A stretch of DNA of 64,000 bases, from NCBI RefSeq assembly GCF_024502345.1, contig NZ_JALDNN010000001.1, one strand, 5' to 3'. Position numbers and translations under genes: made by a program. The stretch is from Escherichia coli. Lineage in GTDB: Bacteria; Pseudomonadota; Gammaproteobacteria; Enterobacterales; Enterobacteriaceae. Below the pieces are notes generated by a model. That model ran no database searches. It saw nothing but the letters and a program-made list of their open reading frames with translations, and had not been told where the DNA came from. How positions within the stretch are numbered: position 1 is the stretch's first letter; each line of letters opens with the position of its first letter. Below are positions 1 to 64,000 of this stretch, one piece after another.

Positions 1-240
1 ATCACTATCACACAGTTCCGGCCCGCTATGAGTGGCATGTCAGTATGCGGTGATGCGCTTAACGGTGACGAGTGGCCATTTACCTGGCGGATAAATGCGC
101 CACAAACAACGATCAAGTATTCGCTTGCTGGCGCGTCCTACTGCGGAGATCCGCTCGCATCGTGGGGCAATAAACAACTGGAGTGTTCAATCAACAAAAT
201 TGCCCCATCCCATCTGAACATCATTTTCAATTATTCATAA
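1..240 (+). CDS. 3' end of a phage structural gene (probably tail fibre), partial; reading frame is open from window start
   Basis: Frame 1 is open from position 1 to the stop at 238-240; sits directly upstream of tail-fibre-like and Tfa genes. Product assignment is by context only. Confidence 0.35.
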   Translation: MTITQFRPAMSGMSVCGDALNGDEWPFTWRINAPQTTIKYSLAGASYCGDPLASWGNKQLECSINKIAPSHLNIIFNYS

Positions 241-291
241 CTGATATTTCCCCCTCTGATTTTATCGCTTAACACTAAGTGAGGATTAACT

Positions 292-924
292 ATGCTCCGA
301 ATCGGGCAAGTCGAAGCCACTGCAACGCAGGATGGCAAATATACTGATGGAAGTGTTGCTGGTGGTATTGCCGCAACGAGGCTGCGGGCAGCAGCGTTTA
401 ATGCCATGCAGGAAGAGTTAGCGCATATCGTAGAGTCAGCAGGATTGGCGCTCGACATTAACGATATGACTCAGGTTTTAAAAGCCATTCAAAAACTCAC
501 ACTGAGCCGTGCAAACCCATTTGCCGATATCAAATCAGATGGTGCAGCGGCGATTTCTACGGCTCTCACAAACCTTGGATTGGGCGAAGCGGCGAAATGT
601 AACGTTGGAACTAGTGCTAACCAGATCCCCGATATGTCGTTTTTCACATATTCAAACGGTGTTTATAGATTCCCCAATGGGCTGATTCTGCAAATATTTA
701 ACAGGGTAACATCAACTACAGATACAACTACAGCATTTACTTTCCCTACGGTTTTTCCTGATTCATGCCACGGCATTTTTTCGACATATAACTCGGGGAC
801 AGCAGGTAACTACTACACGTTCAATAATGTGACTCCTGCGGGTGCAAATATGCAGGCGTTTCTCGGGTCGCCCACACCTACCAAGGGCGGCAGTACTGCA
901 ACAATAGTTGCGTTCGGGAGGTAA
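292..924 (+). CDS. phage tail-fibre-like / receptor-binding-module protein (210 aa), hypothetical
   Basis: ATG at 292 preceded by GAGGA; stop overlaps the start region of the downstream Tfa gene (TAATAATG). Size and position resemble short side-tail-fibre genes that pair with tfa in lambdoid cryptic prophages; called by context, not by recognised motif. Confidence 0.45.
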   Translation: MLRIGQVEATATQDGKYTDGSVAGGIAATRLRAAAFNAMQEELAHIVESAGLALDINDMTQVLKAIQKLTLSRANPFADIKSDGAAAISTALTNLGLGEAAKCNVGTSANQIPDMSFFTYSNGVYRFPNGLILQIFNRVTSTTDTTTAFTFPTVFPDSCHGIFSTYNSGTAGNYYTFNNVTPAGANMQAFLGSPTPTKGGSTATIVAFGR

Positions 925-926
925 TA

Positions 927-1352
927 ATGCAATACGCCTATAGCCAGTCGCAGAATCTGTTTTATGTGCGTGAGTGGGAGCGTGACTACGGGGATTCATG
1001 GCCTCAAGATTGCCTTGATGTATCCGACGAGCAATTCAGAGAGTTCAGTGTTGAGCAAGCACCTGGAAAGGTTCGCTCACCAGGTATTGATGGTCTTCCA
1101 TGCTGGATTGACGTGCCACCGCCAACGCAAGACGAATTAATCGCTATAGCTGCTGCAGAAAAACAGCGACTGATTGCTGCTGCTAACGAATTTATGAATG
1201 GGAAGCAATGGCCCGGTAAGGCGGCAATTGGTCGGCTGAAAGGCGATGAGTTGTCGCAGTACAACTTGTGGCTGGATTATCTCGACGCCCTAGAAGCGGT
1301 CGACACCTCCAGCGCACCAGATATCAACTGGCCTATTCAGCCGGAAGTGTAG
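927..1352 (+). CDS. tfa: phage tail fibre assembly protein (Tfa family)
   Basis: 141-aa product ends ...LDALEAVDTSSAPDINWPIQPEV, matching the conserved Tfa C-terminal motif (lambda Tfa ends ...VDTSTAPDIEWPAVPV). GGGAGG Shine-Dalgarno upstream. Confidence 0.75.
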   Translation: MQYAYSQSQNLFYVREWERDYGDSWPQDCLDVSDEQFREFSVEQAPGKVRSPGIDGLPCWIDVPPPTQDELIAIAAAEKQRLIAAANEFMNGKQWPGKAAIGRLKGDELSQYNLWLDYLDALEAVDTSSAPDINWPIQPEV

Positions 1353-1492
1353 GCCATTCCGGGTCTGCTGTATCAACGTGCATCAGCAGCACCCGGTATT
1401 TCTTTCACTCGCTTAGAGCGGTGGTTTCTTCCTCCGTCGCAATACCTGCATCAACAGCATCCTGACGCCGGTCAATCTCTGAGTCTGCCTGC

Positions 1493-1520
1493 GCTCGTAA
1501 ACCAACCTTTTTTATAACCA
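1493..1520. other. candidate Hin/Gin/Pin-family crossover site (hix/gix-like)
   Basis: CTCGTAAACCAACCTTTTTTATAACC resembles gix (TTCCTGTAAACCGAGGTTTTGGATAA), about 60 bp upstream of the invertase gene. The match is imperfect and no partner site was found in the window. Confidence 0.3.
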
Positions 1521-1576
1521 TCAAAAATCTGGTGATGCTTCGCCGTTTCTCCTGTTTTCATAACAGGAGAAATCCC

Positions 1577-2131
1577 ATGATTTACGGTTATGCCCGAGTA
1601 TCAACAAACCACCAGGACACTGAATTGCAACTAACGGCGCTCAAGTCAGCGGGTTGTGAGAAAATTTTTGAAGAGCATGCCAGCGGGAGGAAATCGAATC
1701 GGCCGGTTCTAAAACGGCTCATCGCCACTATGCAGCCGGGGGATGAACTGGTGGTATGGAAACTAGATCGCCTCGGGCGAAGCATGCGAAATTTAGTGCT
1801 GCTGGTCGACGAACTCCGACAGCGGGGCATTCACTTTAAGAGCCTCACGGACAGCATTGATACATCAAGTCCAATGGGGCGTTTTATATTTCACATCATG
1901 TCAGCGCTGGCGGAAATGGAAAGAGAGTTAATCGTCGAACGCACCCGGGCTGGATTAGCGGCTGCGCGGGAAAAAGGGAGAATAGGTGGCAGACGTCCAA
2001 AATTAACTCCCGAGCAATGGGCACAGGCTGGGAGATTAATATTAAACGGCGTGGATAGAAAACAAGTGGCAATAATTTATGATGTCGCTGTATGCACGCT
2101 TTATAAAAAATTTCCGGTGGGGCAGGCTTAA
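1577..2131 (+). CDS. pin: site-specific DNA invertase, serine recombinase (Pin/Gin/Hin/Cin family)
   Basis: 184-aa product starting MIYGYARVSTNHQDTELQ, with the catalytic Ser in YARVST and a C-terminal HTH; AGGAGA Shine-Dalgarno 7 nt upstream. The longer ORF from 1532 is an in-frame upstream Met. Confidence 0.9.
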   Translation: MIYGYARVSTNHQDTELQLTALKSAGCEKIFEEHASGRKSNRPVLKRLIATMQPGDELVVWKLDRLGRSMRNLVLLVDELRQRGIHFKSLTDSIDTSSPMGRFIFHIMSALAEMERELIVERTRAGLAAAREKGRIGGRRPKLTPEQWAQAGRLILNGVDRKQVAIIYDVAVCTLYKKFPVGQA

Positions 2132-2173
2132 ATGATAAAAGGGCAGCTGCTAGATAGGCTGCCCGTCAAAGTA

Positions 2174-2437
2174 TTATCCATTTTGCCGGACAGTTGGAAA
2201 TTCAGACGTCAGCCACATGTCAGATTCATCAAACATTTCCTCCAGCATACGGTTCAGCTTTTCCCGATCACTTTTGCTGGCATCACTATTTAAGCCGTTC
2301 GCCTGCATCGGCTTTACCTTCACTTCGGCATCAGGAAAAATCTGGTGCACCCGCTTCGTTAGTTCAGCCAGGATGATCTCTCTGGCCCCTTGGAGTCCTT
2401 CAACATTTCGCTTGTCATAAACCAGTTCAACAAACAT
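2174..2437 (-). CDS. dinI: DinI-family DNA-damage-inducible protein (prophage-encoded)
   Basis: 87-aa product MFVELVYDKRNVEGLQGAREIILAELTKRVHQIFPDAEVKVKP...DMWLTSE matches the DinI family in length and sequence; LexA box about 60 bp upstream. Confidence 0.8.
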   Translation of the reverse strand: MFVELVYDKRNVEGLQGAREIILAELTKRVHQIFPDAEVKVKPMQANGLNSDASKSDREKLNRMLEEMFDESDMWLTSEFPTVRQNG

Positions 2438-2495
2438 ACCGATCCTCTCATAAGTGAAAATTGCCTGTGCTTGATCTGTTTTTATAAAAATACTA

Positions 2496-2511
2496 CTGTA
2501 TATGCATACAG
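2496..2511. promoter_or_regulatory. LexA (SOS) box, CTGTATATGCATACAG
   Basis: Perfect CTGT-N8-ACAG palindrome with AT-rich spacer, between the divergent dinI-like gene and the two-gene cassette. A possible sigma70 promoter (TTGATC-17-TACTGT) for the plus-strand cassette ends just upstream of the box. Confidence 0.65.
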
Positions 2512-2536
2512 TCAATAAGCGAGTGAGGGTGCGTTC

Positions 2537-2776
2537 ATGCCTCGTCAACCGGATATTCGTGCTGCTTTTATTGCGGCCATACAGCAAAACCCGAAGGGCT
2601 ATCTCTGCCTGCATACAGACAGATTCATCGCTGAACTGCAGGAGAGGCGCTGGCACTTCAGCCAGGCGGATGCAAATTCATGGATCGAACGATACCAGCC
2701 AGACTTCGCCGATAAGACGACAAACGGAAGTGAGAACCGATACTGGATCCTGCGTAACATGGGGAGGGTTTTCTAA
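2537..2776 (+). CDS. hypothetical small protein (79 aa), first gene of a coupled two-gene cassette
   Basis: ATG with GAGGG Shine-Dalgarno 7 nt upstream; stop overlaps the start of the next ORF (TAATG). Soluble, Trp-rich, no recognisable family. Confidence 0.45.
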   Translation: MPRQPDIRAAFIAAIQQNPKGYLCLHTDRFIAELQERRWHFSQADANSWIERYQPDFADKTTNGSENRYWILRNMGRVF

Positions 2777-3096
2777 TGGGGTTTCCATCGCCAGCCATGG
2801 ATTACCAGGAGCAGCGCATGACAATAGATGTTATCTGTGGTGTAGATAACAACTGCCGGGTTATTGAAACTTCATGCGGCTGGGCCGTTATAAACGTCAG
2901 TCTTAAGCCAGAAGGAGGGGATACGTTGCTGGTTAGCATGGACGGGAGAAACCAGTTCGTGAAGCTAATGGGCCACGCGCTGATCACTCAAGATGGTGAA
3001 GCGATAGAAGGGGAAGCTTTGAATGACGTAACGGTACACGGCGTTCTAACACATACACTTAACCAAGTTAAGGACGATAAATCGCCTGTAATGTAG
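2776..3096 (+). CDS. hypothetical acidic protein (106 aa), second gene of the coupled cassette
   Basis: ATG overlaps the upstream stop by 1 nt; GGGGAGGG Shine-Dalgarno upstream; followed by a hairpin terminator. No recognisable family; alternative in-frame start at 2797 (MDYQEQ). Confidence 0.45.
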   Translation: MGFPSPAMDYQEQRMTIDVICGVDNNCRVIETSCGWAVINVSLKPEGGDTLLVSMDGRNQFVKLMGHALITQDGEAIEGEALNDVTVHGVLTHTLNQVKDDKSPVM

Positions 3097-3161
3097 CGTG
3101 TAAATGTCGGGGGTTATTCCCCCATTTTTCCCCAATGATTCCCCGTACAAATTTCAAACAT

Positions 3162-3190
3162 AAAAAAACCAGCCGTAAGAGGCTGGTTTT
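3162..3190 (-). terminator. rho-independent terminator downstream of proL (probably bidirectional)
   Basis: CCAGCC-GTAAGA-GGCTGG hairpin flanked by an A-run on the plus strand and a T-run on the minus strand, directly 3' of the tRNA and 3' of the plus-strand cassette. Confidence 0.6.
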
Positions 3191-3201
3191 CAATGTGTTT
3201 T

Positions 3202-3278
3202 TGGTCGGCACGAGAGGATTTGAACCTCCGACCCCCGACACCCCATGACGGTGCGCTACCAGGCTGCGCTACGTGCCG
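3202..3278 (-). tRNA. proL: tRNA-Pro (anticodon GGG)
   Basis: Reverse complement reads CGGCACGTAGCGCAGCCTGGTAGCGCACCGTCATGGGGTGTCGGGGGTCGGAGGTTCAAATCCTCTCGTGCCGACCA: 77 nt, cloverleaf-compatible, encoded CCA end. Confidence 0.95.
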
Positions 3279-3352
3279 ACTCGTGGCTGCTAATACTACC
3301 GTTTTCCACACCGATTGCAAGTAAGATATTTCGCTAACTGATTTATAATTAA

Positions 3353-5113
3353 TCAGTTAGCGATAAAACGCTTCTCGTCTGTCAGTACTTGCAATAACAA
3401 ACTTAACTGTGGTTTTTCATCTTTCACTCTTTCACCACGTAAGTTGTAAGTGCGGTATTTACCGTTATTGTTCAGCACCAGCGTCTTTTTCGGAGTGGTA
3501 ATTGCCAGCGTATCGTTATCCGCTGCGGTAACCCAGTAATGACGGCGTTGAGGGTTGAACAAATCCTGACCTTGCGAATATTCGCTGGCAGGTGTGCTGA
3601 CATGTAGCAGGCGTTGCATCAGCGTCGTCATCAGATCGGTATGATCAGTCAGAGCATTAATACGCTGCGCCGGCGTGCCTGGCCAGTGAATCACTAATGG
3701 CACCTGCAGATGACCGTGGGACCAGTCAAAGGTTTCTTCCTCTTCGCTCAGTGGAATACCCCGAGCGGCAGTGATAATCACCACCGTATTGTCCAGTTTG
3801 CCAGAATCACGCAGTGCATTGAGCACACGGTTGATCTGGTCATCGACATTGCCTGCCGCCCGGCTATATTTCCGTGCAAATGCCTGCTGATTGCTGTCGT
3901 CAATGTTAGTACCATTGAAAGAGACCCACGAGAACCAGCGGTTATCTTCTTGTGCGTAGCGTCCCAGCCAGTTGATCCACTGCGTGGCGGTCTGCTCGTC
4001 GGATTGGGTGCGTACGCTCGGCATCGAGAAATCTGACAACAATGCCTGGCGATACAGCGGGCTGGTAAAGCCATCTGATGAGAATAACCCCAGCTGATAG
4101 CCTTGCTGATTAAGCGCAGTAATTAATGCCGCAGGCGTACGGGTCGACAGAATGCCGTCCATATAGCTCGGCGAGATGCCATAGAACAGGCCAAAGATGC
4201 CGTTGTCTGTAGTGTTGCCGGAGCTCATATGGCGCGTGAACGAAATATTTTGCTCAGCAAAACCTGCCAGCGCAGGCATCTGCTTCTCGAAGCGTGAGTA
4301 GTTCAGGCCATCGACAGTAATCAACAGCACATTCTGCCCGGTGCCCATATCGCGATAGCGCAGTTCGCTTAACGGATACTGAACGGAAACGGCGTCTGGA
4401 TTACCTTGCTCAATAAGACGGCGTTGATACTCCTGCGCATCAAGCAGGCCATGCTTCTCAAGAAAACGTCGCGCCGTCATCGGGTACGAAAGCGGCAGGT
4501 TAGCGCGCTGCATGGTGATAGGGCGATAGAAGTTGGCATCGGCCCAGATATACACCACATGCGAGGCGATAAAGGCGATAAATAAGAATGCGGCCAGCGG
4601 GCGCGCGAAGCGTCGACGACGCGTCAGGCTGCGCAGCTTTTGCCAGCTCCACGTCGCAAACACCAGTTCAAGCAATAAAATAACCGGCACGCTGATGAAC
4701 ATCAGCTGCCAGTCGCGCGCCATCTCATTTTCGTCTGGGTTGATAACCAGTTGCCAGACGATGGGATTAAGATGGAGATGGAAACGAGTAAAGACTTCGC
4801 TATCGATCAGTAATAGCGTCATTCCCGCCGTTGCCAGAATGACGGACAAAAACCTCATCAGCCTCTGGGAGCCGACGATAAAGGTCAGCGGGAAGAGGAT
4901 CAGCAAGTAGGTGGCGAACACCAGGAAGCTGAAATGGCCGATAATGCTTACGTAGGAATAAATGCGACCAGCAAGCGTGGTCGGCCAGTCGGCGATAAAC
5001 AGGTAACGGCTGCCAATGACGAGCGAAAGCAGAATATTGAACAGTGCAAACCAGTGCCCCCAACTGACCATCTGGGAGACTTTTTCACGGTAGCGCTGAC
5101 GATGAGTTACCAT
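3353..5113 (-). CDS. yejM: inner-membrane cardiolipin transport / LPS-regulation protein PbgA (YejM)
   Basis: 586-aa ORF recognised as YejM; conserved position upstream of proL. Confidence 0.9.
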   Translation of the reverse strand: MVTHRQRYREKVSQMVSWGHWFALFNILLSLVIGSRYLFIADWPTTLAGRIYSYVSIIGHFSFLVFATYLLILFPLTFIVGSQRLMRFLSVILATAGMTLLLIDSEVFTRFHLHLNPIVWQLVINPDENEMARDWQLMFISVPVILLLELVFATWSWQKLRSLTRRRRFARPLAAFLFIAFIASHVVYIWADANFYRPITMQRANLPLSYPMTARRFLEKHGLLDAQEYQRRLIEQGNPDAVSVQYPLSELRYRDMGTGQNVLLITVDGLNYSRFEKQMPALAGFAEQNISFTRHMSSGNTTDNGIFGLFYGISPSYMDGILSTRTPAALITALNQQGYQLGLFSSDGFTSPLYRQALLSDFSMPSVRTQSDEQTATQWINWLGRYAQEDNRWFSWVSFNGTNIDDSNQQAFARKYSRAAGNVDDQINRVLNALRDSGKLDNTVVIITAARGIPLSEEEETFDWSHGHLQVPLVIHWPGTPAQRINALTDHTDLMTTLMQRLLHVSTPASEYSQGQDLFNPQRRHYWVTAADNDTLAITTPKKTLVLNNNGKYRTYNLRGERVKDEKPQLSLLLQVLTDEKRFIAN

Positions 5114-5132
5114 AACCTGTTATCTGTTTCCC

Positions 5133-5360
5133 TTAGTGCGCTTTGTCTTCGTTGATAGAGGACTGTAATGCGCGGGCAAAAGAGTTGGCAATTGCCTGGC
5201 GTTGGGCCGGGGCAATGCTGGTGTTGATAAGGTTAGTGACCATGTTGCCTAACACCATCAGGGAAAGGTCGGTCGGAGCCTTATGTTTTTCCAGTACGTT
5301 GAGCAGCTCTGCGAGCAATTGTTCAACCTGTTCATCACTGTAGCGGGAAATTTGTGGCAT
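5133..5360 (-). CDS. yejL: UPF0352 protein YejL
   Basis: 75-aa ORF recognised as YejL. Confidence 0.85.
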
Positions 5361-5541
5361 AAATCGAAATCAGTTAGTTGATGAAAGGGCAACATATTAC
5401 CGTAGCAACGGTTTTTTTTCTGCTTTTTTATGCGTTAAATCATTCTCGTTACGCTGCCTTCTGTAAAATGACCGCCATCTTTTATTGCGTCGCTTAACCG
5501 GCGGTGGTTGAATACCGCCCGGTCTTAAAGGAGAGTTTATC

Positions 5542-6549
5542 ATGAGTCTGGATATCAACCAGATTGCTCTGCACCAGCTTATCAAGCGTAATGAGCAGAA
5601 CCTTGAGCTGGTGTTGCGCGATTCATTGCTGGAACCGACAGAAACCGTCGTTGAGATGGTGGCAGAACTGCATCGGGTCTATAGCACCAAAAATAAAGCT
5701 TACGGCTTGTTTAGCGAAGAGAGTGAACTGGCGCAGACGCTGCGCTTACAGCGTCAGGGCGAAGAGGACTTTCTGGCATTTAGCCGCGCGGCAACCGGTC
5801 GCCTGCGTGACGAATTAGCGAAATATCCTTTTGCTGACGGTGGATTCGTGCTGTTTTGTCACTACCGTTATCTGGCGGTGGAGTATTTGCTGGTGGCAGT
5901 TCTGAGCAACCTGAGCAGTATGCGCGTTAACGAAAATCTCGACATCAACCCAACCCATTATCTTGATATCAATCATGCGGATATTGTTGCGCGTATCGAT
6001 TTAACCGAATGGGAAACCAATCCAGAGTCCACCCGCTATCTCACTTTCCTGAAAGGGCGAGTAGGGCGCAAAGTGGCGGATTTCTTTATGGATTTCCTCG
6101 GGGCCAGCGAAGGTTTAAACGCGAAAGCGCAAAACCGTGGGCTGTTGCAAGCGGTTGATGATTTCACTGCCGAAGCACAACTGGATAAAGCAGAGCGACA
6201 GAACGTGCGCCAGCAGGTTTATAGCTACTGTAATGGGCAGCTGCAGGCAGGCGAAGAGATCGAACTGGAGTCGCTGTCGAAAGAGCTGGCAGGCGTCAGC
6301 GAAGTGAGCTTCACGGAGTTTGCGGCTGAAAAAGGCTACGAACTGGAAGAGAGCTTCCCGACAGACCGTAGCACACTGCGTCAGTTGACGAAGTTTGCCG
6401 GTAGCGGCGGTGGCTTGACTATTAACTTTGATGCGATGCTGTTAGGTGAACGCATCTTCTGGGATCCAGCAACCGATACCTTGACCATTAAAGGCACGCC
6501 GCCGAATTTGCGCGACCAATTGCAGCGCCGGACGTCTGGCGGCAATTAA
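5542..6549 (+). CDS. yejK: nucleoid-associated protein YejK (NdpA)
   Basis: 335-aa ORF recognised as YejK. Confidence 0.9.
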
Positions 6550-6568
6550 TCGGTTTTGTGTTCTGAAT

Positions 6569-6602
6569 GCCAGATGCGGCGTGAACGCCTTATCTGGCCT
6601 GC
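6569..6602. repeat. REP-like palindromic element
   Basis: GCCAGATGCGGCGTGAACGCCTTATCTGGCCTGC, imperfect palindrome typical of REP/PU units. Confidence 0.55.
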
Positions 6603-6642
6603 AAAAAATAGCAATACCGTAATCAGCATAATCTGCAGATAC

Positions 6643-6670
6643 AAAAAACCCCGCCGGAGCGGGGTTTTTT
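6643..6670. terminator. bidirectional rho-independent terminator between convergent yejK and rplY
   Basis: AAAAAA-CCCCGCCGGAGCGGGG-TTTTTT: GC hairpin flanked by A-run and T-run. Confidence 0.85.
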
Positions 6671-6686
6671 ACAACTTATTCAGCAA

Positions 6687-7079
<393 letters not shown>

Positions 7080-7095
7080 TCAATCAAAACTACCA

Positions 7096-8856
7096 TTAAC
7101 CGCGTAATTCGTGCGCCCGACGAAAACGACCTTCGTAATCGAACACTTTTTCACGCACTTGCCAGTACTGACCTTTCATGCGGGCGACGACAAAATCCGG
7201 ATGTCGCAGTAAGGCTTGCTGGGCGAGGATATCGGCGGCGGTGATCCAGCGCAGAGGGATGCCCGGTGTGCGCGTATGCGGGCGGATAAAAAGCTGCTCG
7301 AAGGCAGTTCGCTGGGCGGGCGTTTGCAGACGGAAACGCTCACTCACATCCGCGCCGTCTTCATCGTAATAGGTGATTTTCAACCATTCGCCTTTCTCGT
7401 CGTGCCCATGCTGCAAAGACATGCCGCTACAGCGTAATACCAGCGCGTCTTTCAGTCGTAGCGCCGCTTTTAACATATCGTCAGGATCAACCAGTACCGT
7501 GTCACATTCGCGGCAGCGGCGAGCGGCAATATCATTTTCTGCGTTACATTGCGGGCAATTTTTAAAACGGAAACGGAAGTCACACTGTTCGCGATGACCG
7601 TCGTCATCTTCAAACCATCCCTGGCAGCGGCGACCAAAGTGTTCAATCAATGTTCCGTCAGCGGTCGTTTTCCCCCAAAAGGTGTTAGCAAAGCCGCAGG
7701 CAGGGCAGAAAACCTGTACCGGAACGTTGTCACTTTTGCCTTTCGGTGTACCAACTTCCGGCGCGTAGAGGTCGTGAGGATTACCCGCATAATCAAGAAT
7801 TAAGCAATCAGTCTTGCCAGGAGCGAGACGCAGACCGCGCCCGACAATCTGTTGGTAAAGACTCACTGATTCGGTAGGGCGCAGAATGGCGATAAGATCG
7901 ACGTGCGGGGCGTCAAATCCGGTGGTCAGTACCGCGACGTTGACCAGATAGCGAAAACGCTGGGCTTTAAAATTTTCAATTAACACATCGCGCTCAGCGC
8001 CGGGGGTGTCGCCAGTAATCAGTGCAGCATCTTCGGCGGGTAGTAATCCCACAATCTCTTTTGCGTGTTCAACGGTGGCGGCGAAAATCATCACCCCTTT
8101 GCGCGTTGCAGCAAACTCCATAATCTGGCTGATGATGTGCGGGGTAATACGTTGTTGTTTTTTTAGCTCGCGGTTGAGATCGGCTTCGCTGAACAGCCCA
8201 TTACTCTGTGCCTGCAAGCGGCTGAAATCGTATTGCACTACTGGCATATCCAGTCGTTCTGGCGGCGTCAGATAGCCGTGTTTAATCATATAACGCAGCG
8301 GCAGTTCATAAATGCAGTCACGGAAAAGGGCTTTCTCATCGCCGCGTACCATGCCGTGATAATGGAACTGGTAGATCCAGCCTTTGCCCAGTCGAAAAGG
8401 CGTGGCAGTCAGCCCCAGCAGGCGTAAGTGGGGATTCACTTTTGTCAGGTGAGTGAGGATTTGCTGATACTGGCTCTCTTCATCGTCACCAATACGGTGA
8501 CATTCATCGACAATCAACAGCGAAAATTCACCCTGAAAGGCATCAAGATTACGGGCGACCGACTGCACGCTGCCAAATACCACTTTACCGTGGCTCTCTT
8601 TGCGCTTTAGCCCGGCGGCAAAAATATCGGCTTCCAGCCCCAGCGCCTGATACTTTGCATGGTTTTGCGCCACCAGTTCTTTAACGTGTGCCAGCACCAG
8701 TACGCGACCACGAGCCAGCCGTGCCAGTTCCGCTATCACCAGGCTTTTACCTGCGCCGGTGGGCAGCACGATAACGGCAGGGGTTTTATGACGACGAAAA
8801 TGGTTGAGCGTGGCATCCACGGCTTCTTGCTGATATGGGCGAAGTGTAAAAATCAT
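7096..8856 (-). CDS. radD: ATP-dependent helicase RadD (YejH), superfamily 2
   Basis: 586-aa ORF with Walker A (LPTGAGKS) and DECH box; recognised as YejH/RadD. Confidence 0.9.
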
Positions 8857-9005
8857 GGTCTCGCGTAGGTAGATTATTCTGCTAATAGTATGCCACGGAT
8901 CTTTTTCCCTTGAGGGATGTTATTAGACCGCTATACTGGGCAGACAACAGTTCAGATTTTCGGGTCATTACCCGACCTCCGTTTTTTACAGGCAAAATCA
9001 CACAC

Positions 9006-9701
9006 ATGCGACTTGATAAATTTATCGCACAGCAACTCGGTGTTAGCCGTGCTATTGCCGGGCGTGAAATCCGCGGCAATCGTGTCACCGTTGATGGCGA
9101 AATCGTCCGCAATGCAGCGTTCAAACTGCTCCCTGAACACGATGTTGCTTATGATGGCAATCCGCTGGTGCAGCAACACGGCCCACGTTATTTCATGCTC
9201 AACAAGCCCCAGGGCTATGTTTGCTCAACTGATGACCCGGATCACCCAACGGTGCTCTATTTTCTGGATGAACCTGTGGCGTGGAAACTGCACGCGGCGG
9301 GGCGGTTGGATATTGATACCACCGGTCTGGTGCTGATGACTGACGACGGTCAGTGGTCGCATCGCATTACTTCTCCGCGTCATCATTGCGAGAAGACCTA
9401 TCTGGTGACGCTGGAATCACCCGTAGCTGACGATACGGCAGAGCAATTTGCCAAAGGCGTACAGCTGCATAACGAAAAAGATCTCACTAAGCCAGCGGTG
9501 CTGGAAGTGATTACCCCTACGCAGGTCCGTCTGACCATCAGCGAAGGGCGTTATCATCAGGTGAAACGCATGTTCGCCGCTGTGGGTAACCATGTGGTTG
9601 AGCTGCATCGTGAACGTATTGGCGGTATTACGCTGGATGCTGATTTAGCCCCCGGTGAATATCGTCCGTTAACTGAAGAAGAAATTGCCAGCGTCGTCTA
9701 A
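9006..9701 (+). CDS. rsuA: 16S rRNA pseudouridine(516) synthase RsuA
   Basis: 231-aa product from [15 protein letters not shown]... (S4 domain plus pseudouridine synthase core); the ORF from 8910 is an upstream in-frame extension. Confidence 0.9.
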
Positions 9702-9728
9702 CTTTTCCATGACTTTCAGGAGCCCGTT

Positions 9729-10919
9729 GTGACCACCCGACAGCATTCGTCGTTTGCTATTGTTTTTATCCTTGGCCTGCTGGCCATGTTGATGCCGCTG
9801 TCGATTGATATGTATCTGCCCGCGCTACCGGTAATTTCAGCGCAGTTTGGCGTACCTGCGGGCAGTACGCAGATGACCCTCAGTACTTATATTCTGGGCT
9901 TTGCGTTGGGGCAGTTAATCTACGGGCCGATGGCAGACAGCTTTGGGCGTAAGCCGGTGGTTCTTGGCGGTACGCTGGTGTTTGCCGCCGCCGCGGTGGC
10001 GTGTGCGTTGGCACAAACCATCGATCAGCTGATTGTGATGCGTTTCTTCCACGGGCTGGCGGCGGCTGCGGCCAGCGTGGTTATCAACGCTTTGATGCGT
10101 GATATCTACCCGAAAGAAGAGTTCTCGCGGATGATGTCGTTTGTCATGCTGGTGACGACCATTGCACCGCTGATGGCACCGATAGTTGGCGGCTGGGTGC
10201 TGGTGTGGCTGAGCTGGCATTACATCTTCTGGATCCTCGCCGTGGCGGCGATTCTGGCTTCGGCAATGATCTTCTTTCTGATCAAAGAAACCTTACCACC
10301 GGAGCGTCGCCAGCCTTTTCACATTCGTACCACTATTGGTAACTTTGCGGCGCTGTTCCGTCATAAGCGTGTCCTGAGTTATATGCTTGCCAGTGGTTTC
10401 AGCTTTGCCGGGATGTTCTCGTTCTTAAGCGCCGGACCGTTTGTCTACATTGAAATTAACCACGTCGCGCCGGAAAACTTTGGTTATTACTTTGCACTAA
10501 ACATTGTTTTCCTGTTCGTGATGACCATTTTTAACAGCCGCTTCGTCCGCCGTATTGGCGCGTTAAATATGTTCCGCTCGGGGTTGTGGATACAGTTTAT
10601 TATGGCGGCGTGGATGGTCATCAGTGCGCTGCTGGGGCTGGGATTCTGGTCGCTGGTGGTTGGCGTTGCGGCGTTTGTGGGCTGCGTGTCGATGGTGTCA
10701 TCCAATGCGATGGCGGTCATTCTTGATGAGTTTCCCCATATGGCGGGAACGGCATCTTCGCTGGCAGGAACCTTCCGTTTTGGCATAGGGGCAATTGTTG
10801 GCGCATTGCTTTCTCTTGCGACCTTTAACTCTGCATGGCCGATGATTTGGTCAATTGCATTCTGCGCAAGCAGCTCCATTCTCTTCTGTCTGTACGCCAG
10901 TCGACCGAAAAAACGGTGA
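9729..10919 (+). CDS. bcr: MFS efflux transporter Bcr (bicyclomycin/sulfonamide resistance)
   Basis: 396-aa multi-TM product recognised as Bcr; GTG start. Confidence 0.9.
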
Positions 10920-11251
10920 TCTATTGCACAACGAGGAAGCTAAAAGGCTTTCTTTGTTGATGCATGTCAACCACAAATCTATCATTCCCCCGATATATGT
11001 TTATTTTATGTAAAATCAATTTATGTAAAAAGTCACATCATTGTAGTTAAAAAGGTTGAGTTAGATCGCAGAAACGGGTACATATAGCCCCGCAAACGTG
11101 ACCACGCCCGCAGATATTACTTAAATCAGAGCCATAGAGGCCACGCAGGCGAGGCATCAATCTTTACGATCTGTATAAAGACGGATTGTTGATGATGTGT
11201 TAAAATTGATGTAAACAAATTGTGAAGTGAATGTGCTTCCGGGGAAAATAA

Positions 11252-11596
11252 GTGACTTCATTACAACTCTCAATCGTCCATCGACTGCCGCAGAACTATC
11301 GCTGGTCTGCTGGTTTCGCAGGTTCGAAGGTTGAACCGATTCCGCAAAATGGACCGTGCGGTGACAACAGCCTGGTGGCGCTTAAATTGCTTAGCCCGGA
11401 TGGTGATAATGCATGGTCGGTGATGTATAAACTAAGCCAGGCGTTAAGCGACATCGAAGTTCCATGTTCGGTGCTGGAGTGTGAAGGTGAGCCGTGCCTG
11501 TTTGTAAATCGCCAGGACGAGTTTGCTGCAACATGCCGATTGAAAAATTTTGGTGTGGCAATTGCCGAACCCTTTTCAAACTACAATCCTTTTTAA
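11252..11596 (+). CDS. yejG: uncharacterised protein YejG
   Basis: 114-aa ORF recognised as YejG. Confidence 0.85.
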
Positions 11597-11599
11597 GCG

Positions 11600-13189
11600 T
11601 CAGCTCAACGCCAGTAGCTGACGCGTATACTCCTGCTGCGGTGTGGCAAACACGCGCGCGCACGGTCCTTGTTCCACTACTTCCCCTTGTCGCAGTACGA
11701 TAACCTGATGACATAACGCGCGGACAACGTGCAAATCGTGGCTGATAAACAAATAGGCCAGTTGATGCTTTTGTTGCAATGATTTCAATAGCGTCAATAT
11801 TTGCGCCTGTACCGTTTTGTCGAGTGATGATGTCGGTTCATCAAGTATGATCAGCGAGGGCTTAAGAATTAATGCCCTGGCAATCGCAATACGTTGTCGC
11901 TGACCACCAGAGAACTCCGCCGGATAACGGTGGCGTGTTTCAGGATCTAATCCCACTTCATGCATCACGGCTATCACTTGTTGTTCGCGTTGTGCGGCAG
12001 AAAGCGTCGGCTGGTGAACCCGTAAGCCTTCCTCAATAATCTGCAAAACGTTGAGTCGTGGGTTGAGCGAGGAGTTTGGATCCTGAAATACCACCTGAAT
12101 GCGATGACGAATAGGTAACAGCTGGCGGCGATTTAAATTTTGCAGTGGCTGACCGTCAAAGATGATGCTGCCCTGAGAATTAATCAGTCGCAGCAGCGCC
12201 AGTCCCGTCGTACTTTTCCCGGAACCGGACTCGCCCACTAAACCCAGTGTTTCACCCGCTCGTAGCGTAAAACTGATGTTTTTCACCACCACATTATGAT
12301 CCACAATGCGCTTCAAAATCCCTTTGCGAATGGGGAAGGCAACCTGAAGCTGTTCAACATCCAGCAACGTTGAGGCAGGTTCTGGCAACGGCACTGGATC
12401 GCCTGACGATTCACTGTTGAGTAGCTTTTGTGTGTAAGGATGAGTGGGTGAGGCAAATAGCGTAGCGGCGTAATTTTGCTCGACACAGCGACCGTTTTGC
12501 ATTACCGCCACGCGGTGGGCCAGTTTTCTGACAATGCTGAGGTTATGAGTAATAAACAGCATGCCCATATTCAGCTCGCCTTGCAGTTCGCGCAACAGCT
12601 GTAAAATCTGCGCCTGGACAGAGACGTCCAGTGCGGTGGTCGGTTCATCGGCAATTAATAATTCCGGTCGCGTTAACAGCGCCATCGCAATCATCACCCG
12701 CTGGCGTTCGCCGCCGGAGAGCTGATGCGGATAATCTGTCAGCCGTTTTGCCGCCTGGCGGATACCAACGCGATCAAGGCAGTTAAGAATTTCGCCACGA
12801 GCCGCTTCCCGACGCATCCCGCGGTGGAGTGAAAGCACTTCATAAAGCTGTTTTTCCAGGGTATGCAATGGATTTAACGACACCATCGGCTCCTGAAAAA
12901 TCATGGCGATCTTATTACCACGTACGCCGCGCAACGTTTGATCGCTGGCATGAAGCAGCGATTCGCCATGAAAACGAATATCGCCGGAGAGATATTCAAC
13001 CGGCGGGGAAGGGAGCAGGCGTAAAATTGACAGCGCGGTAACGCTTTTGCCTGAACCAGACTCACCCACCAGCGCCAGCGTTTCGCCAGCCTCAATCTGT
13101 AGTGAAACATCATTTACTACTGTACGTACGGTTTGCTGATGGCGAAAACCCACCGACAAATCTTCAATCGCTAACAGAGTTTGCGTCAT
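11600..13189 (-). CDS. yejF: ABC transporter ATPase YejF (duplicated ATP-binding domains; peptide/microcin C uptake)
   Basis: Two Walker A motifs (GESGSGKS twice) and two LSGG signature motifs; start taken at MTQTLLAIE (529 aa). Confidence 0.9.
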
Positions 13190-13190
13190 G

Positions 13191-14216
13191 CTACACCGCC
13201 TTATTAGGATCAAATGCGTCGCGGACGGCTTCACCAATAAAGATCAGCAAAGACAATAATATCGCCACCGACAAGAAGGCGGTGATCCCAAGCCACGGGG
13301 CCTGAAGGTTATTTTTCCCTTGTAACAGCAGTTCACCGAGTGACGGTGAACCGAGCGGCAGACCGAAGCCGAGGAAATCGAGTGAGGTCAGGGTGGTGAT
13401 CGAACTACATAAAATAAACGGTAAAAAGGTGAGGGTCGCGACCATGGCATTAGGCAACATATGACGCAGGATGATACTGCGATCGCTGACGCCAAGCGCC
13501 TGCGCCGCACGAATGTAGTCGAAATTACGGGTACGTAAAAACTCCGCCCGCACCACGCCGACCAGACTCATCCAGCCAAACAAGACAGTAATTGCCAGCA
13601 GCCACCAGAAGTTAGGCTGTACGACGCTGGAAAGTAAAATAATCAAAAACAGCGTCGGCATCCCCGACCATACTTCAATAAAGCGTTGTCCCCAGAGATC
13701 GACTTTACCGCCGTAATAGCCTTGTAGCGCCCCCGCCAGCACGCCCATCACGCTGGAACAGAGAGTCAGCATCAGGCCAAACAGAACCGAGATCCGCGTG
13801 CCATAGAGAATACGTGCCAGCACATCGCCGCCGTTGGCATCCGTTCCCAGCCAGTTTTGCCGGGAGGGTGGAGAAGGGAAGGGCTTATCGGTAGCAAAGT
13901 TGATACTGGTAGCACCAAAGCGAATCGGTGCCCACAGTACCCAGCCGTTATTTTCCAGCCGTTGTTTCAGCCACGGGTCCTGATAATCAGCCTGACTTGC
14001 CAGAGGGCCGCCAAAATCGCTTTCACTGTAATTTTTCAACAACGGAAAATACCAACTGCCGTCATAACGCACCAGCAACGGTTTATCGTTGGCGATAAGT
14101 TCAGAACACAAACTCAAACCAAACAAAACGAGGAAAATCCATAACGACCAGTAGCCGCGACGGTTATGGCGAAAACGCGCCCAACGGGCCTGATTGACGG
14201 GGCTGAGTCGCGACAT
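13191..14216 (-). CDS. yejE: ABC transporter permease YejE
   Basis: 341-aa multi-TM ORF recognised as YejE; stop/start adjacent to yejF and yejB. Confidence 0.9.
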   Translation of the reverse strand: MSRLSPVNQARWARFRHNRRGYWSLWIFLVLFGLSLCSELIANDKPLLVRYDGSWYFPLLKNYSESDFGGPLASQADYQDPWLKQRLENNGWVLWAPIRFGATSINFATDKPFPSPPSRQNWLGTDANGGDVLARILYGTRISVLFGLMLTLCSSVMGVLAGALQGYYGGKVDLWGQRFIEVWSGMPTLFLIILLSSVVQPNFWWLLAITVLFGWMSLVGVVRAEFLRTRNFDYIRAAQALGVSDRSIILRHMLPNAMVATLTFLPFILCSSITTLTSLDFLGFGLPLGSPSLGELLLQGKNNLQAPWLGITAFLSVAILLSLLIFIGEAVRDAFDPNKAV

Positions 14217-15310
14217 TAACGTCCCTCAAAATCTATACGCGGATCGACCAGCGTATAGCTGATATCACTGACAATATTCAGCAGCAGGCCAATCAGGGTG
14301 AAAATATACAAGGTACCAAACATTACAGGATAATCGCGCGAGACGGTCGCTTCGTAGCCCAGTAAGCCAAGACCATTGAGTGAAAACATCACCTCAATCA
14401 GCAGCGAGCCGGTAAAAAACATGCTGATAAACGTCGCCGGAAAACCGGCAATCACCAGCAGCATGGCGTTGCGGAACACATGTTTCCAGAGAATATTTTT
14501 TTCACTTACCCCTTTCGCACGCGCGGTCACCACGTATTGCTTGCGTACTTCATCAAGGAATGAGTTTTTTGTCAGCATAGTCAGCGCCGCAAAGCCACCA
14601 ATCACCGTCGCCAGCACCGGCAGCGTGATATGCCACAGATAATCGGTGATTTTCTGATACCACGGCAGCGAATCAAAGTTAGCGGAAACCAGGCCGCGTA
14701 GAGGGAACAGGTCGAAATAGCTGCCGCCTGCGAAGAAGACAATCAGCAGGATGGCAAACAAAAAGGCCGGAATGGCGTAGCCGATGATGATAAATGCGCT
14801 ACTCCAGACGTCAAAGCGGCTCCCATTATAAACAGCTTTGCGAATGCCTAACGGAATCGACACCAGATAGATAATCAGCGTGCTCCATAATCCGAGGGTG
14901 ATGGAAACCGGCAGACTGTCTTTAATCAGCGTCAGCACCGAGGCGCTGCGAAACAGGCTATCGCCAAAATCAAAGCGGATGTAGTCCCAGAGCATTTTGA
15001 AGTAACGTTCGTGGATCGGCTTATCGAAACCGTAGCGATGAGTGATCTCGGCGATCACTTCTGGATCTAATCCGCGTCCGCCACGGTAATTACTGTCGCT
15101 GATATTGCCGACACCCGTTTGCGCATGGCTGGCACGAACACCTTCACCGCCTGCGCCGGGTAATACTCCGGCATTACCAAACTCAATGGCGGCGATGGCC
15201 TGGTCGATCGGACCGCCAGGCGCAATTTGCACGATGAAAAAGTTGATAGTGATAATCGCCCATAACGTTGGGATCACCAGCAACAGACGGCGAATCAGAT
15301 AAGCGCCCAT
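14216..15310 (-). CDS. yejB: ABC transporter permease YejB
   Basis: 364-aa multi-TM ORF recognised as YejB. Confidence 0.9.
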
Positions 15311-17125
15311 CTACTCTCCCTGTTGCCTGGCTGACGGCAGTTTGGCCGCTTTATTAACGTCATACCACCAGGTATCGATACCCAGGCTGTAAACAGGGCG
15401 TACAGCGGGTTGGGAGAATTTATCCCACCAGGCGAGACGGTCTTCCGCCATGTACCACATTGGCAGCATGTAATAATTCCACGTTAATACGCGATCCAGT
15501 GCTCGCCCTAACGGCAGTAATTTTTCTTTATTTCCCTGCGCGGCAATAATTTGGTTGATCAGCGAGTCGATAACCGGGCTTTGCACGCCGGGGGCATTAT
15601 AAGTGGAATTGATATATTCCGATGACCAGGAAATCTGTAAATCGGAACTGGGCCACGGCATCGCCCGCCATACGCGCGGCATCATGTCATAGTCGCGACT
15701 GCGCATGCGGTTGGTGATTTGCGAGTTATCCACCTTGCGAATGTCCATGTTGATACCCAGCCGTTGCAGGCTGTGCTGGAACGGCAATACCCACTGACTA
15801 TTGCTGCTTGCAGGAAGCAATAATTCAAAGCTGAGTGGCTGACCCGTTGTGGCATTAACGCGTTGCTGACCCTTCAGCACCCAGCCCGCTTCGTTGAGAA
15901 GTTTGTCGGCTTTTAACAGGTTGTCACGATCGTAGCCATCGCCTTTAGATACCGGCGGCTGGTAGATTTGTGTGAAGACTTCTGACGGTAGATCTTTTTT
16001 CATTGGTGCCAGAAGCACCAGCTCCGCGGCGTCGGGGTAATTTCTGGCCGCGTATTCGGTATTCTGAAAATAACTGTTCGTGCGACTCCAGGCATTGTAA
16101 AACAACGCCTTGTTCATCCATTCAAAGTCAAAGGCGAGGGTGATTGCTTCGCGGACCCGGCGATCGCTGAATACCGGACGTTGGATATTAAACGCCAGCC
16201 AGCGCGTATCCTGGGCTGATTCGTTCTTTTGCTCATCTTTGATGATGTATTTTTTATCGAAATTTTTACCGGTATAACGCGTGGCCCAGTTTTTAGCGTC
16301 GTTTTCCATACGCAAATCAAAGGCACCTGCTTTAAACGCTTCAAAGGCGACATTATCATCGAGGTAATAATCGTAGCGAATGGTGTCGAAATTCCAGCGT
16401 CCACGGTTTACCGGTAAGTTTGCTGCCCAGTAATCTTTCACGCGGGAATAGACAATATTTTGCCCCATTTTCCAGGACGTAATTCGGTACGGACCACTGG
16501 CAAGCGGAGGCGTGGCGAGTGGATCGCTAAGTTTGTGATCCTTCCAGTACTTTTCTGGAAATACCGGCAGCGAAAACAGACTCAACATATCTTCTTTGCC
16601 GGGTTTAGCTAACTCAATGCGCACGGTTAACGGCGCAATGGCTTTGACGGTGGTGCCTTTGTAGACCAGACGAAATTGCGGCACGCCTTCGGTCATAAAT
16701 TTTTGAAAAGTAAACTCTACATCGCGGGCAGTAATGGGCGAACCATCATGAAAACGGGCGCGCGGATTAATAGCTACCTCCACCCAGGAATAATCGTCAG
16801 CATAGCGTGCACTTTCAGCAATCAGCGGGTAATAACTGCCTGGTTCGTCATCGGAAGTCGTAAATAGCGTGTCGTACAGCTGCTCGGTGCGTGCGCCCGG
16901 GTTGCCGCGCAGTGCATAGCGGTTGAAATTATCGAAGGTGCCGAGGGCTGACAACGTTATCTGCCCACCTTTTGGCGCGGCGGGGTTCACATAATCAAAA
17001 TGGTTGAAATTAAACGCGTACCGGGGTTCGCCCAGCACGGCAAAGGCATAGCTTTCCTTGATAGCCTGCGCCTGCGCACCAAAGGTGAACAGAGCGATAA
17101 ACAGCAGCAGTATGCGCACAATCAT
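15311..17125 (-). CDS. yejA: periplasmic oligopeptide-binding protein YejA
   Basis: Signal peptide followed by a family-5 solute-binding domain; start taken at the second Met (MIVRILLL); the longest ORF runs to 17131. Confidence 0.85.
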   Translation of the reverse strand: MIVRILLLFIALFTFGAQAQAIKESYAFAVLGEPRYAFNFNHFDYVNPAAPKGGQITLSALGTFDNFNRYALRGNPGARTEQLYDTLFTTSDDEPGSYYPLIAESARYADDYSWVEVAINPRARFHDGSPITARDVEFTFQKFMTEGVPQFRLVYKGTTVKAIAPLTVRIELAKPGKEDMLSLFSLPVFPEKYWKDHKLSDPLATPPLASGPYRITSWKMGQNIVYSRVKDYWAANLPVNRGRWNFDTIRYDYYLDDNVAFEAFKAGAFDLRMENDAKNWATRYTGKNFDKKYIIKDEQKNESAQDTRWLAFNIQRPVFSDRRVREAITLAFDFEWMNKALFYNAWSRTNSYFQNTEYAARNYPDAAELVLLAPMKKDLPSEVFTQIYQPPVSKGDGYDRDNLLKADKLLNEAGWVLKGQQRVNATTGQPLSFELLLPASSNSQWVLPFQHSLQRLGINMDIRKVDNSQITNRMRSRDYDMMPRVWRAMPWPSSDLQISWSSEYINSTYNAPGVQSPVIDSLINQIIAAQGNKEKLLPLGRALDRVLTWNYYMLPMWYMAEDRLAWWDKFSQPAVRPVYSLGIDTWWYDVNKAAKLPSARQQGE

Positions 17126-17206
17126 CTGCAACGGATTTCCTTTTACTCATCATTAGCCGCAATCCGGCATGCTTTCACTATGAATAATAAGGGACGTAAG
17201 CACACC

Positions 17207-18763
17207 TTACCACTGCGGCGTATACGGTTTCTTCAGCCAGCGGACAAAATCGTCCAGCGGTAACGGGCGACTAATCCAGTAGCCTTGCATGAAATTAACG
17301 CCGCGTTCGCTTAGCCATCGCGCCTGTTCCGGCGTTTCGACCCCTTCAGCAACCGTCAGCATATTGAGGCGTTTCGCCAGCGTCAGCACCGCGTCAAGTA
17401 CGGGTGAAGTGATCGTTTCCGTACCGATGGCGTTGATAAATCCACGGTCAATTTTCAGATAATCGAGCGTAAAACGCTCAAGATAGATAAGCGCGCTGTG
17501 CCCGGTGCCGAAGTCATCAATAGCAATTTCTATGCCGACCGAGTGCAGCCAGGCGAAGAGTTGTGTGGCTTCTTGCTCTTTCAGCATATCGCGCTCGGTA
17601 ATTTCCAGCACAATCTGGAAATGGTGTGCGGGCAGGGAAGTGAGCAGTTTCTGGATATCTGCTTTAAAGCTTTCGCTGTGCAGATGGTCCGGCGCAATGT
17701 TAATACCAAATTTGACGCCTACCGGCAGCACTTTTTCTAATTCTGCGGCATCGCGGGCAATTAACTCAAACAGGTGCTGAGTCAGCGGCACAATCATCTT
17801 TTGAGATTCGGCAAAGTTAATGAAGGCATCCGGGGGAATTTCTCCCGCGACAGGATGCCGCCAGCGTAGCAGTACTTCCAGGCCCGTTACTCGCAAAGCT
17901 TGTGTATCCACCACCGGTTGATACGCCACGTAAAATTGTTCGCGCTTGATGGCGGTCATGATTTCTCTGCCGGGGCGCATACGTACGCTCATCAGGTAAT
18001 AGCAGAGCAGGCCAACGACAGTTCCACTCATGCCGCCCAGTAAAAATGCGTACCACACATCGTTCCATGTCCAGTCATCTGCATAAAGCCGAACGGTCAG
18101 AGGAATGCCCGCAATTTTAGTTTCACGGACTGGCATGTCGGTTAATTCATTAACGTTCATCAAACGTGAAGAAAAGGTAGATAGCGCAGTATTACCAATA
18201 ATGAGGGCGACGCCATCGTAATCTTCCTGCCTTGAACTATAAAAGAGAGAAGGCGTCAGGTTGAGATTCAGAGCGGCAAAGACGCCGCTATTTTTCAGCA
18301 AAGGGTTGCGATACCAGATGACGATTGCGGGTTTGTTCGGCACCATCGGCGTGCCGGGTAAGATCGCCATATCGACGTTTTTATTAATGTCGAGCGCCGG
18401 AATCAATTCATTGAGTGGAATGTCCATCTCACCGGTCGCAGATGAACAGAATGTTTTTTTATCTTTCACCAGCACAAACGTACGGACATTCATGCTAAAC
18501 GCCGCGCGGGCGGTCAGTTCGGGGTTAGCCTGCTGGCAGGTATCTAAGGTCAGCGGCTGGAGCCGGTCAGTAGTGGATTTCAGGTCGGCAAAATAGGTAT
18601 CGAGATACTTTTGTACGTCGGTAATCAGTGTGTCGTATTTGACTTCGTGCTTATGCCAGGCCACTAAAAACTGAAGGCAACTCACCAGTATCGCAATCAT
18701 TACGCCTGCAACAATGCAGGTAAGCAGGAGCTTACGTCCAGAATTGGGAGCGCGTATGAACAT
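17207..18763 (-). CDS. rtn: EAL-domain membrane protein Rtn (c-di-GMP phosphodiesterase family)
   Basis: 518-aa product with N-terminal TM/periplasmic region and C-terminal EAL domain (EVLLRW..., DDFGTGHS). Confidence 0.85.
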   Translation of the reverse strand: MFIRAPNSGRKLLLTCIVAGVMIAILVSCLQFLVAWHKHEVKYDTLITDVQKYLDTYFADLKSTTDRLQPLTLDTCQQANPELTARAAFSMNVRTFVLVKDKKTFCSSATGEMDIPLNELIPALDINKNVDMAILPGTPMVPNKPAIVIWYRNPLLKNSGVFAALNLNLTPSLFYSSRQEDYDGVALIIGNTALSTFSSRLMNVNELTDMPVRETKIAGIPLTVRLYADDWTWNDVWYAFLLGGMSGTVVGLLCYYLMSVRMRPGREIMTAIKREQFYVAYQPVVDTQALRVTGLEVLLRWRHPVAGEIPPDAFINFAESQKMIVPLTQHLFELIARDAAELEKVLPVGVKFGINIAPDHLHSESFKADIQKLLTSLPAHHFQIVLEITERDMLKEQEATQLFAWLHSVGIEIAIDDFGTGHSALIYLERFTLDYLKIDRGFINAIGTETITSPVLDAVLTLAKRLNMLTVAEGVETPEQARWLSERGVNFMQGYWISRPLPLDDFVRWLKKPYTPQW

Positions 18764-18943
18764 GATTCCGTTAATTTCCTGAAATTACGACAACATTTAA
18801 AAGATAACAATGACCGGACTATAGCCTGGATCAAGACGCGGAAACATCATTTTCTCTGATGAATGAAAACAAAAAAGCACTGCCTAAGCAGTGCTTTCAG
18901 TTAACTCGTCAGGATAGCCAAGGGATTGCATCCAAACGGTTTA

Positions 18944-19510
18944 TTAGCTGCGGCTGAGAACCCGGCGTGCTTCGTTGTAACGCTTCTTCCAGTACGGTTC
19001 ATTCATGCTGGAAATAATAACACCACTGCTGGTGGAAGCATGGACAAACTGATTGTTGCCGATATAAATACCGACATGGCGTCCCGTTGAACCGGCACGG
19101 AACAGAACTAAATCACCCGTACGCAAATTACTGCGGGAAACAGATTTACCCATTTCCTGCTGTTCGTAAGTCGAACGCGGAAGTTCTAAGCCAAATTGCT
19201 CACGGAATGTACGCTGTACAAAACCAGAACAATCGATACCTTTTTTAGTGCTGCCGCCCAGACGATAACGTACGCCTTTCCAGTCAGCATACTGATCCAT
19301 AATTCGCGATTTTACGTCGACATTACGAACCAGGTTTTCAAATTCATCCTGAGAAGCTTGCAGTGATGATGTTTCACTACCCACTGCACGTGTCTCAGGA
19401 TGCATATTCTTTGCGGTGTTATTTGCACTACATGCAGAAAGCAGAACCGCTACTGCAATCGCGGGGATCCCGCGCAAGATATATCTCAAAATCGGTTGAG
19501 ATTTGACCAT
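18944..19510 (-). CDS. mepS: murein DD-endopeptidase MepS (Spr), NlpC/P60 lipoprotein
   Basis: 188-aa product with lipobox (LLSAC) and NlpC/P60 core (GIDCSGFV...H). Confidence 0.9.
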
Positions 19511-19921
19511 GTTGTTTGTTTTCCCTTGAAGTCCTTAACGACAAATATCGTTATAAAAAAATGCCAAGCGACACGAGACTAATTACCTGGGCATGTTGAA
19601 ACAATTCCTTAAGGCCAAATCTGTGGACTAACGCACAAAATTATATGCTGTGAGGATAATCTACCGCCGAGGCAAAACGAGTTCGAGATTACCCGATTGG
19701 TGCGGTCTTGGCGAGCGGTTTTACATGATTTTTTATAAGAAAAAGTGATACAGAAAGTTAATAAGCGGGATTGGTCAATTAAAGTACGATTGAGTGAAAC
19801 GCATGCAATCCATTCATTTACTTAGAGAATGATTTTTGCTTTCGATGGATGAAAGCACGGTGCGCATCATCAGGATTATCCTCACTATAAAAATAAACCT
19901 GATGATGTTAATTACTGTGAG

Positions 19922-20635
19922 TTATTTGTTTTGGAAATGTTTGTTTTTTCCCGGTAGTGATTTGTCAAAAAAAGTGATTAATCGATCACTTAATGGCGTC
20001 AGCAACACCCAGGGCAAACCGATCAATATCACGGTCATCGAACCGACAATGATGTCAGTAAACCAGTGTGCGCCAATCATTACTCTGGGAAACGCAAAAA
20101 CCACAAAAATAATAAGGGCGATAAGACCTGCAACTTTGCCGAAATAACGCCACATGAATGCCGAAAAAATAAGCAGCATCATGCCGTGATCGCCGGGAAA
20201 GCTATCTCGTGAGGCATCTTTCGTGGGAACAGAGAGCAGTTCGCTGACGCGGTTAATATCGGTAAAAGTCAATGTTGGGCTGGCCCGTTTTACAGGAATT
20301 AATGCCTGACCCAGCTGGTTTAATACCACTGCAGTTAATAGCATGACCAGACCAATAATCACGATACGTCGTCTGCCAGGGGCGTTTTCTTTCAGCCAGA
20401 AACTCAGCATCAACATACCCATCGCCAGCAGTGAACAACCGTCGAAGGCGCGATTGTTGGTCAATGCAACCAGCCACAAAAAGGCCTTACTTTCGACCAG
20501 TTTCTGATTAAAGAAATAAAAAATATCCGCATCAATCGGCAACCAGAATCCATGATTAACGGGAATATACCAGGAAAGAAACAGCGCGAGGCCGACAATA
20601 TTCAACAACACTATTTGCGGCAAATTTTTAATCAT
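19922..20635 (-). CDS. lpxT: lipid A 1-diphosphate synthase LpxT (PAP2 family)
   Basis: Start taken at MIKNLPQIVLL (237 aa); multi-TM PAP2-like protein. The ORF to 20671 is an upstream extension. Confidence 0.85.
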   Translation of the reverse strand: MIKNLPQIVLLNIVGLALFLSWYIPVNHGFWLPIDADIFYFFNQKLVESKAFLWLVALTNNRAFDGCSLLAMGMLMLSFWLKENAPGRRRIVIIGLVMLLTAVVLNQLGQALIPVKRASPTLTFTDINRVSELLSVPTKDASRDSFPGDHGMMLLIFSAFMWRYFGKVAGLIALIIFVVFAFPRVMIGAHWFTDIIVGSMTVILIGLPWVLLTPLSDRLITFFDKSLPGKNKHFQNK

Positions 20636-20673
20636 ATTTTCTCTAATTATCTTACTGAAAAACGCAGGCAACC

Positions 20674-21660
20674 TTACGCGGTAGTCGCTAAACGAAGCTT
20701 CAACAGCGCGCTCTGCAAGGCATTCCAGTCAGCTTCGCTGCTGGAAATCAGCTCAATACGACTGTCCGGTGGCGCAACGTTTTGCGTTTCAATGTGCAGG
20801 TCATCGCCCTGACGGTTGATTCGCACCAGCCCTTCGGGAATACGCAGCACGCCTTTGACGCGTTCCACCGGTGCAAGTCGCGCCCATTCCAGAATGCCAA
20901 TGGTGTCGAATACCGTATCAGCGTCGAATATCCAGCCGCAGGCCTGATGTCCTTGTCCACTGTTCAGACTGCGACGCCAGCGTTGATGCTCTGGCAGGCT
21001 TAACGCTGCTAACCCTTTTTTCACGACATGCTGATGAGAATGCGCGGCGCTGGCGGGCAACTCGGCTAAATTGCGACGCGGCAAATCCAGAAGATGACCG
21101 TCAACTTTCCCATGCTCACTGTGAATTAATTGCCGATCGCCACCATTTTGCTGCCACCAGCGCTGTAGCGCTTGCTCGCTTTCAGGTGTCGCACGGTCGG
21201 ATTTATTGGCGACAATGATGTCTGCGGCAGCCAGCTGGTCACGGAAGTTTTCATTGCTGGCGCTTTTTTCGTCCAGCAGCAGGCGTGGATCGAGAATGCA
21301 CAACGTGGCGCGTAGATCTATCCACGGTTCATAGACTGGTGCGGTTAAGAGATCGAGGATCTGTTTCGGATGGCCCAGCCCGGTCGGCTCTATCAACAAG
21401 CGGTCTGGTTTTCCCTGACGCAGTAAGGTATTCAACCCTACCTGCATGGGTAAACCATTAACGCAGCACATGCAGCCGCCGGGGATCTCTTTCAGCAGTG
21501 CGCCGCTATCGGCGAGCAAAGCACCATCAATTCCGACTTCCCCAAATTCATTAACCAGTACCGCCCATTTTTCGTTGGGATCTTTATGGGCTAACAGATG
21601 AAGAATCGACGTGGTTTTCCCGCTGCCGAGAAAACCGGTGATGAGGTTGGTCCTGGTCAC
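20674..21660 (-). CDS. yeiR: CobW/COG0523-family GTPase YeiR (zinc-associated)
   Basis: 328-aa product with GFLGSGKTT P-loop and CxCC motif. Confidence 0.85.
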   Translation of the reverse strand: MTRTNLITGFLGSGKTTSILHLLAHKDPNEKWAVLVNEFGEVGIDGALLADSGALLKEIPGGCMCCVNGLPMQVGLNTLLRQGKPDRLLIEPTGLGHPKQILDLLTAPVYEPWIDLRATLCILDPRLLLDEKSASNENFRDQLAAADIIVANKSDRATPESEQALQRWWQQNGGDRQLIHSEHGKVDGHLLDLPRRNLAELPASAAHSHQHVVKKGLAALSLPEHQRWRRSLNSGQGHQACGWIFDADTVFDTIGILEWARLAPVERVKGVLRIPEGLVRINRQGDDLHIETQNVAPPDSRIELISSSEADWNALQSALLKLRLATTA

Positions 21661-21777
21661 AACGGCTCCGCAATACTCTGGTAAGTTAACTGAGCGTTAA
21701 TCCTGGCTAAAAACGGCAGAAAAGAGAAGGGGAGAGCGGACTAAGGCGAGCTTCATCCGCTTTAACCGCAGAAATCG

Positions 21778-23244
21778 TTAAATTTTGAGGGTGTTTAATA
21801 GCGCCTGATGCGCGCCGAATTGTGCGATTTGTTGCCAGGCTTGTTCGATGGCCTGCACAAAATGCGGGTTATCTGGCAGATCATCACCGAAAACTTCACG
21901 CAGGGAAAGCAGGGCGGTGACGCGTTGTTCACTGCTGCTGCCCGCAACAAGTTCGCGAATTTTATCGCTAAGCGGATCGCGAACATCAATGGCATTTCCG
22001 GCATCATCAACGCCGCTGACGTAACGCATCCAGCCTGCAACGCCTAATGCCAGCAACGACCAGTCCGTTTCGCGCCCCAGATGTATGCGAATACCTGCCA
22101 GCATGCGTTGCGGTAATTTCTGGCTGCCATCCATCGCGATTTGCCAGGTCTTATGTTTCAGCGCCGGATTAGCAAAACGTGCAATTAACTTATCCGCATA
22201 TTGTGTTAAATCGACATCTTTAATCCGCAGTGTCGGCGCTTGCTCATCCAGCATTAATGTTCTGTCGGCATGGCGAAATGCGCGATCCTGCATGCAATCA
22301 CTGATATGGGCGAATCCTGAGAGGTAACCCAGATAAGCGAGAAAAGAGTGGCTGCCATTAAGCATCCGCAGTTTCATCTCTTCCCATGGCAGGACATCAT
22401 TCACCATTTGTACACCTGCGACTTCCCAGGCAGGACGCCCAGCGACGAAGTTATCTTCCACTACCCACTGGATAAACGGTTCGCAGCTAATCGCGCAGGG
22501 ATCATTCACCCCCAGATGCTGGCTGATTTCCGCCAGTGATTCGTCGGTTGCAGCCGGAACAATGCGGTCGACCATGGTTCCCGGAAAACTGACGTGTTCT
22601 TTTATCCACCCGGCGAGTTCTGGCGAACGTTTTTCTGCCATTCCCAGCACCGCGTTTTTCACCACATGGCCATTGTCGGGAATATTGTCGCAGGAGAGCA
22701 CGGTAAACGGTGTAAGGCCGCGCTCACGGCGGCGTTTCAGTGCTTCGACGAGAATACCCGGTGCGGAGTGAGGTTCTTCAGGGGTTTGTAGATCGTGAAT
22801 AATCCGCGGATTGCTGGTGTCGAGTGCACCGGTGGCCGGGTCAATACAATAGCCTTTTTCGGTAATCGTCAGGGAAACAATTGCCACCTGTGGCTCGCAA
22901 AATTTCTCAATAATTGCCGCTAAGGAATCCAGTTTTGCATTCAGGCATTCGTGAACGGCACCGACAATTATCGCCTGATTGCCGTCCGCCCCTTTCTCCA
23001 GCACGGTGTATAAATGGTTCTGTGCGCGGAGCTGGCTCATCAGTTGATCACCGCTGAACAAGCTGATTTCACAGATCCCCCAGTCACCGCCCTGGGCATT
23101 CAGCACACGATCGGTCAGTAACGCCTGATGTGCGCGGTGAAAGGCTCCAAAGCCAAAATGAACGATACGTGATTGCAACTGCTGGCGATCGTAGCGTGGA
23201 GCGTGTACATGATGCGGGAGCGTAACGGAGGCGATTGTATTCAT
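21778..23244 (-). CDS. yeiQ: mannitol-dehydrogenase-family oxidoreductase YeiQ
   Basis: Recognised as YeiQ; start taken at MNTIASV (488 aa); the ORF extends to 23253. Confidence 0.8.
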   Translation of the reverse strand: MNTIASVTLPHHVHAPRYDRQQLQSRIVHFGFGAFHRAHQALLTDRVLNAQGGDWGICEISLFSGDQLMSQLRAQNHLYTVLEKGADGNQAIIVGAVHECLNAKLDSLAAIIEKFCEPQVAIVSLTITEKGYCIDPATGALDTSNPRIIHDLQTPEEPHSAPGILVEALKRRRERGLTPFTVLSCDNIPDNGHVVKNAVLGMAEKRSPELAGWIKEHVSFPGTMVDRIVPAATDESLAEISQHLGVNDPCAISCEPFIQWVVEDNFVAGRPAWEVAGVQMVNDVLPWEEMKLRMLNGSHSFLAYLGYLSGFAHISDCMQDRAFRHADRTLMLDEQAPTLRIKDVDLTQYADKLIARFANPALKHKTWQIAMDGSQKLPQRMLAGIRIHLGRETDWSLLALGVAGWMRYVSGVDDAGNAIDVRDPLSDKIRELVAGSSSEQRVTALLSLREVFGDDLPDNPHFVQAIEQAWQQIAQFGAHQALLNTLKI

Positions 23245-23423
23245 AGGAGTCACGTCTTAGTAACGATTAATTAACAATAACAGTGTAAAGTTATATGACA
23301 GCAATTGAAATTGGTCTGGATTGTTAATGCGATGAAGTGTGAGGGCGATCAATCAACGAGTGAATATTGCGGGCGTAAGGTGTTCAGGAAGCGCAAAATA
23401 GAAGATTGGTATAATAAATTAAA

Positions 23424-23452
23424 AAAGGGACAGCCTGAGCTATCCCTTTTCT
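23424..23452 (-). terminator. rho-independent terminator downstream of yeiP
   Basis: Hairpin AAGGGATAGC-TCAG-GCTGTCCCTT followed by a T-run on the minus strand. Confidence 0.6.
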
Positions 23453-23466
23453 GCATGCGGCTGAAG

Positions 23467-24039
23467 TTAGTCAGCACGCCCCATATAACGGCGTTCTTCG
23501 ATATGGATACGAATTTTTTCGCCCGGGCTTAAGTATTCTGGTACCTGAATCACCAGACCAGTGCTCAATGTCGCCGGTTTGTTACGGGCGCTGGCAGATG
23601 CCCCTTTGATGCCTGGTGCGGTTTCAACGATTTCCAGATCAACGGTCTGCGGCAGCTCAAGCGCCAGCAGTTGACCGTCCCAGGTCAGCACCTGCATGTC
23701 CGGCATGCCGCCCTCTGGCATAAACAGCAACTCTTCTTCAATCTGATCTTTGGTGAAGGTATACGGGGTATAGTCTTCTTTATCCATAAAGACATATTCG
23801 TTGCCATCGACATAGGAGAAGTCAACGTAACGGCGGGTCAGCGTCACGGTGTCAACGATATCATCTCCTTTGAAACGCTCTTCTACTTTCAGCCCGGTAC
23901 GGACATCAGAAAAACGCATTTTGTACAGCGTAGCGGCACCGCGGGCAGTGGGCGACTGAATATCAATGTCCTTAACCAGCAGCAGTTTGCCGTTGTAATT
24001 CAGTACCATACCTTTTTTAATTTCGTTCGCTCTTGGCAT
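23467..24039 (-). CDS. yeiP: elongation factor P-like protein YeiP (EfpL)
   Basis: 190-aa product from [25 protein letters not shown]...; the long ORF to 24294 is an upstream extension. Confidence 0.9.
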
Positions 24040-24193
24040 CGAAAAATTCCTGTAGTCGAAAATGTCAAAAATATCGCGACAAAGTACTCGCGACGGGCCT
24101 TTCGGGCAAGTGGTATTCGCACTTTTGCTGGTGCAAAAAAGGTGGTACTGTGCGCGCTCATCAATCCGGTGGTTAACCTTAAGAGAACAACGT

Positions 24194-24448
24194 ATGGAAT
24201 GCCGTCCGGGTTGCGGGGCGTGTTGCACTGCCCCTTCAATTTCCAGCCCTATTCCCGGTATGCCAGATGGCAAGCCCGCCAATACGCCCTGCATTCAGCT
24301 TGATGAACAGCAACGCTGTAAAATTTTCACCTCGCCACTGCGGCCGAAAGTCTGTGCAGGCTTACAAGCCAGCGCTGAAATGTGCGGTAACTCGCGTCAG
24401 CAGGCAATGACCTGGCTTATCGATCTGGAAATGCTGACTGCGCCTTAA
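24194..24448 (+). CDS. yeiW: UPF0153 Cys-rich protein YeiW
   Basis: 84-aa product [33 protein letters not shown]...; the ORF from 24062 is an upstream extension. Confidence 0.8.
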
Positions 24449-25626
24449 ACATCTTTAATCCGCAGTAAGCAAAACAGAGTGGCGATAATCATCACCATCG
24501 CAAACCAGAACACAGCGTGATAATTCCAGATCTCGGCGACGATGCCCGCCACAGATCCTGCGATGATCCAGCCCACGCGCGACGTGTTGGTATAGAGCGT
24601 GGTGGCTGAACCTGCCTGACCGGGCATCAAATCCTGAAAATAGAGCATCCCGATGCCGCCCAGAATGCCAATAAAAATAGCATTTAGCAGCTGCAAGCCC
24701 AACAGAATGGCAGGTGAATGCGCCATCAGCATTCCTGCGTAAAAACAGACGCCACCCACGGCGGCAACGCGCATTAAGAAGCGCTTACCCAGACGTTTGG
24801 CAAAATATCCGGCAATCAACATGGTCGGGATTTCCAGCCCGGCGGCGGTCCCCATCATCACACCGGCCAGTTTCTCGGGAAGATGCAGTTCGTTGATAAT
24901 AAATAGCGGCATGTTGATGATGTACAGGCTGTTCGAGCCCCACATCAATGTACAAATGACAAACAGCAGCAGCGTATCGCGACGGTTACGGCGCGGCGCT
25001 TCAACCGTGCCGGTCGCCAGCGGAAGCTCTTTTTGCATCGACGGTAAAAACAGCCACACCATCACGCCGCAAACAATAAATGCTACCGCTGCGCTCAGAT
25101 ACATTACCGTAAAGCTGAAACCCATCGCTAAGGCATAAGCCAGCGGTGGGCCAATGACCCATGCCAGTGAAACCTGAGCGCGTAAAAAAGAGCTGAACAT
25201 CACCGCCTCACGTCCGGTTTTGTCGGCATGTTCACGGGCAAGGGCAAACATTTGCGGGTTAGCGGTCGAGCCAAAGCTGCTAAGAAAGACGCCAACGAAT
25301 AGCAAAACAAAGTAGTTGCGATTCCAGGCAAAAAGGGTGCAGGCCAGCACGCCTAACAGGCAGCAAAAGACAATCAGCGATTTGCGATCGCCGCGCTTAT
25401 CAGAGCGCCCGGCGAGAAACTGACTCACCAGAATCCCAATGACAGCGCTGCCGGTAAAGAAGAATCCCACCATCGCCGGACGGGCATGTACTTCATCGGT
25501 AAGAAAAATACTGAGTATCGGGGTTTGCAGAGCGCCCGCAATACCGGTGAGAAAGGCAACGATTAAAAACGCCGTCGAGGTCAGGTCAAACGATTTCGCG
25601 CTGGAGACTGCGGGGGAGTTATGCAT
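24445..25626 (-). CDS. setB: MFS sugar efflux transporter SetB
   Basis: 393-aa 12-TM product recognised as SetB. Confidence 0.9.
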
Positions 25627-25892
25627 GCTGGTCGATCACTGGAAGAGGAAGACGCGGAGTTTACGCTGCTTGTCAGAAAATAAACAGACAGCGAAATCAA
25701 AAGCGCCACGAATAATCAAAATGCCATTTCACTGTTGCTGATTGGCTGCTGACGCTGCTGAAATGAAATTGCTGATAACGGATTTTCCCATCAGCAATTC
25801 GGAAAAATGACAAAAAATTGTGCAGCACATCAAACTTTTGCTCATAACTTTACGGCTTTCCTTGCGTGCTGAAACAGAAGTATTATGCTTTC

Positions 25893-25907
25893 TTGAAACG
25901 TTTCAGC
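25893..25907. promoter_or_regulatory. Cra (FruR) operator candidate, distal
   Basis: TTGAAACGTTTCAGC, palindromic match to the Cra consensus upstream of fruB. Confidence 0.6.
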
Positions 25908-25958
25908 GCGATCTTGTCTTTAACCCTAAGCCAGGTTGGCGCTTTTTTTCTCATAGAA

Positions 25959-25979
25959 GCTGAATCGTTTCAATTCAGC
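25959..25979. promoter_or_regulatory. Cra (FruR) operator candidate, proximal
   Basis: GCTGAATCGTTTCAATTCAGC, palindromic, 15 bp upstream of the fruB start. Confidence 0.65.
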
Positions 25980-25993
25980 AAGAGAGGAGAACT

Positions 25994-27124
25994 ATGTTCC
26001 AGTTATCCGTACAGGACATCCATCCGGGCGAAAAGGCCGGAGACAAAGAAGAGGCGATTCGCCAGGTCGCTGCGGCGCTGGTGCAGGCCGGTAATGTAGC
26101 AGAAGGCTACGTCAATGGCATGCTGGCGCGCGAACAGCAAACCTCAACGTTCCTCGGCAATGGTATTGCTATTCCACACGGCACTACCGACACCCGCGAT
26201 CAGGTGCTGAAAACCGGCGTTCAGGTATTTCAGTTCCCGGAAGGCGTCACTTGGGGTGACGGTCAGGTAGCGTACGTAGCGATCGGTATTGCTGCCAGCT
26301 CGGATGAGCATCTGGGCCTGCTACGCCAGCTGACCCACGTACTGAGCGATGATTCCGTTGCTGAACAACTGAAGTCAGCAACAACAGCAGAAGAACTTCG
26401 CGCATTGCTGATGGGCGAAAAGCAGAGTGAGCAGCTGAAGCTCGACAACGAAATGCTGACGCTGGATATCGTCGCCAGCGATCTGCTGACTCTTCAGGCG
26501 CTGAACGCTGCGCGTCTGAAAGAAGCGGGGGCAGTTGACGCCACTTTCGTCACCAAAGCCATCAATGAACAACCGCTGAACCTCGGACAGGGCATCTGGC
26601 TGAGCGATAGCGCCGAAGGCAATTTGCGTAGCGCGATTGCTGTAAGCCGTGCGGCAAATGCTTTTGATGTGGACGGCGAAACGGCAGCCATGCTGGTGAG
26701 TGTGGCGATGAATGACGATCAGCCCATTGCGGTTCTTAAGCGTCTCGCTGATTTGTTGCTCGACAATAAAGCTGACCGCTTGCTGAAAGCGGATGCGGCA
26801 ACGTTGCTGGCGCTGCTGACCAGCGATGATGCGCCGACCGACGACGTGTTAAGCGCGGAGTTTGTGGTGCGCAATGAACACGGCCTGCATGCTCGTCCAG
26901 GTACCATGCTGGTCAACACCATTAAACAATTTAACAGTGATATTACCGTGACAAACCTTGATGGCACCGGCAAACCGGCAAACGGACGTAGTCTGATGAA
27001 AGTTGTGGCACTTGGCGTTAAGAAAGGTCATCGCCTACGCTTTACCGCCCAGGGTGCAGATGCTGAACAGGCGCTGAAAGCAATCGGCGACGCTATCGCT
27101 GCTGGTCTTGGGGAGGGCGCATAA
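25994..27124 (+). CDS. fruB: fructose PTS multiphosphoryl transfer protein FruB (EIIA-M-FPr)
   Basis: 376-aa product recognised as FruB with C-terminal HPr-like domain. Confidence 0.95.
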
Positions 27125-28062
27125 TGAGCAGACGTGTTGCTACTATCACCCTTAATCCGGCTTATGACCTTGTTGGTTTCTGCCCGGAAATTGAACGCGG
27201 CGAAGTGAACCTGGTGAAAACCACCGGTCTGCATGCGGCGGGTAAAGGCATCAACGTGGCCAAAGTATTAAAAGACCTGGGAATTGATGTCACCGTTGGC
27301 GGCTTCCTCGGTAAAGACAATCAGGATGGTTTTCAGCAACTGTTCAGCGAGCTGGGCATTGCCAACCGTTTCCAGGTTGTACAGGGGCGCACCCGAATTA
27401 ACGTTAAGCTGACGGAAAAAGACGGCGAAGTGACCGACTTCAACTTCTCGGGTTTTGAAGTCACTCCCGCCGACTGGGAACGCTTTGTGACTGATTCTCT
27501 GAGCTGGCTCGGTCAGTTCGATATGGTCTGTGTCAGCGGAAGCTTACCGTCAGGCGTCAGCCCGGAAGCGTTCACCGACTGGATGACTCGCCTGCGTAGT
27601 CAGTGCCCTTGCATTATCTTTGATAGTAGCCGTGAAGCGTTAGTAGCAGGTTTGAAAGCGGCACCGTGGCTGGTGAAACCTAATCGCCGCGAGCTGGAAA
27701 TCTGGGCAGGCCGTAAACTGCCTGAAATGAAAGATGTGATTGAAGCTGCGCATGCGCTGCGTGAACAAGGTATTGCGCATGTCGTTATTTCACTGGGTGC
27801 CGAAGGCGCGCTTTGGGTTAATGCCTCCGGCGAATGGATCGCCAAACCACCGTCAGTCGATGTCGTAAGCACCGTTGGCGCAGGGGATTCTATGGTTGGT
27901 GGCCTGATTTATGGCTTGCTAATGCGTGAATCCAGTGAACACACACTGCGTCTGGCGACTGCTGTTGCAGCCCTGGCGGTAAGTCAAAGCAATGTGGGTA
28001 TTACCGATCGTCCGCAGTTGGCCGCAATGATGGCGCGCGTCGACTTACAACCTTTTAACTGA
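27124..28062 (+). CDS. fruK: 1-phosphofructokinase FruK
   Basis: 312-aa PfkB-family product recognised as FruK; translationally coupled to fruB. Confidence 0.95.
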   Translation: MSRRVATITLNPAYDLVGFCPEIERGEVNLVKTTGLHAAGKGINVAKVLKDLGIDVTVGGFLGKDNQDGFQQLFSELGIANRFQVVQGRTRINVKLTEKDGEVTDFNFSGFEVTPADWERFVTDSLSWLGQFDMVCVSGSLPSGVSPEAFTDWMTRLRSQCPCIIFDSSREALVAGLKAAPWLVKPNRRELEIWAGRKLPEMKDVIEAAHALREQGIAHVVISLGAEGALWVNASGEWIAKPPSVDVVSTVGAGDSMVGGLIYGLLMRESSEHTLRLATAVAALAVSQSNVGITDRPQLAAMMARVDLQPFN

Positions 28063-28078
28063 CAGCAGGAGAGGCATA

Positions 28079-29770
28079 ATGAAAACGCTGCTGATTATTG
28101 ACGCTAATCTCGGTCAGGCACGCGCCTATATGGCGAAGACCCTGCTGGGCGCGGCGGCGCGAAAAGCAAAACTGGAAATCATCGACAATCCGAACGACGC
28201 AGAAATGGCGATTGTTCTCGGTGATTCCATCCCGAACGACAGCGCGCTGAACGGTAAAAATATCTGGCTGGGCGATATTTCCCGGGCAGTTGCGCACCCT
28301 GAGCTGTTCCTGAGTGAAGCCAAAGGCCATGCGAAACCTTACACTGCGCCGGTCGCTGCGACAGCACCGGTTGCCGCCAGCGGTCCGAAACGCGTAGTTG
28401 CGGTGACTGCTTGCCCGACTGGCGTAGCACACACCTTTATGGCGGCTGAAGCCATTGAAACCGAAGCGAAAAAACGTGGCTGGTGGGTGAAAGTTGAAAC
28501 CCGTGGTTCTGTTGGTGCGGGTAATGCAATCACTCCCGAAGAAGTAGCCGCAGCGGATCTGGTGATTGTGGCGGCAGATATCGAAGTGGATCTGGCGAAA
28601 TTTGCTGGTAAACCGATGTATCGTACCTCTACCGGTCTGGCGCTGAAGAAAACCGCGCAGGAACTGGATAAAGCGGTTGCTGAAGCAACGCCGTATGAAC
28701 CGGCGGGCAAAGCTCAAACGGCGACCTCTGAAGGTAAGAAAGAGAGTGCAGGCGCATACCGTCACTTGCTGACGGGCGTCTCTTACATGCTGCCGATGGT
28801 CGTTGCAGGTGGTCTGTGTATCGCGCTTTCTTTTGCTTTTGGTATCGAAGCGTTTAAAGAGCCGGGTACGTTGGCAGCGGCGCTGATGCAGATTGGTGGT
28901 GGTTCAGCCTTTGCGCTGATGGTGCCGGTACTGGCAGGTTACATTGCCTTCTCCATTGCCGATCGTCCGGGCCTCACGCCGGGTCTGATTGGCGGTATGC
29001 TGGCGGTCAGCACCGGTTCTGGCTTTATTGGCGGTATTATTGCGGGCTTCCTGGCTGGTTACATTGCGAAGTTAATTAGTACGCAACTGAAACTGCCACA
29101 GAGTATGGAGGCGCTGAAACCAATCCTGATCATTCCGCTAATTTCCAGTCTGGTGGTCGGTCTGGCGATGATCTACCTGATCGGTAAACCAGTTGCTGGC
29201 ATTCTCGAAGGGTTGACTCACTGGCTGCAGACCATGGGGACTGCGAATGCGGTTCTGCTGGGGGCGATCCTCGGTGGCATGATGTGTACTGACATGGGCG
29301 GTCCGGTAAATAAAGCAGCGTACGCATTCGGTGTGGGTCTGCTGAGTACTCAAACCTATGGCCCGATGGCGGCGATTATGGCGGCAGGTATGGTGCCACC
29401 GCTGGCAATGGGCCTGGCAACAATGGTGGCGCGTCGCAAATTCGACAAAGCGCAGCAGGAAGGTGGCAAAGCCGCTCTGGTACTGGGACTGTGCTTTATT
29501 TCGGAAGGTGCAATTCCGTTTGCTGCTCGTGATCCGATGCGTGTGCTGCCGTGCTGTATCGTGGGTGGGGCGCTGACTGGCGCAATCTCAATGGCGATTG
29601 GTGCGAAACTGATGGCACCGCACGGTGGTCTGTTTGTTCTGCTGATCCCTGGCGCTATTACGCCGGTACTGGGTTACCTGGTAGCAATTATTGCCGGTAC
29701 GCTGGTGGCGGGTTTGGCCTATGCCTTCCTGAAACGTCCGGAAGTGGACGCAGTAGCGAAAGCCGCGTAA
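28079..29770 (+). CDS. fruA: fructose PTS EIIB'BC component FruA
   Basis: 563-aa product recognised as FruA. Confidence 0.95.
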   Translation: MKTLLIIDANLGQARAYMAKTLLGAAARKAKLEIIDNPNDAEMAIVLGDSIPNDSALNGKNIWLGDISRAVAHPELFLSEAKGHAKPYTAPVAATAPVAASGPKRVVAVTACPTGVAHTFMAAEAIETEAKKRGWWVKVETRGSVGAGNAITPEEVAAADLVIVAADIEVDLAKFAGKPMYRTSTGLALKKTAQELDKAVAEATPYEPAGKAQTATSEGKKESAGAYRHLLTGVSYMLPMVVAGGLCIALSFAFGIEAFKEPGTLAAALMQIGGGSAFALMVPVLAGYIAFSIADRPGLTPGLIGGMLAVSTGSGFIGGIIAGFLAGYIAKLISTQLKLPQSMEALKPILIIPLISSLVVGLAMIYLIGKPVAGILEGLTHWLQTMGTANAVLLGAILGGMMCTDMGGPVNKAAYAFGVGLLSTQTYGPMAAIMAAGMVPPLAMGLATMVARRKFDKAQQEGGKAALVLGLCFISEGAIPFAARDPMRVLPCCIVGGALTGAISMAIGAKLMAPHGGLFVLLIPGAITPVLGYLVAIIAGTLVAGLAYAFLKRPEVDAVAKAA

Positions 29771-29925
29771 TAAAAGGTGTGTTACAGGGCAGAAATTTAC
29801 TGCCCTGTATCATTGGATGAGCGCAAAGAGAATGACCGGTTTGTGAATGTAATTTTATGAATTTAAATGGTTTTATCTTTCAGTAGAAACCTGAAACGTT
29901 CATCAAATACTAAGGTTATTTCCTC

Positions 29926-29954
29926 AAGGGCAGATTCTTTTCTGCCCTTTTTTA
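29926..29954 (+). terminator. rho-independent terminator of fruBKA
   Basis: AAGGGCAGA-TTCTT-TCTGCCCTT hairpin followed by TTTTT. Confidence 0.8.
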
Positions 29955-30193
29955 GTGTTCATGTTCTGTGCATCCCGTCACAAATTCCTCGCTTTTGTAA
30001 TTCAGGCATTTAATCGCATTTTGTGAGCCTGCTCAAATCTGCCCATTTTGCCTCTCTGGCGGTAATTTACTTTACGTAAAACATGCATACTATGAGCACA
30101 TGTTTAAATATGAACACATGTTTAAACCGTCTTTGCAGTATCTATATTCTTGTGGATTGACAGGGTTGGTAATTTTTTACCAGAGGACGTGCT

Positions 30194-31135
30194 ATGCGCG
30201 AAAAGGATTATGTCGTAATTATAGGTTCGGCGAATATTGATGTCGCCGGATATTCACATGAATCATTAAATTATGCGGATTCAAATCCAGGTAAAATAAA
30301 ATTTACGCCTGGTGGGGTAGGGCGAAATATTGCACAAAACCTGGCGTTGCTGGGTAACAAAGCCTGGCTACTGAGCGCAGTAGGCAGTGATTTTTATGGT
30401 CAATCGCTGCTAACGCAAACCAATCAATCTGGCGTTTATGTCGATAAATGCCTGATTGTGCCGGGAGAAAATACGTCGAGCTATTTATCATTACTCAATA
30501 ATACCGGTGAAATGCTGGTTGCTATAAATGACATGAATATTAGCAACGCTATTACAGCTGAATATCTCGCACAGCACCGTGAATTTATTCAGAGGGCAAA
30601 GGTCATTGTCGCGGACTGTAATATCAGTGAAGAGGCACTGGCATGGATTCTGGATAATGCTGCCAACGTACCCGTATTTGTCGATCCGGTTTCAGCGTGG
30701 AAATGTGTCAAAGTGCGCGACCGTCTAAATCAGATCCACACTCTCAAGCCAAACCGCCTTGAAGCGGAAACCCTGAGTGGGATTGCGCTGTCAGGGCGTG
30801 AAGATGTGGCAAAAGTTGCTGCCTGGTTCCATCAACATGGCCTGAACCGACTGGTATTGAGCATGGGCGGCGATGGCGTTTATTACAGTGATATCAGCGG
30901 TGAAAGTGGCTGGTCTGCCCCGATCAAAACCAATGTTATTAATGTTACCGGAGCGGGCGATGCCATGATGGCGGGACTTGCTTCGTGTTGGGTAGACGGA
31001 ATGCCGTTTGCCGAATCTGTTCGTTTCGCACAGGGATGTTCGTCAATGGCGCTCTCCTGTGAATACACCAATAACCCCGATTTATCGATTGCCAACGTTA
31101 TATCGTTAGTGGAGAACGCAGAATGTCTGAATTAA
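30194..31135 (+). CDS. psuK: pseudouridine kinase PsuK (YeiC), PfkB family
   Basis: 313-aa product recognised as YeiC/PsuK. Confidence 0.9.
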   Translation: MREKDYVVIIGSANIDVAGYSHESLNYADSNPGKIKFTPGGVGRNIAQNLALLGNKAWLLSAVGSDFYGQSLLTQTNQSGVYVDKCLIVPGENTSSYLSLLNNTGEMLVAINDMNISNAITAEYLAQHREFIQRAKVIVADCNISEEALAWILDNAANVPVFVDPVSAWKCVKVRDRLNQIHTLKPNRLEAETLSGIALSGREDVAKVAAWFHQHGLNRLVLSMGGDGVYYSDISGESGWSAPIKTNVINVTGAGDAMMAGLASCWVDGMPFAESVRFAQGCSSMALSCEYTNNPDLSIANVISLVENAECLN

Positions 31136-32061
31136 AAATTTCCCCTGAATTATTACAAATTTCCCCGGAAGTGCAGGACGCTTTAAAAAACAAAAAACCG
31201 GTTGTGGCGCTGGAATCGACCATTATTTCTCACGGGATGCCGTTCCCACAAAATGCCCAGACCGCAATTGAAGTAGAAGAAACTATTCGTAAACAGGGCG
31301 CAGTACCTGCCACTATCGCAATTATTGGCGGCGTGATGAAAGTGGGTTTAAGCAAAGAAGAAATTGAATTACTGGGTCGTGAAGGGCATAACGTGACCAA
31401 AGTTAGTCGTCGCGATTTACCTTTTGTTGTTGCCGCCGGAAAAAATGGCGCAACCACTGTGGCTTCAACGATGATTATTGCGGCGCTTGCCGGAATTAAA
31501 GTATTTGCCACCGGGGGAATTGGTGGTGTGCATCGCGGGGCGGAACATACCTTCGATATTTCTGCCGATTTGCAAGAACTGGCAAATACTAATGTCACCG
31601 TTGTTTGTGCCGGGGCGAAATCTATTCTCGATTTAGGATTAACCACTGAGTATTTAGAAACCTTCGGTGTGCCGTTAATTGGCTATCAGACTAAAGCGCT
31701 GCCTGCGTTTTTCTGCCGTACCAGCTCGTTTGACGTCAGCATTCGTCTCGACAGCGCCAGTGAAATTGCCCGTGCAATGGCGGTGAAATGGCAAAGCGGG
31801 CTGAACGGTGGCCTCGTGGTAGCGAACCCGATCCCGGAACAGTTTGCGATGCCGGAGGAATCTATCAATGCAGCCATAGATCAAGCCGTCGCCGAAGCCG
31901 AAGAGCAGGGCGTTATTGGTAAAGAAAGTACACCGTTCCTGCTGGCGCGCGTTGCTGAGCTGACCGGCGGTGACAGCCTGAAATCCAATATCCAGCTGGT
32001 GTTCAACAACGCCATTCTGGCGAGTGAAATTGCCAAAGAATACCAGCATCTCGCGGGTTAA
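31123..32061 (+). CDS. psuG: pseudouridine-5'-phosphate glycosidase PsuG (YeiN)
   Basis: 312-aa product recognised as YeiN/PsuG; overlaps the psuK 3' end. Confidence 0.9.
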   Translation: MSELKISPELLQISPEVQDALKNKKPVVALESTIISHGMPFPQNAQTAIEVEETIRKQGAVPATIAIIGGVMKVGLSKEEIELLGREGHNVTKVSRRDLPFVVAAGKNGATTVASTMIIAALAGIKVFATGGIGGVHRGAEHTFDISADLQELANTNVTVVCAGAKSILDLGLTTEYLETFGVPLIGYQTKALPAFFCRTSSFDVSIRLDSASEIARAMAVKWQSGLNGGLVVANPIPEQFAMPEESINAAIDQAVAEAEEQGVIGKESTPFLLARVAELTGGDSLKSNIQLVFNNAILASEIAKEYQHLAG

Positions 32062-32088
32062 TTTCTGACGGGCAGAAAGCCGTCGCCC
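32062..32088 (+). promoter_or_regulatory. conserved leader motif upstream of psuT (alternative hairpins)
   Basis: TTTCTGACGGGCAGAAAGCCGTCGCCC; near-identical copy upstream of nupX; can fold as TTTCTG/CAGAAA, GACGG/CCGTC or GGGC/GCCC stems. Confidence 0.4.
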
Positions 32089-32154
32089 GTACTCATCAAG
32101 CATACCAAAACCTGGCGCTGACGCCGGGTTTACTGGCATGAAGGGAAAATCATT

Positions 32155-33405
32155 ATGGATATAATGAGAAGTGTTGTGGGGATGGTGGTGTTACTGGCAA
32201 TAGCATTTCTGTTGTCAGTGAATAAAAAGAGCATCAGTTTGCGCACGGTTGGAGCCGCACTGCTGCTGCAAATCGCTATTGGTGGCATCATGCTCTACTT
32301 CCCACCGGGAAAGTGGGCAGTAGAACAGGCGGCATTAGGCGTTCATAAAGTGATGTCTTACAGTGATGCCGGTAGCGCCTTCATTTTTGGTTCGCTGGTT
32401 GGGCCGAAAATGGATGTCCTGTTTGACGGTGCGGGTTTTATCTTCGCCTTTCGCGTACTTCCGGCGATTATTTTCGTTACTGCGCTCATCAGTCTGCTGT
32501 ACTACATTGGCGTGATGGGGCTGCTGATTCGCATCCTTGGCAGCATTTTCCAGAAAGCTCTTAACATCAGCAAAATCGAATCTTTTGTCGCAGTCACAAC
32601 TATTTTCCTCGGGCAAAATGAGATCCCGGCGATCGTTAAACCGTTTATCGATCGCATGAATCGCAACGAGTTGTTTACCGCAATTTGTAGCGGGATGGCG
32701 TCCATTGCTGGTTCGATGATGATTGGTTATGCTGGAATGGGCGTACCAATTGACTACCTGTTAGCGGCATCGCTGATGGCGATCCCAGGTGGTATTTTGT
32801 TTGCACGTATTCTTAGCCCGGCCACCGAGCCTTCGCAGGTCACATTTGAAAATCTGTCGTTCAGCGAAACGCCGCCAAAAAGCTTTATCGAAGCGGCGGC
32901 GAGCGGTGCGATGACCGGGCTGAAAATCGCCGCTGGTGTAGCGACGGTGGTAATGGCGTTTGTCGCAATTATTGCGCTGATCAACGGCATTATCGGCGGA
33001 ATTGGTGGCTGGTTTGGTTTCGCCAATGCCTCTCTGGAAAGTATTTTTGGCTATGTGCTGGCACCGCTGGCGTGGATCATGGGTGTGGACTGGAGTGATG
33101 CCAATCTTGCGGGTAGCCTGATTGGGCAGAAACTGGCGATTAACGAATTCGTCGCTTACCTGAGTTTCTCCCCATACCTGCAAACGGGCGGCACGCTGGA
33201 AGTGAAAACCATTGCGATTATCTCCTTTGCGCTTTGTGGTTTTGCTAACTTTGGTTCTATCGGTGTTGTCGTTGGCGCATTTTCGGCTATTTCGCCAAAA
33301 CGTGCTCCAGAAATCGCCCAGCTTGGTTTACGGGCGCTGGCAGCAGCAACGCTTTCCAACCTGATGAGTGCGACTATTGCCGGGTTCTTTATTGGTCTGG
33401 CGTAA
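32155..33405 (+). CDS. psuT: CNT-family nucleoside transporter PsuT (YeiM)
   Basis: 416-aa multi-TM product recognised as YeiM/PsuT; paralog of NupX. Confidence 0.9.
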   Translation: MDIMRSVVGMVVLLAIAFLLSVNKKSISLRTVGAALLLQIAIGGIMLYFPPGKWAVEQAALGVHKVMSYSDAGSAFIFGSLVGPKMDVLFDGAGFIFAFRVLPAIIFVTALISLLYYIGVMGLLIRILGSIFQKALNISKIESFVAVTTIFLGQNEIPAIVKPFIDRMNRNELFTAICSGMASIAGSMMIGYAGMGVPIDYLLAASLMAIPGGILFARILSPATEPSQVTFENLSFSETPPKSFIEAAASGAMTGLKIAAGVATVVMAFVAIIALINGIIGGIGGWFGFANASLESIFGYVLAPLAWIMGVDWSDANLAGSLIGQKLAINEFVAYLSFSPYLQTGGTLEVKTIAIISFALCGFANFGSIGVVVGAFSAISPKRAPEIAQLGLRALAAATLSNLMSATIAGFFIGLA

Positions 33406-33415
33406 TGCTCGATTT

Positions 33416-33457
33416 GTAGACCGGATAAAACGTATTAAGCGTTGCATCCGGCAATCG
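33416..33457. repeat. REP-like palindromic element downstream of psuT
   Basis: GTAGACCGGATAAAACGTATTAAGCGTTGCATCCGGCAATCG (CCGGAT...ATCCGG arms). Confidence 0.5.
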
Positions 33458-33475
33458 CGCTATTGCAAATAATTT

Positions 33476-34135
33476 TTACTGCATCATCCCGGAGAATTTA
33501 TTCTCCGGGTCCATCTCCAGCGCCAGTCCTGACAACTGCTTTCTGTTTTTAATGAGATACCCTTTCTTGCTTTTAGTTAATAAACCGTCGTGAATGAATT
33601 GCGCGAGAACATATAAAAGATGTCGATAAGAAACGCCTAAATACTCTGCCGCTTGCGTATGCTTTTCGTGATAAAGATCACCTTCCTGCGAGAGTAATAT
33701 AAAAGCTGCCAGGCGATTAACTAACGGAAATGATTGATTCTGAGTTAAAGAAACAATATTACGATAATTTTTATGACTTAAGGTGACGCAGAGTTTTCGT
33801 AAAAATAGCGTGTCGTTTAATAACAGCGGGCGGTAATGTTTCATAGAGAGCGCAAGGCACCAACACTCTTCAATAGCCTGCACCGCACGCGGTTCATGGT
33901 CTTTGTCGATTAACTCAATCTCACCAATAAAACAGGGGGCGGCAAAGAAATCGATCAGCGACACGCGACCATTAGCAAGCGTGGCGTAAAGCCTGGCGCG
34001 GCCTCGCGTCAGATAAAACAGCCAGGACGGCTGTTGCCCTTCCTGCACAATGTAGTCACGCGCTAAAAAATGAAACAGCCGCGTATCGGCTGAAACATCC
34101 GTTAAAAAGCAATCCTTAAACGCGGATTCACTCAT
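33476..34135 (-). CDS. yeiL: Crp/Fnr-family transcriptional regulator YeiL
   Basis: Cyclic-nucleotide-binding-like domain plus C-terminal HTH; start taken at MSESAFKD (219 aa), the ORF extends to 34174. Confidence 0.8.
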
Positions 34136-34303
34136 CAATTGCAGCTTAAGATCATTATTGTGGATTTCTTTCACGATGTTTATCCGCTGTGAGATTTCTC
34201 ATATTTAGCATACGTACGCTGTTGTTAAGATTCAATCATCGGCCCGGTCGAATTTTCTTTGCTGTAGAAAAAATAACGCAACTGGAAACAGAGGAAATAA
34301 ACA

Positions 34304-35245
34304 ATGGAAAAGAGAAAAATTATTCTGGATTGTGATCCGGGTCATGATGATGCTATTGCAATGATGATGGCAGCGAAACATCCGGCGATTGATTTATTAG
34401 GCATCACTATTGTAGCGGGTAATCAGACGCTTGATAAAACATTAATTAATGGCCTGAATGTTTGCCAGAAACTGGAGATTAATGTTCCGGTTTATGCGGG
34501 GATGCCGCAACCCATTATGCGTCAACAAATCGTTGCCGATAATATTCACGGTGAAACCGGACTGGATGGCCCGGTATTCGAGCCGCTGACCCGCCAGGCA
34601 GAAAGTACCCACGCGGTGAAATACATCATTGATACCCTGATGGCAAGCGATGGCGATATCACTCTGGTGCCGGTTGGTCCGCTTTCAAATATCGCGGTGG
34701 CAATGCGTATGCAACCCGCGATCCTGCCCAAAATCCGTGAAATTGTGCTAATGGGCGGCGCTTACGGTACAGGCAACTTCACGCCATCTGCCGAGTTCAA
34801 CATCTTTGCTGACCCGGAAGCCGCACGCGTGGTGTTCACCTCCGGCGTTCCATTAGTGATGATGGGCCTCGATCTTACCAACCAGACCGTTTGCACCCCG
34901 GACGTAATTGCTCGGATGGAAAGGGCAGGCGGCCCTGCCGGAGAGCTGTTCAGCGACATCATGAACTTCACTCTCAAAACGCAGTTCGAAAACTACGGCC
35001 TGGCTGGCGGCCCGGTGCACGACGCCACCTGCATCGGTTATCTGATTAACCCTGATGGCATTAAAACCCAGGAGATGTACGTCGAAGTGGACGTCAACAG
35101 TGGCCCTTGCTATGGGCGTACCGTCTGCGACGAGCTGGGCGTTCTTGGCAAGCCCGCTAATACCAAAGTCGGCATCACTATTGATACCGACTGGTTCTGG
35201 GGCTTAGTCGAAGAGTGCGTGCGCGGCTACATCAAAACCCATTAA
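34304..35245 (+). CDS. rihB: pyrimidine-specific ribonucleoside hydrolase RihB
   Basis: 313-aa product with N-terminal DCDPGHDD inosine-uridine hydrolase motif. Confidence 0.9.
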
Positions 35246-35292
35246 GTGTTGATAACAAGCCGGGTCAGTATCGCAAGATCCAAGCCCGGCTA

Positions 35293-35319
35293 TTTCTGAT
35301 GGGCAGAAAGCCGTCGCCC
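35293..35319 (+). promoter_or_regulatory. conserved leader motif upstream of nupX (paralogous to the psuT leader)
   Basis: TTTCTGATGGGCAGAAAGCCGTCGCCC, 26/27 identical to the psuT leader; the single difference keeps pairing as a G-U wobble. Confidence 0.4.
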
Positions 35320-35344
35320 AATATGACATGAAGAGATAATAACT

Positions 35345-36595
35345 ATGGATGTCATGAGAAGTGTTCTGGGAATGGTGGTATTGCTGACGATTGCGTTTTT
35401 ACTGTCAGTAAACAAGAAGAAGATCAGCCTGCGTACCGTTGGCGCGGCGTTAGTGTTACAGGTCGTGATTGGCGGGATTATGCTTTGGTTACCGCCAGGG
35501 TGTTGGGTCGCTGAAAAAGTCGCTTTTGGCGTGCATAAAGTGATGGCGTACAGCGACGCGGGTAGCGCATTTATCTTCGGTTCGCTGGTCGGGCCGAAAA
35601 TGGACACGCTGTTTGATGGCGCAGGATTTATCTTTGGTTTCAGAGTGTTACCGGCAATTATCTTCGTCACCGCGCTGGTGAGTATTCTCTATTACATCGG
35701 TGTGATGGGGATCTTAATTCGCATTCTCGGCGGTATATTCCAGAAAGCATTAAATATCAGCAAGATCGAGTCATTCGTCGCGGTCACTACCATTTTCCTC
35801 GGGCAAAACGAAATTCCGGCAATCGTCAAACCCTTTATCGATCGTCTGAATCGCAATGAATTATTTACAGCGATTTGTAGTGGCATGGCCTCGATTGCTG
35901 GTTCGACAATGATTGGTTACGCCGCACTGGGCGTACCTGTGGAATATTTGCTGGCGGCATCGTTAATGGCGATCCCAGGCGGAATCTTGTTTGCCCGCCT
36001 GTTAAGCCCGGCTACGGAATCTTCGCAGGTTTCTTTTAATAACCTCTCTTTCACCGAAACACCGCCAAAAAGCATTATTGAAGCCGCCGCGACAGGGGCA
36101 ATGACCGGGCTGAAAATCGCCGCAGGTGTGGCGACAGTAGTGATGGCATTTGTCGCCATCATTGCGTTAATTAACGGTATTATCGGCGGCGTTGGCGGCT
36201 GGTTTGGTTTTGAACATGCCTCGCTGGAGTCCATTTTAGGTTATCTGCTGGCCCCACTGGCGTGGGTAATGGGTGTTGACTGGAGTGATGCGAATCTTGC
36301 CGGGAGTTTGATTGGACAGAAACTGGCAATAAATGAATTTGTCGCTTATCTCAATTTCTCACCCTATCTGCAAACGGCTGGCACTCTGGATGCTAAAACC
36401 GTGGCGATTATTTCCTTCGCGTTGTGCGGTTTCGCTAACTTTGGTTCTATCGGGGTGGTGGTGGGGGCGTTTTCTGCGGTTGCACCACACCGTGCGCCGG
36501 AAATCGCCCAGCTTGGTTTACGCGCGCTGGCGGCGGCGACACTTTCTAACCTGATGAGTGCCACCATTGCCGGGTTCTTTATTGGTTTAGCGTAG
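35345..36595 (+). CDS. nupX: CNT-family nucleoside permease NupX
   Basis: 416-aa multi-TM product recognised as NupX. Confidence 0.9.
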   Translation: MDVMRSVLGMVVLLTIAFLLSVNKKKISLRTVGAALVLQVVIGGIMLWLPPGCWVAEKVAFGVHKVMAYSDAGSAFIFGSLVGPKMDTLFDGAGFIFGFRVLPAIIFVTALVSILYYIGVMGILIRILGGIFQKALNISKIESFVAVTTIFLGQNEIPAIVKPFIDRLNRNELFTAICSGMASIAGSTMIGYAALGVPVEYLLAASLMAIPGGILFARLLSPATESSQVSFNNLSFTETPPKSIIEAAATGAMTGLKIAAGVATVVMAFVAIIALINGIIGGVGGWFGFEHASLESILGYLLAPLAWVMGVDWSDANLAGSLIGQKLAINEFVAYLNFSPYLQTAGTLDAKTVAIISFALCGFANFGSIGVVVGAFSAVAPHRAPEIAQLGLRALAAATLSNLMSATIAGFFIGLA

Positions 36596-36607
36596 TGTGC
36601 GATTTAT

Positions 36608-36646
36608 GAGCCGGATAAGATGCGGTCAAGCGTCGAATCCGGCAAC
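36608..36646. repeat. REP-like palindromic element downstream of nupX
   Basis: GAGCCGGATAAGATGCGGTCAAGCGTCGAATCCGGCAAC. Confidence 0.5.
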
Positions 36647-36650
36647 ATTG

Positions 36651-37739
36651 TTACACCATTGGCACTAATGAAAGCGCGTTATCGGCAGACAGGGTAGGGT
36701 TGTTTAAGCTGCCGCTGGCGCGTGAAATTGCCGCGCAGGCTACCGCAAAACGGGCGCTGTCGCGGAAACTGTATCCTTCAAGAAAGCTATATACCAGGCC
36801 CGCCATAAAACCATCGTCAGCACCAAAACTGTCTACTGTCGTATGCGCTGGCGCGGTCAGCAAAAATTGTTCTCCATCCTTTTCGCTGCAATAAACTGAC
36901 TCATCGGGCAAATAAACAAACAGTTGCTGAACACCTTGCTGATGCAACGCATTCACTGCAGCATTACGGTCAGCATCGCTGGTGATCGCCTGTCCCCATA
37001 AAATTTCCAGCTCCGGTAAAGTGGGTTTCAGGGTGTGAATATGCGCCAGCCAGTGTTTGATTTTGCCCGCTTTGAATTCTGAAACGGTATCGACAAACAC
37101 CGGGATCTCATCAGCGAGGGTAAAGACCCATTCCAGCGCCTCGGCTGTCAGGTTGCAATCAGCCAGTACCACGCCCGCATGACGAAGTAAATCGCGCGAC
37201 CCGTTCAGTAGTTGCGGTGTCAACTGTTCCAGCAGATGGGTATCGTTAATCGCCAGCACGGTTTGATCGTCTCGATTGGCAATTGCCAGATACGTCGATG
37301 TGCTTTGACCATGCAAACGAACGCAGCCGGAGACATTCACGCCGGCGCGGCGCGTTTCTTCCAGGAGCATTTCGCCATAAAAGTCATCGCCAATCACTGA
37401 AAGCAAATGGACGTCACGGCCTAACAGCGCCAGATTGTGGGCGATATTGCGTCCAACGCCGCCTGCCGAGCAATGAATTGTACCGGGATGAGAAGCCGCT
37501 TGCGGGTAATGGATATCCGCCATCCCGCGAATATCCATATTGATTGTCCCCACCACTACGCAGTATTCCTGCTCGGTGAGAATGTAACCTTTGCCTTTAA
37601 TCCGGCCTTTGCGCATTAAATCCATAATATGCGCCGCAACGCGCGAACGACTGATTTGCAGCATGTTCGCAATTTCGTTCTGCTGAATCAGCGGGTTACG
37701 CCGTAAAATTGCAAGGATCTCCTTTTCCCGGTTATTCAT
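36651..37739 (-). CDS. yeiI: PfkB-family kinase with N-terminal HTH domain, YeiI
   Basis: 362-aa product; N-terminal winged HTH plus ribokinase-like domain paralogous to PsuK. Confidence 0.85.
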   Translation of the reverse strand: MNNREKEILAILRRNPLIQQNEIANMLQISRSRVAAHIMDLMRKGRIKGKGYILTEQEYCVVVGTINMDIRGMADIHYPQAASHPGTIHCSAGGVGRNIAHNLALLGRDVHLLSVIGDDFYGEMLLEETRRAGVNVSGCVRLHGQSTSTYLAIANRDDQTVLAINDTHLLEQLTPQLLNGSRDLLRHAGVVLADCNLTAEALEWVFTLADEIPVFVDTVSEFKAGKIKHWLAHIHTLKPTLPELEILWGQAITSDADRNAAVNALHQQGVQQLFVYLPDESVYCSEKDGEQFLLTAPAHTTVDSFGADDGFMAGLVYSFLEGYSFRDSARFAVACAAISRASGSLNNPTLSADNALSLVPMV

Positions 37740-37741
37740 CT

Positions 37742-38599
37742 TCAGGCTACCGCTTTTTCAGTTTGTTGCGCTTTCAGCCAGGCGATCTCTTCTGCCCAGA
37801 TATCCGGGTTGATGGTTTCAAGGATCAGCGGAATGCCGTCGAAACGGTCGTCCTGCATGATCCAGCGGAACGCATCATGACCGATATTGCCTTCACCGAG
37901 GCTATGATGGCGGTCAACGCGGCTGCCAAAGGTGCTTTTCGCATCGTTAAGGTGCATCCCGCGCAGATACTTAAAGCCGACAATACGGGCAAAATCAGCG
38001 AACGTTTTCTCGCATTCGGCTGGAGTACGCAAATCATACCCGGCAGCGAAAGCATGGCAGGTATCAATGCAGACGCCGACGCGGGATTTATCTTCCACGC
38101 CGTCGATAATCGCCGCGAGATGTTCGAATTTAAACCCTAAGTTACTGCCCTGACCGGCGGTGTTTTCAATCACCGCGGTCACACCTTGAGTTTTATCCAG
38201 CGCAATGTTGATGGATTCGGCAATACGCGCAAGGCAATCCTCTTCTGAAATCTGCATCAGATGGCTGCCAGGGTGGAAGTTGAGCAAAGAAAGCCCCAGC
38301 TGTTCGCAACGCTGCATTTCATCTATAAAGGCATCGCGCGATTTTTCCAGAGCTTCAGTGACCGGATGTCCGAGGTTAATCAGATAACTGTCGTGGGGAA
38401 GAATTTGCGCCGATGTGTAGTGATATTTTTCACAGGCGGCTTTGAATTCATCGATGGTTTGCGTCGTGAGCGGTGCGGCACGCCACTGACGTTGGTTTTT
38501 GGTGAACAAGGCAAACGCGGTTGCGTCGATTTCGGCGGCGCGAATTGCGGCATTTGCCAGACCGCCAGCAGCACTAACGTGCGCTCCAATGTATTTCAT
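37742..38599 (-). CDS. nfo: endonuclease IV (AP endonuclease)
   Basis: 285-aa product [14 protein letters not shown]... recognised as Nfo. Confidence 0.95.
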
Positions 38600-38672
38600 G
38601 CGAGGACTCCTGTTAAACCCGCTGGAGGAAAACGGTAATGATAGCGGGTTAACAGGAGCAAGATGTAGTGGT

Positions 38673-39722
38673 TTATGCGATGACGCTTTGAATCACATAG
38701 TTAATCGCACCACCACCAACAATCAGCCAGGCAAACAGAACCAGTGCCATCAGCAGAGGTTTCGCCCCGGCTTTTTTCAGCGCGCTGACGTGAGTGGTCA
38801 GACCCAGCGCCGCCATCGCCATTGCCAGCAGGAAGGTATCCAGCGTTACCAGCATGTTCACCACGCTCTGCGGTAACAGGTGGAACGAGTTAAAGATGGC
38901 AACTACGATGAACAAGATGGCAAACCACGGAATAGTGATTTTGCTTTTCTCGCCGCTGTTCGCCCCAGACAGCTGTTTAACACGCGCCGCCAGCAGGATG
39001 AGGAACGGAGCCAGCATCATCACGCGCAGCATTTTGGAAATAACTGCTGCGTTTTCCGCATCCGGGCTGATGGCATGACCTGCCGCCACCACCTGCGCCA
39101 CTTCGTGCACAGTAGAACCAATGTAGATACCGAAAGTTTCCGGACTAAACCATTGAGACATCAGCGGATATATCGCCGGGTAGAGGAAAATCGCGATGGT
39201 CCCGAAGATAACAACGGTTGCAACAGCCACGGTTACTTTACTGGCTTCCGCTTTCACTACCGGCTCAGTCGCCAGTACCGCGGCAGCACCACAGATACTG
39301 CTACCGGCACCGATCAACCAGCTGGTGTGCTTATCCAGACCAAACACTTTCTGCCCCAGGAAGCAAGCCAGCAGGAAGGTACTGGACAGCGTCAACACGT
39401 CAATGATGATCCCACTGATACCGACATCGGCAATTTGCGAGAACGTCAGACGGAAGCCATAAAGAATGATACCCAGACGTAATAAATATTGCTTGGCAAA
39501 CAGCACACCACCGTCACAGCTTTTCCAGATGTGCGGATAGATGGTGTTGCCTAAAACCATCCCCAACAAGATTGCGAGGGTGAGGGCACTAAACCCGGCA
39601 CCCGCAACCGCGGGAATGGAACCACCCCACAGGGCGACCCCGGTGATAACTGCACTCAGGGCTAACCCCGGAATAAAATGCCACAGTGTACGATGTTGTT
39701 TCTGTAAGGTGATATTCGTCAT
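38673..39722 (-). CDS. yeiH: UPF0324 inner membrane protein YeiH
   Basis: 349-aa multi-TM product recognised as YeiH. Confidence 0.85.
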
Positions 39723-39820
39723 AACCCTCTCCTTTAACCGGGCATAAGGTTACGACTAACTGGTTTAAAAATAAAATTGATTATATATTTATAATTAATC
39801 TTTATAAGTGGTAAGCGACT

Positions 39821-40702
39821 ATGCACATCACCCTCCGGCAGTTGGAAGTTTTTGCAGAAGTATTGAAAAGTGGATCAACCACCCAGGCGTCGGTGATGCT
39901 GGCGTTGTCGCAATCAGCAGTGAGCGCAGCCTTGACCGACCTGGAAGGGCAGCTTGGCGTGCAACTGTTTGATCGCGTGGGGAAAAGACTGGTTGTTAAT
40001 GAACACGGGCGGCTGCTCTATCCGCGTGCGTTGGCATTGCTTGAACAGGCGGTTGAAATCGAACAACTGTTTCGCGAAGACAACGGCGCGATTCGTATCT
40101 ATGCCAGTAGTACCATCGGTAACTACATTCTGCCTGCAGTTATCGCCCGTTATCGCCATGATTATCCGCAGTTGCCGATTGAACTTAGCGTTGGGAACAG
40201 CCAGGACGTGATGCAAGCGGTGCTGGATTTCCGCGTTGATATTGGCTTTATTGAAGGACCGTGCCACAGCACTGAAATCATTTCTGAACCGTGGCTGGAA
40301 GACGAGCTGGTGGTTTTCGCCGCGCCGACTTCGCCGTTGGCTCGTGGTCCGGTCACCTTAGAACAGCTGGCCGCTGCGCCGTGGATCCTGCGTGAACGCG
40401 GTTCCGGCACGCGGGAGATTGTCGATTATCTATTGCTGTCACATTTACCGAAGTTTGAGATGGCGATGGAATTAGGTAACTCCGAGGCAATCAAACATGC
40501 GGTGCGTCATGGGTTGGGAATTAGTTGCCTGTCGCGACGGGTGATTGAAGATCAATTGCAGGCAGGCACATTAAGTGAAGTTGCGGTCCCTCTGCCGCGC
40601 CTGATGCGTACGTTGTGGCGTATACATCATCGGCAAAAACACCTTTCCAACGCGCTACGGCGCTTTCTGGACTATTGCGATCCCGCGAATGTACCGCGTT
40701 AA
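39821..40702 (+). CDS. yeiE: LysR-type transcriptional regulator YeiE
   Basis: 293-aa product with N-terminal LysR HTH; divergent from yeiH. Confidence 0.9.
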
Positions 40703-40906
40703 GTTGCTGTACAAGAACATGCTGGTGCTGTGTCGATTTCGTGACGCAGCGCCCTCAGCATGCATTCGCCAGAAAAGAGATTGGCTGCTTTACTTATAAT
40801 CCCTGGGCGATCATGAAGGTGTCTTATAACCGTGTATTTCTGCCGGAAGGATTGCCAATCGTCTGCTACAATCGCGCCTCATTTTTAAGATGGATAGCAT
40901 TTTTGT

Positions 40907-42376
40907 ATGGTTTCCGAAACTAAAACCACAGAAGCGCCGGGCTTACGCCGTGAATTAAAGGCGCGTCACCTGACGATGATTGCCATTGGCGGTTCCATCG
41001 GTACAGGTCTTTTTGTTGCCTCTGGCGCAACGATTTCTCAGGCAGGTCCGGGCGGGGCATTGCTCTCGTATATGCTGATTGGCCTGATGGTTTACTTCCT
41101 GATGACCAGTCTCGGTGAACTGGCTGCATATATGCCGGTTTCCGGTTCGTTTGCCACTTACGGTCAGAACTATGTTGAAGAAGGCTTTGGCTTCGCGCTG
41201 GGCTGGAACTACTGGTACAACTGGGCGGTGACTATTGCCGTTGACCTGGTTGCAGCTCAGCTGGTCATGAGCTGGTGGTTCCCGGATACACCGGGCTGGA
41301 TCTGGAGTGCGTTGTTCCTCGGCGTTATCTTCCTGCTGAACTACATCTCTGTTCGCGGCTTTGGTGAAGCGGAATACTGGTTCTCACTGATCAAAGTCAC
41401 GACAGTTATTGTCTTTATCATCGTTGGCGTGCTGATGATTATCGGTATCTTCAAAGGCGCGCAGCCTGCGGGCTGGAGCAACTGGACAATCGGCGAAGCG
41501 CCGTTTGCTGGTGGTTTTGCGGCGATGATCGGCGTAGCTATGATTGTCGGCTTCTCTTTCCAGGGAACCGAGCTGATCGGTATTGCTGCAGGCGAGTCCG
41601 AAGATCCGGGGAAAAACATTCCACGCGCGGTACGTCAGGTGTTCTGGCGAATCCTGTTGTTCTATGTGTTCGCGATTCTGATTATCAGCCTGATTATTCC
41701 GTATACCGATCCGAGCCTGCTGCGTAACGATGTTAAAGACATCAGCGTCAGTCCGTTCACCCTGGTGTTCCAGCACGCGGGTCTGCTCTCTGCGGCGGCG
41801 GTGATGAACGCAGTTATTCTGACGGCGGTGCTGTCAGCAGGTAACTCCGGTATGTATGCGTCTACTCGTATGCTGTACACCCTGGCGTGTGACGGTAAAG
41901 CGCCGCGCATTTTCGCTAAATTGTCGCGTGGTGGCGTGCCGCGTAATGCGCTGTATGCGACGACGGTGATTGCCGGTTTGTGCTTCCTGACCTCCATGTT
42001 TGGCAACCAGACGGTATACCTGTGGCTGCTGAACACCTCCGGGATGACGGGTTTTATCGCCTGGCTGGGGATTGCCATTAGCCACTATCGCTTCCGTCGC
42101 GGTTACGTATTGCAGGGACACGACATTAACGATCTGCCGTACCGTTCAGGTTTCTTCCCACTGGGGCCGATCTTCGCATTCATTCTGTGTCTGATTATCA
42201 CTTTGGGCCAGAACTACGAAGCGTTCCTGAAAGATACCATTGACTGGGGCGGCGTAGCGGCAACGTATATTGGTATCCCGCTGTTCCTGATTATTTGGTT
42301 CGGCTACAAGCTGATTAAAGGAACTCACTTCGTACGCTACAGCGAAATGAAGTTCCCGCAGAACGATAAGAAATAA
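40907..42376 (+). CDS. lysP: lysine-specific permease LysP (APC family)
   Basis: 489-aa multi-TM product recognised as LysP. Confidence 0.95.
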   Translation: MVSETKTTEAPGLRRELKARHLTMIAIGGSIGTGLFVASGATISQAGPGGALLSYMLIGLMVYFLMTSLGELAAYMPVSGSFATYGQNYVEEGFGFALGWNYWYNWAVTIAVDLVAAQLVMSWWFPDTPGWIWSALFLGVIFLLNYISVRGFGEAEYWFSLIKVTTVIVFIIVGVLMIIGIFKGAQPAGWSNWTIGEAPFAGGFAAMIGVAMIVGFSFQGTELIGIAAGESEDPGKNIPRAVRQVFWRILLFYVFAILIISLIIPYTDPSLLRNDVKDISVSPFTLVFQHAGLLSAAAVMNAVILTAVLSAGNSGMYASTRMLYTLACDGKAPRIFAKLSRGGVPRNALYATTVIAGLCFLTSMFGNQTVYLWLLNTSGMTGFIAWLGIAISHYRFRRGYVLQGHDINDLPYRSGFFPLGPIFAFILCLIITLGQNYEAFLKDTIDWGGVAATYIGIPLFLIIWFGYKLIKGTHFVRYSEMKFPQNDKK

Positions 42377-42397
42377 GTTTCCTCCCTTCCTTGCTAA

Positions 42398-42422
42398 GCC
42401 CTCTCAACCGAGAGGGCTTTTT
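42398..42422 (+). terminator. rho-independent terminator of lysP
   Basis: GCCCTCTC-AACC-GAGAGGGC hairpin followed by TTTTT. Confidence 0.85.
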
Positions 42423-42473
42423 CAATTCCATTTCCCTGACAAATCATGCGGATATAAAATTTAACATTTGGAT

Positions 42474-42500
42474 TGATAATTGTTATCGTTTGCATTATCG
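42474..42500. promoter_or_regulatory. Fur box candidate in the cirA promoter region
   Basis: GATAATTGTTATCGTTTGCATTATCG, overlapping matches to the Fur consensus GATAATGATAATCATTATC, upstream of cirA. Confidence 0.55.
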
Positions 42501-42669
42501 TTACGCCGCAATCAAAAAAGGCTGACAAATCAGGGGCTGTTCCGGCTTTCTGGGATGATCACCTGCATAAAAAATAAGTCCACCGCGATGCTGCCGTACG
42601 CAAGGGGACGTGAAGAAGATGTGAGCGATAACCCATTTTATTTTCGTAGTTACCTCATGGAGATATGGA

Positions 42670-44649
42670 ATGTTTAGGTTGAACCCTTTCGTACGGGTCG
42701 GGCTGTGTTTGTCCGCTATTTCTTGTGCATGGCCTGTGTTAGCGGTCGATGATGATGGCGAAACGATGGTTGTCACTGCATCTTCCGTTGAACAAAACCT
42801 TAAAGATGCACCCGCCAGTATCAGCGTCATTACCCAGGAAGACCTGCAGCGAAAACCGGTACAGAATCTGAAGGATGTCCTCAAAGAAGTGCCTGGCGTA
42901 CAACTGACGAACGAAGGGGATAACCGTAAGGGCGTTAGTATTCGTGGTCTGGACAGCAGCTACACCCTGATTCTTGTCGACGGTAAACGCGTTAACTCCC
43001 GCAATGCCGTCTTCCGCCACAATGATTTCGATCTGAACTGGATCCCGGTCGATTCCATCGAACGTATTGAAGTGGTCCGTGGCCCGATGTCGTCGCTGTA
43101 CGGTTCCGATGCGCTCGGCGGTGTAGTGAATATCATCACCAAAAAAATCGGTCAGAAATGGTCGGGTACCGTTACCGTCGATACCACCATTCAGGAACAT
43201 CGCGATCGCGGTGATACCTATAACGGTCAGTTCTTTACCAGCGGACCATTAATTGACGGTGTGCTAGGAATGAAAGCTTACGGCAGCCTGGCAAAACGTG
43301 AAAAGGATGACCCGCAAAACTCAACGACCACCGATACTGGAGAAACGCCGCGTATTGAAGGATTCTCCAGCCGCGACGGCAATGTCGAATTTGCCTGGAC
43401 ACCGAATCAAAATCACGATTTTACTGCCGGATACGGTTTCGACCGTCAGGATCGTGATTCCGACTCGCTGGACAAAAACCGCCTGGAACGCCAGAACTAC
43501 TCCGTCAGCCATAATGGGCGTTGGGATTACGGCACCAGCGAACTGAAATACTACGGTGAGAAAGTCGAGAACAAAAACCCTGGCAACAGCAGCCCGATAA
43601 CTTCCGAAAGCAATACGGTCGACGGCAAATACACGTTGCCGCTGACGGCGATTAATCAGTTTCTCACGGTTGGCGGTGAATGGCGTCACGACAAACTTAG
43701 CGATGCGGTGAACCTGACCGGGGGAACCAGCTCCAAAACGTCTGCCAGCCAGTACGCGCTGTTTGTGGAAGATGAATGGCGGATCTTCGAGCCGCTGGCG
43801 CTGACGACCGGCGTGCGTATGGACGATCACGAAACCTACGGTGAACACTGGAGTCCGCGTGCCTACCTGGTTTATAACGCCACCGACACCGTAACGGTGA
43901 AAGGGGGCTGGGCGACGGCATTTAAAGCACCTTCTCTGTTGCAACTTAGCCCTGACTGGACGAGCAATTCCTGCCGTGGCGCATGTAAGATTGTGGGTAG
44001 CCCGGATCTGAAACCAGAAACCAGCGAAAGTTGGGAGCTGGGGCTTTACTACATGGGTGAAGAAGGCTGGCTGGAAGGGGTTGAATCCAGCGTTACCGTT
44101 TTCCGTAACGATGTGAAAGATCGTATCAGCATCAGCCGTACGTCTGACGTCAATGCTGCACCGGGCTACCAAAACTTTGTTGGTTTTACAGCGAACGGTG
44201 TGCCGGTATTTAGCTACTACAACGTTAACAAAGCACGTATTCAGGGCGTGGAAACCGAGCTGAAAATTCCGTTCAACGATGAATGGAAACTGTCACTCAA
44301 CTACACCTACAACGATGGTCGTGATGTCAGCAACGGCGAAAACAAACCGCTATCCGATCTGCCGTTCCATACCGCTAACGGTACGCTGGACTGGAAACCG
44401 CTGGCGCTGGAAGACTGGTCATTCTATGTTTCTGGTCACTATACCGGGCAGAAACGAGCCGACAGCGCGACGGCTAAAACACCGGGCGGTTATACCATCT
44501 GGAATACCGGCGCGGCCTGGCAGGTGACTAAAGACGTCAAACTGCGCGCAGGCGTGCTGAACCTTGGCGACAAGGATCTCAGTCGTGACGACTACAGCTA
44601 TAACGAAGACGGACGTCGTTACTTTATGGCAGTGGATTATCGCTTCTGA
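42670..44649 (+). CDS. cirA: TonB-dependent catecholate siderophore / colicin I receptor CirA
   Basis: 659-aa product with signal peptide, TonB-box plug and C-terminal ...YRF beta-barrel terminus. Confidence 0.95.
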
Positions 44650-44680
44650 TAAGAAGATGCCCGGCGAACCGGGCGGACTT

Positions 44681-45550
<870 letters not shown>

Positions 45551-45774
45551 TCATCATACCGTTTATTCAGTGTGCTGTGAGTAACTTTCACTTCCGTATT
45601 TGCATAACGATGTTTTAACATCTGCTGATGAAAGGCAGCGGCAATTACAATAATTATCGCTGTGAATACTGGATTATGTGCGCCGCCTCACGCACAATAA
45701 TCAGGCTGTAAATCAGCTTAATAACTTTGCCCCCACGCAGGGCGGAGGCGTCACACCTGCAGGAGAAATCATAA

Positions 45775-46443
45775 ATGCCATCACTCAGTAAAGAAGCGGC
45801 CCTGGTTCATGAAGCGTTAGTTGCGCGAGGACTGGAAACACCGCTGCGCCCGCCCGTGCATGAAATGGATAACGAAACGCGCAAAAGCCTTATTGCTGGT
45901 CATATGACCGAAATCATGCAGCTGCTGAATCTCGACCTGGCTGATGACAGTTTGATGGAAACACCGCATCGCATCGCTAAAATGTATGTCGATGAAATTT
46001 TCTCCGGTCTGGATTACGCCAACTTCCCGAAAATCACCCTCATTGAAAACAAAATGAAGGTCGATGAAATGGTCACCGTGCGCGATATCACTCTGACCAG
46101 TACCTGTGAACACCATTTTGTTACCATCGATGGCAAAGCGACGGTGGCTTATATCCCGAAAGATTCGGTGATCGGTCTGTCAAAAATTAACCGTATTGTG
46201 CAGTTCTTTGCCCAGCGTCCGCAGGTGCAGGAACGTCTGACGCAGCAAATTCTCATTGCGCTACAAACGCTGCTGGGCACCAATAACGTGGCTGTCTCTA
46301 TCGACGCGGTGCATTACTGCGTGAAGGCGCGAGGCATCCGCGATGCAACCAGTGCCACGACAACGACCTCTCTTGGTGGATTGTTCAAATCCAGTCAGAA
46401 TACGCGCCACGAGTTTCTGCGCGCTGTGCGTCATCACAACTGA
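45775..46443 (+). CDS. folE: GTP cyclohydrolase I
   Basis: 222-aa product recognised as FolE. Confidence 0.95.
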
Positions 46444-46459
46444 TTAAAAGGCAGGAACC

Positions 46460-47617
46460 ATGGAGCGCAACGTCACGCTCGATTTTGTTCGCGGCGTCGC
46501 CATTCTGGGGATCCTGCTATTAAACATCAGCGCCTTTGGGCTACCAAAGGCGGCTTATCTTAATCCCGCCTGGTACGGCGCTATTACGCCGCAGGATGCA
46601 TGGACCTGGGCATTTCTCGATCTCATCGGCCAGGTGAAATTCCTCACGCTTTTTGCGCTGCTGTTTGGTGCTGGCCTGCAAATGTTGCTGCCCCGTGGCA
46701 GACGCTGGATCCAGTCGCGGTTAACGCTGTTAGTCTTGCTGGGCTTTATTCACGGTTTATTGTTCTGGGACGGCGATATTCTGCTGGCTTACGGGCTGGT
46801 GGGCTTAATCTGCTGGCGGCTGGTGCGCGATGCGCCATCGGTAAAAAGCCTGTTTAATACCGGCGTCATGCTTTATCTGGTGGGGCTTGGCGTTTTGCTG
46901 TTATTGGGGTTGATTTCCGATAGCCAGACCAGCCGCGCCTGGACGCCGGATGCATCGGCTATTTTGTATGAAAAATACTGGAAGCTTCACGGCGGCGTTG
47001 AAGCGATCAGTAATCGTGCCGATGGTGTTGGCAACAGTTTACTGGCACTGGGCGCACAGTATGGCTGGCAACTGGCAGGGATGATGCTCATTGGTGCGGC
47101 GCTGATGCGCAGCGGCTGGCTGAAAGGGCAGTTCAGCTTACGTCACTATCGTCGTACTGGTTTTGTGCTGGCGGCGATTGGGGTGACCATTAACCTTCCT
47201 GCCATCGCCCTGCAATGGCAGCTGGACTGGGCGTATCGCTGGTGTGCCTTCTTACTTCAAATGCCGCGGGAACTGAGTGCGCCGTTTCAGGCGATTGGCT
47301 ATGCGTCGCTTTTTTATGGTTTCTGGCCGCAATTGAGCCGCTTTAAGCTGGTGCTTGCGATCGCCTGCGTCGGACGGATGGCGCTGACCAACTATCTATT
47401 GCAAACGCTGATTTGTACCACGCTTTTTTACCACCTCGGTTTGTTTATGCATTTTGACCGCCTGGAGCTGCTGGCGTTTGTTATTCCGGTATGGCTGGCG
47501 AATATCCTCTTCTCTGTTATCTGGCTGCGTTACTTCCGCCAGGGGCCGGTGGAATGGCTCTGGCGTCAGTTAACTTTGCGTGCTGCCGGACCGGCAATAT
47601 CTAAAACATCAAGATAA
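46460..47617 (+). CDS. yeiB: DUF418-family inner membrane protein YeiB
   Basis: 385-aa multi-TM product recognised as YeiB. Confidence 0.85.
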   Translation: MERNVTLDFVRGVAILGILLLNISAFGLPKAAYLNPAWYGAITPQDAWTWAFLDLIGQVKFLTLFALLFGAGLQMLLPRGRRWIQSRLTLLVLLGFIHGLLFWDGDILLAYGLVGLICWRLVRDAPSVKSLFNTGVMLYLVGLGVLLLLGLISDSQTSRAWTPDASAILYEKYWKLHGGVEAISNRADGVGNSLLALGAQYGWQLAGMMLIGAALMRSGWLKGQFSLRHYRRTGFVLAAIGVTINLPAIALQWQLDWAYRWCAFLLQMPRELSAPFQAIGYASLFYGFWPQLSRFKLVLAIACVGRMALTNYLLQTLICTTLFYHLGLFMHFDRLELLAFVIPVWLANILFSVIWLRYFRQGPVEWLWRQLTLRAAGPAISKTSR

Positions 47618-47758
47618 CGATCTGGATCACATTCGTTAACAAAACGGCTGTAACCGTTTCCATTGCTGTGACTCGATTCACGAAGTCCTGTATTCAGTGC
47701 TGACAAAATAGCCGGCAGCAAGCAGTCATTTACTGCAATCTCATAACAGGTAGTGAAT

Positions 47759-48799
47759 ATGATCACCATTCGTGATGTAGCGCGTCAGGCTGGCGTCTCT
47801 GTGGCAACGGTTTCCCGGGTGCTCAATAACAGCACGCTGGTCAGTGCCGACACGCGTGAAGCAGTAATGAAAGCCGTGAGTGAGCTGGATTATCGGCCAA
47901 ACGCCAATGCCCAGGCGCTGGCAACTCAGGTTAGCGACACCATTGGCGTGGTGGTGATGGACGTTTCTGATGCGTTTTTCGGCGCGCTGATAAAAGCGGT
48001 GGATCTGGTCGCTCAGCAGCATCAGAAATACGTGCTAATCGGCAATAGCTATCATGAAGCGGAAAAAGAGCGTCACGCCATTGAGGTGTTAATTCGCCAG
48101 CGTTGTAATGCGTTGATTGTTCACTCAAAAGCATTGAGTGACGATGAACTGGCGCAATTTATGGATAACATTCCCGGTATGGTGTTAATCAACCGCGTTG
48201 TGCCGGGGTTCGCCCATCGTTGCGTTTGCCTGGATAATCTCAGCGGTGCCCGAATGGCGACGCGCATGTTGCTGAATAACGGTCATCAACGTATTGGTTA
48301 TCTTTCTTCCAGTCACGGCATTGAAGATGACGCCATGCGTAAAGCAGGCTGGATGAGTGCGTTGAAAGAGCAGGATATTATTCCGCCGGAAAGCTGGATT
48401 GGCACTGGCACGCCGGACATGCCGGGCGGTGAGGCGGCGATGGTTGAACTGCTGGGGCGCAATCTACAACTTACCGCTGTATTTGCTTATAACGACAATA
48501 TGGCTGCTGGCGCACTGACAGCATTAAAAGATAATGGCATTGCGATTCCGTTACATCTCTCAATCATCGGTTTCGATGATATTCCCATCGCCCGTTACAC
48601 CGACCCGCAATTAACGACCGTGCGTTATCCCATTGCTTCAATGGCTAAATTAGCCACCGAACTGGCCTTGCAGGGGGCAGCAGGCAATATTGATCCTCGT
48701 GCCAGCCACTGTTTTATGCCGACGTTAGTGCGTCGCCATTCTGTCGCAACGCGCCAGAATGCGGCGGCGATCACTAACTCAACAAATCAGGCGATGTAA
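47759..48799 (+). CDS. galS: LacI-family galactose isorepressor GalS
   Basis: N-terminal LacI HTH ([24 protein letters not shown]); the ORF begins 2 codons upstream at 47753. Confidence 0.9.
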
Positions 48800-48809
48800 C
48801 CGCTTTCAA
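48794..48809. promoter_or_regulatory. GalS/GalR operator candidate of the mgl promoter
   Basis: ATGTAACCGCTTTCAA matches the 16-bp GalR/GalS operator consensus at 11 of 16 positions; overlaps the galS stop codon. Confidence 0.45.
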
Positions 48810-48811
48810 TC

Positions 48812-48827
48812 TGTGAGTGATTTCACA
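48812..48827. promoter_or_regulatory. CRP binding site candidate of the mgl promoter
   Basis: TGTGAGTGATTTCACA, both consensus half-sites (TGTGA-N6-TCACA) intact. Confidence 0.65.
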
Positions 48828-49078
48828 GTATCTTAACAATGTGATAGCTATGATTGCACCGTTTTAACGTTGTAACCCGTATGTAACAGTGAATAATCAC
48901 TTTCACCGAGGTAATAGCGTCATAACAACAATTAAAGCCGTTTTCTGGAGCGTTACCGGGCATGGAAGAACGAATTTTAAAAAGTGAGCTTCGGCGTTCA
49001 GTAACACTTCATTAACTCTACTGCCCCGCCGAGCATTTATCTCAAGCACTACCCTGCATAAGAAAAACCGGAGATACC

Positions 49079-50077
49079 ATGAATAAGAAGGTGTTAACCC
49101 TGTCTGCTGTGATGGCCAGCATGTTATTCGGTGCCGCTGCACACGCTGCTGATACTCGCATTGGTGTAACAATCTATAAGTACGACGATAACTTTATGTC
49201 TGTAGTGCGCAAGGCTATTGAGCAAGATGCGAAAGCCGCGCCAGATGTTCAGCTGCTGATGAATGATTCTCAGAATGACCAGTCCAAGCAGAACGATCAG
49301 ATCGACGTATTGCTGGCGAAAGGGGTGAAGGCACTGGCAATCAACCTGGTTGACCCGGCAGCTGCGGGTACGGTGATTGAGAAAGCGCGTGGGCAAAACG
49401 TGCCGGTGGTTTTCTTCAACAAAGAACCGTCTCGTAAGGCGCTGGATAGCTACGACAAAGCCTACTACGTTGGCACTGACTCCAAAGAGTCCGGCATTAT
49501 TCAGGGCGATTTGATTGCTAAACACTGGGCGGCGAATCAGGGTTGGGATCTGAACAAAGACGGTCAGATTCAGTTCGTACTGCTGAAAGGTGAACCGGGC
49601 CATCCGGATGCAGAAGCACGTACCACTTACGTGATTAAAGAATTGAACGATAAAGGCATCAAAACTGAACAGTTACAGTTAGATACCGCAATGTGGGACA
49701 CCGCTCAGGCGAAAGATAAGATGGACGCCTGGCTGTCTGGCCCGAACGCCAACAAAATCGAAGTGGTTATCGCCAACAACGATGCGATGGCAATGGGCGC
49801 GGTAGAAGCACTGAAAGCACACAACAAGTCCAGCATTCCGGTGTTTGGCGTCGATGCGCTGCCAGAAGCGCTGGCGCTGGTGAAATCCGGTGCACTGGCG
49901 GGCACAGTACTGAACGATGCTAACAACCAGGCGAAAGCGACCTTTGATCTGGCGAAAAACCTGGCCGATGGCAAAGGTGCGGCTGATGGCACCAACTGGA
50001 AAATCGACAACAAAGTGGTCCGCGTACCTTATGTTGGCGTAGATAAAGACAACCTGGCTGAATTCAGCAAGAAATAA
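49079..50077 (+). CDS. mglB: periplasmic galactose/glucose-binding protein MglB
   Basis: 332-aa product with signal peptide; recognised as MglB. Confidence 0.95.
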
Positions 50078-50137
50078 GACTGATTGGGCGCAGTCGTTTA
50101 CTGCGCCCTTATTGTATGGCCAACAAGGTAAAATTAT

Positions 50138-51658
50138 ATGGTCAGCTCAACGACTCCGTCTTCCGGGGAATACTTGTTGGAAATGAGCGGTATCAACAAG
50201 TCCTTTCCTGGTGTTAAGGCACTTGATAACGTTAATTTAAAAGTCCGGCCACATTCTATCCATGCATTAATGGGGGAAAACGGTGCAGGAAAATCGACAT
50301 TATTAAAATGCCTGTTTGGTATTTATCAAAAAGACTCCGGCACCATTTTATTCCAGGGTAAAGAGATCGATTTCCATTCCGCCAAAGAGGCACTGGAAAA
50401 TGGTATTTCGATGGTACACCAGGAGTTAAACCTGGTATTACAACGTTCGGTGATGGATAACATGTGGCTGGGGCGATATCCCACCAAAGGCATGTTTGTC
50501 GATCAGGACAAAATGTACCGCGAAACCAAAGCGATTTTTGATGAACTGGATATTGATATCGATCCGCGTGCGCGCGTCGGCACATTATCCGTTTCGCAAA
50601 TGCAGATGATCGAAATCGCAAAAGCGTTTTCCTATAACGCGAAAATTGTGATTATGGATGAACCGACTTCTTCGTTAACCGAAAAAGAGGTCAATCATCT
50701 GTTCACTATTATTCGTAAATTAAAAGAGCGCGGCTGCGGTATTGTTTATATCTCGCATAAAATGGAAGAAATCTTCCAGTTATGTGATGAAGTTACCGTA
50801 TTGCGCGACGGTCAGTGGATCGCCACCGAACCGCTGGCAGGACTGACGATGGACAAGATCATCGCCATGATGGTTGGGCGTTCTCTTAACCAGCGTTTCC
50901 CTGACAAAGAAAACAAGCCGGGCGAAGTCATCCTCGAGGTGCGTAACCTGACGTCACTGCGCCAGCCGTCGATCCGTGATGTCTCGTTTGATCTGCATAA
51001 AGGGGAGATCCTCGGTATTGCCGGTCTGGTGGGGGCGAAACGTACCGATATTGTTGAGACGTTATTTGGTATTCGCGAGAAATCGGCTGGCACCATTACG
51101 TTGCACGGCAAAAAGATCAATAACCATAATGCCAACGAAGCCATAAACCACGGATTTGCACTGGTAACTGAGGAGCGCCGCTCAACGGGGATTTATGCCT
51201 ATCTGGATATTGGTTTTAACTCGTTAATTTCCAATATTCGCAACTACAAAAATAAAGTTGGTTTACTGGATAACTCGCGGATGAAAAGCGATACCCAGTG
51301 GGTGATTGATTCGATGCGGGTAAAAACACCGGGGCATCGGACGCAAATTGGTTCGCTCTCCGGTGGTAATCAGCAAAAGGTGATTATTGGGCGCTGGCTA
51401 CTAACGCAACCGGAAATATTAATGCTCGATGAACCGACGCGCGGTATTGATGTCGGGGCGAAGTTTGAGATCTATCAGTTAATTGCCGAACTGGCGAAGA
51501 AAGGCAAGGGGATTATTATTATCTCCTCTGAAATGCCTGAGTTGTTAGGGATAACAGACCGTATTCTGGTCATGAGCAATGGTCTCGTTTCCGGAATTGT
51601 CGATACAAAAACAACAACGCAAAACGAAATTCTGCGTCTTGCGTCTTTGCACCTTTAA
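50138..51658 (+). CDS. mglA: galactose/methyl-galactoside ABC transporter ATPase MglA
   Basis: 506-aa product with duplicated ABC domains (GENGAGKST Walker A). Confidence 0.95.
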
Positions 51659-51673
51659 GATTAGGGGCTTCCC

Positions 51674-52684
51674 ATGAGTGCGTTAAATAAGAAAAGTTTT
51701 CTTACTTACCTGAAAGAGGGCGGTATTTACGTCGTTCTTTTAGTTTTGCTGGCGATTATTATTTTCCAGGACCCAACATTTTTAAGTCTGTTGAACTTAA
51801 GTAATATTCTCACCCAGTCATCGGTGCGTATTATTATCGCGCTCGGCGTGGCAGGGTTAATTGTCACCCAGGGGACCGACCTTTCTGCGGGGCGTCAGGT
51901 AGGGCTGGCGGCAGTGGTGGCAGCGACATTATTGCAGTCCATGGATAACGCCAACAAAGTGTTCCCGGAAATGGCGACGATGCCGATTGCGCTGGTTATT
52001 CTGATTGTCTGTGCCATTGGTGCGGTGATCGGTTTGATCAACGGTCTGATTATCGCTTATCTCAACGTGACGCCGTTCATTACCACGCTCGGCACGATGA
52101 TCATCGTCTATGGCATCAACTCGCTCTATTACGACTTTGTCGGGGCGTCGCCAATTTCTGGATTTGACAGTGGCTTCTCTACCTTTGCTCAGGGCTTTGT
52201 CGCGCTGGGGAGTTTCCGTCTCTCTTACATCACCTTCTACGCGTTGATTGCGGTGGCGTTCGTCTGGGTGTTGTGGAACAAAACCCGCTTCGGTAAGAAC
52301 ATTTTTGCTATTGGCGGTAACCCGGAAGCGGCAAAAGTATCTGGTGTCAATGTCGGCCTGAACCTGCTGATGATCTACGCGTTGTCTGGTGTGTTCTATG
52401 CCTTCGGCGGGATGTTAGAAGCCGGACGTATCGGCTCTGCCACCAACAACCTCGGCTTTATGTATGAACTGGATGCTATCGCGGCGTGCGTGGTAGGCGG
52501 TGTATCGTTCAGCGGCGGTGTGGGGACGGTGATTGGCGTGGTGACCGGGGTAATTATTTTTACCGTCATCAACTATGGCCTGACGTATATCGGCGTAAAC
52601 CCATACTGGCAGTACATCATCAAAGGGGCGATTATTATCTTCGCCGTAGCGCTGGATTCACTGAAATACGCGCGTAAGAAGTGA
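51674..52684 (+). CDS. mglC: galactose ABC transporter permease MglC
   Basis: 336-aa multi-TM product recognised as MglC. Confidence 0.95.
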   Translation: MSALNKKSFLTYLKEGGIYVVLLVLLAIIIFQDPTFLSLLNLSNILTQSSVRIIIALGVAGLIVTQGTDLSAGRQVGLAAVVAATLLQSMDNANKVFPEMATMPIALVILIVCAIGAVIGLINGLIIAYLNVTPFITTLGTMIIVYGINSLYYDFVGASPISGFDSGFSTFAQGFVALGSFRLSYITFYALIAVAFVWVLWNKTRFGKNIFAIGGNPEAAKVSGVNVGLNLLMIYALSGVFYAFGGMLEAGRIGSATNNLGFMYELDAIAACVVGGVSFSGGVGTVIGVVTGVIIFTVINYGLTYIGVNPYWQYIIKGAIIIFAVALDSLKYARKK

Positions 52685-52743
52685 TGTGATTGTGGTCCGC
52701 ATTCGGTCATAAACGCACATAACATCATGATCTGTGTGGTTTT

Positions 52744-52918
52744 GTAGGCCGGATAAGGCGTTCACGCCGCATCCGGCGACAGGAGCCAAATGCCGGATGC
52801 AACGCTGGCGCGTTTTATCCGGCCTACAATGAGTTCAACATACTGATTTGTATGGTTTTGTAGGCCGGATAAGGCGTTCAAGCCGCATCCGGCGACAGGA
52901 ACTAAATGCCGGATGCGT
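52744..52918. repeat. BIME: cluster of REP/PU palindromic units
   Basis: Two near-identical copies of TAGGCCGGATAAGGCGTTCA(C/A)GCCGCATCCGGCGACAGG with inverted partner units, between mglC and preA. Confidence 0.85.
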
Positions 52919-52926
52919 CTCTGGTT

Positions 52927-54162
52927 TTACAACGTTACCGGGTGTTCTTTCTCGCCTTTCTTAAACTTCACTTCCCCGAGCTCAATACAACCCACCGGGC
53001 AGACGTGACCACAAAGCAGACAACCCACACATTTCTCGGTATTACAATGCGGTGTGCGGGTTTTCTCGCTCCATTCCATCGCCTGGTGACCGCCGTCGTA
53101 ACAGGAAATATAACAGCGTCCACAGCCAACACATTTATCAAGATTGATACGGGGATAGACAATATAACTGCGGTCTAAATCTTCCGCCGGGACAATATTG
53201 TTATTCGCCAGACCTACCATCTCCTGCAACGAATCAAATCCCTGATCGGCGAGATAATGCGATAACCCGCTCGCCATATCTTCTACGATGCGATAGCCGT
53301 ACTGCATAATGCCGGTGGTGACCTGTAACGTTGCTGCGCCGAGCAATAAAAACTCCGCCGCATCCTCCCAGGTTTCAATGCCGCCGATACCGCTGATTGG
53401 GAAATCGCGCAGTTCTGGATGGGTGCGCATTTGCTGAATGAAGCGCAGGGCGATCGGTTTTACCGCTTTACCGGAATATCCGGAAATACTCGATTTTCCG
53501 TTAACGATCGGCATACCGATTTTCTGATTAAGATCGATATTGGTGATGGATTTAACGGTGTTAATCGCCGCAATGCCATCTGCGCCGCCGCGCTTCGCCG
53601 CCAGCGCCACTTCGCACATATCACCGATATTCGGCGTCATCTTCGCCAGCATTGGCAGCGTGGAACCCCGTTTCACTGCCCGACAATATTTTTCTACCAG
53701 CTCCGGGCTTTGCCCGACATCGCTACCCATCGCATGAGAAGTCATTTGCGGACAGGAGAAGTTACACTCGATCATATCCGCGCCAGCTTCTTGCACCAGG
53801 CGCGCCAGCTCCTCCCATTGCTGCTCATTTTCCCCCATGATCGAAGCGATCAATACTTTGTCCGGGTAATCTTCCTTCAGCCGACGCAGGGCGGCCAGAT
53901 TCTCTTCCAACGGATGTTCAGCAATCTGCTCCATATTTTTGAAGCCGATAAAACCGGTATCTTCTTTCACCAGATGATCAAAACGCGGCGAGACTTCGTT
54001 GGCGATAAAAAAGCCGATCGTTTTAAACACCACACCGCCCCAACCTGTGTCGTAGGCTTTGGCACACATCTCATAGCAGTTGCCTACCGGCGAAGAAGAG
54101 AGGCAGAACGGGTTGGGAAACTTCACGCCGCAAAAAGTAATCGAAAGATCTTTCGTTAACAT
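52927..54162 (-). CDS. preA: NAD-dependent dihydropyrimidine dehydrogenase subunit PreA (YeiA)
   Basis: Dihydroorotate-dehydrogenase-like domain plus C-terminal 2x[4Fe-4S] ferredoxin motifs; start taken at MLTKDLS, the ORF extends to 54168. Confidence 0.9.
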
Positions 54163-55394
54163 GAGCAAGCTCCCTCTAAATAGTGATGAATCGCCTCGGC
54201 GGCTTCTTTCCCGGTTTTCACGGCATAGACCACGGTTTTGTCACCCTCAACAATATCGCCCGCAGCAAAGACTTGCGGATCGCGGGTCTGATAATTTTGT
54301 GTATTGATAGTGTTACGCTGCGGCTCTAACTCCGCAAAGGCATCCAGTCTGGCATGCTGACCGACGGCGAGAATAATTTTATCTGCCGCCATCGTCAGTT
54401 CGCCCGGTAACCGTACATGCTTAAACGTGACTTTATTGCCTTCCACGACTACTGGCGTGAATCCATCGATGATCGAAACGCCCAGCTCTTGGGCGCTGGT
54501 AAACTCTTTTTCGCTTGCCGGAAACTCATCTAACTCTTCACGCGCTACGCAAGTTACCGCCTGACAGCCGAGAACTTTCAGCGTGCTGGCTACGTCCATC
54601 GCGACATCACCGCCGCCGATAATTAATGCGCTTTGTGGAATGCTGATATCGCCTTGCGCCTGTCGTACACGTTGCAGGCAGTCGACGGCAATCTCAACGT
54701 CACTATGCTCAAACAGCGGTAGCCCGGAACCGCTTGATAACCCCACGGTGACCAGTACCGCGCGGTTTTCTGCTTTCAGCTGCTCAAGGGTGAGTGTGTT
54801 ACCGACTTCGTTGTTGCACTTAATGGTCACGCCCATTTTTTCAATACGGGCGATCTCTGCATCCAGCACTGATTGCGGTAACCGGAATTGCGGAATACCG
54901 TTACGCAACCAGCCACCGGGGTGCGCTTCTTTCTCATAAATCGTGACGTCATAACCCTGGTTTGTCAGTGTTACACTGGCCTGCAATCCGGCAGGACCTG
55001 CGCCAATAATCGCGACTTTGCCGAGCGTTTTAGTACCGGGCTGATAAATTTCCATCCCAGTTTGTTGTTCAAAATCAGTAACAAAACGCTGTAAGCGACC
55101 GATATCAATGGGAGTATCAACACCGGCACGGGTACAACCGCTTTGACATAATTTCTCCGTCGGGCACACTCTGGCACAAACGGCACCGAGGGCATTATTT
55201 TCGCGAATTGTCTCGGCAGCGCCTTTAAAATTACGAAAGTAGATTGAGCGAATAAATTTCCCCGGATCGGTCTGTGCCGGGCAAGCCTGACTACAGGGAG
55301 CGTCATGACATAATAAACAGCGAGAGGCTTCTTTAATCGCCAGTAAAGGCGTAAAAGCCGGAGTGAGTTCATCCAGATAATTTTGTTGCGGCAT
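54156..55394 (-). CDS. preT: NAD-dependent dihydropyrimidine dehydrogenase subunit PreT (YeiT)
   Basis: 412-aa product with glutamate-synthase-beta-like FAD/NAD domains (GAGPAG). Confidence 0.9.
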
Positions 55395-55423
55395 GTGATC
55401 TTCCTTAATGCTATGAGTAATTA

Positions 55424-55552
55424 AGGCGAACGCTAAATATACTCGTCATACTTCAAGTTGCATGTGCTGCGTCTGCGTTCGCTCACCCCAGTCACTTACT
55501 TATGTAAGCTCCTGGGGACTCACTCACTTGTCGCCTTCCTGCAACTCGAATT
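55424..55552. repeat. ERIC (IRU) repetitive element
   Basis: Contains CGCTCACCCCAGTCACTTACTT (reverse complement of the ERIC2 primer) and ATGTAAGCTCCTGGGGA (ERIC1R-like), flanked by the GCGAACGC/GCGTTCGC inverted repeat. Confidence 0.75.
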
Positions 55553-55712
55553 ATTTAGAGTATAAATATTGCGTGCTGATATTAAGGCTATGCGCGTGGG
55601 GAAATTTATACTGTGAAAGGATTCACAAATAGCTGCGGTTCAGAATGTTATATCCGCAGCTTATTGAGTGAAGTAATAATTATTCTCAATAATTAACAGA
55701 AAAGAGAAAATA

Positions 55713-57708
<1,996 letters not shown>

Positions 57709-57837
57709 GGCGTTGCCTCATAATCATGTAATGGGATAACAGTTTACGAACCCGTTATGGCTTTATATGTGATCTGAATCTCATTAATTATGCAACACGT
57801 GAAACTTACATCAAAAATGCGCGACGTATCGCAAATT

Positions 57838-58964
<1,127 letters not shown>

Positions 58965-59166
58965 TTAATTCGTAAAACGTGCTACCGATCACATTAAGAA
59001 ATCAGCGCTTATTTTTTCGCTCCCCGGCATTACGCAATGCGCAACGAACTCAGGCATACATCAAGCATAGAGAGGGATTGCAGTTTGCAGCAATCCCTCT
59101 TTGTAGACCTTTAATCCGCTGACCATAGGCGCTAACATAGCGCCTCATTATTTTGCGGGTGATGAT

Positions 59167-60117
59167 ATGCGTGTGTTACTGGCACCGATGGAGGGAGTGC
59201 TTGACTCTCTGGTGCGTGAATTGCTGACCGAAGTTAACGACTACGATCTGTGCATCACCGAGTTTGTCCGCGTGGTGGATCAACTGCTGCCGGTAAAAGT
59301 CTTTCATCGCATTTGCCCTGAGCTACAAAACGCCAGCCGGACACCATCTGGTACGCTGGTGCGCGTGCAGTTGTTAGGTCAGTTCCCACAATGGCTGGCA
59401 GAGAACGCCGCCCGTGCGGTGGAGTTAGGTTCCTGGGGCGTGGATCTCAATTGCGGCTGCCCGTCGACAACGGTTAACGGTAGCGGCGGCGGGGCGACGT
59501 TACTCAAAGATCCTGAACTCATCTACCAGGGGGCAAAAGCGATGCGTGAAGCTGTACCGGCGCATTTGCCTGTCAGCGTGAAAGTGCGTCTGGGCTGGGA
59601 CAGCGGTGAGAAGAAATTTGAAATCGCCGATGCGGTTCAACAGGCTGGCGCTACGGAGCTGGTGGTGCATGGGCGGACGAAAGAGCAGGGTTACCGCGCG
59701 GAGCATATTGACTGGCAGGCGATTGGCGAGATTCGCCAGCGGCTGAATATTCCGGTGATTGCCAACGGTGAAATCTGGGACTGGCAGAGCGCGCAACAAT
59801 GCATGGCGATCAGCGGCTGCGACGCAGTGATGATTGGTCGCGGGGCGCTCAATATTCCCAACCTGAGCCGGGTGGTAAAATATAACGAACCGCGAATGCC
59901 GTGGCCGGAGGTGGTTGCTTTGCTGCAAAAATATACCCGTCTGGAAAAGCAGGGCGATACCGGGTTATATCACGTAGCGCGGATTAAACAGTGGTTGAGT
60001 TATTTGCGTAAAGAATACGATGAAGCAACAGAATTATTTCAGCATGTTCGGGTGTTGAATAATTCCCATGATATTGCAAGGGCTATTCAGGCAATTGATA
60101 TCGATAAGCTGCGATAA
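59167..60117 (+). CDS. dusC: tRNA-dihydrouridine(16) synthase DusC
   Basis: Product with conserved Dus catalytic Cys (LNCGCP) and TIM-barrel flavin-binding pattern; recognised as DusC/YohI. Confidence 0.9.
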
Positions 60118-60504
60118 TAGTGGAATCGCAGCTTATCAGAGACAATGAATCGCTTATTCAGCTTCATCATCTTGTTGCGCTCCTTTCATGAACTAAGCCA
60201 CATATTGCCACTGGCGCAAGGTGCGCGCAGAGGGAGGACAATCGCCTCCTCCCCCTGCACCCCCGGGCTCTGGCGAACAAAATCGCCGCTGCGCGGTACC
60301 TTCAGCTTATCCCCTTCGGCTACCGGGTCGGGCGCGAGGTAACGTCCTTGTAAGACGCGCCCTCAGCCCACATCCATGTGGGCTGCCCCGGCCTTCGGGG
60401 AACGCTTCAGCGATTTTGACGCCACCAACACCGGAGCTGTTTGCAAATCAAGTACAAAAAATATCTAGTTCCTGACCTGACAACTTATATGCCATATCTG
60501 ATTT

Positions 60505-60588
60505 TTAAAATATCATCTTAAATACGCCAGTCACCACCAGTAGCCCAATCAGGAAAATAATCAATACAGCCCAGAGTATAATTTTCAT
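60505..60588 (-). CDS. yohP: 27-aa small hydrophobic membrane protein (YohP-like)
   Basis: Minus-strand ORF MKIILWAVLIIFLIGLLVVTGVFKMIF, below the ORF-track size cutoff; identification is from memory of the K-12 small protein. Confidence 0.55.
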   Translation of the reverse strand: MKIILWAVLIIFLIGLLVVTGVFKMIF

Positions 60589-60800
60589 TGGCGTTCCTTT
60601 ATTTGTGAGTGCTGAATAAGTATAGGAAAAAACGAAGCCCTTCGCTGTCATTTATAAGTGATTAAGATAAATCGGAGAATATCATTCACTTAGTCTATAT
60701 TTTTCTGGGTATGTCGTTTTATTGCTACTGATGTATTGCCACGCGGGTGATGCTGCCAACTTACTGATTTAGTGTATGATGGTGTTTTTGAGGTGCTCCA

Positions 60801-61076
60801 GTGGCTTCTGTTTCTATCAGCTGTCCCTCCTGTTCAGCTACTGACGGGGTGGTGCGTAACGGCAAAAGCACCGCCGGACATCAGCGCTATCTCTGCTCTC
60901 ACTGCCGTAAAACATGGCAACTGCAGTTCACTTACACCGCTTCTCAACCCGGTACGCACCAGAAAATCATTGATATGGCCATGAATGGCGTTGGATGCCG
61001 GGCAACCGCCCGCATTATGGGCGTTGGCCTCAACACGATTTTCCGCCATTTAAAAAACTCAGGCCGCAGTCGGTAA
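60801..61076 (+). CDS. insA: IS1 InsA (transposition repressor / N-terminal transposase part)
   Basis: 91-aa product [43 protein letters not shown]... Confidence 0.95.
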
Positions 61077-61498
61077 CCTCGCGCATACAGCCGGGCAGTG
61101 ACGTCATCGTCTGCGCGGAAATGGACGAACAGTGGGGATACGTCGGGGCTAAATCGCGCCAGCGCTGGCTGTTTTACGCGTATGACAGGCTCCGGAAGAC
61201 GGTTGTTGCGCACGTATTCGGTGAACGCACTATGGCGACGCTGGGGCGTCTTATGAGCCTGCTGTCACCCTTTGACGTGGTGATATGGATGACGGATGGC
61301 TGGCCGCTGTATGAATCCCGCCTGAAGGGAAAGCTGCACGTAATCAGCAAGCGATATACGCAGCGAATTGAGCGGCATAACCTGAATCTGAGGCAGCACC
61401 TGGCACGGCTGGGACGGAAGTCGCTGTCGTTCTCAAAATCGGTGGAGCTGCATGACAAAGTCATCGGGCATTATCTGAACATAAAACACTATCAATAA
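60995..61498 (+). CDS. insB: IS1 InsB reading frame (expressed as InsAB' by -1 frameshift)
   Basis: 167-aa ORF in the -1 frame relative to insA, recognised as IS1 InsB. Confidence 0.9.
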
Positions 61499-61588
61499 GT
61501 TGGAGTCATTACCTGCCACGCGAAACTAAAAAATATATCGCAACACACGGTAATCTCCGCGCACCGTTTCTTACCTGATTATTCCCCC

Positions 61589-63025
61589 ATGAATCGTGAT
61601 TCCTTTTATCCAGCCATCGCCTGTTTTCCGCTGTTACTGATGCTGGCCGGGTGTGCGCCTATGCATGAAACCCGCCAGGCGTTAAGCCAGCAAACGCCCG
61701 CTGCACAAGTTGACACCGCATTACCCACGGCGCTGAAAAATGGTTGGCCAGACAGCCAATGGTGGCTGGAGTATCACGATAATCAGCTCACTTCATTAAT
61801 TAACAATGCACTACAGAACGCACCGGATATGCAGGTGGCTGAACAGCGCATTCAGCTAGCTGAAGCCCAGGCGAAGGCAGTTGCCACTCAGGATGGTCCG
61901 CAGATCGACTTTTCGGCGGATATGGAGCGGCAAAAAATGTCGGCAGAAGGGCTAATGGGGCCGTTTGCTCTGAACGATCCGGCCGCAGGTACGACCGGTC
62001 CGTGGTACACCAACGGAACTTTTGGCTTAACGGCGGGCTGGCATCTCGATATCTGGGGAAAGAATCGGGCGGAGGTTACTGCCCGCCTGGGTACGGTTAA
62101 AGCACGGGCGGCGGAACGCGAGCAAACCCGCCAATTGCTGGCTGGCAGCGTAGCCCGCCTGTACTGGGAGTGGCAAACCCAGGCGGCGTTAAACACGGTC
62201 TTGCAGCAAATAGAAAAAGAGCAGAACACCATTATCGCGACCGATCGCCAGCTATATCAGAACGGGATTACTTCTTCAGTTGACGGTGTGGAAACCGATA
62301 TTAATGCCAGCAAAACCCGGCAGCAGCTCAACGATGTCGCGGGGAAAATGAAAATTATTGAGGCACGGTTAAGCGCACTTACAAATCACCAGACAAAGTC
62401 ATTGAAGCTTAAACCGGTCGCGTTGCCGAAAGTGGCAAGCCAGCTTCCTGATGAACTGGGGTACTCCTTACTGGCCCGGCGGGCAGATTTGCAGGCGGCG
62501 CACTGGTACGTTGAGTCATCGCTAAGCACCATTGATGCGGCAAAAGCGGCATTTTATCCTGACATCAACCTGATGGCCTTCCTGCAACAGGATGCGTTGC
62601 ACTTAAGCGATCTGTTCCGTCATTCCGCGCAGCAAATGGGCGTTACGGCAGGCCTGACGCTACCTATTTTCGATAGTGGTCGTCTTAACGCCAATCTCGA
62701 TATCGCAAAAGCCGAAAGCAACTTGTCTATCGCCAGCTACAACAAAGCGGTGGTTGAAGCGGTGAATGACGTGGCGCGGGCAGCCAGTCAGGTTCAGACA
62801 CTTGCGGAGAAAAACCAGCATCAGGCGCAAATTGAGCGCGATGCCTTGCGTGTGGTAGGTCTTGCGCAGGCGCGCTTTAACGCGGGCATCATTGCTGGTT
62901 CCCGCGTCAGCGAAGCCAGAATCCCCGCGCTGCGTGAGCGGGCCAATGGCCTGTTATTGCAAGGGCAGTGGCTGGATGCTTCCATTCAACTCACTGGTGC
63001 GTTGGGCGGGGGTTACAAACGCTGA
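61589..63025 (+). CDS. mdtQ: outer-membrane efflux lipoprotein MdtQ (OprM/NodT family), full-length
   Basis: 478-aa uninterrupted ORF with lipoprotein signal (LLMLAGC); recognised as the yohG/mdtQ product. Confidence 0.85.
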   Translation: MNRDSFYPAIACFPLLLMLAGCAPMHETRQALSQQTPAAQVDTALPTALKNGWPDSQWWLEYHDNQLTSLINNALQNAPDMQVAEQRIQLAEAQAKAVATQDGPQIDFSADMERQKMSAEGLMGPFALNDPAAGTTGPWYTNGTFGLTAGWHLDIWGKNRAEVTARLGTVKARAAEREQTRQLLAGSVARLYWEWQTQAALNTVLQQIEKEQNTIIATDRQLYQNGITSSVDGVETDINASKTRQQLNDVAGKMKIIEARLSALTNHQTKSLKLKPVALPKVASQLPDELGYSLLARRADLQAAHWYVESSLSTIDAAKAAFYPDINLMAFLQQDALHLSDLFRHSAQQMGVTAGLTLPIFDSGRLNANLDIAKAESNLSIASYNKAVVEAVNDVARAASQVQTLAEKNQHQAQIERDALRVVGLAQARFNAGIIAGSRVSEARIPALRERANGLLLQGQWLDASIQLTGALGGGYKR

Positions 63026-63077
63026 TGATATGCGCCTTCTATACTTAACGTTTATTCAGCGTTAAGTGGAGAACTCG

Positions 63078-63839
63078 ATGGCACAGGTTGCGATTATTAC
63101 CGCCTCCGATTCGGGGATCGGCAAAGAGTGCGCGTTATTACTGGCGCAGCAGGGGTTTGATATTGGTATTACCTGGCACTCAGATGAAGAAGGGGCAAAA
63201 GATACTGCGCGTGAGGTAGTTAGCCACGGCGTACGTGCGGAGATGGTGCAGCTGGATCTCGGTAAACTGCCAGAAGGTGCGCAGGCGCTGGAGAAACTCA
63301 TTCAACGGCTGGGGCGTATTGATGTGCTGGTGAATAATGCGGGCGCAATGACCAAAGCGCCGTTTCTTGATATGGCTTTCGATGAGTGGCGCAAGATTTT
63401 TACCGTTGATGTCGATGGTGCATTTTTATGCTCACAAATTGCGGCCCGCCAGATGGTGAAACAAGGGCAGGGCGGTCGCATCATCAACATTACGTCGGTA
63501 CATGAACATACGCCGCTGCCGGATGCCAGCGCCTACACAGCCGCTAAACATGCGTTCGGTGGGTTAACCAAAGCGATGGCGCTGGAGCTGGTCAGGCATA
63601 AGATTTTGGTGAACGCAGTCGCGCCTGGGGCGATCGCCACGCCAATGAATGGCATGGATGACAGCGACGTGAAGCCCGACGCGGAGCCTTCGATTCCTCT
63701 GCGGCGTTTTGGCGCAACGCATGAGATTGCCAGCCTGGTAGCGTGGCTGTGCTCAGAGGGCGCAAATTACACCACCGGGCAGTCGTTGATAGTGGATGGC
63801 GGCTTTATGTTGGCGAATCCGCAGTTCAACCCAGAATAG
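63078..63839 (+). CDS. yohF: short-chain dehydrogenase/reductase YohF
   Basis: TASDSGIG Rossmann motif and YxxxK catalytic motif; start taken at MAQVAIIT (253 aa), the ORF begins at 63066. Confidence 0.85.
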   Translation: MAQVAIITASDSGIGKECALLLAQQGFDIGITWHSDEEGAKDTAREVVSHGVRAEMVQLDLGKLPEGAQALEKLIQRLGRIDVLVNNAGAMTKAPFLDMAFDEWRKIFTVDVDGAFLCSQIAARQMVKQGQGGRIINITSVHEHTPLPDASAYTAAKHAFGGLTKAMALELVRHKILVNAVAPGAIATPMNGMDDSDVKPDAEPSIPLRRFGATHEIASLVAWLCSEGANYTTGQSLIVDGGFMLANPQFNPE

Positions 63840-63880
63840 CGCAGTGAGGTGCGTGGTTATTTCAATGGGTAAAATTTTGG

Positions 63881-63955
63881 TAGGCATGATAAGACGCACA
63901 AGCGTCGCATCAGGCATGGTGCACCGGATGTCGGATGCGGCGCGAACGCCTTACC
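63881..63955. repeat. REP/PU palindromic units
   Basis: AGGCATGATAAGACGCACAAGCGTCGCATCAGGCATG and GATGCGGCGCGAACGCCTTACC, REP-like palindromes downstream of yohF. Confidence 0.6.
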
Positions 63956-64000
63956 CAGGGCAATGGTTTTACGCCTGATGATCCGGCTTTTTCTTCCCGC

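Follow-up and report, generated by a model that had tools for sequence, protein, structure and literature searches.

At the beginning of the window (the whole stretch of 64,000 nucleotides of Escherichia coli DNA that was analysed), a prophage ends against the tRNA gene proL with a tail fibre and accessory region, and the integrase gene is not beside the tRNA. This arrangement raises the questions of whether proL is the attachment site, where exactly phage DNA gives way to the chromosome, and where the integrase gene is to be found. Our reading, to which we assign a probability of about 0.9, is that positions 1-3247 are the attR end of a mosaic lambdoid prophage with a Mu/e14-type contractile-tail module, site-specifically integrated in the 3′ part of proL.

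Phage Genes Extend up to an Intact proL

It was found that phage genes fill positions 1-3197, directly up to the intact tRNA gene. All of the ORFs in positions 1-3096, seven in number and all open and full length, gave matches to PHROG families, which bears out the initial annotation in placing phage genes rather than chromosomal ones upstream of proL. These genes are as follows.

1-240, plus strand: C-terminus of a baseplate wedge protein, Mu Gp48/YmfQ-type, 79 codons (PHROG 203, E = 3.5e-27)
292-924, plus strand: tail fibre gene, 210 aa (PHROG 2557 and 1396, E = 1e-59 and 2e-30)
927-1352, plus strand: Tfa, tail fibre assembly chaperone, 141 aa (PHROG 188, E = 7e-53)
1577-2131, plus strand: Pin/Gin-type serine DNA invertase, 184 aa (PHROG 125, E = 3e-88)
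2174-2437, minus strand: DinI-like protein, 87 aa (PHROG 189, E = 4.5e-21)
2537-2776, plus strand: orf79, conserved phage protein (PHROG 3893, E = 1.6e-41)
2776-3096, plus strand: 106-aa protein, labelled "UmuD-like" (PHROG 3469, E = 1e-47)

The baseplate gene is truncated by the start of the window. Over positions 1-589 the identity to the proL prophage of ECONIH4 is 99.7%, and the annotation of that prophage places the gene in the YmfQ family. The fibre gene has a constant N-terminal part up to about position 575, followed by an exchangeable C-terminal part, with homology to ECONIH4 ending at 589 and homology to unrelated phages beginning at 559-570. The exact fibre protein had no record in the assembly collection searched; the exact Tfa protein (Pfam Caudo_TAP) was found also in P2-like, P1-like, Mu-tail and lambda-like contexts. 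The Pfam domains Resolvase and HTH_7 were found on a protein identical to the invertase, and the invertase gene is itself mosaic, with a joint at about 1737-1767: positions 1499-1761 match one lineage and 1737-3400 another. The right arm that ends at proL is lambdoid and rich in accessory (moron) genes, as had been proposed; three or more lineages contribute to its mosaic, and therefore the left half of the prophage need not match ECONIH4 or SZQ1, the relatives described below. Coverage of positions 1-3400 reaches 80% in none of the complete E. coli genomes, and the whole 3.2 kb is covered by no complete genome or phage record. A short-read contig that is 99.8% identical to positions 1-1510 continues leftward for at least 9 kb more with tail genes and no interruption, through a complete Mu-type module of baseplate, tape-measure, tube and sheath genes.

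The Phage/Host Boundary Lies within a 50-bp Core

The features at the junction are as follows.

3117-3144, plus strand: three TTCCCC motifs 11 bp apart (starts 3117, 3128 and 3139), in the phage arm
3164-3191: bidirectional terminator hairpin, phage-supplied (terminator-like matches on both strands)
3198-3247: att core, 50 bp, the same block recurring at the two ends of related prophages and in the attP of free phages
3202-3278, minus strand: proL, tRNA-Pro(GGG), intact (ARAGORN; Rfam tRNA, 54.9 bits)

ARAGORN and Rfam both gave one tRNA-Pro(GGG) gene at 3202-3278, and all 77 of its 77 nucleotides are identical to the allele of an empty-site strain, confirming that proL is intact. The att core comprises proL nucleotides 32-77 plus 4 downstream bases; the 5′ 31 nt of the gene are chromosomal, and the remainder is inside the core. 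Phage matches to the window stop exactly at 3247, the core edge. The closest backbone genome, O125ac C 236-04A, has an empty site with the gene order narP-yejO-proL-yejM, in agreement with the initial annotation, which placed yejO and narP beyond proL in K-12, and collinearity with it begins at 3160. Similarity to empty-site chromosomes sets in around 3150-3160, where the sequence past the end of proL is terminator-like, and the exact shared block begins at the core. The phage/host boundary is somewhere within the 50-bp identity block 3198-3247 and is not placeable at 3202.

The phage hairpin at 3164-3191 stops minus-strand transcription of proL as well as plus-strand transcription of the orf79/106-aa operon. 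It differs from the hairpin that is the original chromosomal terminator of proL, which has been displaced and remains beside yejO in the relatives. The TTCCCC repeats (the background for this motif is 0.05 per 100 bp) are kept in the attP of phage Eeyore, with a fourth copy in the other arm, and we regard them as candidate integrase arm-type binding sites.

Related Prophages and Free Phages Carry the Same Core

The proL prophages of ECONIH4 and SZQ1 (45.6 and 46.8 kb) share the junction found in the window. Their left part consists of yejO, a core copy, HTH and ImmA genes, int and early genes, and the rest consists of lysis, head, tail, fibre, invertase, DinI, orf79 and 106-aa genes, followed by the core and proL. 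The core copy beside yejO is exact in both (L003 12404-12453 for ECONIH4 and L004 7531-7580 for SZQ1), and just inside it is a gene for a lambda-type tyrosine integrase, which in ECONIH4 has the Pfam domains Arm-DNA-bind_1 (E = 4.9e-6), SAM-like and Phage_integrase (E = 1e-5). Therefore, an integrase at the far end, one of the alternatives offered in the initial annotation, and a direct repeat of the proL 3′ end at the other boundary, which it had proposed to look for, are both present in every relative examined (ECONIH4 and SZQ1). The ECONIH4 copy contains pseudogenes: its orf79 is broken by an internal stop, and a methyltransferase gene is frameshifted.

The attP regions of the free phages Eeyore (PP925821) and Flotzy (PP925827) have the order small ORF, terminator, core, about 150 bp, and then int, with a core that is exact in Flotzy and matches at 49 of 50 positions in Eeyore. 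In a six-way alignment that took in the window, ECONIH4, SZQ1, Eeyore and Flotzy, it was found that the attP of the two free phages consists of a left arm of the window type, the core, and a right arm of the attL type; the Campbell reconstruction fits base for base. The Eeyore and Flotzy integrases are 99.5-99.7% identical to that of ECONIH4, and with phage Phi06_2987 S (KM389287) included the range is 99.5-100%. We found no integration or excision experiments on Eeyore, Flotzy or these prophages in the literature.

All five of these relatives share the attP/att core of the window and its P-arm with the TTCCCC repeats and terminator. The DinI-like/orf79/106-aa module is also common to the relatives, at 96-98% identity from about position 1740, 1950 or 2210 to 3247, and ECONIH4 has two further parts in common with the window, the Mu-type baseplate and the fibre gene's constant part (99.7%). 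Unlike the relatives, the window has a tail module of the ECONIH4 type together with an att-proximal module of the SZQ1 type, and its fibre cassette is different. Flotzy, unlike the window, has no invertase, and between attL and int ECONIH4 and SZQ1 have an additional HTH/ImmA pair, absent from the free phages.

A Model for Integration at proL

In the model that we propose, the phage attP contains tRNA-Pro nucleotides 32-77, after which comes a terminator of the phage, and a lambda-type tyrosine integrase with arm-binding, core-binding and catalytic domains recombines within the 50-bp identity, with strand exchange probably at the anticodon loop. Recombination restores an unchanged proL and shifts the original tRNA 3′ half and the original terminator to the other prophage end, beside yejO. 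The arm downstream of the tRNA, with the fibre, invertase, DinI-like, orf79 and 106-aa genes, comes to end beside the intact proL, and int ends about 46 kb away, beside the displaced tRNA fragment, since attP has its tRNA half directed away from int. The left boundary of the prophage in the window strain falls outside the window; this left end, with its integrase and second core copy, is probably the same as in the relatives, completeness included.

The Fibre Inversion System Is Reduced

Three further features were found around the fibre, Tfa and invertase genes.

563-588: candidate Din-family crossover site, left, CTCACAAACC TT GGATTGGGCGAAGC (read by eye)
1345-1500, minus strand: second, inverted tfa remnant, a C-terminal fragment with an in-frame stop (minus-strand translation)
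1496-1521: candidate invertase crossover site, right, CGTAAACC AA CCTTTTTTATAACC (read by eye)

A repeat search of the sequence reported neither of the two candidate sites. The left candidate (26 bp), which may resemble gix, cix and hix sites, coincides with the fibre homology breakpoints, at the boundary between constant and variable parts. The right candidate is just upstream of the invertase gene, the ECONIH4 site at the same position being TTCTCCCAAACCAACGTTTTTGATAA, and the homology of the fibre cassette stops there, at 1501-1511. A second fibre/Tfa cassette in the opposite orientation is absent, only the tfa′ fragment with its in-frame stop being found in that place; in the relative L018, a 45-aa Caudo_TAP fragment is called at the same position. 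With one functional cassette and the other reduced to this fragment, the switch therefore cannot alternate host ranges.

Alternative Origins of the Junction

A cryptic remnant, consisting of a right arm whose integrase end was lost by deletion or rearrangement, would suit a window that starts inside the prophage and a fibre segment that is already degenerate, and the ECONIH4 pseudogenes indicate that decay occurs among proL prophages of this type. However, such a remnant is unlikely: the seven ORFs in 1-3096 have all stayed open at full length, the contig 99.8% identical to positions 1-1510 has its tail module uninterrupted for at least 9 kb further left, and the two relatives sequenced in full are complete prophages of about 46 kb that have int.

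The mosaic joint inside the invertase gene could also be the product of homologous recombination in that gene between two resident prophages, an e14-like tail module having been joined to an earlier proL prophage so that the left part comes from another site. This would imply a chromosomal inversion or translocation, and we consider it very improbable. Prophages at ssrA and near uidR do have an identical invertase gene and near-identical DinI genes, and positions 1-1767 match, at 99%, prophages at about 2.6 Mb in many genomes. Nevertheless, the same Mu-type tail module (99.7% over positions 1-589) is found in the normal, complete proL prophage of ECONIH4, and therefore no rearrangement is needed; the chromosome to the right of the window prophage is, moreover, collinear with a reference. 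Mosaicism by exchange between phages is the norm among lambdoid phages.

That proL is not the attachment site, the junction being due to secondary rearrangement or to integration at a neighbouring non-tRNA sequence, was a possibility raised initially by an integrase that is not beside the tRNA, and it is effectively eliminated, since the free phages carry the 50-bp segment, with the 46-nt tRNA 3′ half, between the 106-aa ORF and int, this segment is exactly duplicated at both prophage ends in the relatives, and the exact block shared with empty-site chromosomes begins at the core.

The DinI-like/orf79/106-aa Module

The Pfam family PF06183 was found on the 87-88-aa genes that occupy the dinI-like position in relatives. 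The NCBIfam DinI model scored 37.9 bits on the window protein, under the 111-bit cut-off, and therefore the protein is a DinI-like paralogue and not chromosomal DinI. One further feature is in the divergent promoter region between the dinI-like gene and orf79.

2494-2512: LexA (SOS) box, TACTGTATATGCATACAGT

This is the sole match to TACTGT-N8-ACAGT in the 64 kb, where 0.01 would be expected by chance, and a promoter-like site on the minus strand (2515-2487) overlaps it. No NCBIfam match was obtained for orf79.

Only the first 22-44 or so residues of the 106-aa protein (GFPSPAMDYQEQR...) resemble the N terminus of UmuD′/HumD. The NCBIfam HumD model scored 33.6 bits against a 120-bit cut-off, over residues 1-22 only, a Pfam search gave neither an S24 domain nor any other Pfam domain, and the best PDB match was to UmuD residues 25-49 (E = 0.06). 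Membership of UmuD′/HumD was rejected; the protein shares only the N-terminal GFPSPA-DY-EQR motif, and therefore the PHROG label is not to be read as membership.

It is conceivable, if doubtful, that the trio with its LexA box is a portable SOS-controlled cassette and that the 106-aa protein is a UmuD′ N-terminal mimic or an SOS-triggered regulator. The trio is found beside attP in phages that use four or more different integration sites between them (proL, ssrA, icd and one adjoining a DUF444/PrkA gene pair), and the 106-aa protein begins exactly at the UmuD cleavage point, without a recognisable S24 domain. As a regulator, the 106-aa protein might act on RecA/Pol V or on prophage induction; in either role its gene would not be a passive accessory one.

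Occupancy of proL across E. coli

In a survey of 5,426 complete E. coli genomes, 3,784 matched a reconstructed yejO-proL-yejM empty site over 80% or more of its length. The window-type junction was found in 11 genomes and another lambdoid prophage with its DinI end against proL in 103, so that a lambdoid prophage with a non-integrase end at proL is present in about 114; a satellite element with int beside proL was found in 448. In STEC O121:H19, proL has been named as a prophage site (PMC8767318). A tRNA precedes int for more than 92% of 1,273 tRNA-adjacent integrase genes (PMC2951348). The description of the layout as atypical in the initial annotation was overstated: about 114 complete genomes share the geometry, which is determined by how the tRNA half in attP is oriented relative to int, and other prophages end against ssrA with the same accessory-gene arm.

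These results confine the edge of the prophage to the 50-bp core (3198-3247) and identify proL as the attB of a lambda-type integrase common to the isolated phages Eeyore and Flotzy. The absence of an integrase beside a tRNA is no evidence against integration in that tRNA, and an island or prophage finder that looks for int next to an intact tRNA gene would mis-call prophages of the proL type. Elements of at least two kinds, unrelated to each other and opposite in geometry, use proL. The prophage end at proL is otherwise ordinary biology, of little import beyond annotation.

Comparison with Known Systems

The window-type phages resemble lambda and HK022 in having attP between the accessory region and int, which is transcribed towards attP, in an integrase with Arm-DNA-binding, core-binding and catalytic domains, and in having int and the tail/accessory end at opposite ends of the prophage once integrated. 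However, the proL integrase is only about 25% identical to Int of the HK022/lambda type, and for attB it uses part of a tRNA gene, with an identity block of 50 bp, whereas the lambda core is short and intergenic.

P4, Sf6/HK620/KplE1 (at argW) and the O111:H8 satellite-like element likewise target the 3′ part of a tRNA gene that is regenerated, and the O111:H8 element uses proL itself, as the window prophage does. In these elements, int is directly downstream of the intact tRNA, which is the majority pattern, whereas in the window-type phages the tRNA half of attP has the opposite polarity relative to int and int adjoins the displaced fragment.

Finally, the window is like e14, Mu and P1 (Pin, Gin and Cin) in having a Pin-type serine invertase immediately downstream of the fibre/Tfa cassette and candidate 26-bp sites, one where the constant part of the fibre gene gives way to the variable part and one upstream of the invertase gene, and it differs from them in its single functional cassette.

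The proL junction of the prophage

The junction at proL is that of an ordinary tRNA-integrated lambdoid prophage at a known site, and the prophage is a new mosaic of a known kind. The initial annotation described phage genes upstream of an intact proL, and this was accurate: all ORFs left of proL had PHROG matches, and the single tRNA of the window was found by ARAGORN, in agreement with Rfam, to be tRNA-Pro(GGG), at 3202-3278 on the minus strand.

Phage features left of proL (window coordinates, strand, feature, PHROG match)
1-240, +, C-terminus of a Mu Gp48/YmfQ-type baseplate protein, E 3.5e-27
292-924, +, tail fibre, 210 aa, E 1e-59 and 2e-30
927-1352, +, tail-fibre assembly protein (Tfa), 141 aa, E 7e-53
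1577-2131, +, Pin-type invertase, 184 aa, E 3e-88
2174-2437, -, DinI-like protein, 87 aa, E 4.5e-21
2537-2776, +, orf79, function not assigned, phrog_3893, E 1.6e-41
2776-3096, +, 106-aa ORF, labelled 'UmuD-like', phrog_3469, E 1e-47

From position 3160 rightward the window is collinear with a reference E. coli chromosome, with yejM, yejL, yejK, rplY and radD to the right of proL. The initial placement of yejO and narP beyond proL in insertion-free strains was right: the reconstructed yejO-proL-yejM site was covered to at least 80% in 3,784 of 5,426 complete E. coli genomes, and the order narP-yejO-proL-yejM is found in the genome whose backbone is closest (99.5% identity over yejM-radD). Relative to this genome, identity was 98.8% at 3160-29743 and fell to 94.6% at 30165-41674; the approximately 420-bp stretch without a match at 29743-30165, which falls between fruA and psuK in the compared genome, probably marks a recombination boundary in the chromosome that is unrelated to the prophage. 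Rfam also identified two ordinary chromosomal features, the L25 ribosomal-protein leader upstream of rplY (6993-7018) and naRNA4 (CssrE, 52747-52824).

The att core and the far end

Because the window begins within the prophage, relatives were used to locate the other end. Complete prophages at the proL junction were present in E. coli strains SZQ1, which matched window 1499-1761 and 2012-3400 at 98-99% identity, and ECONIH4, which matched 1-589 at 99.7% and 1748-3400 at 88%. The morphogenesis module of SZQ1 is that of a lambda-type siphovirus, and that of ECONIH4 is of the Mu-type contractile-tail kind, like the start of the window. At the left end, both prophages run from early genes through a 393-aa integrase and an HTH/ImmA pair to yejO and narP, which supports the initially raised alternative that the integrase lies at the far end. 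With window 3050-3330 as the query, the direct repeat of the proL 3' end that had been proposed for the other boundary was also recovered: window 3198-3247 recurs without a mismatch directly downstream of yejO in both ECONIH4 (locus L003, 12404-12453) and SZQ1 (locus L004, 7531-7580), giving core-to-core lengths of 45.6 and 46.8 kb, respectively.

The gene pair between attL, the yejO-side end, and int encodes an HTH regulator and an ImmA/IrrE metallopeptidase (L003 12751-13502; L004 7878-8767), and it is absent from the free Escherichia phages Eeyore and Flotzy, whose integrases and att arms are near-identical.

The 50-bp core, TTTTTGGTCGGCACGAGAGGATTTGAACCTCCGACCCCCGACACCCCATG (window 3198-3247), comprises proL nucleotides 32-77 and four downstream bases; its tRNA part starts one base ahead of the anticodon loop and reaches the 3' end. 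Following Williams' classification of tRNA integration sites, the start of the identity block at the anticodon loop suggests that strand exchange occurs there; this 2002 scheme, organized by sublocation, reportedly includes an 'anticodon-loop class', to which the proL site would belong.

Three records in the phage collection contain the end present in the window, namely Eeyore, Flotzy and Phi06_2987 S. Their matches to the window stop exactly at 3247, the core edge, and their integrases are 99.5-100% identical to that of ECONIH4. No mention of Eeyore or Flotzy was found in the literature searched. The gene order in these free phages is DinI-like gene, orf79, 106-aa ORF, terminator, core, approximately 150 bp, and int on the opposite strand. 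In an alignment of six sequences the Campbell relationship held base for base: the core was common to all, the left arm of attP was the attR (proL-side) arm of the window and ECONIH4, and the right arm of attP was the attL arm of ECONIH4 and SZQ1. Three TTCCCC motifs (background 0.05 per 100 bp) start at 3117, 3128 and 3139, a spacing of exactly 11 bp, and are kept in attP, whose other arm has a fourth copy; judged by sequence, these are candidate arm-type integrase sites.

In the Salmonella phage Gifsy-2, an unannotated relic downstream of sseI (L038 2501-2624, corresponding to NC_010393 44211-44334) resembles the phage arm of the window (81.6% identity over 3114-3236): it has TTCCCC motifs and a terminator hairpin, followed through in about 40 nt from the tRNA-Pro 3' end. 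This has the appearance of a fossil att site of the proL type lying within another prophage.

Position of the integrase

The location of the integrase away from the intact tRNA is a matter of geometry and no anomaly. The tRNA half of attP is oriented away from int, and recombination would place the arm downstream of the tRNA 3' end, carrying the terminator, 106-aa ORF, orf79, DinI-like gene, invertase and fibre, beside a rebuilt, intact proL; the int arm would end beside the displaced tRNA 3' half. The phage supplies proL with a terminator hairpin (3164-3191, scored on both strands), and the original proL hairpin, of different sequence, stays beside yejO. Differential retro-regulation of int mRNA, as in lambda sib, was considered and rejected because the same tRNA half and a terminator follow int in phage and prophage alike.

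Mosaic structure and completeness

The prophage arm in the window is a mosaic consisting of an ECONIH4-like segment (1-589), a fibre/Tfa cassette (approximately 560-1510) that P2-like, P1-like, Mu-tail and lambda-like phages carry at 98-99% identity, and a segment (1737-3247) like SZQ1 and a further locus, L030. Among complete E. coli genomes and phage records, none covered at least 80% of window 1-3400, and no record of the exact fibre protein was found in the assembly collection. The exact 106-aa protein occurs in many proL prophages, and the fibre cassette of the window was absent from all those found through it. All matches to the exact invertase protein lay in prophages located at ssrA, close to uidR or next to a CP4-57-like island.

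An exact Tfa search yielded one 14.6-kb short-read contig (L022), which is 99.8% identical to window 1-1510, ends at the invertase site, and extends leftward across a tail module of the Mu type that is intact. The initial annotation had allowed for a cryptic remnant, and such a reading of the prophage in this strain appears improbable, given the continuation of L022 and that every prophage ORF in the window is open. On the same sequence grounds, a complete prophage with its left end beyond the window is favoured.

The invertase-flanked fibre segment (approximately 560-1521) contains only one working cassette; on the opposite strand (1345-1500) lies the C-terminal part of a second tfa (tfa'), interrupted by an in-frame stop, and therefore inversion would silence the fibre instead of altering it. 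Three other loci (L020, L021 and L023) share this short layout. Being too degenerate, the putative invertase crossover sites gave no match in the repeat search, and candidates were placed by homology breakpoints and by eye.

The DinI-like, orf79 and 106-aa ORF module

A consensus LexA box, TACTGTATATGCATACAGT (window 2494-2512), separates the DinI-like gene from the divergently oriented orf79/106-aa operon; this match is unique in the 64 kb, with 0.01 expected by chance. The start of the 106-aa protein, GFPSPAMDYQEQR, matches UmuD residues 25-37, just past the UmuD cleavage site. An S24 domain was not detected in domain/profile and structure-database searches, and identification of the ORF as a true UmuD'/HumD was rejected on this basis.

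The module, with an identical 106-aa protein, was also present at prophage ends at ssrA (L029), a displaced icd fragment (L031) and a DUF444/PrkA-adjacent site (L032). In several assemblies the identical invertase and neighbouring DinI gene lie against the ssrA 3' end, and they also occur near a uidR/uidA-like region (loci L007-L014). The accessory module remains att-proximal while integration specificity changes, and the prophages at ssrA and the displaced icd fragment support the non-integrase-end geometry elsewhere.

Occupancy of proL and comparison with known systems

The expectation that an integrase should adjoin the tRNA was reasonable, since more than 92% of 1,273 integrase genes adjoining tRNA genes were downstream of the tRNA in a survey that is blind to integrases beside a tRNA fragment (PMC2951348). 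However, the description of the proL junction as atypical was not supported: the polarity of the tRNA in attP explains the far integrase, and the occupancy counts place a non-integrase end at about one in five occupied proL sites. For STEC O121:H19, proL is among the prophage sites already listed (PMC8767318).

Occupants of proL in 5,426 complete E. coli genomes
Window-type junction: 11 genomes
Another lambdoid prophage, of the type in strain DDG206, abutting proL with a DinI-like end: 103 genomes
Small satellite-like element, integrase directly adjoining proL: 448 genomes

An example of the satellite-like element, in E. coli O111:H8 strain 8234 (L035 1-9079), encodes an integrase, an Icd-like inhibitor, a RepA-family helicase, a small terminase subunit and a major capsid protein, and resembles capsid-forming phage-inducible islands. 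The integrase of the proL phages has Arm-DNA-bind_1, SAM-like core-binding and Phage_integrase catalytic domains, an architecture that it has in common with lambda Int.

Follow-up and report, generated by a model that had tools for sequence, protein, structure and literature searches.

A putative one-armed e14-type tail-fibre inversion switch, probably still inverting, in an Escherichia coli prophage

Results and Discussion

Locus and gene content

Does a Pin-type DNA invertase that adjoins a single set of tail-fibre genes still have a segment to invert? The locus that raises this question occupies the right end of an E. coli prophage of the e14/SfV-like type, inserted at tRNA-Pro beside yejM. 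The stretch of DNA analysed here (64 kb; referred to below as the window) begins within the prophage, and the left part of the prophage therefore lies outside view. The features on which the argument depends are as follows.

28..240, plus strand: 3' end of a Mu gp48/YmfQ-type baseplate gene, the last constant tail gene ahead of the fibre
292-924, plus strand: tail-fibre gene, 210 aa (Pfam Gp53-like_C match)
292-576, plus strand: constant part of the fibre (residues 1-95)
577-924, plus strand: variable, gp53-like tip of the fibre (residues 96-210)
563-588, no strand: left crossover site, CTCTCACAAACC-TT-GGATTGGGCGAA, the top position weight matrix (PWM) score in 64 kb
577-1503, no strand: putative invertible segment or cassette, 927 bp from core to core, 99.2-100% identical across prophages
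927-1352, plus strand: tfa, tail-fibre assembly chaperone, 141 aa (Pfam Caudo_TAP, E=2e-28)
1333-1503, minus strand: opposed tfa remnant, 55 C-terminal codons interrupted by a stop, found by translation
1492-1517, no strand: right crossover site, CGCTCGTAAACC-AA-CCTTTTTTATAA, the second-highest PWM score in 64 kb
1545-1573, plus strand: 12-bp hairpin that buries the Shine-Dalgarno sequence of pin (GGAG, 1566-1569), from RNA folding
1577-2131, plus strand: pin, DNA invertase of the Hin/Gin/Cin/Pin subclass of serine recombinases, 184 aa (Pfam)

The open reading frames and the Pin-family invertase that an earlier note on this DNA had recognized are real, as the matches to Gp53-like_C, Caudo_TAP and Resolvase plus HTH_7 confirm, with pin at 1577-2131. 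The baseplate gene at 28..240 matches Phage_Mu_Gp48 below threshold (29.1 bits versus a cut-off of 37.4), and its DNA is identical to genes annotated as YmfQ family in two related loci (L001 and L002). In the relatives, same-strand constant baseplate genes (gp45-gp48) always lie to the left of the fibre gene. The window's arrangement was absent from complete RefSeq E. coli genomes. A protein identical to the 210-aa fibre (P0001) occurs in E. coli, and for the exact Tfa protein an index of public assemblies lists 73 blocks. Compared with their K-12 counterparts, the fibre is 33% identical to StfP, with the same layout, and Tfa is 50% identical to TfaP.

The fibre ORF opens with its own ATG, preceded by an in-frame TGA (280-282) and a Shine-Dalgarno sequence (281-285). 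The earlier note was thus right about its start and the preceding stop, but its conclusion that the ORF is not joined to any constant N-terminal portion does not hold. The constant portion consists of residues 1-95, because the left site lies at codon 95, where relatives that are identical upstream diverge. Positions 1-576 are identical in L001, L002, L020 and L022, all of which carry other tips, and ECONIH4 and KMi029 are identical to the window over 1-578 and diverge thereafter. For annotation, this means that the 210-aa ORF is a complete fibre including its 95-residue constant part.

The Pin invertase and its upstream region

The true start of pin is the ATG at 1577, not the GTG at 1532. 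Its product contains a Resolvase domain (PF00239; E=4e-49) and an HTH_7 domain (PF02796; E=1e-11), and has the build of a Fis/enhancer-dependent invertase, with an N-terminal catalytic domain bearing the nucleophilic serine and a C-terminal helix-turn-helix. Residues 1-182 align to the Gin structures 3uj3 and 4m6f (E=5e-80), catalytic Ser9 is present, and 4m6f shows the wild-type RVST motif. Identity to K-12 PinE is 73%. An identical Pin protein adjoins many two-armed switches whose homologous cassettes occur in both orientations, and the DNA from the right core to nt 143 of pin (1504-1719) is identical to that of two-armed loci.

Six Hin residues have been tied to Fis/enhancer activation: K47, R48 and K51 in basic helix B, and Q151, R154 and L155 (PMC3798978). 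Pin keeps five of the six (K46, R47, Q150, R153 and L154), while the equivalent of Hin K51 is Ala50; in Hin, the K51A substitution lowered Fis-activated inversion (PMC3798978). A crude scan with the Fis consensus found no pair of Fis sites spaced 47-49 bp apart. The hairpin ahead of pin has a folding energy of -25.5 kcal/mol (z = -4.5), which none of 200 shuffled sequences equalled, and its stem is kept in L015 and L018 despite different flanking pairs.

Two inverted crossover sites flank the segment

The gix-like site that had been noticed ahead of pin is genuine and occupies 26 bp at 1492-1517. Its partner, which the earlier note reported as missing from the window, lies at 563-588 and was set aside there as a very weak look-alike near 570-595. 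The PWM comparison overturns this dismissal: the left site scores 25.5 bits and the right site 19.6 bits, the two top scores, whereas the next best score in the 64-kb window is 9.3 bits and the scan revealed no further site-like sequence there. The matrix was trained on 16 half-sites, and the functional training sites score between 16.6 and 34.0 bits, a range that includes both window sites. None of 20 shuffled versions of the window yields a score as high as that of the left site (the best reaches 20.2 bits). The right site by itself scores near the shuffle maximum and sits at a fixed offset ahead of pin that is common to all relatives.

The case for a switch anatomy is built on these two best sites flanking the segment, their inverted cores and the boundary position of the left site. 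The two 26-bp sites are opposed, with matching central dinucleotides that are mutually inverted (TT on the left, AA on the right). The left core (575-576) falls within codon Leu95, in frame at the junction of the constant and variable fibre parts, and the right core (1504-1505) adjoins the invertase gene, 72 nt ahead of its ATG. In 11 two-armed relatives, e14 among them, the left site has the same position and the same outer half; the outer half of the right site and all sequence rightward of it are identical to two-armed relatives. The 26-bp sites can therefore be placed exactly in an annotation.

Both inner half-sites of the window depart from the family norm. The inner half TTCGCCCAATCC has a T in place of the A found in all 16 training half-sites, and CGCTCGTAAACC matches TTCTCCCAAACC at 8 of 12 positions. 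The core-adjacent sequence of the window is the consensus AAACC, as opposed to AAATG in L013. The right inner half, taken as its complement GGTTTACGAGCG, agrees at 10 of 12 positions with a half-site of the inverting EC958 Phi1/Phi4 segments (PMC4134206, Table 3), and the half-site GGTTTACGAG is in use by EC958 segments seen inverting (PMC4134206). The departures from the norm count against continued inversion, as does the lack of direct evidence of use for the exact left inner half.

One of two arms is missing

A tail-fibre switch of this family holds two opposed tip-plus-chaperone sets inside its segment; the window segment holds a single fibre tip and a single tfa, plus a dead remnant of an opposed tfa. 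Its length between cores is 927 bp, compared with 1530-2041 bp in two-armed relatives. The opposed remnant, on the minus strand at 1333-1503, also corrects the earlier statement that no opposed gene set exists in the window. It reads (G)LRAQADSEIDRRQDAVDAGIATEEETTALSE*KKYRVLLMHVDTADPEWPTLPAE* (asterisks, stops), with a TGA at 1407-1405 replacing a Trp of intact homologues. Intact tfa' genes to which the remnant can be aligned are present in JML285 and ECONIH5, and an identical peptide (P0121) carries PF02413. Intact tfa' homologues read ...LRAIAD or ...LRVIAD, and homology therefore extends into the half-site TTACGAGCG. The relatives compared for a quasi-site origin of the remnant/site junction are 78-82% identical, and the ancestor may or may not have had a matching core. 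Consequences for annotation extend to the "intergenic" stretch at 1353-1531, which consists of dead tfa and crossover site.

Judged from sequence comparison, the locus appears to be an e14-type (P-segment) tail-fibre inversion switch minus one of its two arms. That arm may have been removed by the invertase itself, through a deletion that joined the right site to an internal or quasi site. Of the explanations that the earlier note had left side by side, a collapsed or one-armed switch holds, with one tip and chaperone set in 927 bp, and a partner site past the left edge does not, given the partner at 563-588.

Proposed outcome of inversion

In the mechanism that we propose, Pin would bind the 26-bp sites at 563-588 and 1492-1517 and invert the intervening 927 bp. 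The orientation in the window would be the ON state, in which residues 1-95 are fused to the gp53-like receptor-binding tip and tfa is co-transcribed. In the predicted OFF state, residues 1-95 would be read in frame into 32 further codons, of which the dead opposed tfa would supply 31, yielding a 127-aa stub without a tip, while tip and tfa would be reversed and adjoin pin. The new left junction would read ...ACAAACCTTGGTTTACGAGCG and the new right junction ...TTCGCCCAATCCAACCTTTTTT. When the segment is inverted in silico, residues 1-95 are joined in frame to the tfa remnant, for a product of 127 aa. The look-alike had been said to give no sensible inversion product; it does, and an equivalent product exists in a P1-like element (see below). 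As a single arm remains, the choice would be between fibre ON and OFF instead of between tip A and tip B.

The cassette on other phage backbones

The cassette recurs at 100% identity in L011 and, across 925 of its 927 bp, in L008, and at 99.2-99.7% identity in L009, L010, L012 and L013. The backbones that carry it are Mu-like, lambdoid, P2-like and P1-like, and identity stops at or near the site cores. On its remnant side the cassette joins at least five different outer half-sites, and both of its possible orientations with respect to the constant part are represented.

In the P1-like locus L010, the cassette lies between the 3' end of cin and a P1-type S constant part in reversed orientation. 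The resulting 486-aa product ends in ...VIQYLHLRAQADSEIDRRQDAVDAGIATEEETTALSE and is a truncated fusion of exactly the predicted type. This flipped copy, which is an AAATG variant of the cassette, represents natural flipping of a one-armed cassette. The exact 486-aa product was also called on a Logan contig (L037), whose independence from L010 is uncertain. Exact look-up did not recover the P1-like locus in its ON form, and neither did PLSDB, in which the matches end at the site.

Forms that combine one arm with pin recur as well (L011/L035, L013/L032-34, L014 and L022/L025-31). Among them, the sister locus L022 is identical to the window in the constant part (576/576) and the pin region (628/628), and has wholly lost the inner half of the right site; its nine contigs are all ON. 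The backbones of the window and L022 are identical, with the difference confined to the DNA between the cores.

One-armed cassettes may even form a stable class of ON/OFF switches and invertase-moved mobile units rather than decay products, a speculation that we consider unlikely. Each cassette may then consist of a half-site, tip, tfa, dead tfa stub and half-site, and invertases may transfer such units precisely among unrelated phages by exchange at both cores. The suggestion is prompted by the near-identity on four backbones, the varied outer half-sites, the occurrence of both orientations and the core-bounded difference between the window and L022. That fibre-tip cassettes are shared, with their boundaries at recombination cores, is itself an old idea (Sandmeier 1994, as cited in PMC4134206).

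Is the segment still inverting?

We favor the reading that the locus is a one-armed e14-type switch that is probably still inverting, between ON and the 127-aa stub, and put its probability at roughly 0.55. Points in its favor are the Pin protein and the right-hand DNA shared with two-armed loci, catalytic Ser9 and the five kept Hin residues, the half-site in use in EC958, a length close to that of the Salmonella H segment, the flipped cassette of L010 and the recurrence of one-armed forms with pin. Ala50 at the position of Hin K51 and the missing Fis pair in the crude scan count on the other side. Searches for the flipped state of Pin-linked copies gave the following. The flipped junction pattern had 0 matches in IMG/VR, where the unflipped junction itself had only 1; the junction peptide, compared with 5.8 billion protein clusters, matched only remnants and normal fibres and no chimera; and the predicted 127-aa and 191-aa chimeras were not found by exact look-up. 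The remnant junction had 0 matches in GTDB species representatives (two scans) and 2 in JGI metagenomes, both unflipped. All 7-8 Pin-linked one-armed contigs, a small and non-independent sample, are ON. Furthermore, the OFF state has no obvious benefit for the phage, which counts against an active switch.

As no flipped Pin-linked copy was found, the locus may instead be a locked relic: the same deletion derivative, with a segment lacking a meaningful inversion rate and a Pin that is a chance-kept orphan or acts only in trans on segments of other prophages. We take this possibility seriously, at less than even odds. It would account for the uniformly ON contigs and the unrecorded flipped product, and it is in line with the nine ON contigs of L022, which has an identical constant part and pin region and no right-site inner half, with the replacement of core-adjacent AAACC by AAATG in L013 and with the Pin residue that lacks the basic character of Hin K51. 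Action in trans is documented, as PinQ acts on e14 (PMC12529663), and EC958 Phi4 inverts despite a truncated invertase of its own (PMC4134206). However, both window sites score as functional training sites do, the window carries the consensus AAACC rather than AAATG, and even the AAATG variant of the cassette was found flipped in L010. Moreover, the 64 kb hold no other site-like sequence, a statement about the window and not the whole genome.

Two further explanations were rejected. That the switch is intact but larger, with its true partner site and an opposed fibre set past the left edge, is suggested by the window beginning inside the prophage. We regard it as very improbable: the fibre constant part begins at 292 with the left site inside the gene at 563-588, the genes to the left in every relative are the same-strand constant baseplate genes, a site farther left would flip these essential genes, and the layout occurs in 0 of about 20 related loci. 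Even less probable is an assembly artefact in which the real genome is two-armed and the assembler collapsed or skipped one arm. Invertible regions are known to upset assemblies (PMC4134206), but the same 927-bp segment and junctions occur on different backbones across independent assemblies from NCBI, ENA and Logan, and collapse is not expected since neither arm of such a switch repeats the other. The window copy, with its intact Pin, is thus best read as a one-armed switch for which continued inversion is probable.

Comparison with known inversion systems

The closest known system is the e14 P segment with PinE of K-12 (stfP-tfaP/tfaE-stfE-pinE), whose repeats and inversion have been measured experimentally (PMC12529663). 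Gene order after the YmfQ/gp48 baseplate gene is shared, and the fibres are 209 aa (e14) and 210 aa (window) long, both with the crossover site near codon 96. Likewise, the outer half of the left site is CTCTC(G/A)(A/C)AAACC before the TT core in both, and the right site lies 66-72 nt ahead of the invertase ATG. In contrast to the window, with 927 bp and a 55-codon dead tfa remnant, e14 has a second opposed set (tfaE-stfE) and 1825 bp between cores.

Gin of the Mu G segment and Cin of the P1 C segment belong to the same recombinase subclass as the window Pin, and the logic is shared, in that a 26-bp site links a constant fibre part with an invertible tip and chaperone. The C-type segment of the P1-like L010 contains the window's own cassette. 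Unlike the window segment, the Mu G and P1 C segments span 3-4 kb and hold two Sv-U sets, both complete. The recombinase gene of L010 has the site directly at its 3' end, whereas in the window the site lies on the 5' side.

The H segment of Salmonella, inverted by Hin in flagellar phase variation, is about 1 kb long, with two 26-bp sites, an ON/OFF outcome and the invertase gene beside one site. The 927 bp of the window are close to this size, and the outcome would be alike. However, the H segment contains the hin gene, and what Hin moves is a promoter; in the window, a dead end would take the place of a coding 3' end, and pin is not part of the segment. Sandmeier's 1994 review, as cited in PMC4134206, is said to have treated crossover sites in fibre genes as the borders of modules. 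In that view, as in the Min multiple-inversion region of plasmid p15B, the fibre-gene homology of unrelated phages ends at crossover sites, as it does here. Extra internal sites exist as well, L008 having a third one located between its arms; in the window there are only two.

Significance

The locus illustrates the decay of two-armed host-range switches. It also provides a clean example of a fibre-tip cassette that is nearly unchanged across four phage morphotypes and bounded by recombination cores. If inversion persists, a toggle between fibre present and fibre absent would replace the choice of two specificities. Recent work shows that a host can gain protection from inversion in its cryptic prophages, with PinQ and e14 StfE2 acting against phage T2 (PMC12529663). 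Remnants like the present one may likewise have a role on the side of the host.

Organization of the prophage end

Positions 1-3200 of the window form the right end of a prophage, abutting tRNA-Pro(GGG) and yejM. The features are as follows:

28-240: Mu gp48/YmfQ-type baseplate gene, 3' end
292-924: 210-aa fibre ORF with a Gp53-like_C domain
927-1352: tfa, chaperone gene, 141 aa, Caudo_TAP
Between tfa and the invertase gene: 224-bp stretch without a long ORF
1577-2131: invertase gene (pin), 184 aa, Resolvase and HTH_7 domains
3202-3278, minus strand: tRNA-Pro(GGG)

As the earlier note had described, the fibre ORF has its own start, with a Shine-Dalgarno sequence at 281-285, and an in-frame stop just before it (TGA, 280-282). 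In all relatives the alignment begins at ATG 1577, which is the start of the invertase, rather than the GTG at 1532 called by the ORF finder. Pin is followed by a DinI-family gene on the minus strand (~2174-2437; the long ORF called at 2174-2656 is an over-extension of it), two small ORFs (2537-2776 and 2776-3096) and then the tRNA gene. The homologue of the last small ORF in a related locus (L016) has a weak Peptidase_S24 match.

Crossover sites and the missing arm

E. coli ECONIH4 and KMi029 carry the same tail module and are identical to the window over 1-578 in alignment, diverging inside CTCTCACAAACCTTGG. At this point, two-armed relatives (two opposed fibre-tip/tfa sets between the sites), including K-12 e14, read CTC(T/G)C(A/G)(C/A)AAACC-TT-GGTTTGGGAGAA, with a close variant in the P2-like ones, and directly 5' of their invertase gene they read TTCTCCCAAACC-AA-C(C/G)TTT. 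The ends of the e14 P segment have been defined experimentally as the repeats TTGGTTTGGGAGAAGG and CCTTCTCCCAAACCAA (PMC12529663). A half-site weight matrix was scanned over all 64 kb; its training set was restricted to two-armed loci, apart from L023 and L024, for which the pin-side flank alone was available. It returned a left site at 563-588 (25.5 bits, the top score) and a right site at 1492-1517 (19.6 bits), versus 9.3 bits for the next best match; training sites scored 16.6-34.0 bits, and the highest maximum among 20 shuffled windows was 20.2 bits. The partner site said to be missing from the window is thus the very look-alike that had been dismissed. The mean maximum of the shuffled windows (13.7 bits) exceeded the best real match outside the switch, and 26-mers resembling a site may be under-represented in the real 64-kb sequence.

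Since the cores are TT at 575-576 and AA at 1504-1505, the sites are inverted relative to each other. The left core falls in codon Leu95 of the 210-aa ORF; therefore, residues 1-95 are the constant part and 96-210 the exchangeable tip. Contrary to the earlier view that the look-alike gives no sensible inversion product, in silico inversion at 563-588 generated the sites CTCTCACAAACC-TT-GGTTTACGAGCG and TTCGCCCAATCC-AA-CCTTTTTTATAA and an in-frame 127-aa fusion of residues 1-95 to GLRAQ...TTALSE.

The cores lie 927 bp apart, compared with 1,530-2,041 bp in 11 two-armed relatives, where tip and tfa occupy the plus strand, and tfa' and tip' the minus strand. On the minus strand, 1333-1503 reads (G)LRAQADSEIDRRQDAVDAGIATEEETTALSE-stop-KKYRVLLMHVDTADPEWPTLPAE-stop, which corresponds to the last 55 codons of a tfa, a TGA replacing the Trp codon of intact homologues (JML285, ECONIH5). 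The N-terminal part of this opposed tfa and the entire alternative tip are absent, and the right site's inner half follows the remnant without a gap. The collapsed or one-armed switch suspected earlier is borne out by this single tip/tfa set, and we regard it as secure (probability about 0.95) that the locus is a Pin switch of the e14 type that has a single arm, its invertase and both of its sites being intact.

Loss of the second arm

L022 (4855-6555) and eight further contigs (L025-L031 among them) have the same prophage backbone as the window, with identity of 576/576 over the constant part and 628/628 over the pin region, and carry a different one-armed cassette of 788 bp, which shows that one-armed forms recur. 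At the right site of these contigs, the inner half does not resemble a site: the sequence is unrelated from the core on, with the break at the core, 1 nt 3' of the tfa stop. In both the window and L022 the breaks coincide with site cores or fall close to them, by no more than a few bases, which suggests that the invertase removed the arm by recombining the right site with an internal site or a quasi-site. Such an internal site is found in a P2-like prophage (L008, 9637-11560), which has three sites: left, internal just after the remnant (CGCTCGTAAATG-AA-CGTTTTAGCTCC) and right. The internal and right sites have the same orientation, and deletion between them would yield the one-armed form. A search for ancestors of the one-armed forms of the window and L022 recovered none.

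Cassette sharing

Contigs encoding the exact tfa protein represent five kinds of backbone: Mu-like (L011), lambdoid (L013), P2-like with an invertase and second arm (L008), P2-like without an invertase (L009, L012) and P1-like (L010). Across L008-L013, the DNA between the cores (927 bp) shows 99.2-100% identity and the flanks are unrelated, identity ending at the right core and at the left core (~25 nt inside the left core in L013). The junction of remnant and half-site also adjoins other tip sets (L014), occurs in lambdoid prophages that bear a diversity-generating retroelement and lack any invertase, and is found as short ORFs in several genera. The same remnant with a degenerate crossover site and no invertase was observed in the lambdoid prophages L005 (E. 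coli ET5; 1968-4130), L004 (CP53) and L038; ET5 also carries a diversity-generating retroelement (avd and reverse transcriptase), and both ET5 and CP53 have a SUMF1-type gene.

Invertase function and inversion

Pin looks functional from its sequence. Residues 1-182 align with Gin crystal-structure sequences (E=5e-80) with Ser9 in place, identity to PinE is 73%, and K46, R47, Q150, R153 and L154, which correspond to Hin residues contacting the Fis-bound enhancer, are retained. Residue 50 is Ala, where Hin has Lys51, a position reported to be either Lys or Arg in an alignment of 15 DNA invertases (eLife 2013). An index of public assemblies lists the identical protein in 91 blocks, and most of the ten places listed adjoin two-armed switches, the homologous cassettes of which occur in both orientations. 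Between the right core and the end of pin, only 13 synonymous changes separate the window from most of these two-armed loci, the first 216 bp being identical. A 12-bp hairpin (1545-1573; predicted -25.5 kcal/mol, z = -4.5) buries the pin Shine-Dalgarno sequence, and its stem is kept in L015 and L018 despite differing flanking pairs, which suggests translational throttling of the invertase.

The window switch probably still inverts, on sequence grounds. In the P1-like contig L010 (9085-12026; GCA_020345525.1, ABDAKN010000075.1), the C segment is just the 927-bp cassette, flanked by the cin 3' end and the constant part of S and lying in the opposite (OFF) orientation: the S ORF ends ...VIQYLHLRAQADSEIDRRQDAVDAGIATEEETTALSE-stop in the dead tfa remnant, and tip and tfa point towards it. 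The exact 486-aa S product was likewise called on a contig of the Logan assemblies (L037). As a P1-type phage is not propagable with that fibre, inversion of the one-armed segment is the simplest account of L010. The half-site GGTTTACGAG also occurs in EC958 prophage segments for which PacBio reads showed both orientations (PMC4134206). The main rival, a locked relic, is a somewhat weaker but serious candidate: all nine L022-group contigs are in one orientation, and no flipped fusion product was found for the Pin-linked one-armed forms, of which only 7-8 contigs are on record. Switches of this kind are well known; the one-armed variant, which may work as an ON/OFF switch, and the sharing of cassettes bounded by the site cores extend that picture modestly.

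Follow-up and report, generated by a model that had tools for sequence, protein, structure and literature searches.

The window, by which we mean the whole 64-kb stretch of E. coli DNA analyzed here, begins inside a lambda-like prophage, of which positions 1-3197 represent the last 3.2 kb. This segment carries the C-terminal segment of a tail fiber (292-924), a tail-fiber assembly gene (927-1352), a DNA invertase gene (1532-2131), and a dinI-like gene for a protein of 87 amino acids (2174-2437, minus strand). Divergent from the latter, and sharing an SOS box with it, are two small plus-strand genes: orf79 (2537-2776), encoding a predicted winged-helix protein of 79 amino acids, and orf106 (2776-3096), encoding a pre-truncated, serine-less UmuD'/HumD homologue of 106 amino acids, which we refer to as the short form. 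The prophage of E. coli SZQ1, a lambda-like siphovirus, matches positions 1499-3400 of the window at 98.4%, and its ends carry a direct repeat (50/50 bp) whose equivalent in the window is found at 3198-3247. By analogy with strain SZQ1, this 50-bp repeat, which covers the 3' part of the tRNA-Pro(GGG) gene proL (3202-3278, minus strand), was assigned as the attR core. Everything to the left of position 3198 is thus phage DNA, and the cassette is indeed located at the junction between prophage and proL, as the original prediction had placed it. Downstream of the tRNA gene lie yejM, yejL, and yejK, and an Rfam scan returned nothing besides the tRNA. With its own promoter and terminator, and residing between the tail fiber/invertase genes and attP/int, the cassette occupies the position of a moron.

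Both orf79 and orf106 are real coding genes, as judged by the excess of variable sites at third codon positions (31, 27, and 73 variable sites at positions 1, 2, and 3 for ORF79 and 42, 24, and 94 for ORF106). Each is preceded by a Shine-Dalgarno sequence (GAGGG at 2525-2529 for orf79 and GGAGG at 2763-2767 for orf106), and they overlap by one base, the A at 2776 being both the last base of the orf79 TAA stop codon and the first base of the orf106 ATG (TAATG). A terminator scan revealed a GC-rich hairpin followed by a T-run (3109-3123, plus strand), which starts 13 nt past the orf106 stop codon and is the candidate terminator of the operon. The same scan found a bidirectional hairpin terminator on both strands at 3165-3190, left of the att core repeat mapped in the SZQ1 sister prophage and therefore also in phage DNA, which is predicted to terminate both the orf79-orf106 operon and the reconstituted proL. 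The two open reading frames, their overlap, the Shine-Dalgarno sequences, the divergent dinI-like gene, the terminator, and the tRNA gene all lie where they had originally been placed, and the proteins have the composition ascribed to them: ORF79 is basic and Trp-rich (pI 9.0, three Trp), and ORF106 is acidic with three Cys (pI 4.5).

The predicted LexA (SOS) box, the 20-mer TACTGTATATGCATACAGTC at 2494-2513, agrees with TACTG(TA)5CAGTA at 17/20 positions, and the core that it contains, CTGTATATGCATACAG (2496-2511), is the sole CTGT-N8-ACAG sequence of the window. The original prediction had the position of the box right but its distance slightly wrong, since the end of the box is 25 nt rather than 26 bp from the orf79 ATG. 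Because 0.55 such boxes are expected by chance per window, a single box is not significant by itself, and the decisive evidence is its conservation. In a close set of 80 IMG/VR loci, defined by ORF79 at 78-99% identity, the box was found at the same offset in 78, and the two exceptions lack its left half after a rearrangement. Among the six distant homologues (28-50% identity), all carry CTGT-N8-ACAG 29-38 nt upstream, and an SOS box is also present at five of six Klebsiella loci.

A rightward promoter for orf79-orf106 (plus strand) consists of the -35 element TTGATC (2471-2476), a 17-nt spacer, and the -10 element TACTGT (2494-2499), which falls inside the SOS box; it was missed by the fixed-threshold consensus scan and was read directly from the sequence. 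The consensus scan did report a leftward promoter-like site for dinI (minus strand; -35 TTGACT at 2515-2510 and -10 TATTTT at 2492-2487), whose -35 element and spacer are spanned by the box. TTGATC, a spacer of 17-18 nt, and TACTGT are kept, together with the box, at 78 of the 80 close loci and in all distant homologues checked, and TTGATC-N17-TACTGT aligns with the promoter and operator of E. coli K-12 umuD. In Klebsiella, the pair has an operator, TACTGTATATAAAAACAGTA, that matches the K-12 umuDC operator at every position, and the 92 upstream nucleotides show 68.5% identity to the umuD promoter region; in an ungapped comparison, 58/93 positions match, with a maximum of 43 in shuffled sequences. 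The homology of the Klebsiella operator and promoter thus indicates that the module carries an umuDC-type control region. As far as can be read from the sequence, the pair is a member of the LexA regulon, with one conserved box overlapping two predicted divergent promoters, leftward for the dinI-like gene and rightward for the coupled bicistronic operon; the original proposal of a single LexA box serving the pair and dinI is borne out to this extent.

Neither protein had been recognized in the original prediction. That judgment stands for ORF79, but ORF106 is a UmuD'/HumD homologue. It matches PHROG 3469 ("UmuD-like") at 1e-47, and in its N-terminal sequence, MGFPSPAMDYQEQR, residues 2-14 align with UmuD residues 25-37 (Gly25-Arg37), so that ORF106 starts with the residue right after the Cys24-Gly25 self-cleavage site of UmuD; the K-12 UmuD sequence was verified for this alignment. 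The start of the protein carries the arm motif GFPSPAxDYxExR, in which G2, F3, S5, P6, A7, and D9 are invariant across 30 family members and conservation is 90% or higher at P4 and Y10. A profile built from 30 relatives aligned almost from end to end, positions 2-98 with UmuD 25-138, when compared with UmuD/UmuD' chains (E = 5.6e-7), the best match of the predicted fold was UmuD', and the C-terminal domain as a whole is a homologue of the S24 beta-barrel of UmuD'. Residues 1-22 match the NCBIfam HumD and UmuD models. The match to the HumD equivalog model NF051876 is limited to these residues and reaches 33.6 bits (cut-off, 120), and neither ORF106 nor any of the 30 relatives matches Pfam Peptidase_S24; ORF106 thus belongs to a divergent subfamily (PHROG 3469) and is not a HumD equivalog.

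Alignment of the ORF106 forms with UmuD, P1 HumD, N15 gp26, and phiKO2 gp23 revealed an 11-residue deletion that takes out the Ser60 loop; in the Lys97 column, the short forms vary between K, T, and R. ORF106 does not have the Ser60/Lys97 catalytic dyad, which defines self-cleaving UmuD and which pre-processed forms do not need. Short and long (HumD-like) forms have in common a C-terminal ..CPV[MI] tail that UmuD does not have. ORF106 is predicted to be made directly in the "cleaved" form, with the arm and the S24 barrel kept and the serine loop lost, and its sequence identifies it as a shortened, noncatalytic derivative of the phage HumD lineage.

For ORF79, our searches point to no characterized relative. 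The protein matches PHROG 3893 (function unknown) at 1.6e-41; nothing significant was found in Pfam, NCBIfam, or PADLOC, PDB searches with the ORF79 sequence and with the family profile gave no match, and literature searches did not find a study of the family. Foldseek searches of AFDB50 returned only members of the ORF79 family, many of them labeled "DNA polymerase V," a label that is probably due to the neighboring gene. An exhaustive search yielded only 86 representatives at 50% clustering, and all named source organisms are Enterobacterales. The AlphaFold2 model (pLDDT 90) has the topology a1-b1-a2-a3-b2-b3, and ORF79 is confidently predicted to be a winged-helix protein. On average, members of the family are mildly basic. 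Helix 3 (xxDANxWIERYQ), in which some residues are acidic and one Asn and one Trp are invariant, does not resemble the usual DNA-recognition helix. Toward the C terminus, the codons of the conserved NMGRV/NPNGG residues double as the Shine-Dalgarno sequence of the partner gene.

The pair has been maintained as a unit. ORF79 is intact at 76 of the 80 close loci, and at all 76 its end shares one base, as T[AG]ATG, with the start of a gene of the MGFPSPA type (or of a close arm variant), in keeping with the originally proposed translational coupling. Of the 76 partners, 57 are of the short form, 9 are of the long, HumD-like form, 7 are truncated, and 3 are cut by the contig end. The distant homologues, which stem from Erwinia and Klebsiella phages and from metagenomes, have a UmuD'-like partner at four of six loci, three of them with the one-base overlap; at one distant locus (L094), the partner begins just past the ORF79 stop codon. 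ORF79 is solitary at L092 and L096, with the SOS box still in front; overall, however, members of the family are nearly always coupled to a UmuD' homologue of phage type. The one-base coupled pair is also found in Erwinia and Klebsiella phages and chromosomes. In Klebsiella, where dinI is missing, it consists of proteins of 79 and 105 amino acids, is located at the ends of prophages, and is very common; a single allele accounts for 1,293 indexed blocks in the assembly collection. Related DNA is present in ∼3% of E. coli complete genomes, which mostly contain only part of the cassette. The full cassette is carried by phages HK140, mEp390, Eeyore, and Flotzy, where ORF79 is annotated as hypothetical. 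These sequence comparisons show that temperate siphoviruses of E. coli, Enterobacter, Klebsiella, Erwinia, and Pantoea have conserved the two genes as a unit, which the original prediction had required of related prophages.

Within this unit, the partner may differ even where ORF79 hardly does: near-identical ORF79 alleles occur with either a short or a long partner, and beyond the arm these two partner types share only ∼26% identity. In HK140, the long form shows 66% identity to P1 HumD and 69% to N15 gp26, and the range across P1, N15, and phiKO2 is 64.8-69%. A search with a concatenated ORF79-UmuD' profile produced several candidates for natural fusions, all of which were rejected. P0327 proved to be a frameshifted read-through with a junk C terminus, located beside a fragmented integrase gene; a single junction-spanning coding sequence in E. 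coli N73 retains only a 20-codon remnant of ORF79; and the longer "fusions" found among the library representatives have the appearance of noisy reads from metagenomes.

The product of the neighboring dinI-like gene matches PHROG 189 ("RecA filament binding protein DinI") at 3e-21 and the NCBIfam DinI model with 37.8 bits (1.9e-9). It is a member of the DinI family by profile match, with a score below the equivalog cut-off of 111. The gene adjoins most copies of the pair in E. coli and Enterobacter and is absent in Klebsiella and Erwinia.

The reading that we prefer, with moderate confidence, is that the cassette is a LexA-repressed SOS moron that supplies a pre-activated UmuD' to retune host translesion synthesis, with ORF79 as its partner. 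Upon DNA damage, RecA* would promote LexA self-cleavage, and both transcripts would be switched on. Since ORF106 has neither the cleavage site nor the serine, its activation cannot depend on RecA*-mediated cleavage, and because no such processing is needed, the UmuD'-like protein would bypass the host delay on UmuD' accumulation and hence on Pol V activation. It would then engage host UmuC and/or UmuD and retune translesion synthesis and mutagenesis during prophage induction, much as P1 HumD works with UmuC in retuning mutagenesis, and the DinI-like protein would modulate RecA* filaments in parallel. In the host, two processes delay Pol V: UmuD has to undergo cleavage, which is slow, and UmuD' that is bound to UmuD in heterodimers is degraded by ClpXP (PMC6590174).

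The least secure step concerns ORF79, which would most likely serve the UmuD'-like protein as an adaptor or as a partner in stoichiometric amounts. A partner role is favored by the coupling, which is kept from 28% to 100% identity. The free exchange of short and long partners beside near-identical ORF79 weakens the case for such a role and speaks against tight co-evolution, and solo copies of ORF79 and copies beside truncated partners do not fit our preferred reading well, since they suggest that ORF79 may act independently. Other observations at odds with that reading are that HumD of P1, N15, and phiKO2 does without ORF79 and that ORF106 scores below the HumD cut-off and has no Pfam match. 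A bolder version, which we consider doubtful, is that ORF79 and the short UmuD'-like protein constitute a dedicated, previously unrecognized SOS effector complex, either a UmuD'-mimic regulator or a two-piece LexA-like factor. As a regulator, ORF79 could deliver or shield the pre-activated UmuD' mimic at UmuC or RecA*; in the two-piece form, the complex could be a noncleavable LexA-like factor.

The same features may also be read in the opposite direction, with the short UmuD'-like protein as a decoy or dominant-negative form that heterodimerizes with host UmuD/UmuD' or sequesters UmuC or RecA*. Pol V mutagenesis would then be blocked, or the RecA* co-protease activity would be blunted, and the phage genome would be spared error-prone synthesis. 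The 11-residue deletion could abolish the UmuD' function of ORF106 or reverse its effect, and a decoy would fit the deleted Ser60 loop, the variable Lys97 position of the short forms, and the score far below the HumD equivalog cut-off. It would also suit the company of DinI, which acts on RecA* and at high concentration inhibits UmuD cleavage, and the ready exchange of subunits between UmuD and UmuD' (PMC6590174). However, the arm and barrel are conserved, the short form takes the place of HumD-like long forms in the same slot, and the P1 record describes a relative, HumD, as complementing UmuD', i.e., as promoting mutagenesis; we therefore regard a decoy as possible though not probable. A two-piece LexA-like regulator, in which ORF79 would dock noncovalently on dimeric ORF106 to give a noncleavable DNA-binding complex present during SOS only, appears very unlikely. 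LexA is composed of a winged helix, a cleavage site, and an S24 domain, ORF106 begins at the cleavage-site glycine, and AFDB contains a few proteins of 185-223 amino acids with an ORF79-like N terminus, two of which are named as S24/S26 peptidase domain proteins. Yet the ORF79 profile did not resemble LexA in hhalign comparisons, the putative recognition helix is acidic, ORF106 is of the UmuD rather than the LexA lineage, and the only fusion retrieved is the frameshifted read-through in a decayed prophage.

The original prediction had offered an antirepressor, a toxin-antitoxin or abortive-infection module, and an uncharacterized SOS effector as possible functions. As an antirepressor of the Tum, GfoA, or AntC type, ORF79 would be SOS induced and act on the repressor of its own or a co-resident phage, with the UmuD'-like gene as a passenger. 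ORF79 is small and apparently under direct LexA control, it stands alone behind the SOS box in some genomes, its acidic helix 3 suits protein binding better than DNA binding, and, like the Gifsy antirepressors (PMC3121763), it has a dinI homologue as its neighbor and lies outside the immunity region. Nevertheless, hhalign comparisons of the ORF79 profile with Tum and GftA were negative (probability, <1%), and their PHROGs are others (189/1993 and 4847 for Tum/GftA and 3893 for ORF79). Moreover, the CI repressors of HK140, mEp390, and the SZQ1 prophage (217-238 amino acids) have intact S24 GDSM...KK motifs and should thus be cleavable by RecA*; ORF79 is 78-98% identical across these three carriers, whereas their repressors are 32-61% identical, and an antirepressor role would not account for the conservation of translational coupling with UmuD'-like genes. 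Cleavable CI in three carriers and the missing resemblance to Tum/GftA make the antirepressor idea weak, and we consider it unlikely. A toxin-antitoxin, abortive-infection, or superinfection-exclusion moron, suggested by an overlapping two-gene cassette in a hotspot of prophage accessory genes, is hardly credible: neither open reading frame matches a PADLOC model at E values up to 0.1, no toxin-like domain was found, and ORF106 is a UmuD' homologue. The idea of an uncharacterized SOS effector came closest, being apt for ORF79 and not for ORF106.

Few steps of the SOS response are controlled as tightly as the timing of Pol V. This polymerase is the driver of the mutagenesis that follows damage, the evolution of antibiotic resistance included. 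If our preferred reading is correct, a prophage-delivered, pre-"cleaved" UmuD' under an umuDC operator would bypass this timing control. Should the effector complex exist, damage-induced mutagenesis would be subject to a phage-encoded control in thousands of lysogens of Klebsiella, Enterobacter, and E. coli. ORF79, as the constant winged-helix partner, is a defined candidate for a new player in the regulation of SOS and translesion synthesis.

Among known systems, Acinetobacter DdrR with UmuDAb and GIL01 gp7 with LexA are small proteins that bind S24-family regulators, and like ORF79 they are accessory proteins genetically paired with an S24-fold SOS protein. As described, DdrR and gp7 differ from ORF79 in acting on full-length repressors rather than on a UmuD'-like fragment. 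The tum gene of coliphage 186 and the Gifsy dinI-gfoA/gftA-irsA modules, which are real precedents for LexA-controlled antirepressors (PMC3121763), resemble the cassette in being small LexA-controlled genes that are linked to dinI and located outside the immunity region. In contrast, ORF79 is dissimilar in sequence, the gene order is different, the partner is UmuD'-like and not irsA, and the carriers of ORF79 have cleavable repressors. E. coli umuDC has in common with the cassette a homologous promoter/operator, adjacent genes that overlap by one base, and, in ORF106, the arm GFPSPAxDYxEQR and the S24 barrel. Unlike umuDC, the cassette lacks umuC, the 24-residue pro-peptide, the cleavage site, and the catalytic serine, and it contains an unrelated upstream open reading frame.

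The closest known systems are P1 HumD and its orthologues N15 gp26 and phiKO2 gp23, phage UmuD' homologues without an N-terminal pro-peptide and without a umuC partner, each likewise preceded by a LexA box that it shares with a divergent gene. In the P1 annotation, the site separates lxr (leftward) from humD (rightward), and the record credits HumD with functional complementation of UmuD' (McLenigan 1999, which is ref. 78 of PMC4713147). In phiKO2, it separates gp22 (DinI) from gp23 (UmuD); the divergent gene is dinI, as here, and the annotated arrangement of dinI promoter and SOS box is like that at our locus. The original description of the pair as a previously undescribed system was therefore overstated, since LexA-box-fronted humD genes with dinI or lxr are annotated in these phages; with its main component and architecture known from P1, N15, and phiKO2, the cassette extends a known theme and is no new system. 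Two features set it apart from these phages: ORF79, which is inserted between operator and UmuD'-like gene and translationally coupled to the latter, has no counterpart there, and ORF106 is shorter than HumD, with the 11-residue Ser60-loop deletion and a score below the HumD equivalog threshold. Judged from its sequence, the locus represents the LexA-controlled dinI/humD module of phages, extended by a predicted winged-helix gene and a shortened UmuD'.

ORF79, the predicted winged-helix protein encoded by the first gene of the SOS-box-fronted cassette, also has homologues that stand alone. Two such genes (L092:3001-3249 and L096:530-772) each lie behind a perfect SOS box, and no UmuD'-like gene was found downstream of either; the next element 3' of the homologue is a secreted-protein gene at one locus and a terminator at the other. 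Because these lone copies keep the SOS box, the ORF79 family may act by itself. We also found a few AFDB proteins in which an ORF79-like N terminus continues into a longer chain (A0A376F6L4, 185 aa; A0A2L1UPR9, 193 aa; B1LH44, 199 aa; and A0A455RRG2, 223 aa), two of them named S24/S26 peptidase domain proteins. A further protein of this layout, P0327 (L100:3746-4450), the only one among these whose locus was inspected, was rejected as a real fusion: it lies in a decayed prophage and results from read-through after a frameshift.

A LexA-related gene occurs in the nin region of the near-identical SZQ1 prophage (L008:17532-17858), outside the window, and as gp43 of mEp390 (L098:6267-6587). Its 108-aa product consists of the LexA N-terminal DNA-binding domain alone (43% identity to LexA residues 1-86), is assigned to PHROG 362 "transcriptional repressor," and has neither a cleavage nor an S24 domain. 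This protein could serve as a non-cleavable LexA mimic during lytic growth, re-repressing SOS boxes, including the cassette's own.

Just upstream of the cassette, positions 292-2131 hold the C-terminal segment of a tail-fibre gene, a tail-fibre assembly gene (tfa), and a Pin/Gin-type DNA invertase gene. The sister prophage has two tfa genes in opposite orientations, which suggests that there is a host-range segment that can invert; no clear inverted crossover sites were seen within the part of the prophage present in the window. On the other side, the hairpin at 3165-3190 is used on both strands, terminating the reconstituted proL tRNA gene and, on the opposite strand, the phage operon. Its position to the left of the 50-bp att core shows that this proL terminator is of phage origin.

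In one Klebsiella genome (L104:2172-2264), a reverse-transcriptase gene (RVT_1) lies immediately upstream of the ORF79 pair, replacing the promoter and SOS box and leaving the pair otherwise intact.

Alignment of ORF106, the UmuD'/HumD homologue, with its relatives revealed an acidic C-terminal tail ending in ..CPV[MI] or ..PV[MI], which is common to the long, HumD-like phage forms and the short forms and is absent from chromosomal UmuD. In Klebsiella, the region controlling the ORF79 operon (L109:2172-2264 and L103:2172-2264), judged by its 68.5% identity over 92 nt to the region upstream of K-12 umuD (L113:128-220), is a homologue of the E. coli umuDC promoter, and the 20-bp operator is identical in the two. 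This homology, together with the shared operator, suggests that the phage module descends from an umuD(C) operon.

Follow-up and report, generated by a model that had tools for sequence, protein, structure and literature searches.

Background

Divergent SOS genes that share a single LexA box have been described before. In E. coli and Salmonella one box is common to uvrA and ssb; a box shared by nlhH and higB-2 is listed as well (PMC8072944). Two phage records come closer to the locus considered here. That of P1 (AF234173) annotates a 'LexA binding site in the regulatory region of lxr and humD', which are divergent genes. That of phiKO2, a linear-plasmid prophage of Klebsiella (AY374448), marks, for the DinI-like gp22 and the UmuD-like gp23 alike, a lexA binding site together with -10/-35 signals. 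The dinI homologues of Gifsy prophages also have a LexA box upstream and respond to DNA damage (PMC3121763, PMC8072944). In Salmonella, Gifsy DinI accumulates after mitomycin C, and lexA3 blocks prophage induction (PMC3121763). [quoted passage not shown]

Here we describe a related arrangement in an E. coli prophage. Near the left end of the window, by which we mean the whole stretch of 64,000 nucleotides that was analysed, a LexA-type box sits in a gap of 99 bp between a DinI-family gene on the minus strand and a bicistronic operon on the plus strand. We consider it likely that this 20-bp site is a host LexA operator placed where two divergent, overlapping sigma-70 promoters cross, and that it shuts both of them. 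The original prediction, made from the letters alone, was that one operator might gate two divergent SOS transcripts in a prophage. Promoter geometry and the comparison with relatives both argue for it, at the level of sequence. The features are collected in Table 1.

Table 1. Features at the prophage end of the window, in order of position
Feature	Position	Strand	Basis or detail
Tail fibre gene	292-924		
Tail-fibre assembly gene	927-1352		
DNA invertase gene, Gin/Pin-type	1574-2131		
Likely intrinsic terminator of the dinI-like transcript	2141-2164	-	Hairpin GGGCAGC-N10-GCTGCCC, then TTTTAT; RNAfold -13.5 kcal/mol
DinI-family gene, 87 aa	2174-2437	-	PHROG 189, NCBIfam, E. coli annotation
Predicted sigma-70 promoter, orfA-umuD'-like operon	2471-2499	+	Read from the sequence
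Predicted sigma-70 promoter, dinI-like gene	2487-2515	-	Consensus scan, 9/12 matches
Putative LexA operator (SOS box), 20-mer TACTGTATATGCATACAGTC	2494-2513	no strand	16-bp core at 2496-2511
orfA, 79 aa	2537-2776	+	Shine-Dalgarno GAGGG at 2525-2529
Short UmuD'-like gene, 106 aa	2776-3096	+	PHROG 3469, PDB profile, fold
Terminator-like hairpin	3109-3131	+	GGGGG-TTATT-CCCCC, then ATTTTT; 13 nt past the umuD'-like stop codon
tRNA-Pro(GGG), prophage attachment site	3202-3278	-	Eeyore similarity runs to 3258

The prophage end

The first 3258 or so bases of the window form the right end of a prophage of the lambdoid siphovirus type, and phage matches and gene content bear out the prophage setting that had been proposed. 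Phage Eeyore matches 1909-3258 at 95%, with the end of the match inside the tRNA gene. Over 2140-3110, Eeyore and Phi06_2987 S both match at 98-99%. Related versions of the module are present in phages mEp390, HK140, HK225 and LLS, and in free phage genomes it lies between the tail fibres and attP/int. Similarity to free phage reaches as far as 3258, which means that the 3' part of tRNA-Pro, the gene into which the prophage is integrated, comes from the phage at this junction. To the right follows ordinary E. coli chromosome, with open reading frames that resemble yejM, yejK, rplY and yejH in our reading of the translations. Nearly all E. coli genomes gave a match to the query at its tRNA side. 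A search of 2100-3400 for known RNA elements returned the tRNA-Pro gene and two sub-threshold matches only.

The region that holds the tail fibre and invertase genes suggests an invertible host-range segment. In Eeyore the tail-fibre genes adjoining the invertase are turned the other way round, and its nucleotide match to the window does not begin before 1909.

The LexA box

The original prediction placed an exact CTGT-N8-ACAG with an AT-rich spacer at 2496-2511. It is there, reads CTGTATATGCATACAG and is the only such sequence in the window; its spacer is AT-rich, as in SOS boxes of the E. coli type. By itself the 16-bp pattern is within chance expectation. In 100 shuffles of the window it occurred 0.55 times on average, and at least once in 41 of them. 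The full 20-mer is a different matter. TACTGTATATGCATACAGTC agrees with the E. coli LexA consensus TACTGTATATATATACAGTA at 17 of 20 positions, with three differences, and no shuffle out of 100 contained a 20-mer as near to the consensus.

A LexA weight matrix had also been proposed as a check on the site. The box has a heterology index of 5.9, which falls within the 2.1-12.1 spanned by the training sites; these values are approximate, as is the matrix, built from a list of 32 E. coli LexA sites. The second-best site of the 64-kb window scores 12.0, so none is comparable to the box. The distances to the flanking genes, predicted as about 60 and 26 bp, are about right: from the core it is 58 nt to the ATG of the dinI-like gene (2437, minus strand) and 25 nt to that of orfA (2537).

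Two predicted overlapping promoters

The plus-strand promoter of the original prediction can be read as described in its elements, with a -35 of TTGATC at 2471-2476, a 17-bp spacer and a -10 of TACTGT at 2494-2499, from which a start at about 2506 would follow. It does not, however, end upstream of the box. TACTGT forms the left arm of the 20-bp site and has 4 nt in common with the start of the 16-bp core. This promoter falls under the threshold of the consensus scan because TACTGT matches the consensus at 3 of 6 positions only. The scan did find a minus-strand promoter in the gap that had been missed earlier, and it is the only promoter-like site of the gap to pass. It consists of a -35 of TTGACT at 2515-2510, 17 bp, and a -10 of TATTTT at 2492-2487, with a start that we infer at about 2480.

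On the plus strand the box thus spans the predicted -10 and start. On the minus strand it covers the predicted -35 and spacer, its right arm overlapping TTGACT and the remainder of it filling the spacer. With such shared geometry the predicted promoters overlap almost completely on opposite strands. They have 2480-2506 in common, and their putative starts are about 26 bp apart. Since the box covers core elements of both promoters, one bound LexA dimer should block both.

The following course of events can be proposed. A LexA dimer on 2494-2513 would keep RNA polymerase off both promoters. Upon DNA damage, RecA-stimulated self-cleavage of LexA would release both transcripts together. One would be a monocistronic dinI-like mRNA running from about 2480 down to about 2140. 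The other would be a bicistronic, translationally coupled orfA-umuD'-like mRNA from about 2506 to about 3130. By homology, their products would act on the RecA filament and on Pol V. As DinI, LexA and UmuD share the RecA groove, it is plausible that both transcripts would serve to bring phage proteins to RecA filaments or to Pol V.

The DinI-family gene

The dinI-like gene lies on the minus strand, as originally proposed, and has a Shine-Dalgarno sequence GAGAGGA at 2449-2443. Its product matches PHROG 189 ('RecA filament binding protein DinI') over the full length (E 4.5e-21), and E. coli genomes annotate it as 'DinI family protein'. With the NCBIfam DinI model NF007893 it scores 37.9 bits, under the equivalog cut-off of 111 bits; it is a phage paralogue and not the orthologue of chromosomal DinI. 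The protein ends in an acidic helix, EEMFDESDMWLTSE, which resembles the C-terminus of E. coli DinI, ...ETWESADDWFVSE. The terminator hairpin behind the gene was missed by the terminator scan because its loop is 10 nt long. A GTG-initiated ORF of 160 aa can be drawn at 2174-2656 of the window, and the DinI CDS in the Eeyore record is likewise extended upstream through the operator.

orfA and a short UmuD'-like protein

The plus-strand operon had been called an unknown cassette. A cassette it is, but not a wholly unknown one, for its second gene encodes a homologue of UmuD' and HumD. The 106-aa product matches PHROG 3469 ('UmuD-like') with an E of 1e-47, and a profile of its family matches PDB entries 8GMT, 1UMU and 1I4V with E values from 4e-13 to 4e-12. 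The alignment of the family profile to UmuD/UmuD' in the PDB starts exactly at the post-cleavage residue G25 (GFPSPAxDY). The protein itself begins MGFPSPA, its start corresponding to UmuD G25, and M1, G2, F3, S5, P6, A7 and D9 are invariant across the family. A structure model (pLDDT 76) has the S24 beta-fold, and its top Foldseek matches are the UmuD' structures 1UMU and 1AY9 (TM 0.63-0.64). These matches indicate that the protein is a UmuD' homologue made in 'pre-cleaved' form.

It is a shortened one. The loop that bears Ser60 in UmuD is an alignment gap in all 19 short sequences (about 105-112 aa). Lysine is frequent, but not invariant, at the position of UmuD Lys97, and the 106-aa protein does not have the Ser60/Lys97 catalytic dyad of UmuD. 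An already-cleaved UmuD' has no need of catalysis. Aligned with a 129-aa HumD-like relative (67% identical to P1 HumD), which retains the Ser60 loop, the protein shows a gap of ten columns over that loop and a second gap of 13 columns. HumD itself reportedly complements UmuD'. The NCBIfam HumD model NF051876 matches residues 1-22 only and gives 33.6 bits, which does not reach the equivalog cut-off of 120 bits. Short proteins of this type form about 190 clusters in Enterobacterales, mostly of about 105-106 aa and without the Ser60 loop. They have a conserved motif, ITxDGEAIEGEAL, that is absent from UmuD' and HumD, and most are annotated 'hypothetical protein'.

The stop codon of orfA overlaps the next start (TAATG at 2774-2778), which couples orfA to the UmuD'-like gene. 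Family searches (PHROG, NCBIfam) gave orfA no name, and Pfam had no significant match for either orfA or the 106-aa protein. The structure model of orfA suggests a winged-helix-like fold of the DNA-binding type, in which the third helix, at the recognition position (residues 43-53, QADANSWIERY), is predicted to have few basic residues. We also considered orfA as a homologue of P1 Lxr or as an antirepressor of the Gifsy type. Neither assignment finds support; Lxr has 190 aa and is encoded on the opposite strand. The records of mEp390 (3374-3502) and Eeyore (3315-3425) omit orfA and call a short ORF on the opposite strand instead.

The pairing of orfA with the short UmuD' is kept across six genera. 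orfA may also precede a full-length HumD-type gene instead of the short form, as in HK140 and one viral contig (L060), and P1, N15 and phiKO2 do without it. PADLOC gave no match to a defence family for the DinI-like, orfA or UmuD'-like protein, and our literature search found no paper on the pair of orfA and short UmuD'.

Conservation among relatives

The comparison covered 160 viral contigs that encode relatives of orfA or of the DinI-like protein, and 11 phage records in which the relatives of orfA are more distant. Among 74 distinct regions upstream of orfA, the box is found in 72, and the other two are split by an insertion sequence. Its half-sites are conserved, with variation concentrated at the central positions 11-12. 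Among 69 distinct variants of the dinI-orfA intergenic region, conservation peaks at TTGATC, at AAAAATAC-TACTGTAT..ATACAGTCAAT and at the Shine-Dalgarno sequence of orfA, while the box varies at its centre, as does the remainder of the spacer.

TTGATN stands 17 bp before the box in all 61 dinI-linked variants. Of the 11 unlinked ones, 8 have it at that distance and two more at 18 bp, which makes 71 of 72 variants overall. The exception, in Erwinia phage Midgardsormr38, is a distant cassette without any TTGANN at 16-18 bp before the box. Among the 61 dinI-linked variants, 58 have C at box position 20. This departs from the LexA consensus and completes the dinI -35, TTGACT. Where the cassette stands alone, position 20 is A in 10 of 11 variants and C in one.

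Cassettes without dinI were found in six genera, in comparisons that reach down to 32% identity of the orfA protein, and they keep the promoter together with a LexA box beginning 31-41 nt upstream of the ATG. Among these cassettes are those of Enterobacter phage LAU1, several Klebsiella phages, two Erwinia phages, Cronobacter phiES15, Pantoea AH07 and metagenomic viral contigs. Conversely, 12 of 14 distinct regions (with sequence) upstream of dinI genes that lack the cassette have LexA boxes of their own, different from this one and often beside a TTGACA-like -35; the other two have no LexA box within 200 bp. Close relatives are not independent samples, so the counts overstate the evidence, and the comparison across genera is its stronger part. 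The whole pattern is what would be expected if two independently LexA-controlled units had fused head to head onto one operator.

Several individual loci deserve mention. In one contig (L026), unrelated sequence stands in place of dinI upstream of 2501, and the box, CACTGCATATACATACAGCC, is altered at an otherwise invariant position, with orfA and the umuD'-like gene still present. Six dinI-only loci (L086, L087, L103, L134, L145 and L154) have two tandem LexA boxes beside a consensus TTGACA, for example CACTGTGATTGCATACAGTA and TACTGTAAAAATAAACAGTG, a layout unlike the single shared box here.

Mobile elements have entered the operator in some relatives. An insertion sequence of the ISL3 family (transposase of 406 aa, NCBIfam 323.7 bits) lies exactly in the AT-rich centre of the box in three contigs (L003, L165 and L059, in the last at about 1104-2460). 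In L059 an 8-bp duplication, ATATAAAT, stands on either side of it, the arrangement being TACTGT-ATATAAAT|IS|ATATAAAT-ACAGTC. Such an insertion splits the operator and parts both promoters from their partners. A group II intron (Rfam RF02005, 183.5 bits) is found directly after ACAGT of the cassette box in Klebsiella phage ST15-VIM1phi2.1 (L177/L166), with the junction ...TTGATC-N17-TACTGTATATAAAAACAGT|GTGCG... and a reverse transcriptase ORF oriented as orfA. This position puts the intron in the 5' leader of the transcript that LexA is predicted to control, and the intron would then home to the operator sequence itself. E. coli phage vB_EcoS-733R5, examined on the 3' side only, probably carries the same intron insertion.

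Alternative explanations

It might be argued that the palindrome is no LexA site at all but a product of chance, a crossover site of the invertase, or the operator of some phage protein, for instance orfA. A CTGT-N8-ACAG is, after all, expected about once in two such windows, the invertase gene is 360 bp away, and orfA is predicted to have a fold of the DNA-binding type. We regard this explanation as extremely improbable. We reject chance in view of the shuffles of the 20-mer and its retention across genera. A crossover site we reject in view of the presence of the box in mEp390, LAU1, N15 and P1, which have no invertase at this position; to our knowledge the box is also unlike crossover sites of the gix/hix type. 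The main ligand cannot be orfA, since the box is kept in P1, N15 and phiKO2 where orfA is absent, and the modelled recognition helix, poor in basic residues, likewise argues against it. A more serious objection accepts LexA and holds that only one unit is under its control, for example the orfA-umuD'-like operon, of which the box spans the -10 and start, with dinI read from a promoter that LexA leaves free, or the reverse. The box always accompanies the cassette, even without dinI; the plus -10 is weak, so that the promoters may differ greatly in strength; and divergent promoters that overlap exclude simultaneous occupation, so that one could dominate. Against this, the sole promoter of the gap that passes the scan is that of dinI, whose -35 and spacer are inside the LexA site. 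The C of position 20, which gives TTGACT, is nearly confined to variants linked to dinI, most dinI paralogues elsewhere have a LexA box beside a TTGACA-like -35, and the phiKO2 and P1 records each assign one site region to both divergent genes. Control of a single unit is in our opinion unlikely.

It is also conceivable that LexA binds but that a product of the cassette feeds back on the same region, on LexA or on RecA, which would make a phage-tuned circuit out of a plain SOS switch. Such feedback would resemble that of phage GIL01 gp7 with LexA, or of Acinetobacter DdrR with UmuDAb. Here a small protein of predicted winged-helix-like fold is translationally coupled to a serine-less protein of the UmuD fold, and the pairing is conserved in six genera. 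As a small protein combined with a UmuD-like one, the pair brings to mind DdrR/UmuDAb (PMC11332147). We would nevertheless give such feedback little chance, far less than simple control of both promoters by LexA. A related suggestion concerns the products rather than the operator. orfA and the UmuD' without serine loop, a pair retained across lambdoid phages of Enterobacterales, might form an undescribed, SOS-triggered decoy or modulator module of the phage, as opposed to a simple mutagenesis aid of the HumD type. Its targets could be the RecA filament groove, host UmuD/UmuD'/UmuC, or LexA itself. This suggestion is speculative; we put it forward tentatively and hold it to be rather unlikely.

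Implications

With joint control of both promoters by LexA as the preferred reading, the locus would be a well-supported prophage addition to the SOS regulon of E. coli. Its design would be compact, with one LexA dimer shutting two divergent overlapping promoters, and this design recurs wherever phages have genes of the DinI-like and HumD-like kinds. As a lead, the cargo is more useful. It comprises short serine-less UmuD' proteins, a family usually paired with an uncharacterised protein of 79 aa and widespread in prophages of Enterobacterales. As the pair is predicted to be expressed exactly when RecA filaments form, it could affect mutagenesis, the outcome of antibiotic-induced SOS or prophage induction in lysogens. 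If the tentative decoy or modulator function is real, a single LexA dimer would release three phage proteins, the DinI-like one included, that jointly alter how the host responds to damage or when the prophage is induced.

Comparison with known systems

One of the closest counterparts is phiKO2. As here, a DinI-like gene and a UmuD-like gene diverge after the tail-fibre region, and gp23 has a start of the UmuD' type, (GTG)GFP, like that of the short UmuD'-like protein. A strong box, TACTGTATGCATATACAGTA, lies in its gap. phiKO2 differs in having two adjacent box-like sequences instead of one and a gap of 77 bp instead of 99 bp. It has no orfA, so its box directly precedes a full-length HumD-type gene of 127 aa, unlike the arrangement here.

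P1 shares with this locus an annotated LexA site between divergent genes and a UmuD homologue, HumD, that is made already cleaved. It has no orfA, and the divergent partner is Lxr (190 aa), not a homologue of DinI. Its HumD has 129 aa, and the HumD-type relative that we aligned keeps the loop missing from the 106-aa protein. Upstream of gene 26 of N15 the elements are TTGCAT, 17 bp and TACTGT, again with a box.

The Gifsy prophages resemble the present one in having a dinI homologue under LexA control, predicted in our case, in a lambdoid setting. There, however, dinI is first in an operon with an antirepressor (GfoA/GftA) needed for induction. Here it is predicted to be monocistronic, ending at a terminator that faces the invertase gene, and no antirepressor homologue was identified. 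In the uvrA/ssb case the genes are chromosomal repair genes, and the box lies 80 and 24 nt from the start codons as against 58 and 25 nt here. Given phiKO2, P1 and the precedents for shared boxes, the regulatory design is already known in kind, and the locus is a clean but ordinary example of a shared LexA operator.

Follow-up and report, generated by a model that had tools for sequence, protein, structure and literature searches.

A repeated 11-mer upstream of Escherichia coli yejG is a conserved regulator site with ArcA half-sites

Layout of the bcr-yejG spacer

The window, by which we mean the whole 64,000-nucleotide stretch of E. coli DNA that was analysed, has the gene order rsuA-bcr-yejG-yejF around the feature studied here. 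The stop codon of bcr ends at 10919 and yejG begins with GTG at 11252, leaving a spacer of 332 bp (10920-11251) that was matched in 5425 of 5426 complete E. coli genomes with flanks annotated as bcr and yejG. Relative to K-12 MG1655, the spacer has two base differences and zero indels. A position x in U00096.2 was converted to the window as 11252 + 2,276,259 − x; the conversion was checked in two ways, against the annotation of yejG in NC_000913.3 (2277893-2278237) and by published site strings, which fell on the exact predicted positions. The features needed for the argument are the following.

10997-11027, plus strand: published ArcA site yejG2, −95 to −65 of the P2 start, sequence ATGTTTATTTTATGTAAAATCAATTTATGTA (Park 2013)
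11005-11015, plus strand: repeat copy 1, TTTATGTAAAA, exact match; its ATGTAAA (11008-11014) is direct repeat 2 (DR2) of the upstream ArcA box
11020-11030, plus strand: repeat copy 2, TTTATGTAAAA, exact match; ATGTAAA at 11023-11029
11056-11092, plus strand: promoter P2 of yejG, with −35 TTGAGT (11056-11061), a 17-bp spacer, −10 TACATA (11079-11084), a GC-rich discriminator and the start at 11092
11186-11229, plus strand: main ArcA operator yejG1, TTGTTGATGATGTGTTAAAATTGATGTAAACAAATTGTGAAGTG, with four direct repeats, TTGTTGA, GTGTTAA, ATGTAAA and TTGTGAA
11198-11212, plus strand: promoter P1 of yejG, with extended −10 TGtTAAAAT (11198-11206) and the start at 11212
11252-11596, plus strand: yejG coding sequence from the ORF list, 114 aa, GTG start; 'YejG family protein' in RefSeq

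Both transcription starts are known from primer extension (2,276,299 for P1 and 2,276,419 for P2 in U00096.2; Kiley-lab paper, PMC3798280). The P2 start comes from one primer-extension study, and the P2 hexamers were assigned by reading of the sequence. At P1, the published location of the ArcA site ('-26 to 18') agrees with a start at 11212, and TGTGTTAAnAT is conserved in orthologs. A simple promoter and terminator scan missed both mapped yejG promoters and the bcr terminator. Its sole promoter match was TTGATG-17-TATCAT (10957-10985), a pair of hexamers that appears as a constitutive promoter in a listing by Ishihama's group. The spacer had been described as AT-rich, which is true locally at its two ends, where the AT-richness is confined (20-25% GC at the repeats, 33-37% near P1), but not in its middle (52-55% at 11060-11150); GC content is 38% overall.

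Several other elements of the spacer were recorded alongside these. The intrinsic terminator of bcr (10925-10964) consists of a hairpin with a GGAAGC/GCTTTC core plus TTTGTTG (−18.9 kcal/mol, z = −4.5), and its stem shows compensatory changes in orthologs. Right after it, at 10957-10970, lies an FNR-like palindrome, TTGATGCATGTCAA, with 9/10 of the core TTGAT-N4-ATCAA; 41 of 77 orthologous loci carry a perfect core and 22 more one of 9/10, and the palindrome stands at a fixed 41-42 bp from DR1 of the upstream ArcA box, with variable sequence between them. An Rfam scan of 10700-11700 gave nothing meaningful (best E-values 0.39-8.8, far under gathering scores). The P2 core including its 17-bp spacer, TAGATCGCAGAAACGGG (11046-11089), is almost invariant across Enterobacteriaceae, beyond the needs of a sigma-70 promoter. 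Published sigma-32 datasets place an RpoH genomic SELEX peak at 2,276,452 (window 11059) and a weak sigma-32 ChIP-chip signal at 2,276,466 (window 11045), and P2 may serve sigma-70 and sigma-32 alike. P2 was also considered as an rRNA-like stringent promoter, on account of its A-tract and GC-rich discriminator, but this found no support: yejG rises, rather than falls, on entry into stationary phase.

ArcA half-sites in the repeat

In the 64-kb window TTTATGTAAAA occurs exactly twice, both times on the plus strand, where shuffled sequence leads one to expect 0.03 copies (at least two copies were seen in 0 of 100 shuffles). A preliminary description of this DNA had recognised the pair but put it at 10993-11003 and 11011-11021, with a spacing of 18 bp and an overall span (10985-11025) that cuts through the second copy. 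The copies in fact lie at 11005-11015 and 11020-11030, 15 bp from start to start with TCAA alone between them, or −87 to −77 and −72 to −62 relative to the P2 start. The related sequence that it had seen farther downstream is indeed present, as TGATGTAAACAAATTGTGAAGTGAATGTG at 11207-11235, and corresponds to DR3-DR4 of yejG1. A repeat search grouped both copies with a third member of the family, AATTGATGTAAA at 11204-11215, which spans −8 to +4 of P1 and supplies DR3 of yejG1. Each copy of the 11-mer also holds an ATG and then a TAA (11008-11013 and 11023-11028), a start-stop pair without an upstream Shine-Dalgarno sequence; situated upstream of the mapped transcription starts, these pairs are probably meaningless.

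Phosphorylated ArcA (ArcA-P) is the response regulator that turns off aerobic functions under oxygen shortage, and its consensus half-site is WTGTTAA. We scored the window with an 18-bp ArcA-box matrix made from 114 of 128 published boxes, from which yejG1 was left out and in whose list yejG2 is absent. Three of the four best matches in the 64 kb fall inside the 332-bp spacer: ATGTTTATTTTATGTAAA at 10997 (17.9 bits, vs. a training median of 15.9), and two matches of 18.9 bits within yejG1, at 11186 and 11209. Hits of at least 17.9 bits are expected 0.003 times in a spacer of this composition (per-position probability 4.5e-6). Scored as a single half-site, ATGTAAA reaches 8.7 of a possible 10.6 bits at each of 11008, 11023 and 11209, where the training median is 7.3.

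The upstream match is an ArcA box, ATGTTTAttttATGTAAA (10997-11014, −95 to −78 of P2), in which two half-sites stand at the 11-bp spacing of an 18-bp box: DR1, ATGTTTA at 10997-11003, is followed 11 bp on by copy 1, ATGTAAA at 11008-11014, as the second half-site. The stretch 10997-11027 is listed as ArcA site yejG2, with coordinates 2276484-2276514 and scores of 8 bits for DR1, 8.5 for DR2, 1.4 for a weak DR3 at 11018 and 17.6 for the box (Park et al. 2013, PMC3798270). The ArcA ChIP-seq signal there is the weakest in that published list, an enrichment of 1.9 that was seen in just one of the two replicates (PMC3798270). The operator at P1 is the stronger one. yejG1 spans P1 from −26 to +18, its four repeats are spaced 11, 12 and 11 bp apart and score 8.6, 9.7, 9.8 and 5.3 bits, and its ChIP-seq enrichment is 8.2 and 8.5 in the two replicates (PMC3798270). 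A regulator site for yejG had been suggested in the preliminary description with the regulator left unnamed; the regulator is ArcA, as both the published site yejG2 and our matrix score indicate.

In sequence and coordinates, these sites are identical to the published yejG2 and yejG1, and their half-sites fit WTGTTAA in direct orientation, as in other multi-repeat ArcA boxes (PMC3798270). Because the feature belongs with the ArcA direct-repeat operators and its sites have already been published, we regard the repeat as a real, conserved regulator site with ArcA half-sites that is already known. Two properties set it apart. The copies are 15 bp apart, whereas the published architectures use 11 or 22 bp (PMC3798270), and the upstream site lies clear of the core promoter elements, which most repressing ArcA sites overlap.

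The first of these differences concerns copy 2. At a spacing of 15 bp, the two 11-mers together make neither an ArcA box nor a 22-bp pair. The half-site in copy 2 matches ArcA as well as that in copy 1, yet lies outside the 11/22-bp phase, and it belongs to no ArcA box because the partners needed 11 bp away are absent; no 18-bp ArcA box including copy 2 was found, the best overlapping score being 4.6 bits. It is absent from the repeats counted by Park et al. (PMC3798270), and the DR3 of 1.4 bits that they assigned to yejG2 is in a different register.

Conservation and ArcA control of the two promoters

We found yejG with bcr upstream in 80 genomes of other species, where the length of the spacer is largely kept. 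In an alignment of 39 representative spacers, with identities to the window taken from the 36 non-Escherichia sequences, two blocks stand out, 11000-11089 (82-94%) and 11180-11229 (69-84%). Identity is lower between these footprints (26-51% at 11090-11179) and upstream of them (37-69% at 10920-10999). Among the E. coli genomes, 5274 of 5425 share at least 99% identity over the 100-bp block. Conservation in orthologous spacers, by which the preliminary description had proposed to check the repeats, holds for the upstream ArcA box, which scores at least 10 bits in 38 of the 39 Enterobacteriaceae spacers (median 17.1). The box at 11209 does so in 36 of 39.

The two copies fare differently across these species. 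The heptamer of copy 1 is kept in 39/39 orthologs (ATGTGAA in Erwinia), whereas copy 2 reads (A/G)TGTAAA in 31/39 and is lost in the Klebsiella oxytoca group, Intestinirhabdus, Franconibacter, Siccibacter, Serratia and Erwinia. The two 11-mers are perfectly identical only in sequences of the Escherichia, Citrobacter, Salmonella and, in part, Enterobacter type; elsewhere copy 2 is TTTGTGTAAAA. The 15-bp spacing of the copies is retained in 68 of 77 loci.

It is difficult to reconcile these observations with a duplication that arose by chance, or as a low-complexity feature of an AT-rich spacer, and that has no function. Single half-sites of at least 8.7 bits are not rare (0.37 expected on one strand of the spacer), but the exact 11-mer is, at 0.03 expected occurrences per 64 kb; the spacing of the copies has been maintained, and ArcA binding has been published (PMC3798270). 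Because the block is conserved across genera at 82-94%, against 26-51% in its downstream and 37-69% in its upstream flank, a chance origin is excluded for practical purposes.

The position of the upstream box relative to the two promoters is also informative. DR1 lies 79-81 bp from the −10 of P2 in every one of the 77 loci, and exactly 80 bp away in 66 of them, while the distance from the box to the P1 operator drifts over 194-223 bp without helical phasing. From this difference we infer that P2, not P1, is the promoter on which the upstream box acts, and its being locked to P2 argues for function. DNA looping between the two ArcA sites was considered and found no support, since the inter-site distance of 194-223 bp has outliers of 106 and 161-162 bp and shows no helical phasing.

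Published expression data show strong control of yejG by ArcA. In an E. coli arcA mutant, yejG is 11.9-fold up, and anaerobic sigma-70 binding is reduced (PMC3798270); the published sigma-70 ChIP values at yejG are 1461 in aerobic vs. 56 in anaerobic cells. yejG is 2.9-fold up in a Salmonella arcA mutant. As a side observation, a ydgT mutant has lowered expression of yejG and of other ArcA targets, yfiD and pdhR (PMC3686432).

The best explanation of the repeats, to which we give a probability of about 0.7, is that they are ArcA-P half-sites at both promoters, through which yejG is repressed in low oxygen. Copy 1 is DR2 of a canonical two-repeat ArcA box upstream of P2. Under anaerobic conditions, ArcA-P would bind the repeats, sigma-70 RNA polymerase would leave both promoters and yejG would be repressed. 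At P1, the operator physically covers the −10 and the start, and this arrangement of yejG1 has been published (PMC3798270). At P2, repression would need spreading or interference, because the box lies at −95 to −65, off the core elements of the promoter. By one possible route, ArcA-P would spread from the box to weaker half-sites, namely copy 2 (11023), TAGTTAA (11044) and AGGTTGA (11053, over the −35); extended ArcA footprints of this kind have been seen at other promoters (Park et al. 2013, PMC3798270), and on this route copy 2 would act as an auxiliary half-site out of phase. By another, contact with an upstream activator or with the alpha-CTD may be blocked.

The repeats could instead be chiefly AT-rich architectural DNA for Fis or H-NS, or an extended UP-like element of P2, with their resemblance to ArcA half-sites secondary. 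A nucleoid-protein-bound region had also been offered in the preliminary description, and part of this is borne out: an aerobic H-NS ChIP-chip region (2276252-2277051 in U00096.2; window 10460-11259) takes in the 3' end of bcr and all of the spacer, and the FNR-like motif close by has been listed as a predicted site that lacks an FNR ChIP peak and falls within a Fis ChIP-seq region (Myers et al. 2013). The low GC content at the repeats fits such a role, as does the A-tract AAAAAGG that abuts the −35 of P2 in the manner of proximal UP subsites. For IHF, however, the published ChIP-chip data list no peak boundary in 2,276,100-2,276,699, the sequence departs from the consensus and orthologs do not keep its ATCAA core. 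With widths of hundreds of bp, the ChIP-chip and ChIP-seq regions are too broad to point to the repeats in particular. Binding by nucleoid proteins or at UP elements tolerates drift, but at this site the 3-4 bases between copies vary next to TGT cores and an 11-bp spacing that do not change, a pattern that suggests a sequence-specific regulator. We consider a mainly architectural role quite unlikely.

Most of what the repeat reveals was available before. The motif reflects ArcA half-sites that a genome-wide catalogue for E. coli already contains, and its wider impact is small. What the present analysis adds is the exact coordinates, the matrix scores and rarity, the conservation and the fixed distance between box and P2; the observation that the upstream ArcA box, despite its weak ChIP signal, ranks with the most conserved stretches of the spacer in Enterobacteriaceae; and one conserved half-site at an unusual 15-bp spacing, outside the ArcA phase. 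For yejG, a gene of no known function, the tight shut-off by ArcA is a clue to when its product is needed.

Copy 2, CRP and other candidate regulators

The 90-bp block at 11000-11089 is conserved beyond the need of ArcA half-sites, and other factors therefore probably share it. One candidate overlaps copy 2.

11022-11037: CRP-like 16-mer TATGTAAAAAGTCACA, TATGT-aaaaag-TCACA, centred at 11029.5 (−62.5 of P2)

On this alternative, copy 2 would mainly be the left half of a CRP site in a class I position at P2, ArcA would repress by displacing CRP (anti-activation), and the repetition of copies 1 and 2 would be a by-product of two different sites. The element shares with class I CRP promoters (TGTGA-N6-TCACA near −61.5) a perfect TCACA half, an N6 spacing in most species, a centre at −62.5 and in vitro SELEX binding somewhere in the spacer; it differs from them in the degenerate left half of the E. 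coli sequence (TATGT), in a score below that of accepted sites and in a centre 1 bp off the canonical position. The core is 8/10 in E. coli and 9/10 (TGTGT-N6-TCACA) in 5 of 39 aligned orthologs, including E. albertii, S. arizonae, Kosakonia and Leclercia. GTCAC is nearly invariant in orthologs, and the G variant reaches 11.4 bits with a CRP matrix, within the range of accepted sites. Genomic SELEX with CRP gave a weak peak in the yejG-bcr spacer (map 49.0649, ~2,276,452, or window ~11059), and induction of yejG alongside fad genes on entry into stationary phase has been published.

The E. coli site itself, however, scores 7.2 bits, under the 5th percentile of the 103 SELEX and database training sites, at a level where hits of at least 6 bits occur about 1.2 times per kb of the window. 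In three orthologs a 1-bp deletion turns N6 into N5 with GTCAC still kept, and the SELEX authors chose two other sequences in the spacer as CRP boxes. A study of growth rate and carbon source placed yejG under repression by Cra, not Crp, and in vivo CRP occupancy at the CRP-like site was not found in the literature. We therefore hold it rather improbable that copy 2 is chiefly a CRP half-site. One of the two boxes proposed by the SELEX authors, GGTGATCTATTGCACA (10915-10930, over the bcr stop codon), is the best CRP-matrix match in the spacer, at 11.8 bits, and is conserved in Escherichia and Citrobacter only.

Copy 2 may be an auxiliary ArcA half-site or the weak left half of a CRP-like site. 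The off-phase copy 2 and the near-invariant 60 bp that link it to the −35 of P2 (11020-11089) go beyond the published ArcA model, and we tentatively raise two possibilities for them: a non-canonical ArcA architecture, in which a half-site at 15 bp would feed the spread of ArcA-P toward the −35, or a second factor, CRP-like or other, that would activate P2 and be antagonised by ArcA. Taken together these have perhaps one chance in four of being right. Under either, yejG would be a two-promoter, two-mode switch for oxygen and carbon.

Four other known binding motifs were compared with the repeats and rejected. The CpxR box is GTAAA-N5-GTAAA. It resembles the repeats in its direct GTAAA pentamer, but they differ in an 11-bp period, which fits ArcA; GTAAA at 11010 and 11025 are separated by N10, and GTTTA at 10999 and GTAAA at 11010 by N6, rather than N5. 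Against the TyrR box, TGTAAA-N6-TTTACA, the sequence here reads TGTAAA-ATCAAT-TTATGT, with 2/6 in the second arm and direct instead of inverted repeats. With respect to the IHF consensus WATCAANNNNTTR, AATCAATTTATGT has TGT in place of TTR, and its ATCAA varies among orthologs (ATCCA, ATCTA, ATATA). A LexA-like TGT-N8-ACA reading was rejected by inspection (spacing or key bases).

Operator-like sequences of the GalR/GalS and LacI-family types were also noted in and beyond the spacer. In 27 of 79 orthologous spacers, a GalR/GalS-type palindrome, GTGTAAACGTTTAC or GTGTAAGCGTTTTC, occupies the interval from P2 to P1, some 98 bp ahead of the yejG start, in alignment with window ~11150-11170. Its carriers (loci L012-L078) belong to the Citrobacter freundii group, the Klebsiella oxytoca group, Enterobacter and Leclercia, and it has no E. 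coli counterpart. Within the yejG coding sequence, a LacI-family operator-like sequence, GTTGAACCGATTCCGC, occurs at 11330-11345 and appears among predicted GalR sites (PMC5110547). An intragenic ChIP-exo site for Cra has been reported in yejG (PMC5888115), and yejG has been assigned to repression by Cra (PMC8085971).

Follow-up and report, generated by a model that had tools for sequence, protein, structure and literature searches.

A conserved tandem repeat across the psuK transcription start of Escherichia coli, a probable double operator of the kinase-like winged-helix protein YeiI

The promoter of the pseudouridine catabolism operon psuKGT of Escherichia coli carries a tandem repeat that is conserved across species, lies directly over a mapped transcription start and co-occurs with a protein in which a winged helix-turn-helix (HTH) is joined to a PfkB-type kinase domain. 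The reading that we favor on these grounds, and hold to be somewhat better than an even proposition, is that YeiI is a repressor that senses pseudouridine and that the repeat serves as its double operator, on a weak psuKGT promoter with a predicted CRP site. We see even chances for the wider proposition that YeiI is the missing regulator of pseudouridine catabolism ('PsuR') and founder of a family of winged HTH plus PfkB sensors, that a bifunctional ancestor was split by duplication into PsuK and YeiI in the Enterobacteriaceae, and that the repeat is its double operator. Binding by YeiI, repression and the identity of the inducer are points that we infer from sequence comparison. The literature on promoters, SELEX, ChIP-exo and CRP yielded no regulator or binding data for psuK (yeiC), and curated databases name no regulator.

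The repeat, the psuK promoter and its transcription start

All coordinates refer to the window, i.e., the whole 64-kb stretch of DNA that was analyzed. Its genes follow each other in the order fruB-fruK-fruA (stop at 29770), psuK, psuG, psuT (plus strand), yeiL (minus strand), rihB, nupX, yeiI and nfo (the last two on the minus strand). The controlled operon (30194..33405, plus strand) consists of psuK (30194-31135), psuG (31123-32061) and psuT (32155-33405), and the repeat sits in the 423-bp spacer between fruA and psuK. The first-pass annotation had reported two copies of CACATGTTTAAA, 18 bp apart, and a search of the window confirmed both as exact matches (30097-30108 and 30115-30126), with no third match even when one mismatch was allowed; the 13-mer in the title of that annotation is exact in the second copy only, as the first begins with G. 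The repeat is in fact longer than first noted, namely a head-to-tail duplication of 18 nucleotides, TATGAGCACATGTTTAAA / TATGAACACATGTTTAAA, at 30091-30126, in which 17 of 18 positions are identical (TRF score 65). It is the sole tandem duplication with a period of 12-30 and at most one mismatch in the window, while 100 simulated windows (first-order Markov) contained a mean of 0.14 such duplications with a period of 12-30 and none with a period of at least 18. A 12-mer that occurs twice anywhere in 64 kb was found in 11 of 100 shuffles and is thus unremarkable alone; unlike such mere recurrence, the tandem arrangement is remarkable against chance.

Unit 1 (30091..30108, TAT-GAGCA-CA-TGTTT-AAA, palindrome core 30094-30105, centered at about +1) and unit 2 (30109..30126, TAT-GAACA-CA-TGTTT-AAA, palindrome core 30112-30123, centered at about +19), neither of which is assigned to a strand, share the consensus TTTGAACA-yr-TGTTCAAA, the core of which is an imperfect 12-bp palindrome, rAACA-NN-TGTTy, with its two centers 18 bp apart. 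Across promoters the invariant positions are GA.CA (30094-98)-yr-TGTTt (30101-05)-N6-GAACA (30112-16)-yr-TG.T (30119-22). The 18-bp unit has dyad symmetry, with TTTGAACACGTGTTCAAA as its symmetric consensus, and the junction between the units reads TGTTT-AAATAT-GAACA, i.e., TGTTN-N6-NAACA. Half-sites that stay invariant around a freely varying central dinucleotide, at a constant spacing, are the pattern of a protein-binding DNA site. Both palindromes that had been pointed out earlier, ACATGT and TTTAAA, do occur in each unit, but only ACATGT coincides with positions conserved elsewhere, TTTAAA lying in the variable spacer between half-sites. A further ACATG, proposed as a third member of the array, is present one base away from where it had been placed (30081-30085) and does not belong to the array: it lies in the spacer between -35 and -10, is out of register, and its half-site is kept only in the Escherichia/Citrobacter group.

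A position-weight matrix was built from 23 unique units. In a scan of the window, it scored psuK units 2 and 1 at 25.0 and 23.0, respectively, and found no other site above random expectation, the best match outside psuK being 12.9 at 25829, which is below that expectation. The promoters of rihB, nupX, yeiL and nfo-yeiI, in which the scan likewise detected nothing above random expectation, thus appear not to share the psuK site. Further apparent copies of the motif, GAACACATGTT at 14474 inside yejB and GAACAACTGTT at 40061 inside yeiE, were dismissed as chance matches.

The region upstream of psuK was aligned for the window, the diverged B2 allele of E. coli (CFT073), other Escherichia, E. albertii, Citrobacter, Buttiauxella and a Raoultella MAG. 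The spacer holds about 1 bit per column apart from five conserved islands, which are a CRP-like site, the -35 hexamer, the -10 hexamer, the repeat units and a hairpin by the Shine-Dalgarno sequence. The -35 hexamer is TTTACT (30066..30071, plus strand; 1.77 bits per column), of which TTTAC is invariant in 13 sequences, and it is followed after a 16-bp spacer by the -10 hexamer TACTAT (30088..30093, plus strand; 1.80 bits per column), conserved as TA.TAT and reading TATTAT in the CFT073-type allele. Repeat unit 1 starts inside the -10 hexamer, whose last three bases it shares. With TTTACT-16-TACTAT as its core, the promoter is intrinsically weak.

Between 29961 and the psuK start, E. coli K-12 does not differ from the window, so that coordinates from the K-12 literature can be transferred without indels. 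The psuK ATG lies at 2259296 in NC_000913.3; with an offset of U00096.2 to U00096.3 that we take to be 1978, and which is consistent with the reference bases, the published transcription start at 2257413 falls on window position 30099. This plus-strand start, the C of GCACATG, lies 6 nt after the -10 hexamer, leaves a leader of 95 nt and agrees with the start near 30100 predicted from TTTACT-16-TACTAT. It was detected by dRNA-seq as 'RVS_(II)-2257413' on the reverse strand of U00096.2, where class II denotes a TAP-enriched start with weak signal (PMC4681348). A Cappable-seq supplement contains no entry near the psuK start.

The same promoter has been hit repeatedly by selection. When E. coli was left to evolve in the mouse gut or in long-term stationary phase, the psuK/fruA spacer was repeatedly selected, always with A>C at 2257444 (PMC7518454, PMC9509342, PMC6731689, PMC10340439, PMC7858067). 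This change on the K-12 plus strand (2257444 in U00096.2, 2259422 in NC_000913.3, checked on MG1655) corresponds to T>G at window position 30068, the third T of TTTACT, and creates TTGACT. Read from the sequence, it is a textbook -35 up-mutation of the mapped psuK promoter, which suggests a mechanism for an adaptive SNP that ranks among the most reproducible in those experiments. The authors of these papers report that growth was altered and cite supplementary psuK expression data. Among 4,214 complete genomes, the SNP allele occurs in about five, four of which are laboratory K-12 derivatives.

The conserved -35 and -10 hexamers, the published transcription start and the selected SNP define one and the same promoter, and the repeat therefore spans about -8 to +28, overlapping the 3' end of the -10 hexamer and continuing over the transcription start to about the 28th transcribed base. 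This position fits a repressor operator and not an activator array. The earlier suggestion of a regulatory protein-binding array is supported, the element being conserved in 13 orthologous promoters, but the array does not lie upstream of the promoter, and its overlap with -10 and transcription start does not fit activator sites. The distance to the psuK ATG at 30194 (68-113 nt) agrees with the estimate of about 70-110 bp.

The CRP-like site (TGTGA-GCCTGC-TCAAA, 30022..30037, plus strand, centered at 30029.5) matches TGTGA-N6-TCACA at nine of ten positions. It forms an island of 1.64 bits per column against ~1.0 in its flanks, and TGTGA is invariant in the enterobacterial loci. From its center to the -35 hexamer there are 36.5 bp in Escherichia, Citrobacter, Buttiauxella, Klebsiella and Brenneria and 35.5 in Salmonella. 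With the start at 30099 the center lies at -69.5, or at -70.5 or -71.5 if transcription begins one or two nucleotides downstream; class I CRP sites have their centers around -61.5, around -71.5 or whole helical turns farther upstream. In one proteomic study, PsuK and PsuG decrease along with numerous catabolic proteins that depend on CRP. On account of the fixed distance and, as indirect support, this covariation, the psuK promoter is predicted to depend on CRP and is probably helped by it from ~70 bp upstream of the start. A short list of the strongest in vitro CRP sites, in a Footprint-seq table (PMC12871828), does not include the psuK site.

Conservation and variation of the double site

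All 16 promoters first compared contain two units with an 18-bp period directly after the -10 hexamer. Unit 1 (1.65 bits per column) and unit 2 (1.55) exceed the ~0.96 of the leader and spacer next to them. Beyond the genera of the promoter alignment, a double site directly after -10 is present in Klebsiella, Brenneria, Serratia and Yersinia as well as Salmonella diarizonae and Pasteurella, with an 18-bp period, and in the betaproteobacterium Paludibacterium with a period of 19 bp. Three loci are independent of the matrix, and their pair scores amount to 32.4 (Salmonella diarizonae), 20.6 (Pasteurella testudinis) and 11.9 (Paludibacterium), compared with a random null (500 pair scores) that has a median of -7.9, a 95th percentile of 1.8 and a maximum of 17.7. 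The first-pass annotation had named absence of the repeat from orthologous psuK promoters as evidence against it; the element was found in 13 of 13 such promoters with an associated winged HTH-PfkB protein.

Outside the K-12-type allele, the two units are identical to each other at only 10-13 of 18 positions, and where unit 2 of the K-12-type allele differs from the form present in B2 strains, E. albertii and Citrobacter (TGCTCTAA), every change copies unit 1. By this comparison the two-unit element is old and the near-perfect repetition recent, the 17/18 identity in K-12-type E. coli pointing to recent homogenization by slippage or gene conversion. Slippage of units is ongoing but rare, as among ~4,220 genomes with the K-12-type allele ~4,190 (~99%) carry two units, ~27 carry three and three related strains carry one; natural alleles with one and three units are exemplified by UC4224 (H111) and GB089 (H120), respectively. 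A contingency locus, i.e., a phase-variable promoter controlled by a VNTR, was rejected, since copy-number variants are rare and lie downstream of the transcription start, where they leave the -35/-10 spacing unaffected.

These alleles, together with the 17/18 identity of the units, could also suggest that slippage in an AT-rich spacer produced a duplication without function, a small VNTR. Such an origin would hardly account for exactly two units in about 99% of the genomes with the K-12-type allele, or for a layout of two diverged units that, unlike the leader beside it, Escherichia shares with species as distant as Pasteurellaceae and a betaproteobacterium, and we give it next to no credence.

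YeiI and related HTH-PfkB proteins

The first-pass annotation had considered the regulator not obvious from the sequence; yet yeiI in the same window (36651..37739, minus strand) encodes a protein of 362 amino acids with a winged HTH (residues 1-48) and a pseudouridine kinase-like PfkB domain (residues 58-348), a paralogue of PsuK and our candidate repressor. The HTH_24 domain is recognized with 39.9 bits in YeiI (cut-off 21.9) and with 44.7 bits in the Yersinia fusion protein. A homology search with PsuK retrieved orthologues of ~360-372 amino acids with an N-terminal winged HTH from Yersinia, Serratia, Photorhabdus, Xenorhabdus, Pasteurellaceae and others. In Yersinia, Serratia, Pasteurella and Paludibacterium the HTH is fused to PsuK and replaces a separate yeiI, whereas Enterobacteriaceae and Brenneria possess two paralogues, the enzyme PsuK without HTH and YeiI with HTH and an altered catalytic motif. 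The HTH is the best-conserved part, with 64-69% identity between YeiI and the fusions compared with 44-48% for the kinase domain, and its helix-wing segment SRSxVAxHIMxLMxKGxIKGKGYIL is almost invariant in both. Solved relatives of YeiI cover the kinase domain only, and the search for the closest solved DNA-binding domain returned only matches with E >= 0.03 (GerE, LrpA and HlyU-type domains).

In PfkB proteins, the motif GAGD provides the anion hole and the catalytic base. It is kept in PsuK and in all fusions and changed to GADD in four of four YeiI orthologues. The residues that confer pseudouridine specificity on EcPUKI are S30, N143 and K170 (PMC9061257), and in our alignment they correspond to S83, N196 and K223, which are invariant in YeiI and also in the fusions. 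YeiI may thus bind the nucleoside but be catalytically altered. Its function was called unknown in a 2022 paper (PMC9061257), and NCBIfam and the source annotations list it as 'sugar kinase'.

Convergent yeiI directly follows psuT in Klebsiella, Brenneria, Citrobacter, Buttiauxella, Raoultella and E. albertii, even where psuKGT is located away from fruA. In E. coli, yeiL-rihB-nupX is inserted between psuT and yeiI, and yeiI lies 3.2 kb from psuT. E. coli yeiI seems to be co-transcribed with nfo, and the matrix scan found no matching site before yeiI. When presence of the double site was related to that of an HTH-PfkB protein, 13 loci had both and three had neither, a small sample of 16 loci from ~7 independent lineages in which most positive loci also contributed to the matrix. 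The three HTH-less loci without yeiI, from Aeromonas, a Pasteurellaceae MAG and 'Bartonella sp. HY038', contain no site (pair scores -9.0, -3.4 and -8.7, respectively). In Salmonella diarizonae the operator is intact and YeiI is detectable only for residues 9-188. A search for remnants of HTH-coding sequence in the psuK leaders of E. coli, Citrobacter and Klebsiella gave marginal short matches only.

We propose that two dimers (or a tetramer) of YeiI would occupy both units and block RNA polymerase, and that YeiI would be released when pseudouridine or its 5'-phosphate binds to the C-terminal kinase-like domain, presumably a diverged pseudouridine kinase that acts as a sensor. In the fusion lineages (Yersinia, Serratia, Pasteurella and Paludibacterium) the HTH resides on an apparently active kinase, so that PsuK would autoregulate. 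A bifunctional, self-regulating HTH-pseudouridine kinase may accordingly represent the ancestral state, still present in Yersiniaceae, Pasteurellaceae and Neisseriales, and a later duplication in the Enterobacteriaceae would have yielded the pure enzyme PsuK and the pure sensor-repressor YeiI, with the change from GAGD to GADD.

Several observations speak against YeiI, among them the separation of yeiI from psuT in E. coli, the lack of a matching site before it and the partial YeiI of Salmonella diarizonae. The 18-bp distance between the centers (~1.7 helical turns) would make two dimers face different sides of the helix, an uncommon arrangement if they bind cooperatively. Moreover, the evolution experiments, as far as the available sections of the reports go, describe loss-of-function mutations in the repressor genes frlR, dgoR, srlR and glpR and none in yeiI; the -35 SNP is the only psu-linked adaptive change given there for mouse gut and stationary phase, and it is labeled 'Adaptive Loss: no'. 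If loss of YeiI led to full derepression, yeiI knock-outs would be expected. Either the promoter and not repression may be limiting in the gut, or the model may be incomplete.

Alternative readings and known systems

The lack of yeiI mutants in the accessible parts of the evolution reports would also be in line with a double operator bound by another factor, be it YeiL, a nucleoside or pyrimidine regulator of the DeoR/GlpR, LacI or TetR type, or a global factor, with YeiI being only a kinase. Across the unit junction, TGTTy-N6-rAACA has the 5-N6-5 geometry of CRP-family sites and also resembles the operators of DeoR and GlpR as we know them, and the gene for the CRP/FNR-family protein YeiL adjoins psuT in E. 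coli and close Escherichia. On the other hand, yeiL is not beside psuT in Citrobacter, Buttiauxella, Raoultella, Klebsiella, Brenneria or E. albertii, all of which keep the operator, and the yeiL-rihB intergenic region (34175-34303), where YeiL reportedly autoregulates, contains no such site; on the basis of linkage and the missing site at its own promoter, YeiL, for which only autoregulation is on record, was ruled out. More generally, the sole regulator consistently present in fusion-type loci is the HTH on PsuK itself, and the literature searches turned up no SELEX or ChIP report that names psuK/yeiC. Judged from general knowledge of the motifs, none of the operators of DeoR, GlpR, RutR, the ARG-box, LexA, PhoP, PuuR, KdgR or the LacI family convincingly fits the conserved positions and spacing. 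A PhoP box is a direct repeat of TGTTTA with a 5-nt spacer, and its 11-bp hexamer period is not seen here, as the copies of TGTTTA are 18 bp apart and the second reads TGCTCT in most species. Taken together, we consider a factor other than YeiI rather unlikely.

Since the repeat extends into the transcript, the first 28 nt of the leader might instead form a 5'-terminal stabilizing hairpin or a pairing site for a small RNA such as RprA. Nucleotides +4 to +29 of the K-12-type leader can indeed form an 11-bp hairpin, the leader folds better than shuffled versions (z = -2.5), and psuK is among the RprA targets common to RIL-seq and TRIC-seq. However, covariation does not exceed chance (95.8% paired cells against 95.6% in shuffled alignments; 283 of 500 shuffles reached or exceeded the observed value); variable positions lead to broken or wobble pairs, the helix being broken in three of 12 sequences, and its register differs between alleles. 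The only 'conserved helix' across species is the invariant TGTT/AACA, and the conserved positions are those of the DNA-palindrome half-sites within each unit. Besides, an Rfam search of 29500-30500 found nothing near any gathering score, the predicted duplex with full-length RprA is no better than with shuffled leaders (27% of which are as good) and does not localize the pairing site, and the element co-occurs with an HTH protein. An RNA-level role is therefore very unlikely. We regard it as highly improbable that the repeat is part of a promoter, or an AraC-like activator array, for the downstream TTTAAA-16-TATATT (30121-30148). The latter has nine of 12 consensus matches in a promoter scan, and 18-bp direct repeats abutting a -35 hexamer are known as typical of the AraC family, but neither hexamer is conserved even in the CFT073 allele or Citrobacter, the mapped start at 30099 lies upstream of it, the adaptive SNP improves the upstream -35 instead, and in fusion-type loci only 3 nt separate the units from the start codon, too few for a downstream promoter. 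As a promoter, TTTAAA-16-TATATT was discarded because it is not conserved and is inconsistent with the mapped start.

The preferred reading, a double operator for YeiI, has counterparts among known regulators. The E. coli ROK repressors NagC and Mlc combine an HTH with a sugar kinase-like sensor, and their operators overlap promoters co-regulated by CRP. YeiI resembles them in that its predicted DNA-binding domain is joined to a sensor domain apparently descended from the kinase of the pathway and in that the operator overlaps a promoter with a predicted CRP site, but its sensor fold is PfkB/ribokinase-like and not ROK/actin-like, its HTH is an HTH_24 winged helix only marginally similar to solved domains (best E = 0.03), and active kinase-HTH fusions appear to persist in other lineages of its family. 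The HTH-PsuK fusions, which join an HTH to a catalytic domain that looks intact (GAGD) and lie behind their own operator, are reminiscent of bifunctional enzyme-repressors like BirA (biotin ligase and bio repressor) and NadR; in E. coli, by contrast, PsuK and YeiI would each have one of the functions, and further differences are the PfkB family and the presumed ligand, a modified nucleoside.

At lac, class I CRP is centered at -61.5 and operator O1 at +11. The psuK promoter has a comparable layout, with a weak core, a CRP-like site ~70 bp upstream at fixed distance and palindromic operators over the start, and up-promoter mutations bypass the limitation at psuK; it differs in having two adjacent operators with an 18-bp period instead of one primary and distant auxiliary operators. 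The DeoR operator TGTTAGAA.TTCTAACA and the GlpR operator ATGTTCGWTAWCGAACAT recall the psuK unit junction TGTTN-N6-NAACA, also in view of the nucleoside-catabolic context. Compared with these operators as we know them, however, only TGTT/AACA is common, the six bases at the center vary from one psuK promoter to another, and none of the psu loci examined contains a gene of the DeoR family.

Pseudouridine is the most abundant RNA modification. Its use by E. coli has long been known as a cryptic, mutation-activated trait (work on pyrimidine auxotrophs cited in PMC9061257), the enzymes being identified decades later. A small repeat has led to a testable model, with coordinates for promoter, transcription start and operator and a candidate repressor among the remaining y-genes of E. 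coli. It suggests a clean case of a bifunctional enzyme-regulator splitting into two specialized paralogues and might be of use for strains engineered for pseudouridine (mRNA manufacture), in which psuK/psuG expression is manipulated.

Among the minor observations, an upstream AAACACTTGTTT at 3253 was noticed near the leader sites of an HTH-PsuK fusion (L018, 3492-3527). The fifth conserved island of the psuK spacer is the hairpin or palindrome TGGTAA-TTTT-TTACCA (30167..30182, plus strand), directly 5' of the Shine-Dalgarno sequence GAGG (30183-30186). In the alignment 98.6% of its cells are paired, and one pair is compensatory (C-G in eight sequences, U-A in three). Rather than folding as RNA, this element may serve as a second site in the DNA.

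Promoter alleles and a diverged haplotype in E. coli

The -35 allele TTGACT (position 30068; matches H127-H131), which is the same allele as the one selected experimentally, is found in the laboratory K-12 derivatives ER1821R, ER2683, S17-1 and ST18 and also in one pigeon isolate. This up-mutation apparently arose during laboratory propagation too. Insertion of IS1 elements was encountered in two strains: in strain A30 (locus L002, 4118-5219) IS1 stands in place of psuK, its promoter and the 5' portion of psuG, and in PSS-10 (match H5) IS1A lies inside the fruA-psuK spacer.

Of the complete E. coli genomes, about 22% (B2 strains, for example CFT073 and ST131) have a strongly diverged haplotype, which starts at the 3' end of fruA, takes in psuK and reaches as far as yeiI. 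In CFT073 (locus L003) it occupies positions 9145-16030, compared with 29744-37739 in the window, and amino acid identity between the two versions is 88% for PsuK and 85% for YeiI. The haplotype is similar to E. albertii; its core promoter (TTTACA-16-TATTAT) is better, its operator unit 2 is not homogenised, and REP-like insertions follow fruA.

The psuK leader and the start of HTH-psuK

From its mapped start at 30099, the psuK transcript begins with C-AUG, and a 46-codon reading frame (MFKYEHMFKPSLQ...; region 30099-30240) that starts with this AUG, at 30100, crosses the psuK start codon out of frame. In Serratia and Yersinia, the start of HTH-psuK, the form fused to a helix-turn-helix domain (MFKNKQVSNM...), has been called at ATGTTTAAA, the equivalent of this leader AUG. 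Since the methionine ten codons further downstream aligns with the N-terminus of YeiI, the annotated frame probably reaches too far upstream, into the operator.

A conserved palindrome or hairpin, TGGTAA-TTTT-TTACCA (30167-30182), immediately precedes the Shine-Dalgarno sequence of psuK. Pairing is kept in it by a compensatory change from T:A to C:G, giving TGGCAA/TTGCCA in Citrobacter, Buttiauxella and CFT073, and the element may act on translation as an RNA helix or be a second protein site. The psuK mRNA is listed as a target of the small RNA RprA by both RIL-seq and TRIC-seq (bioRxiv 10.1101/2025.09.11.675593), and simple duplex prediction localised no RprA pairing site in the leader (30099-30193).

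A possible yeiI remnant and sites away from the promoter

In Salmonella enterica subsp. diarizonae (locus L024), a YeiI homologue is detectable after psuT only over residues 9-188, in a stretch without a called gene (6306-6818), and might represent a recently formed pseudogene. The double operator is nevertheless intact there.

Yersinia has an additional perfect palindrome, AAACACTTGTTT (locus L018, 3253-3264), about 250 bp upstream of HTH-psuK and within a block shared with Serratia (ACAACCAAACA...GGTTCT; locus L017, around 3245-3262); this palindrome may serve as an auxiliary operator for looping. A CRP-like sequence, TGTGAGATTTCTCATA, occurs at 34190-34205 in the yeiL-rihB intergenic region and has the form TGTGA-N6-TCATA, that of the CRP-like site upstream of psuK in other genera.

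The probable fruBKA terminator and further tandem repeats

Downstream of fruA there are two GGGCAGA...TCTGCCC hairpins (29786-29810 and 29926-29957). Only the second has a T-run and only the second is kept in the diverged CFT073 allele, and it is therefore probably the real fruBKA terminator. Two further tandem repeats reported by TRF score as high as the psuK repeat, one with a 21-nt unit (1.9 copies, 31131-31170) at the psuK/psuG overlap and one with a 26-nt unit (1.9 copies) at 53486-53536.
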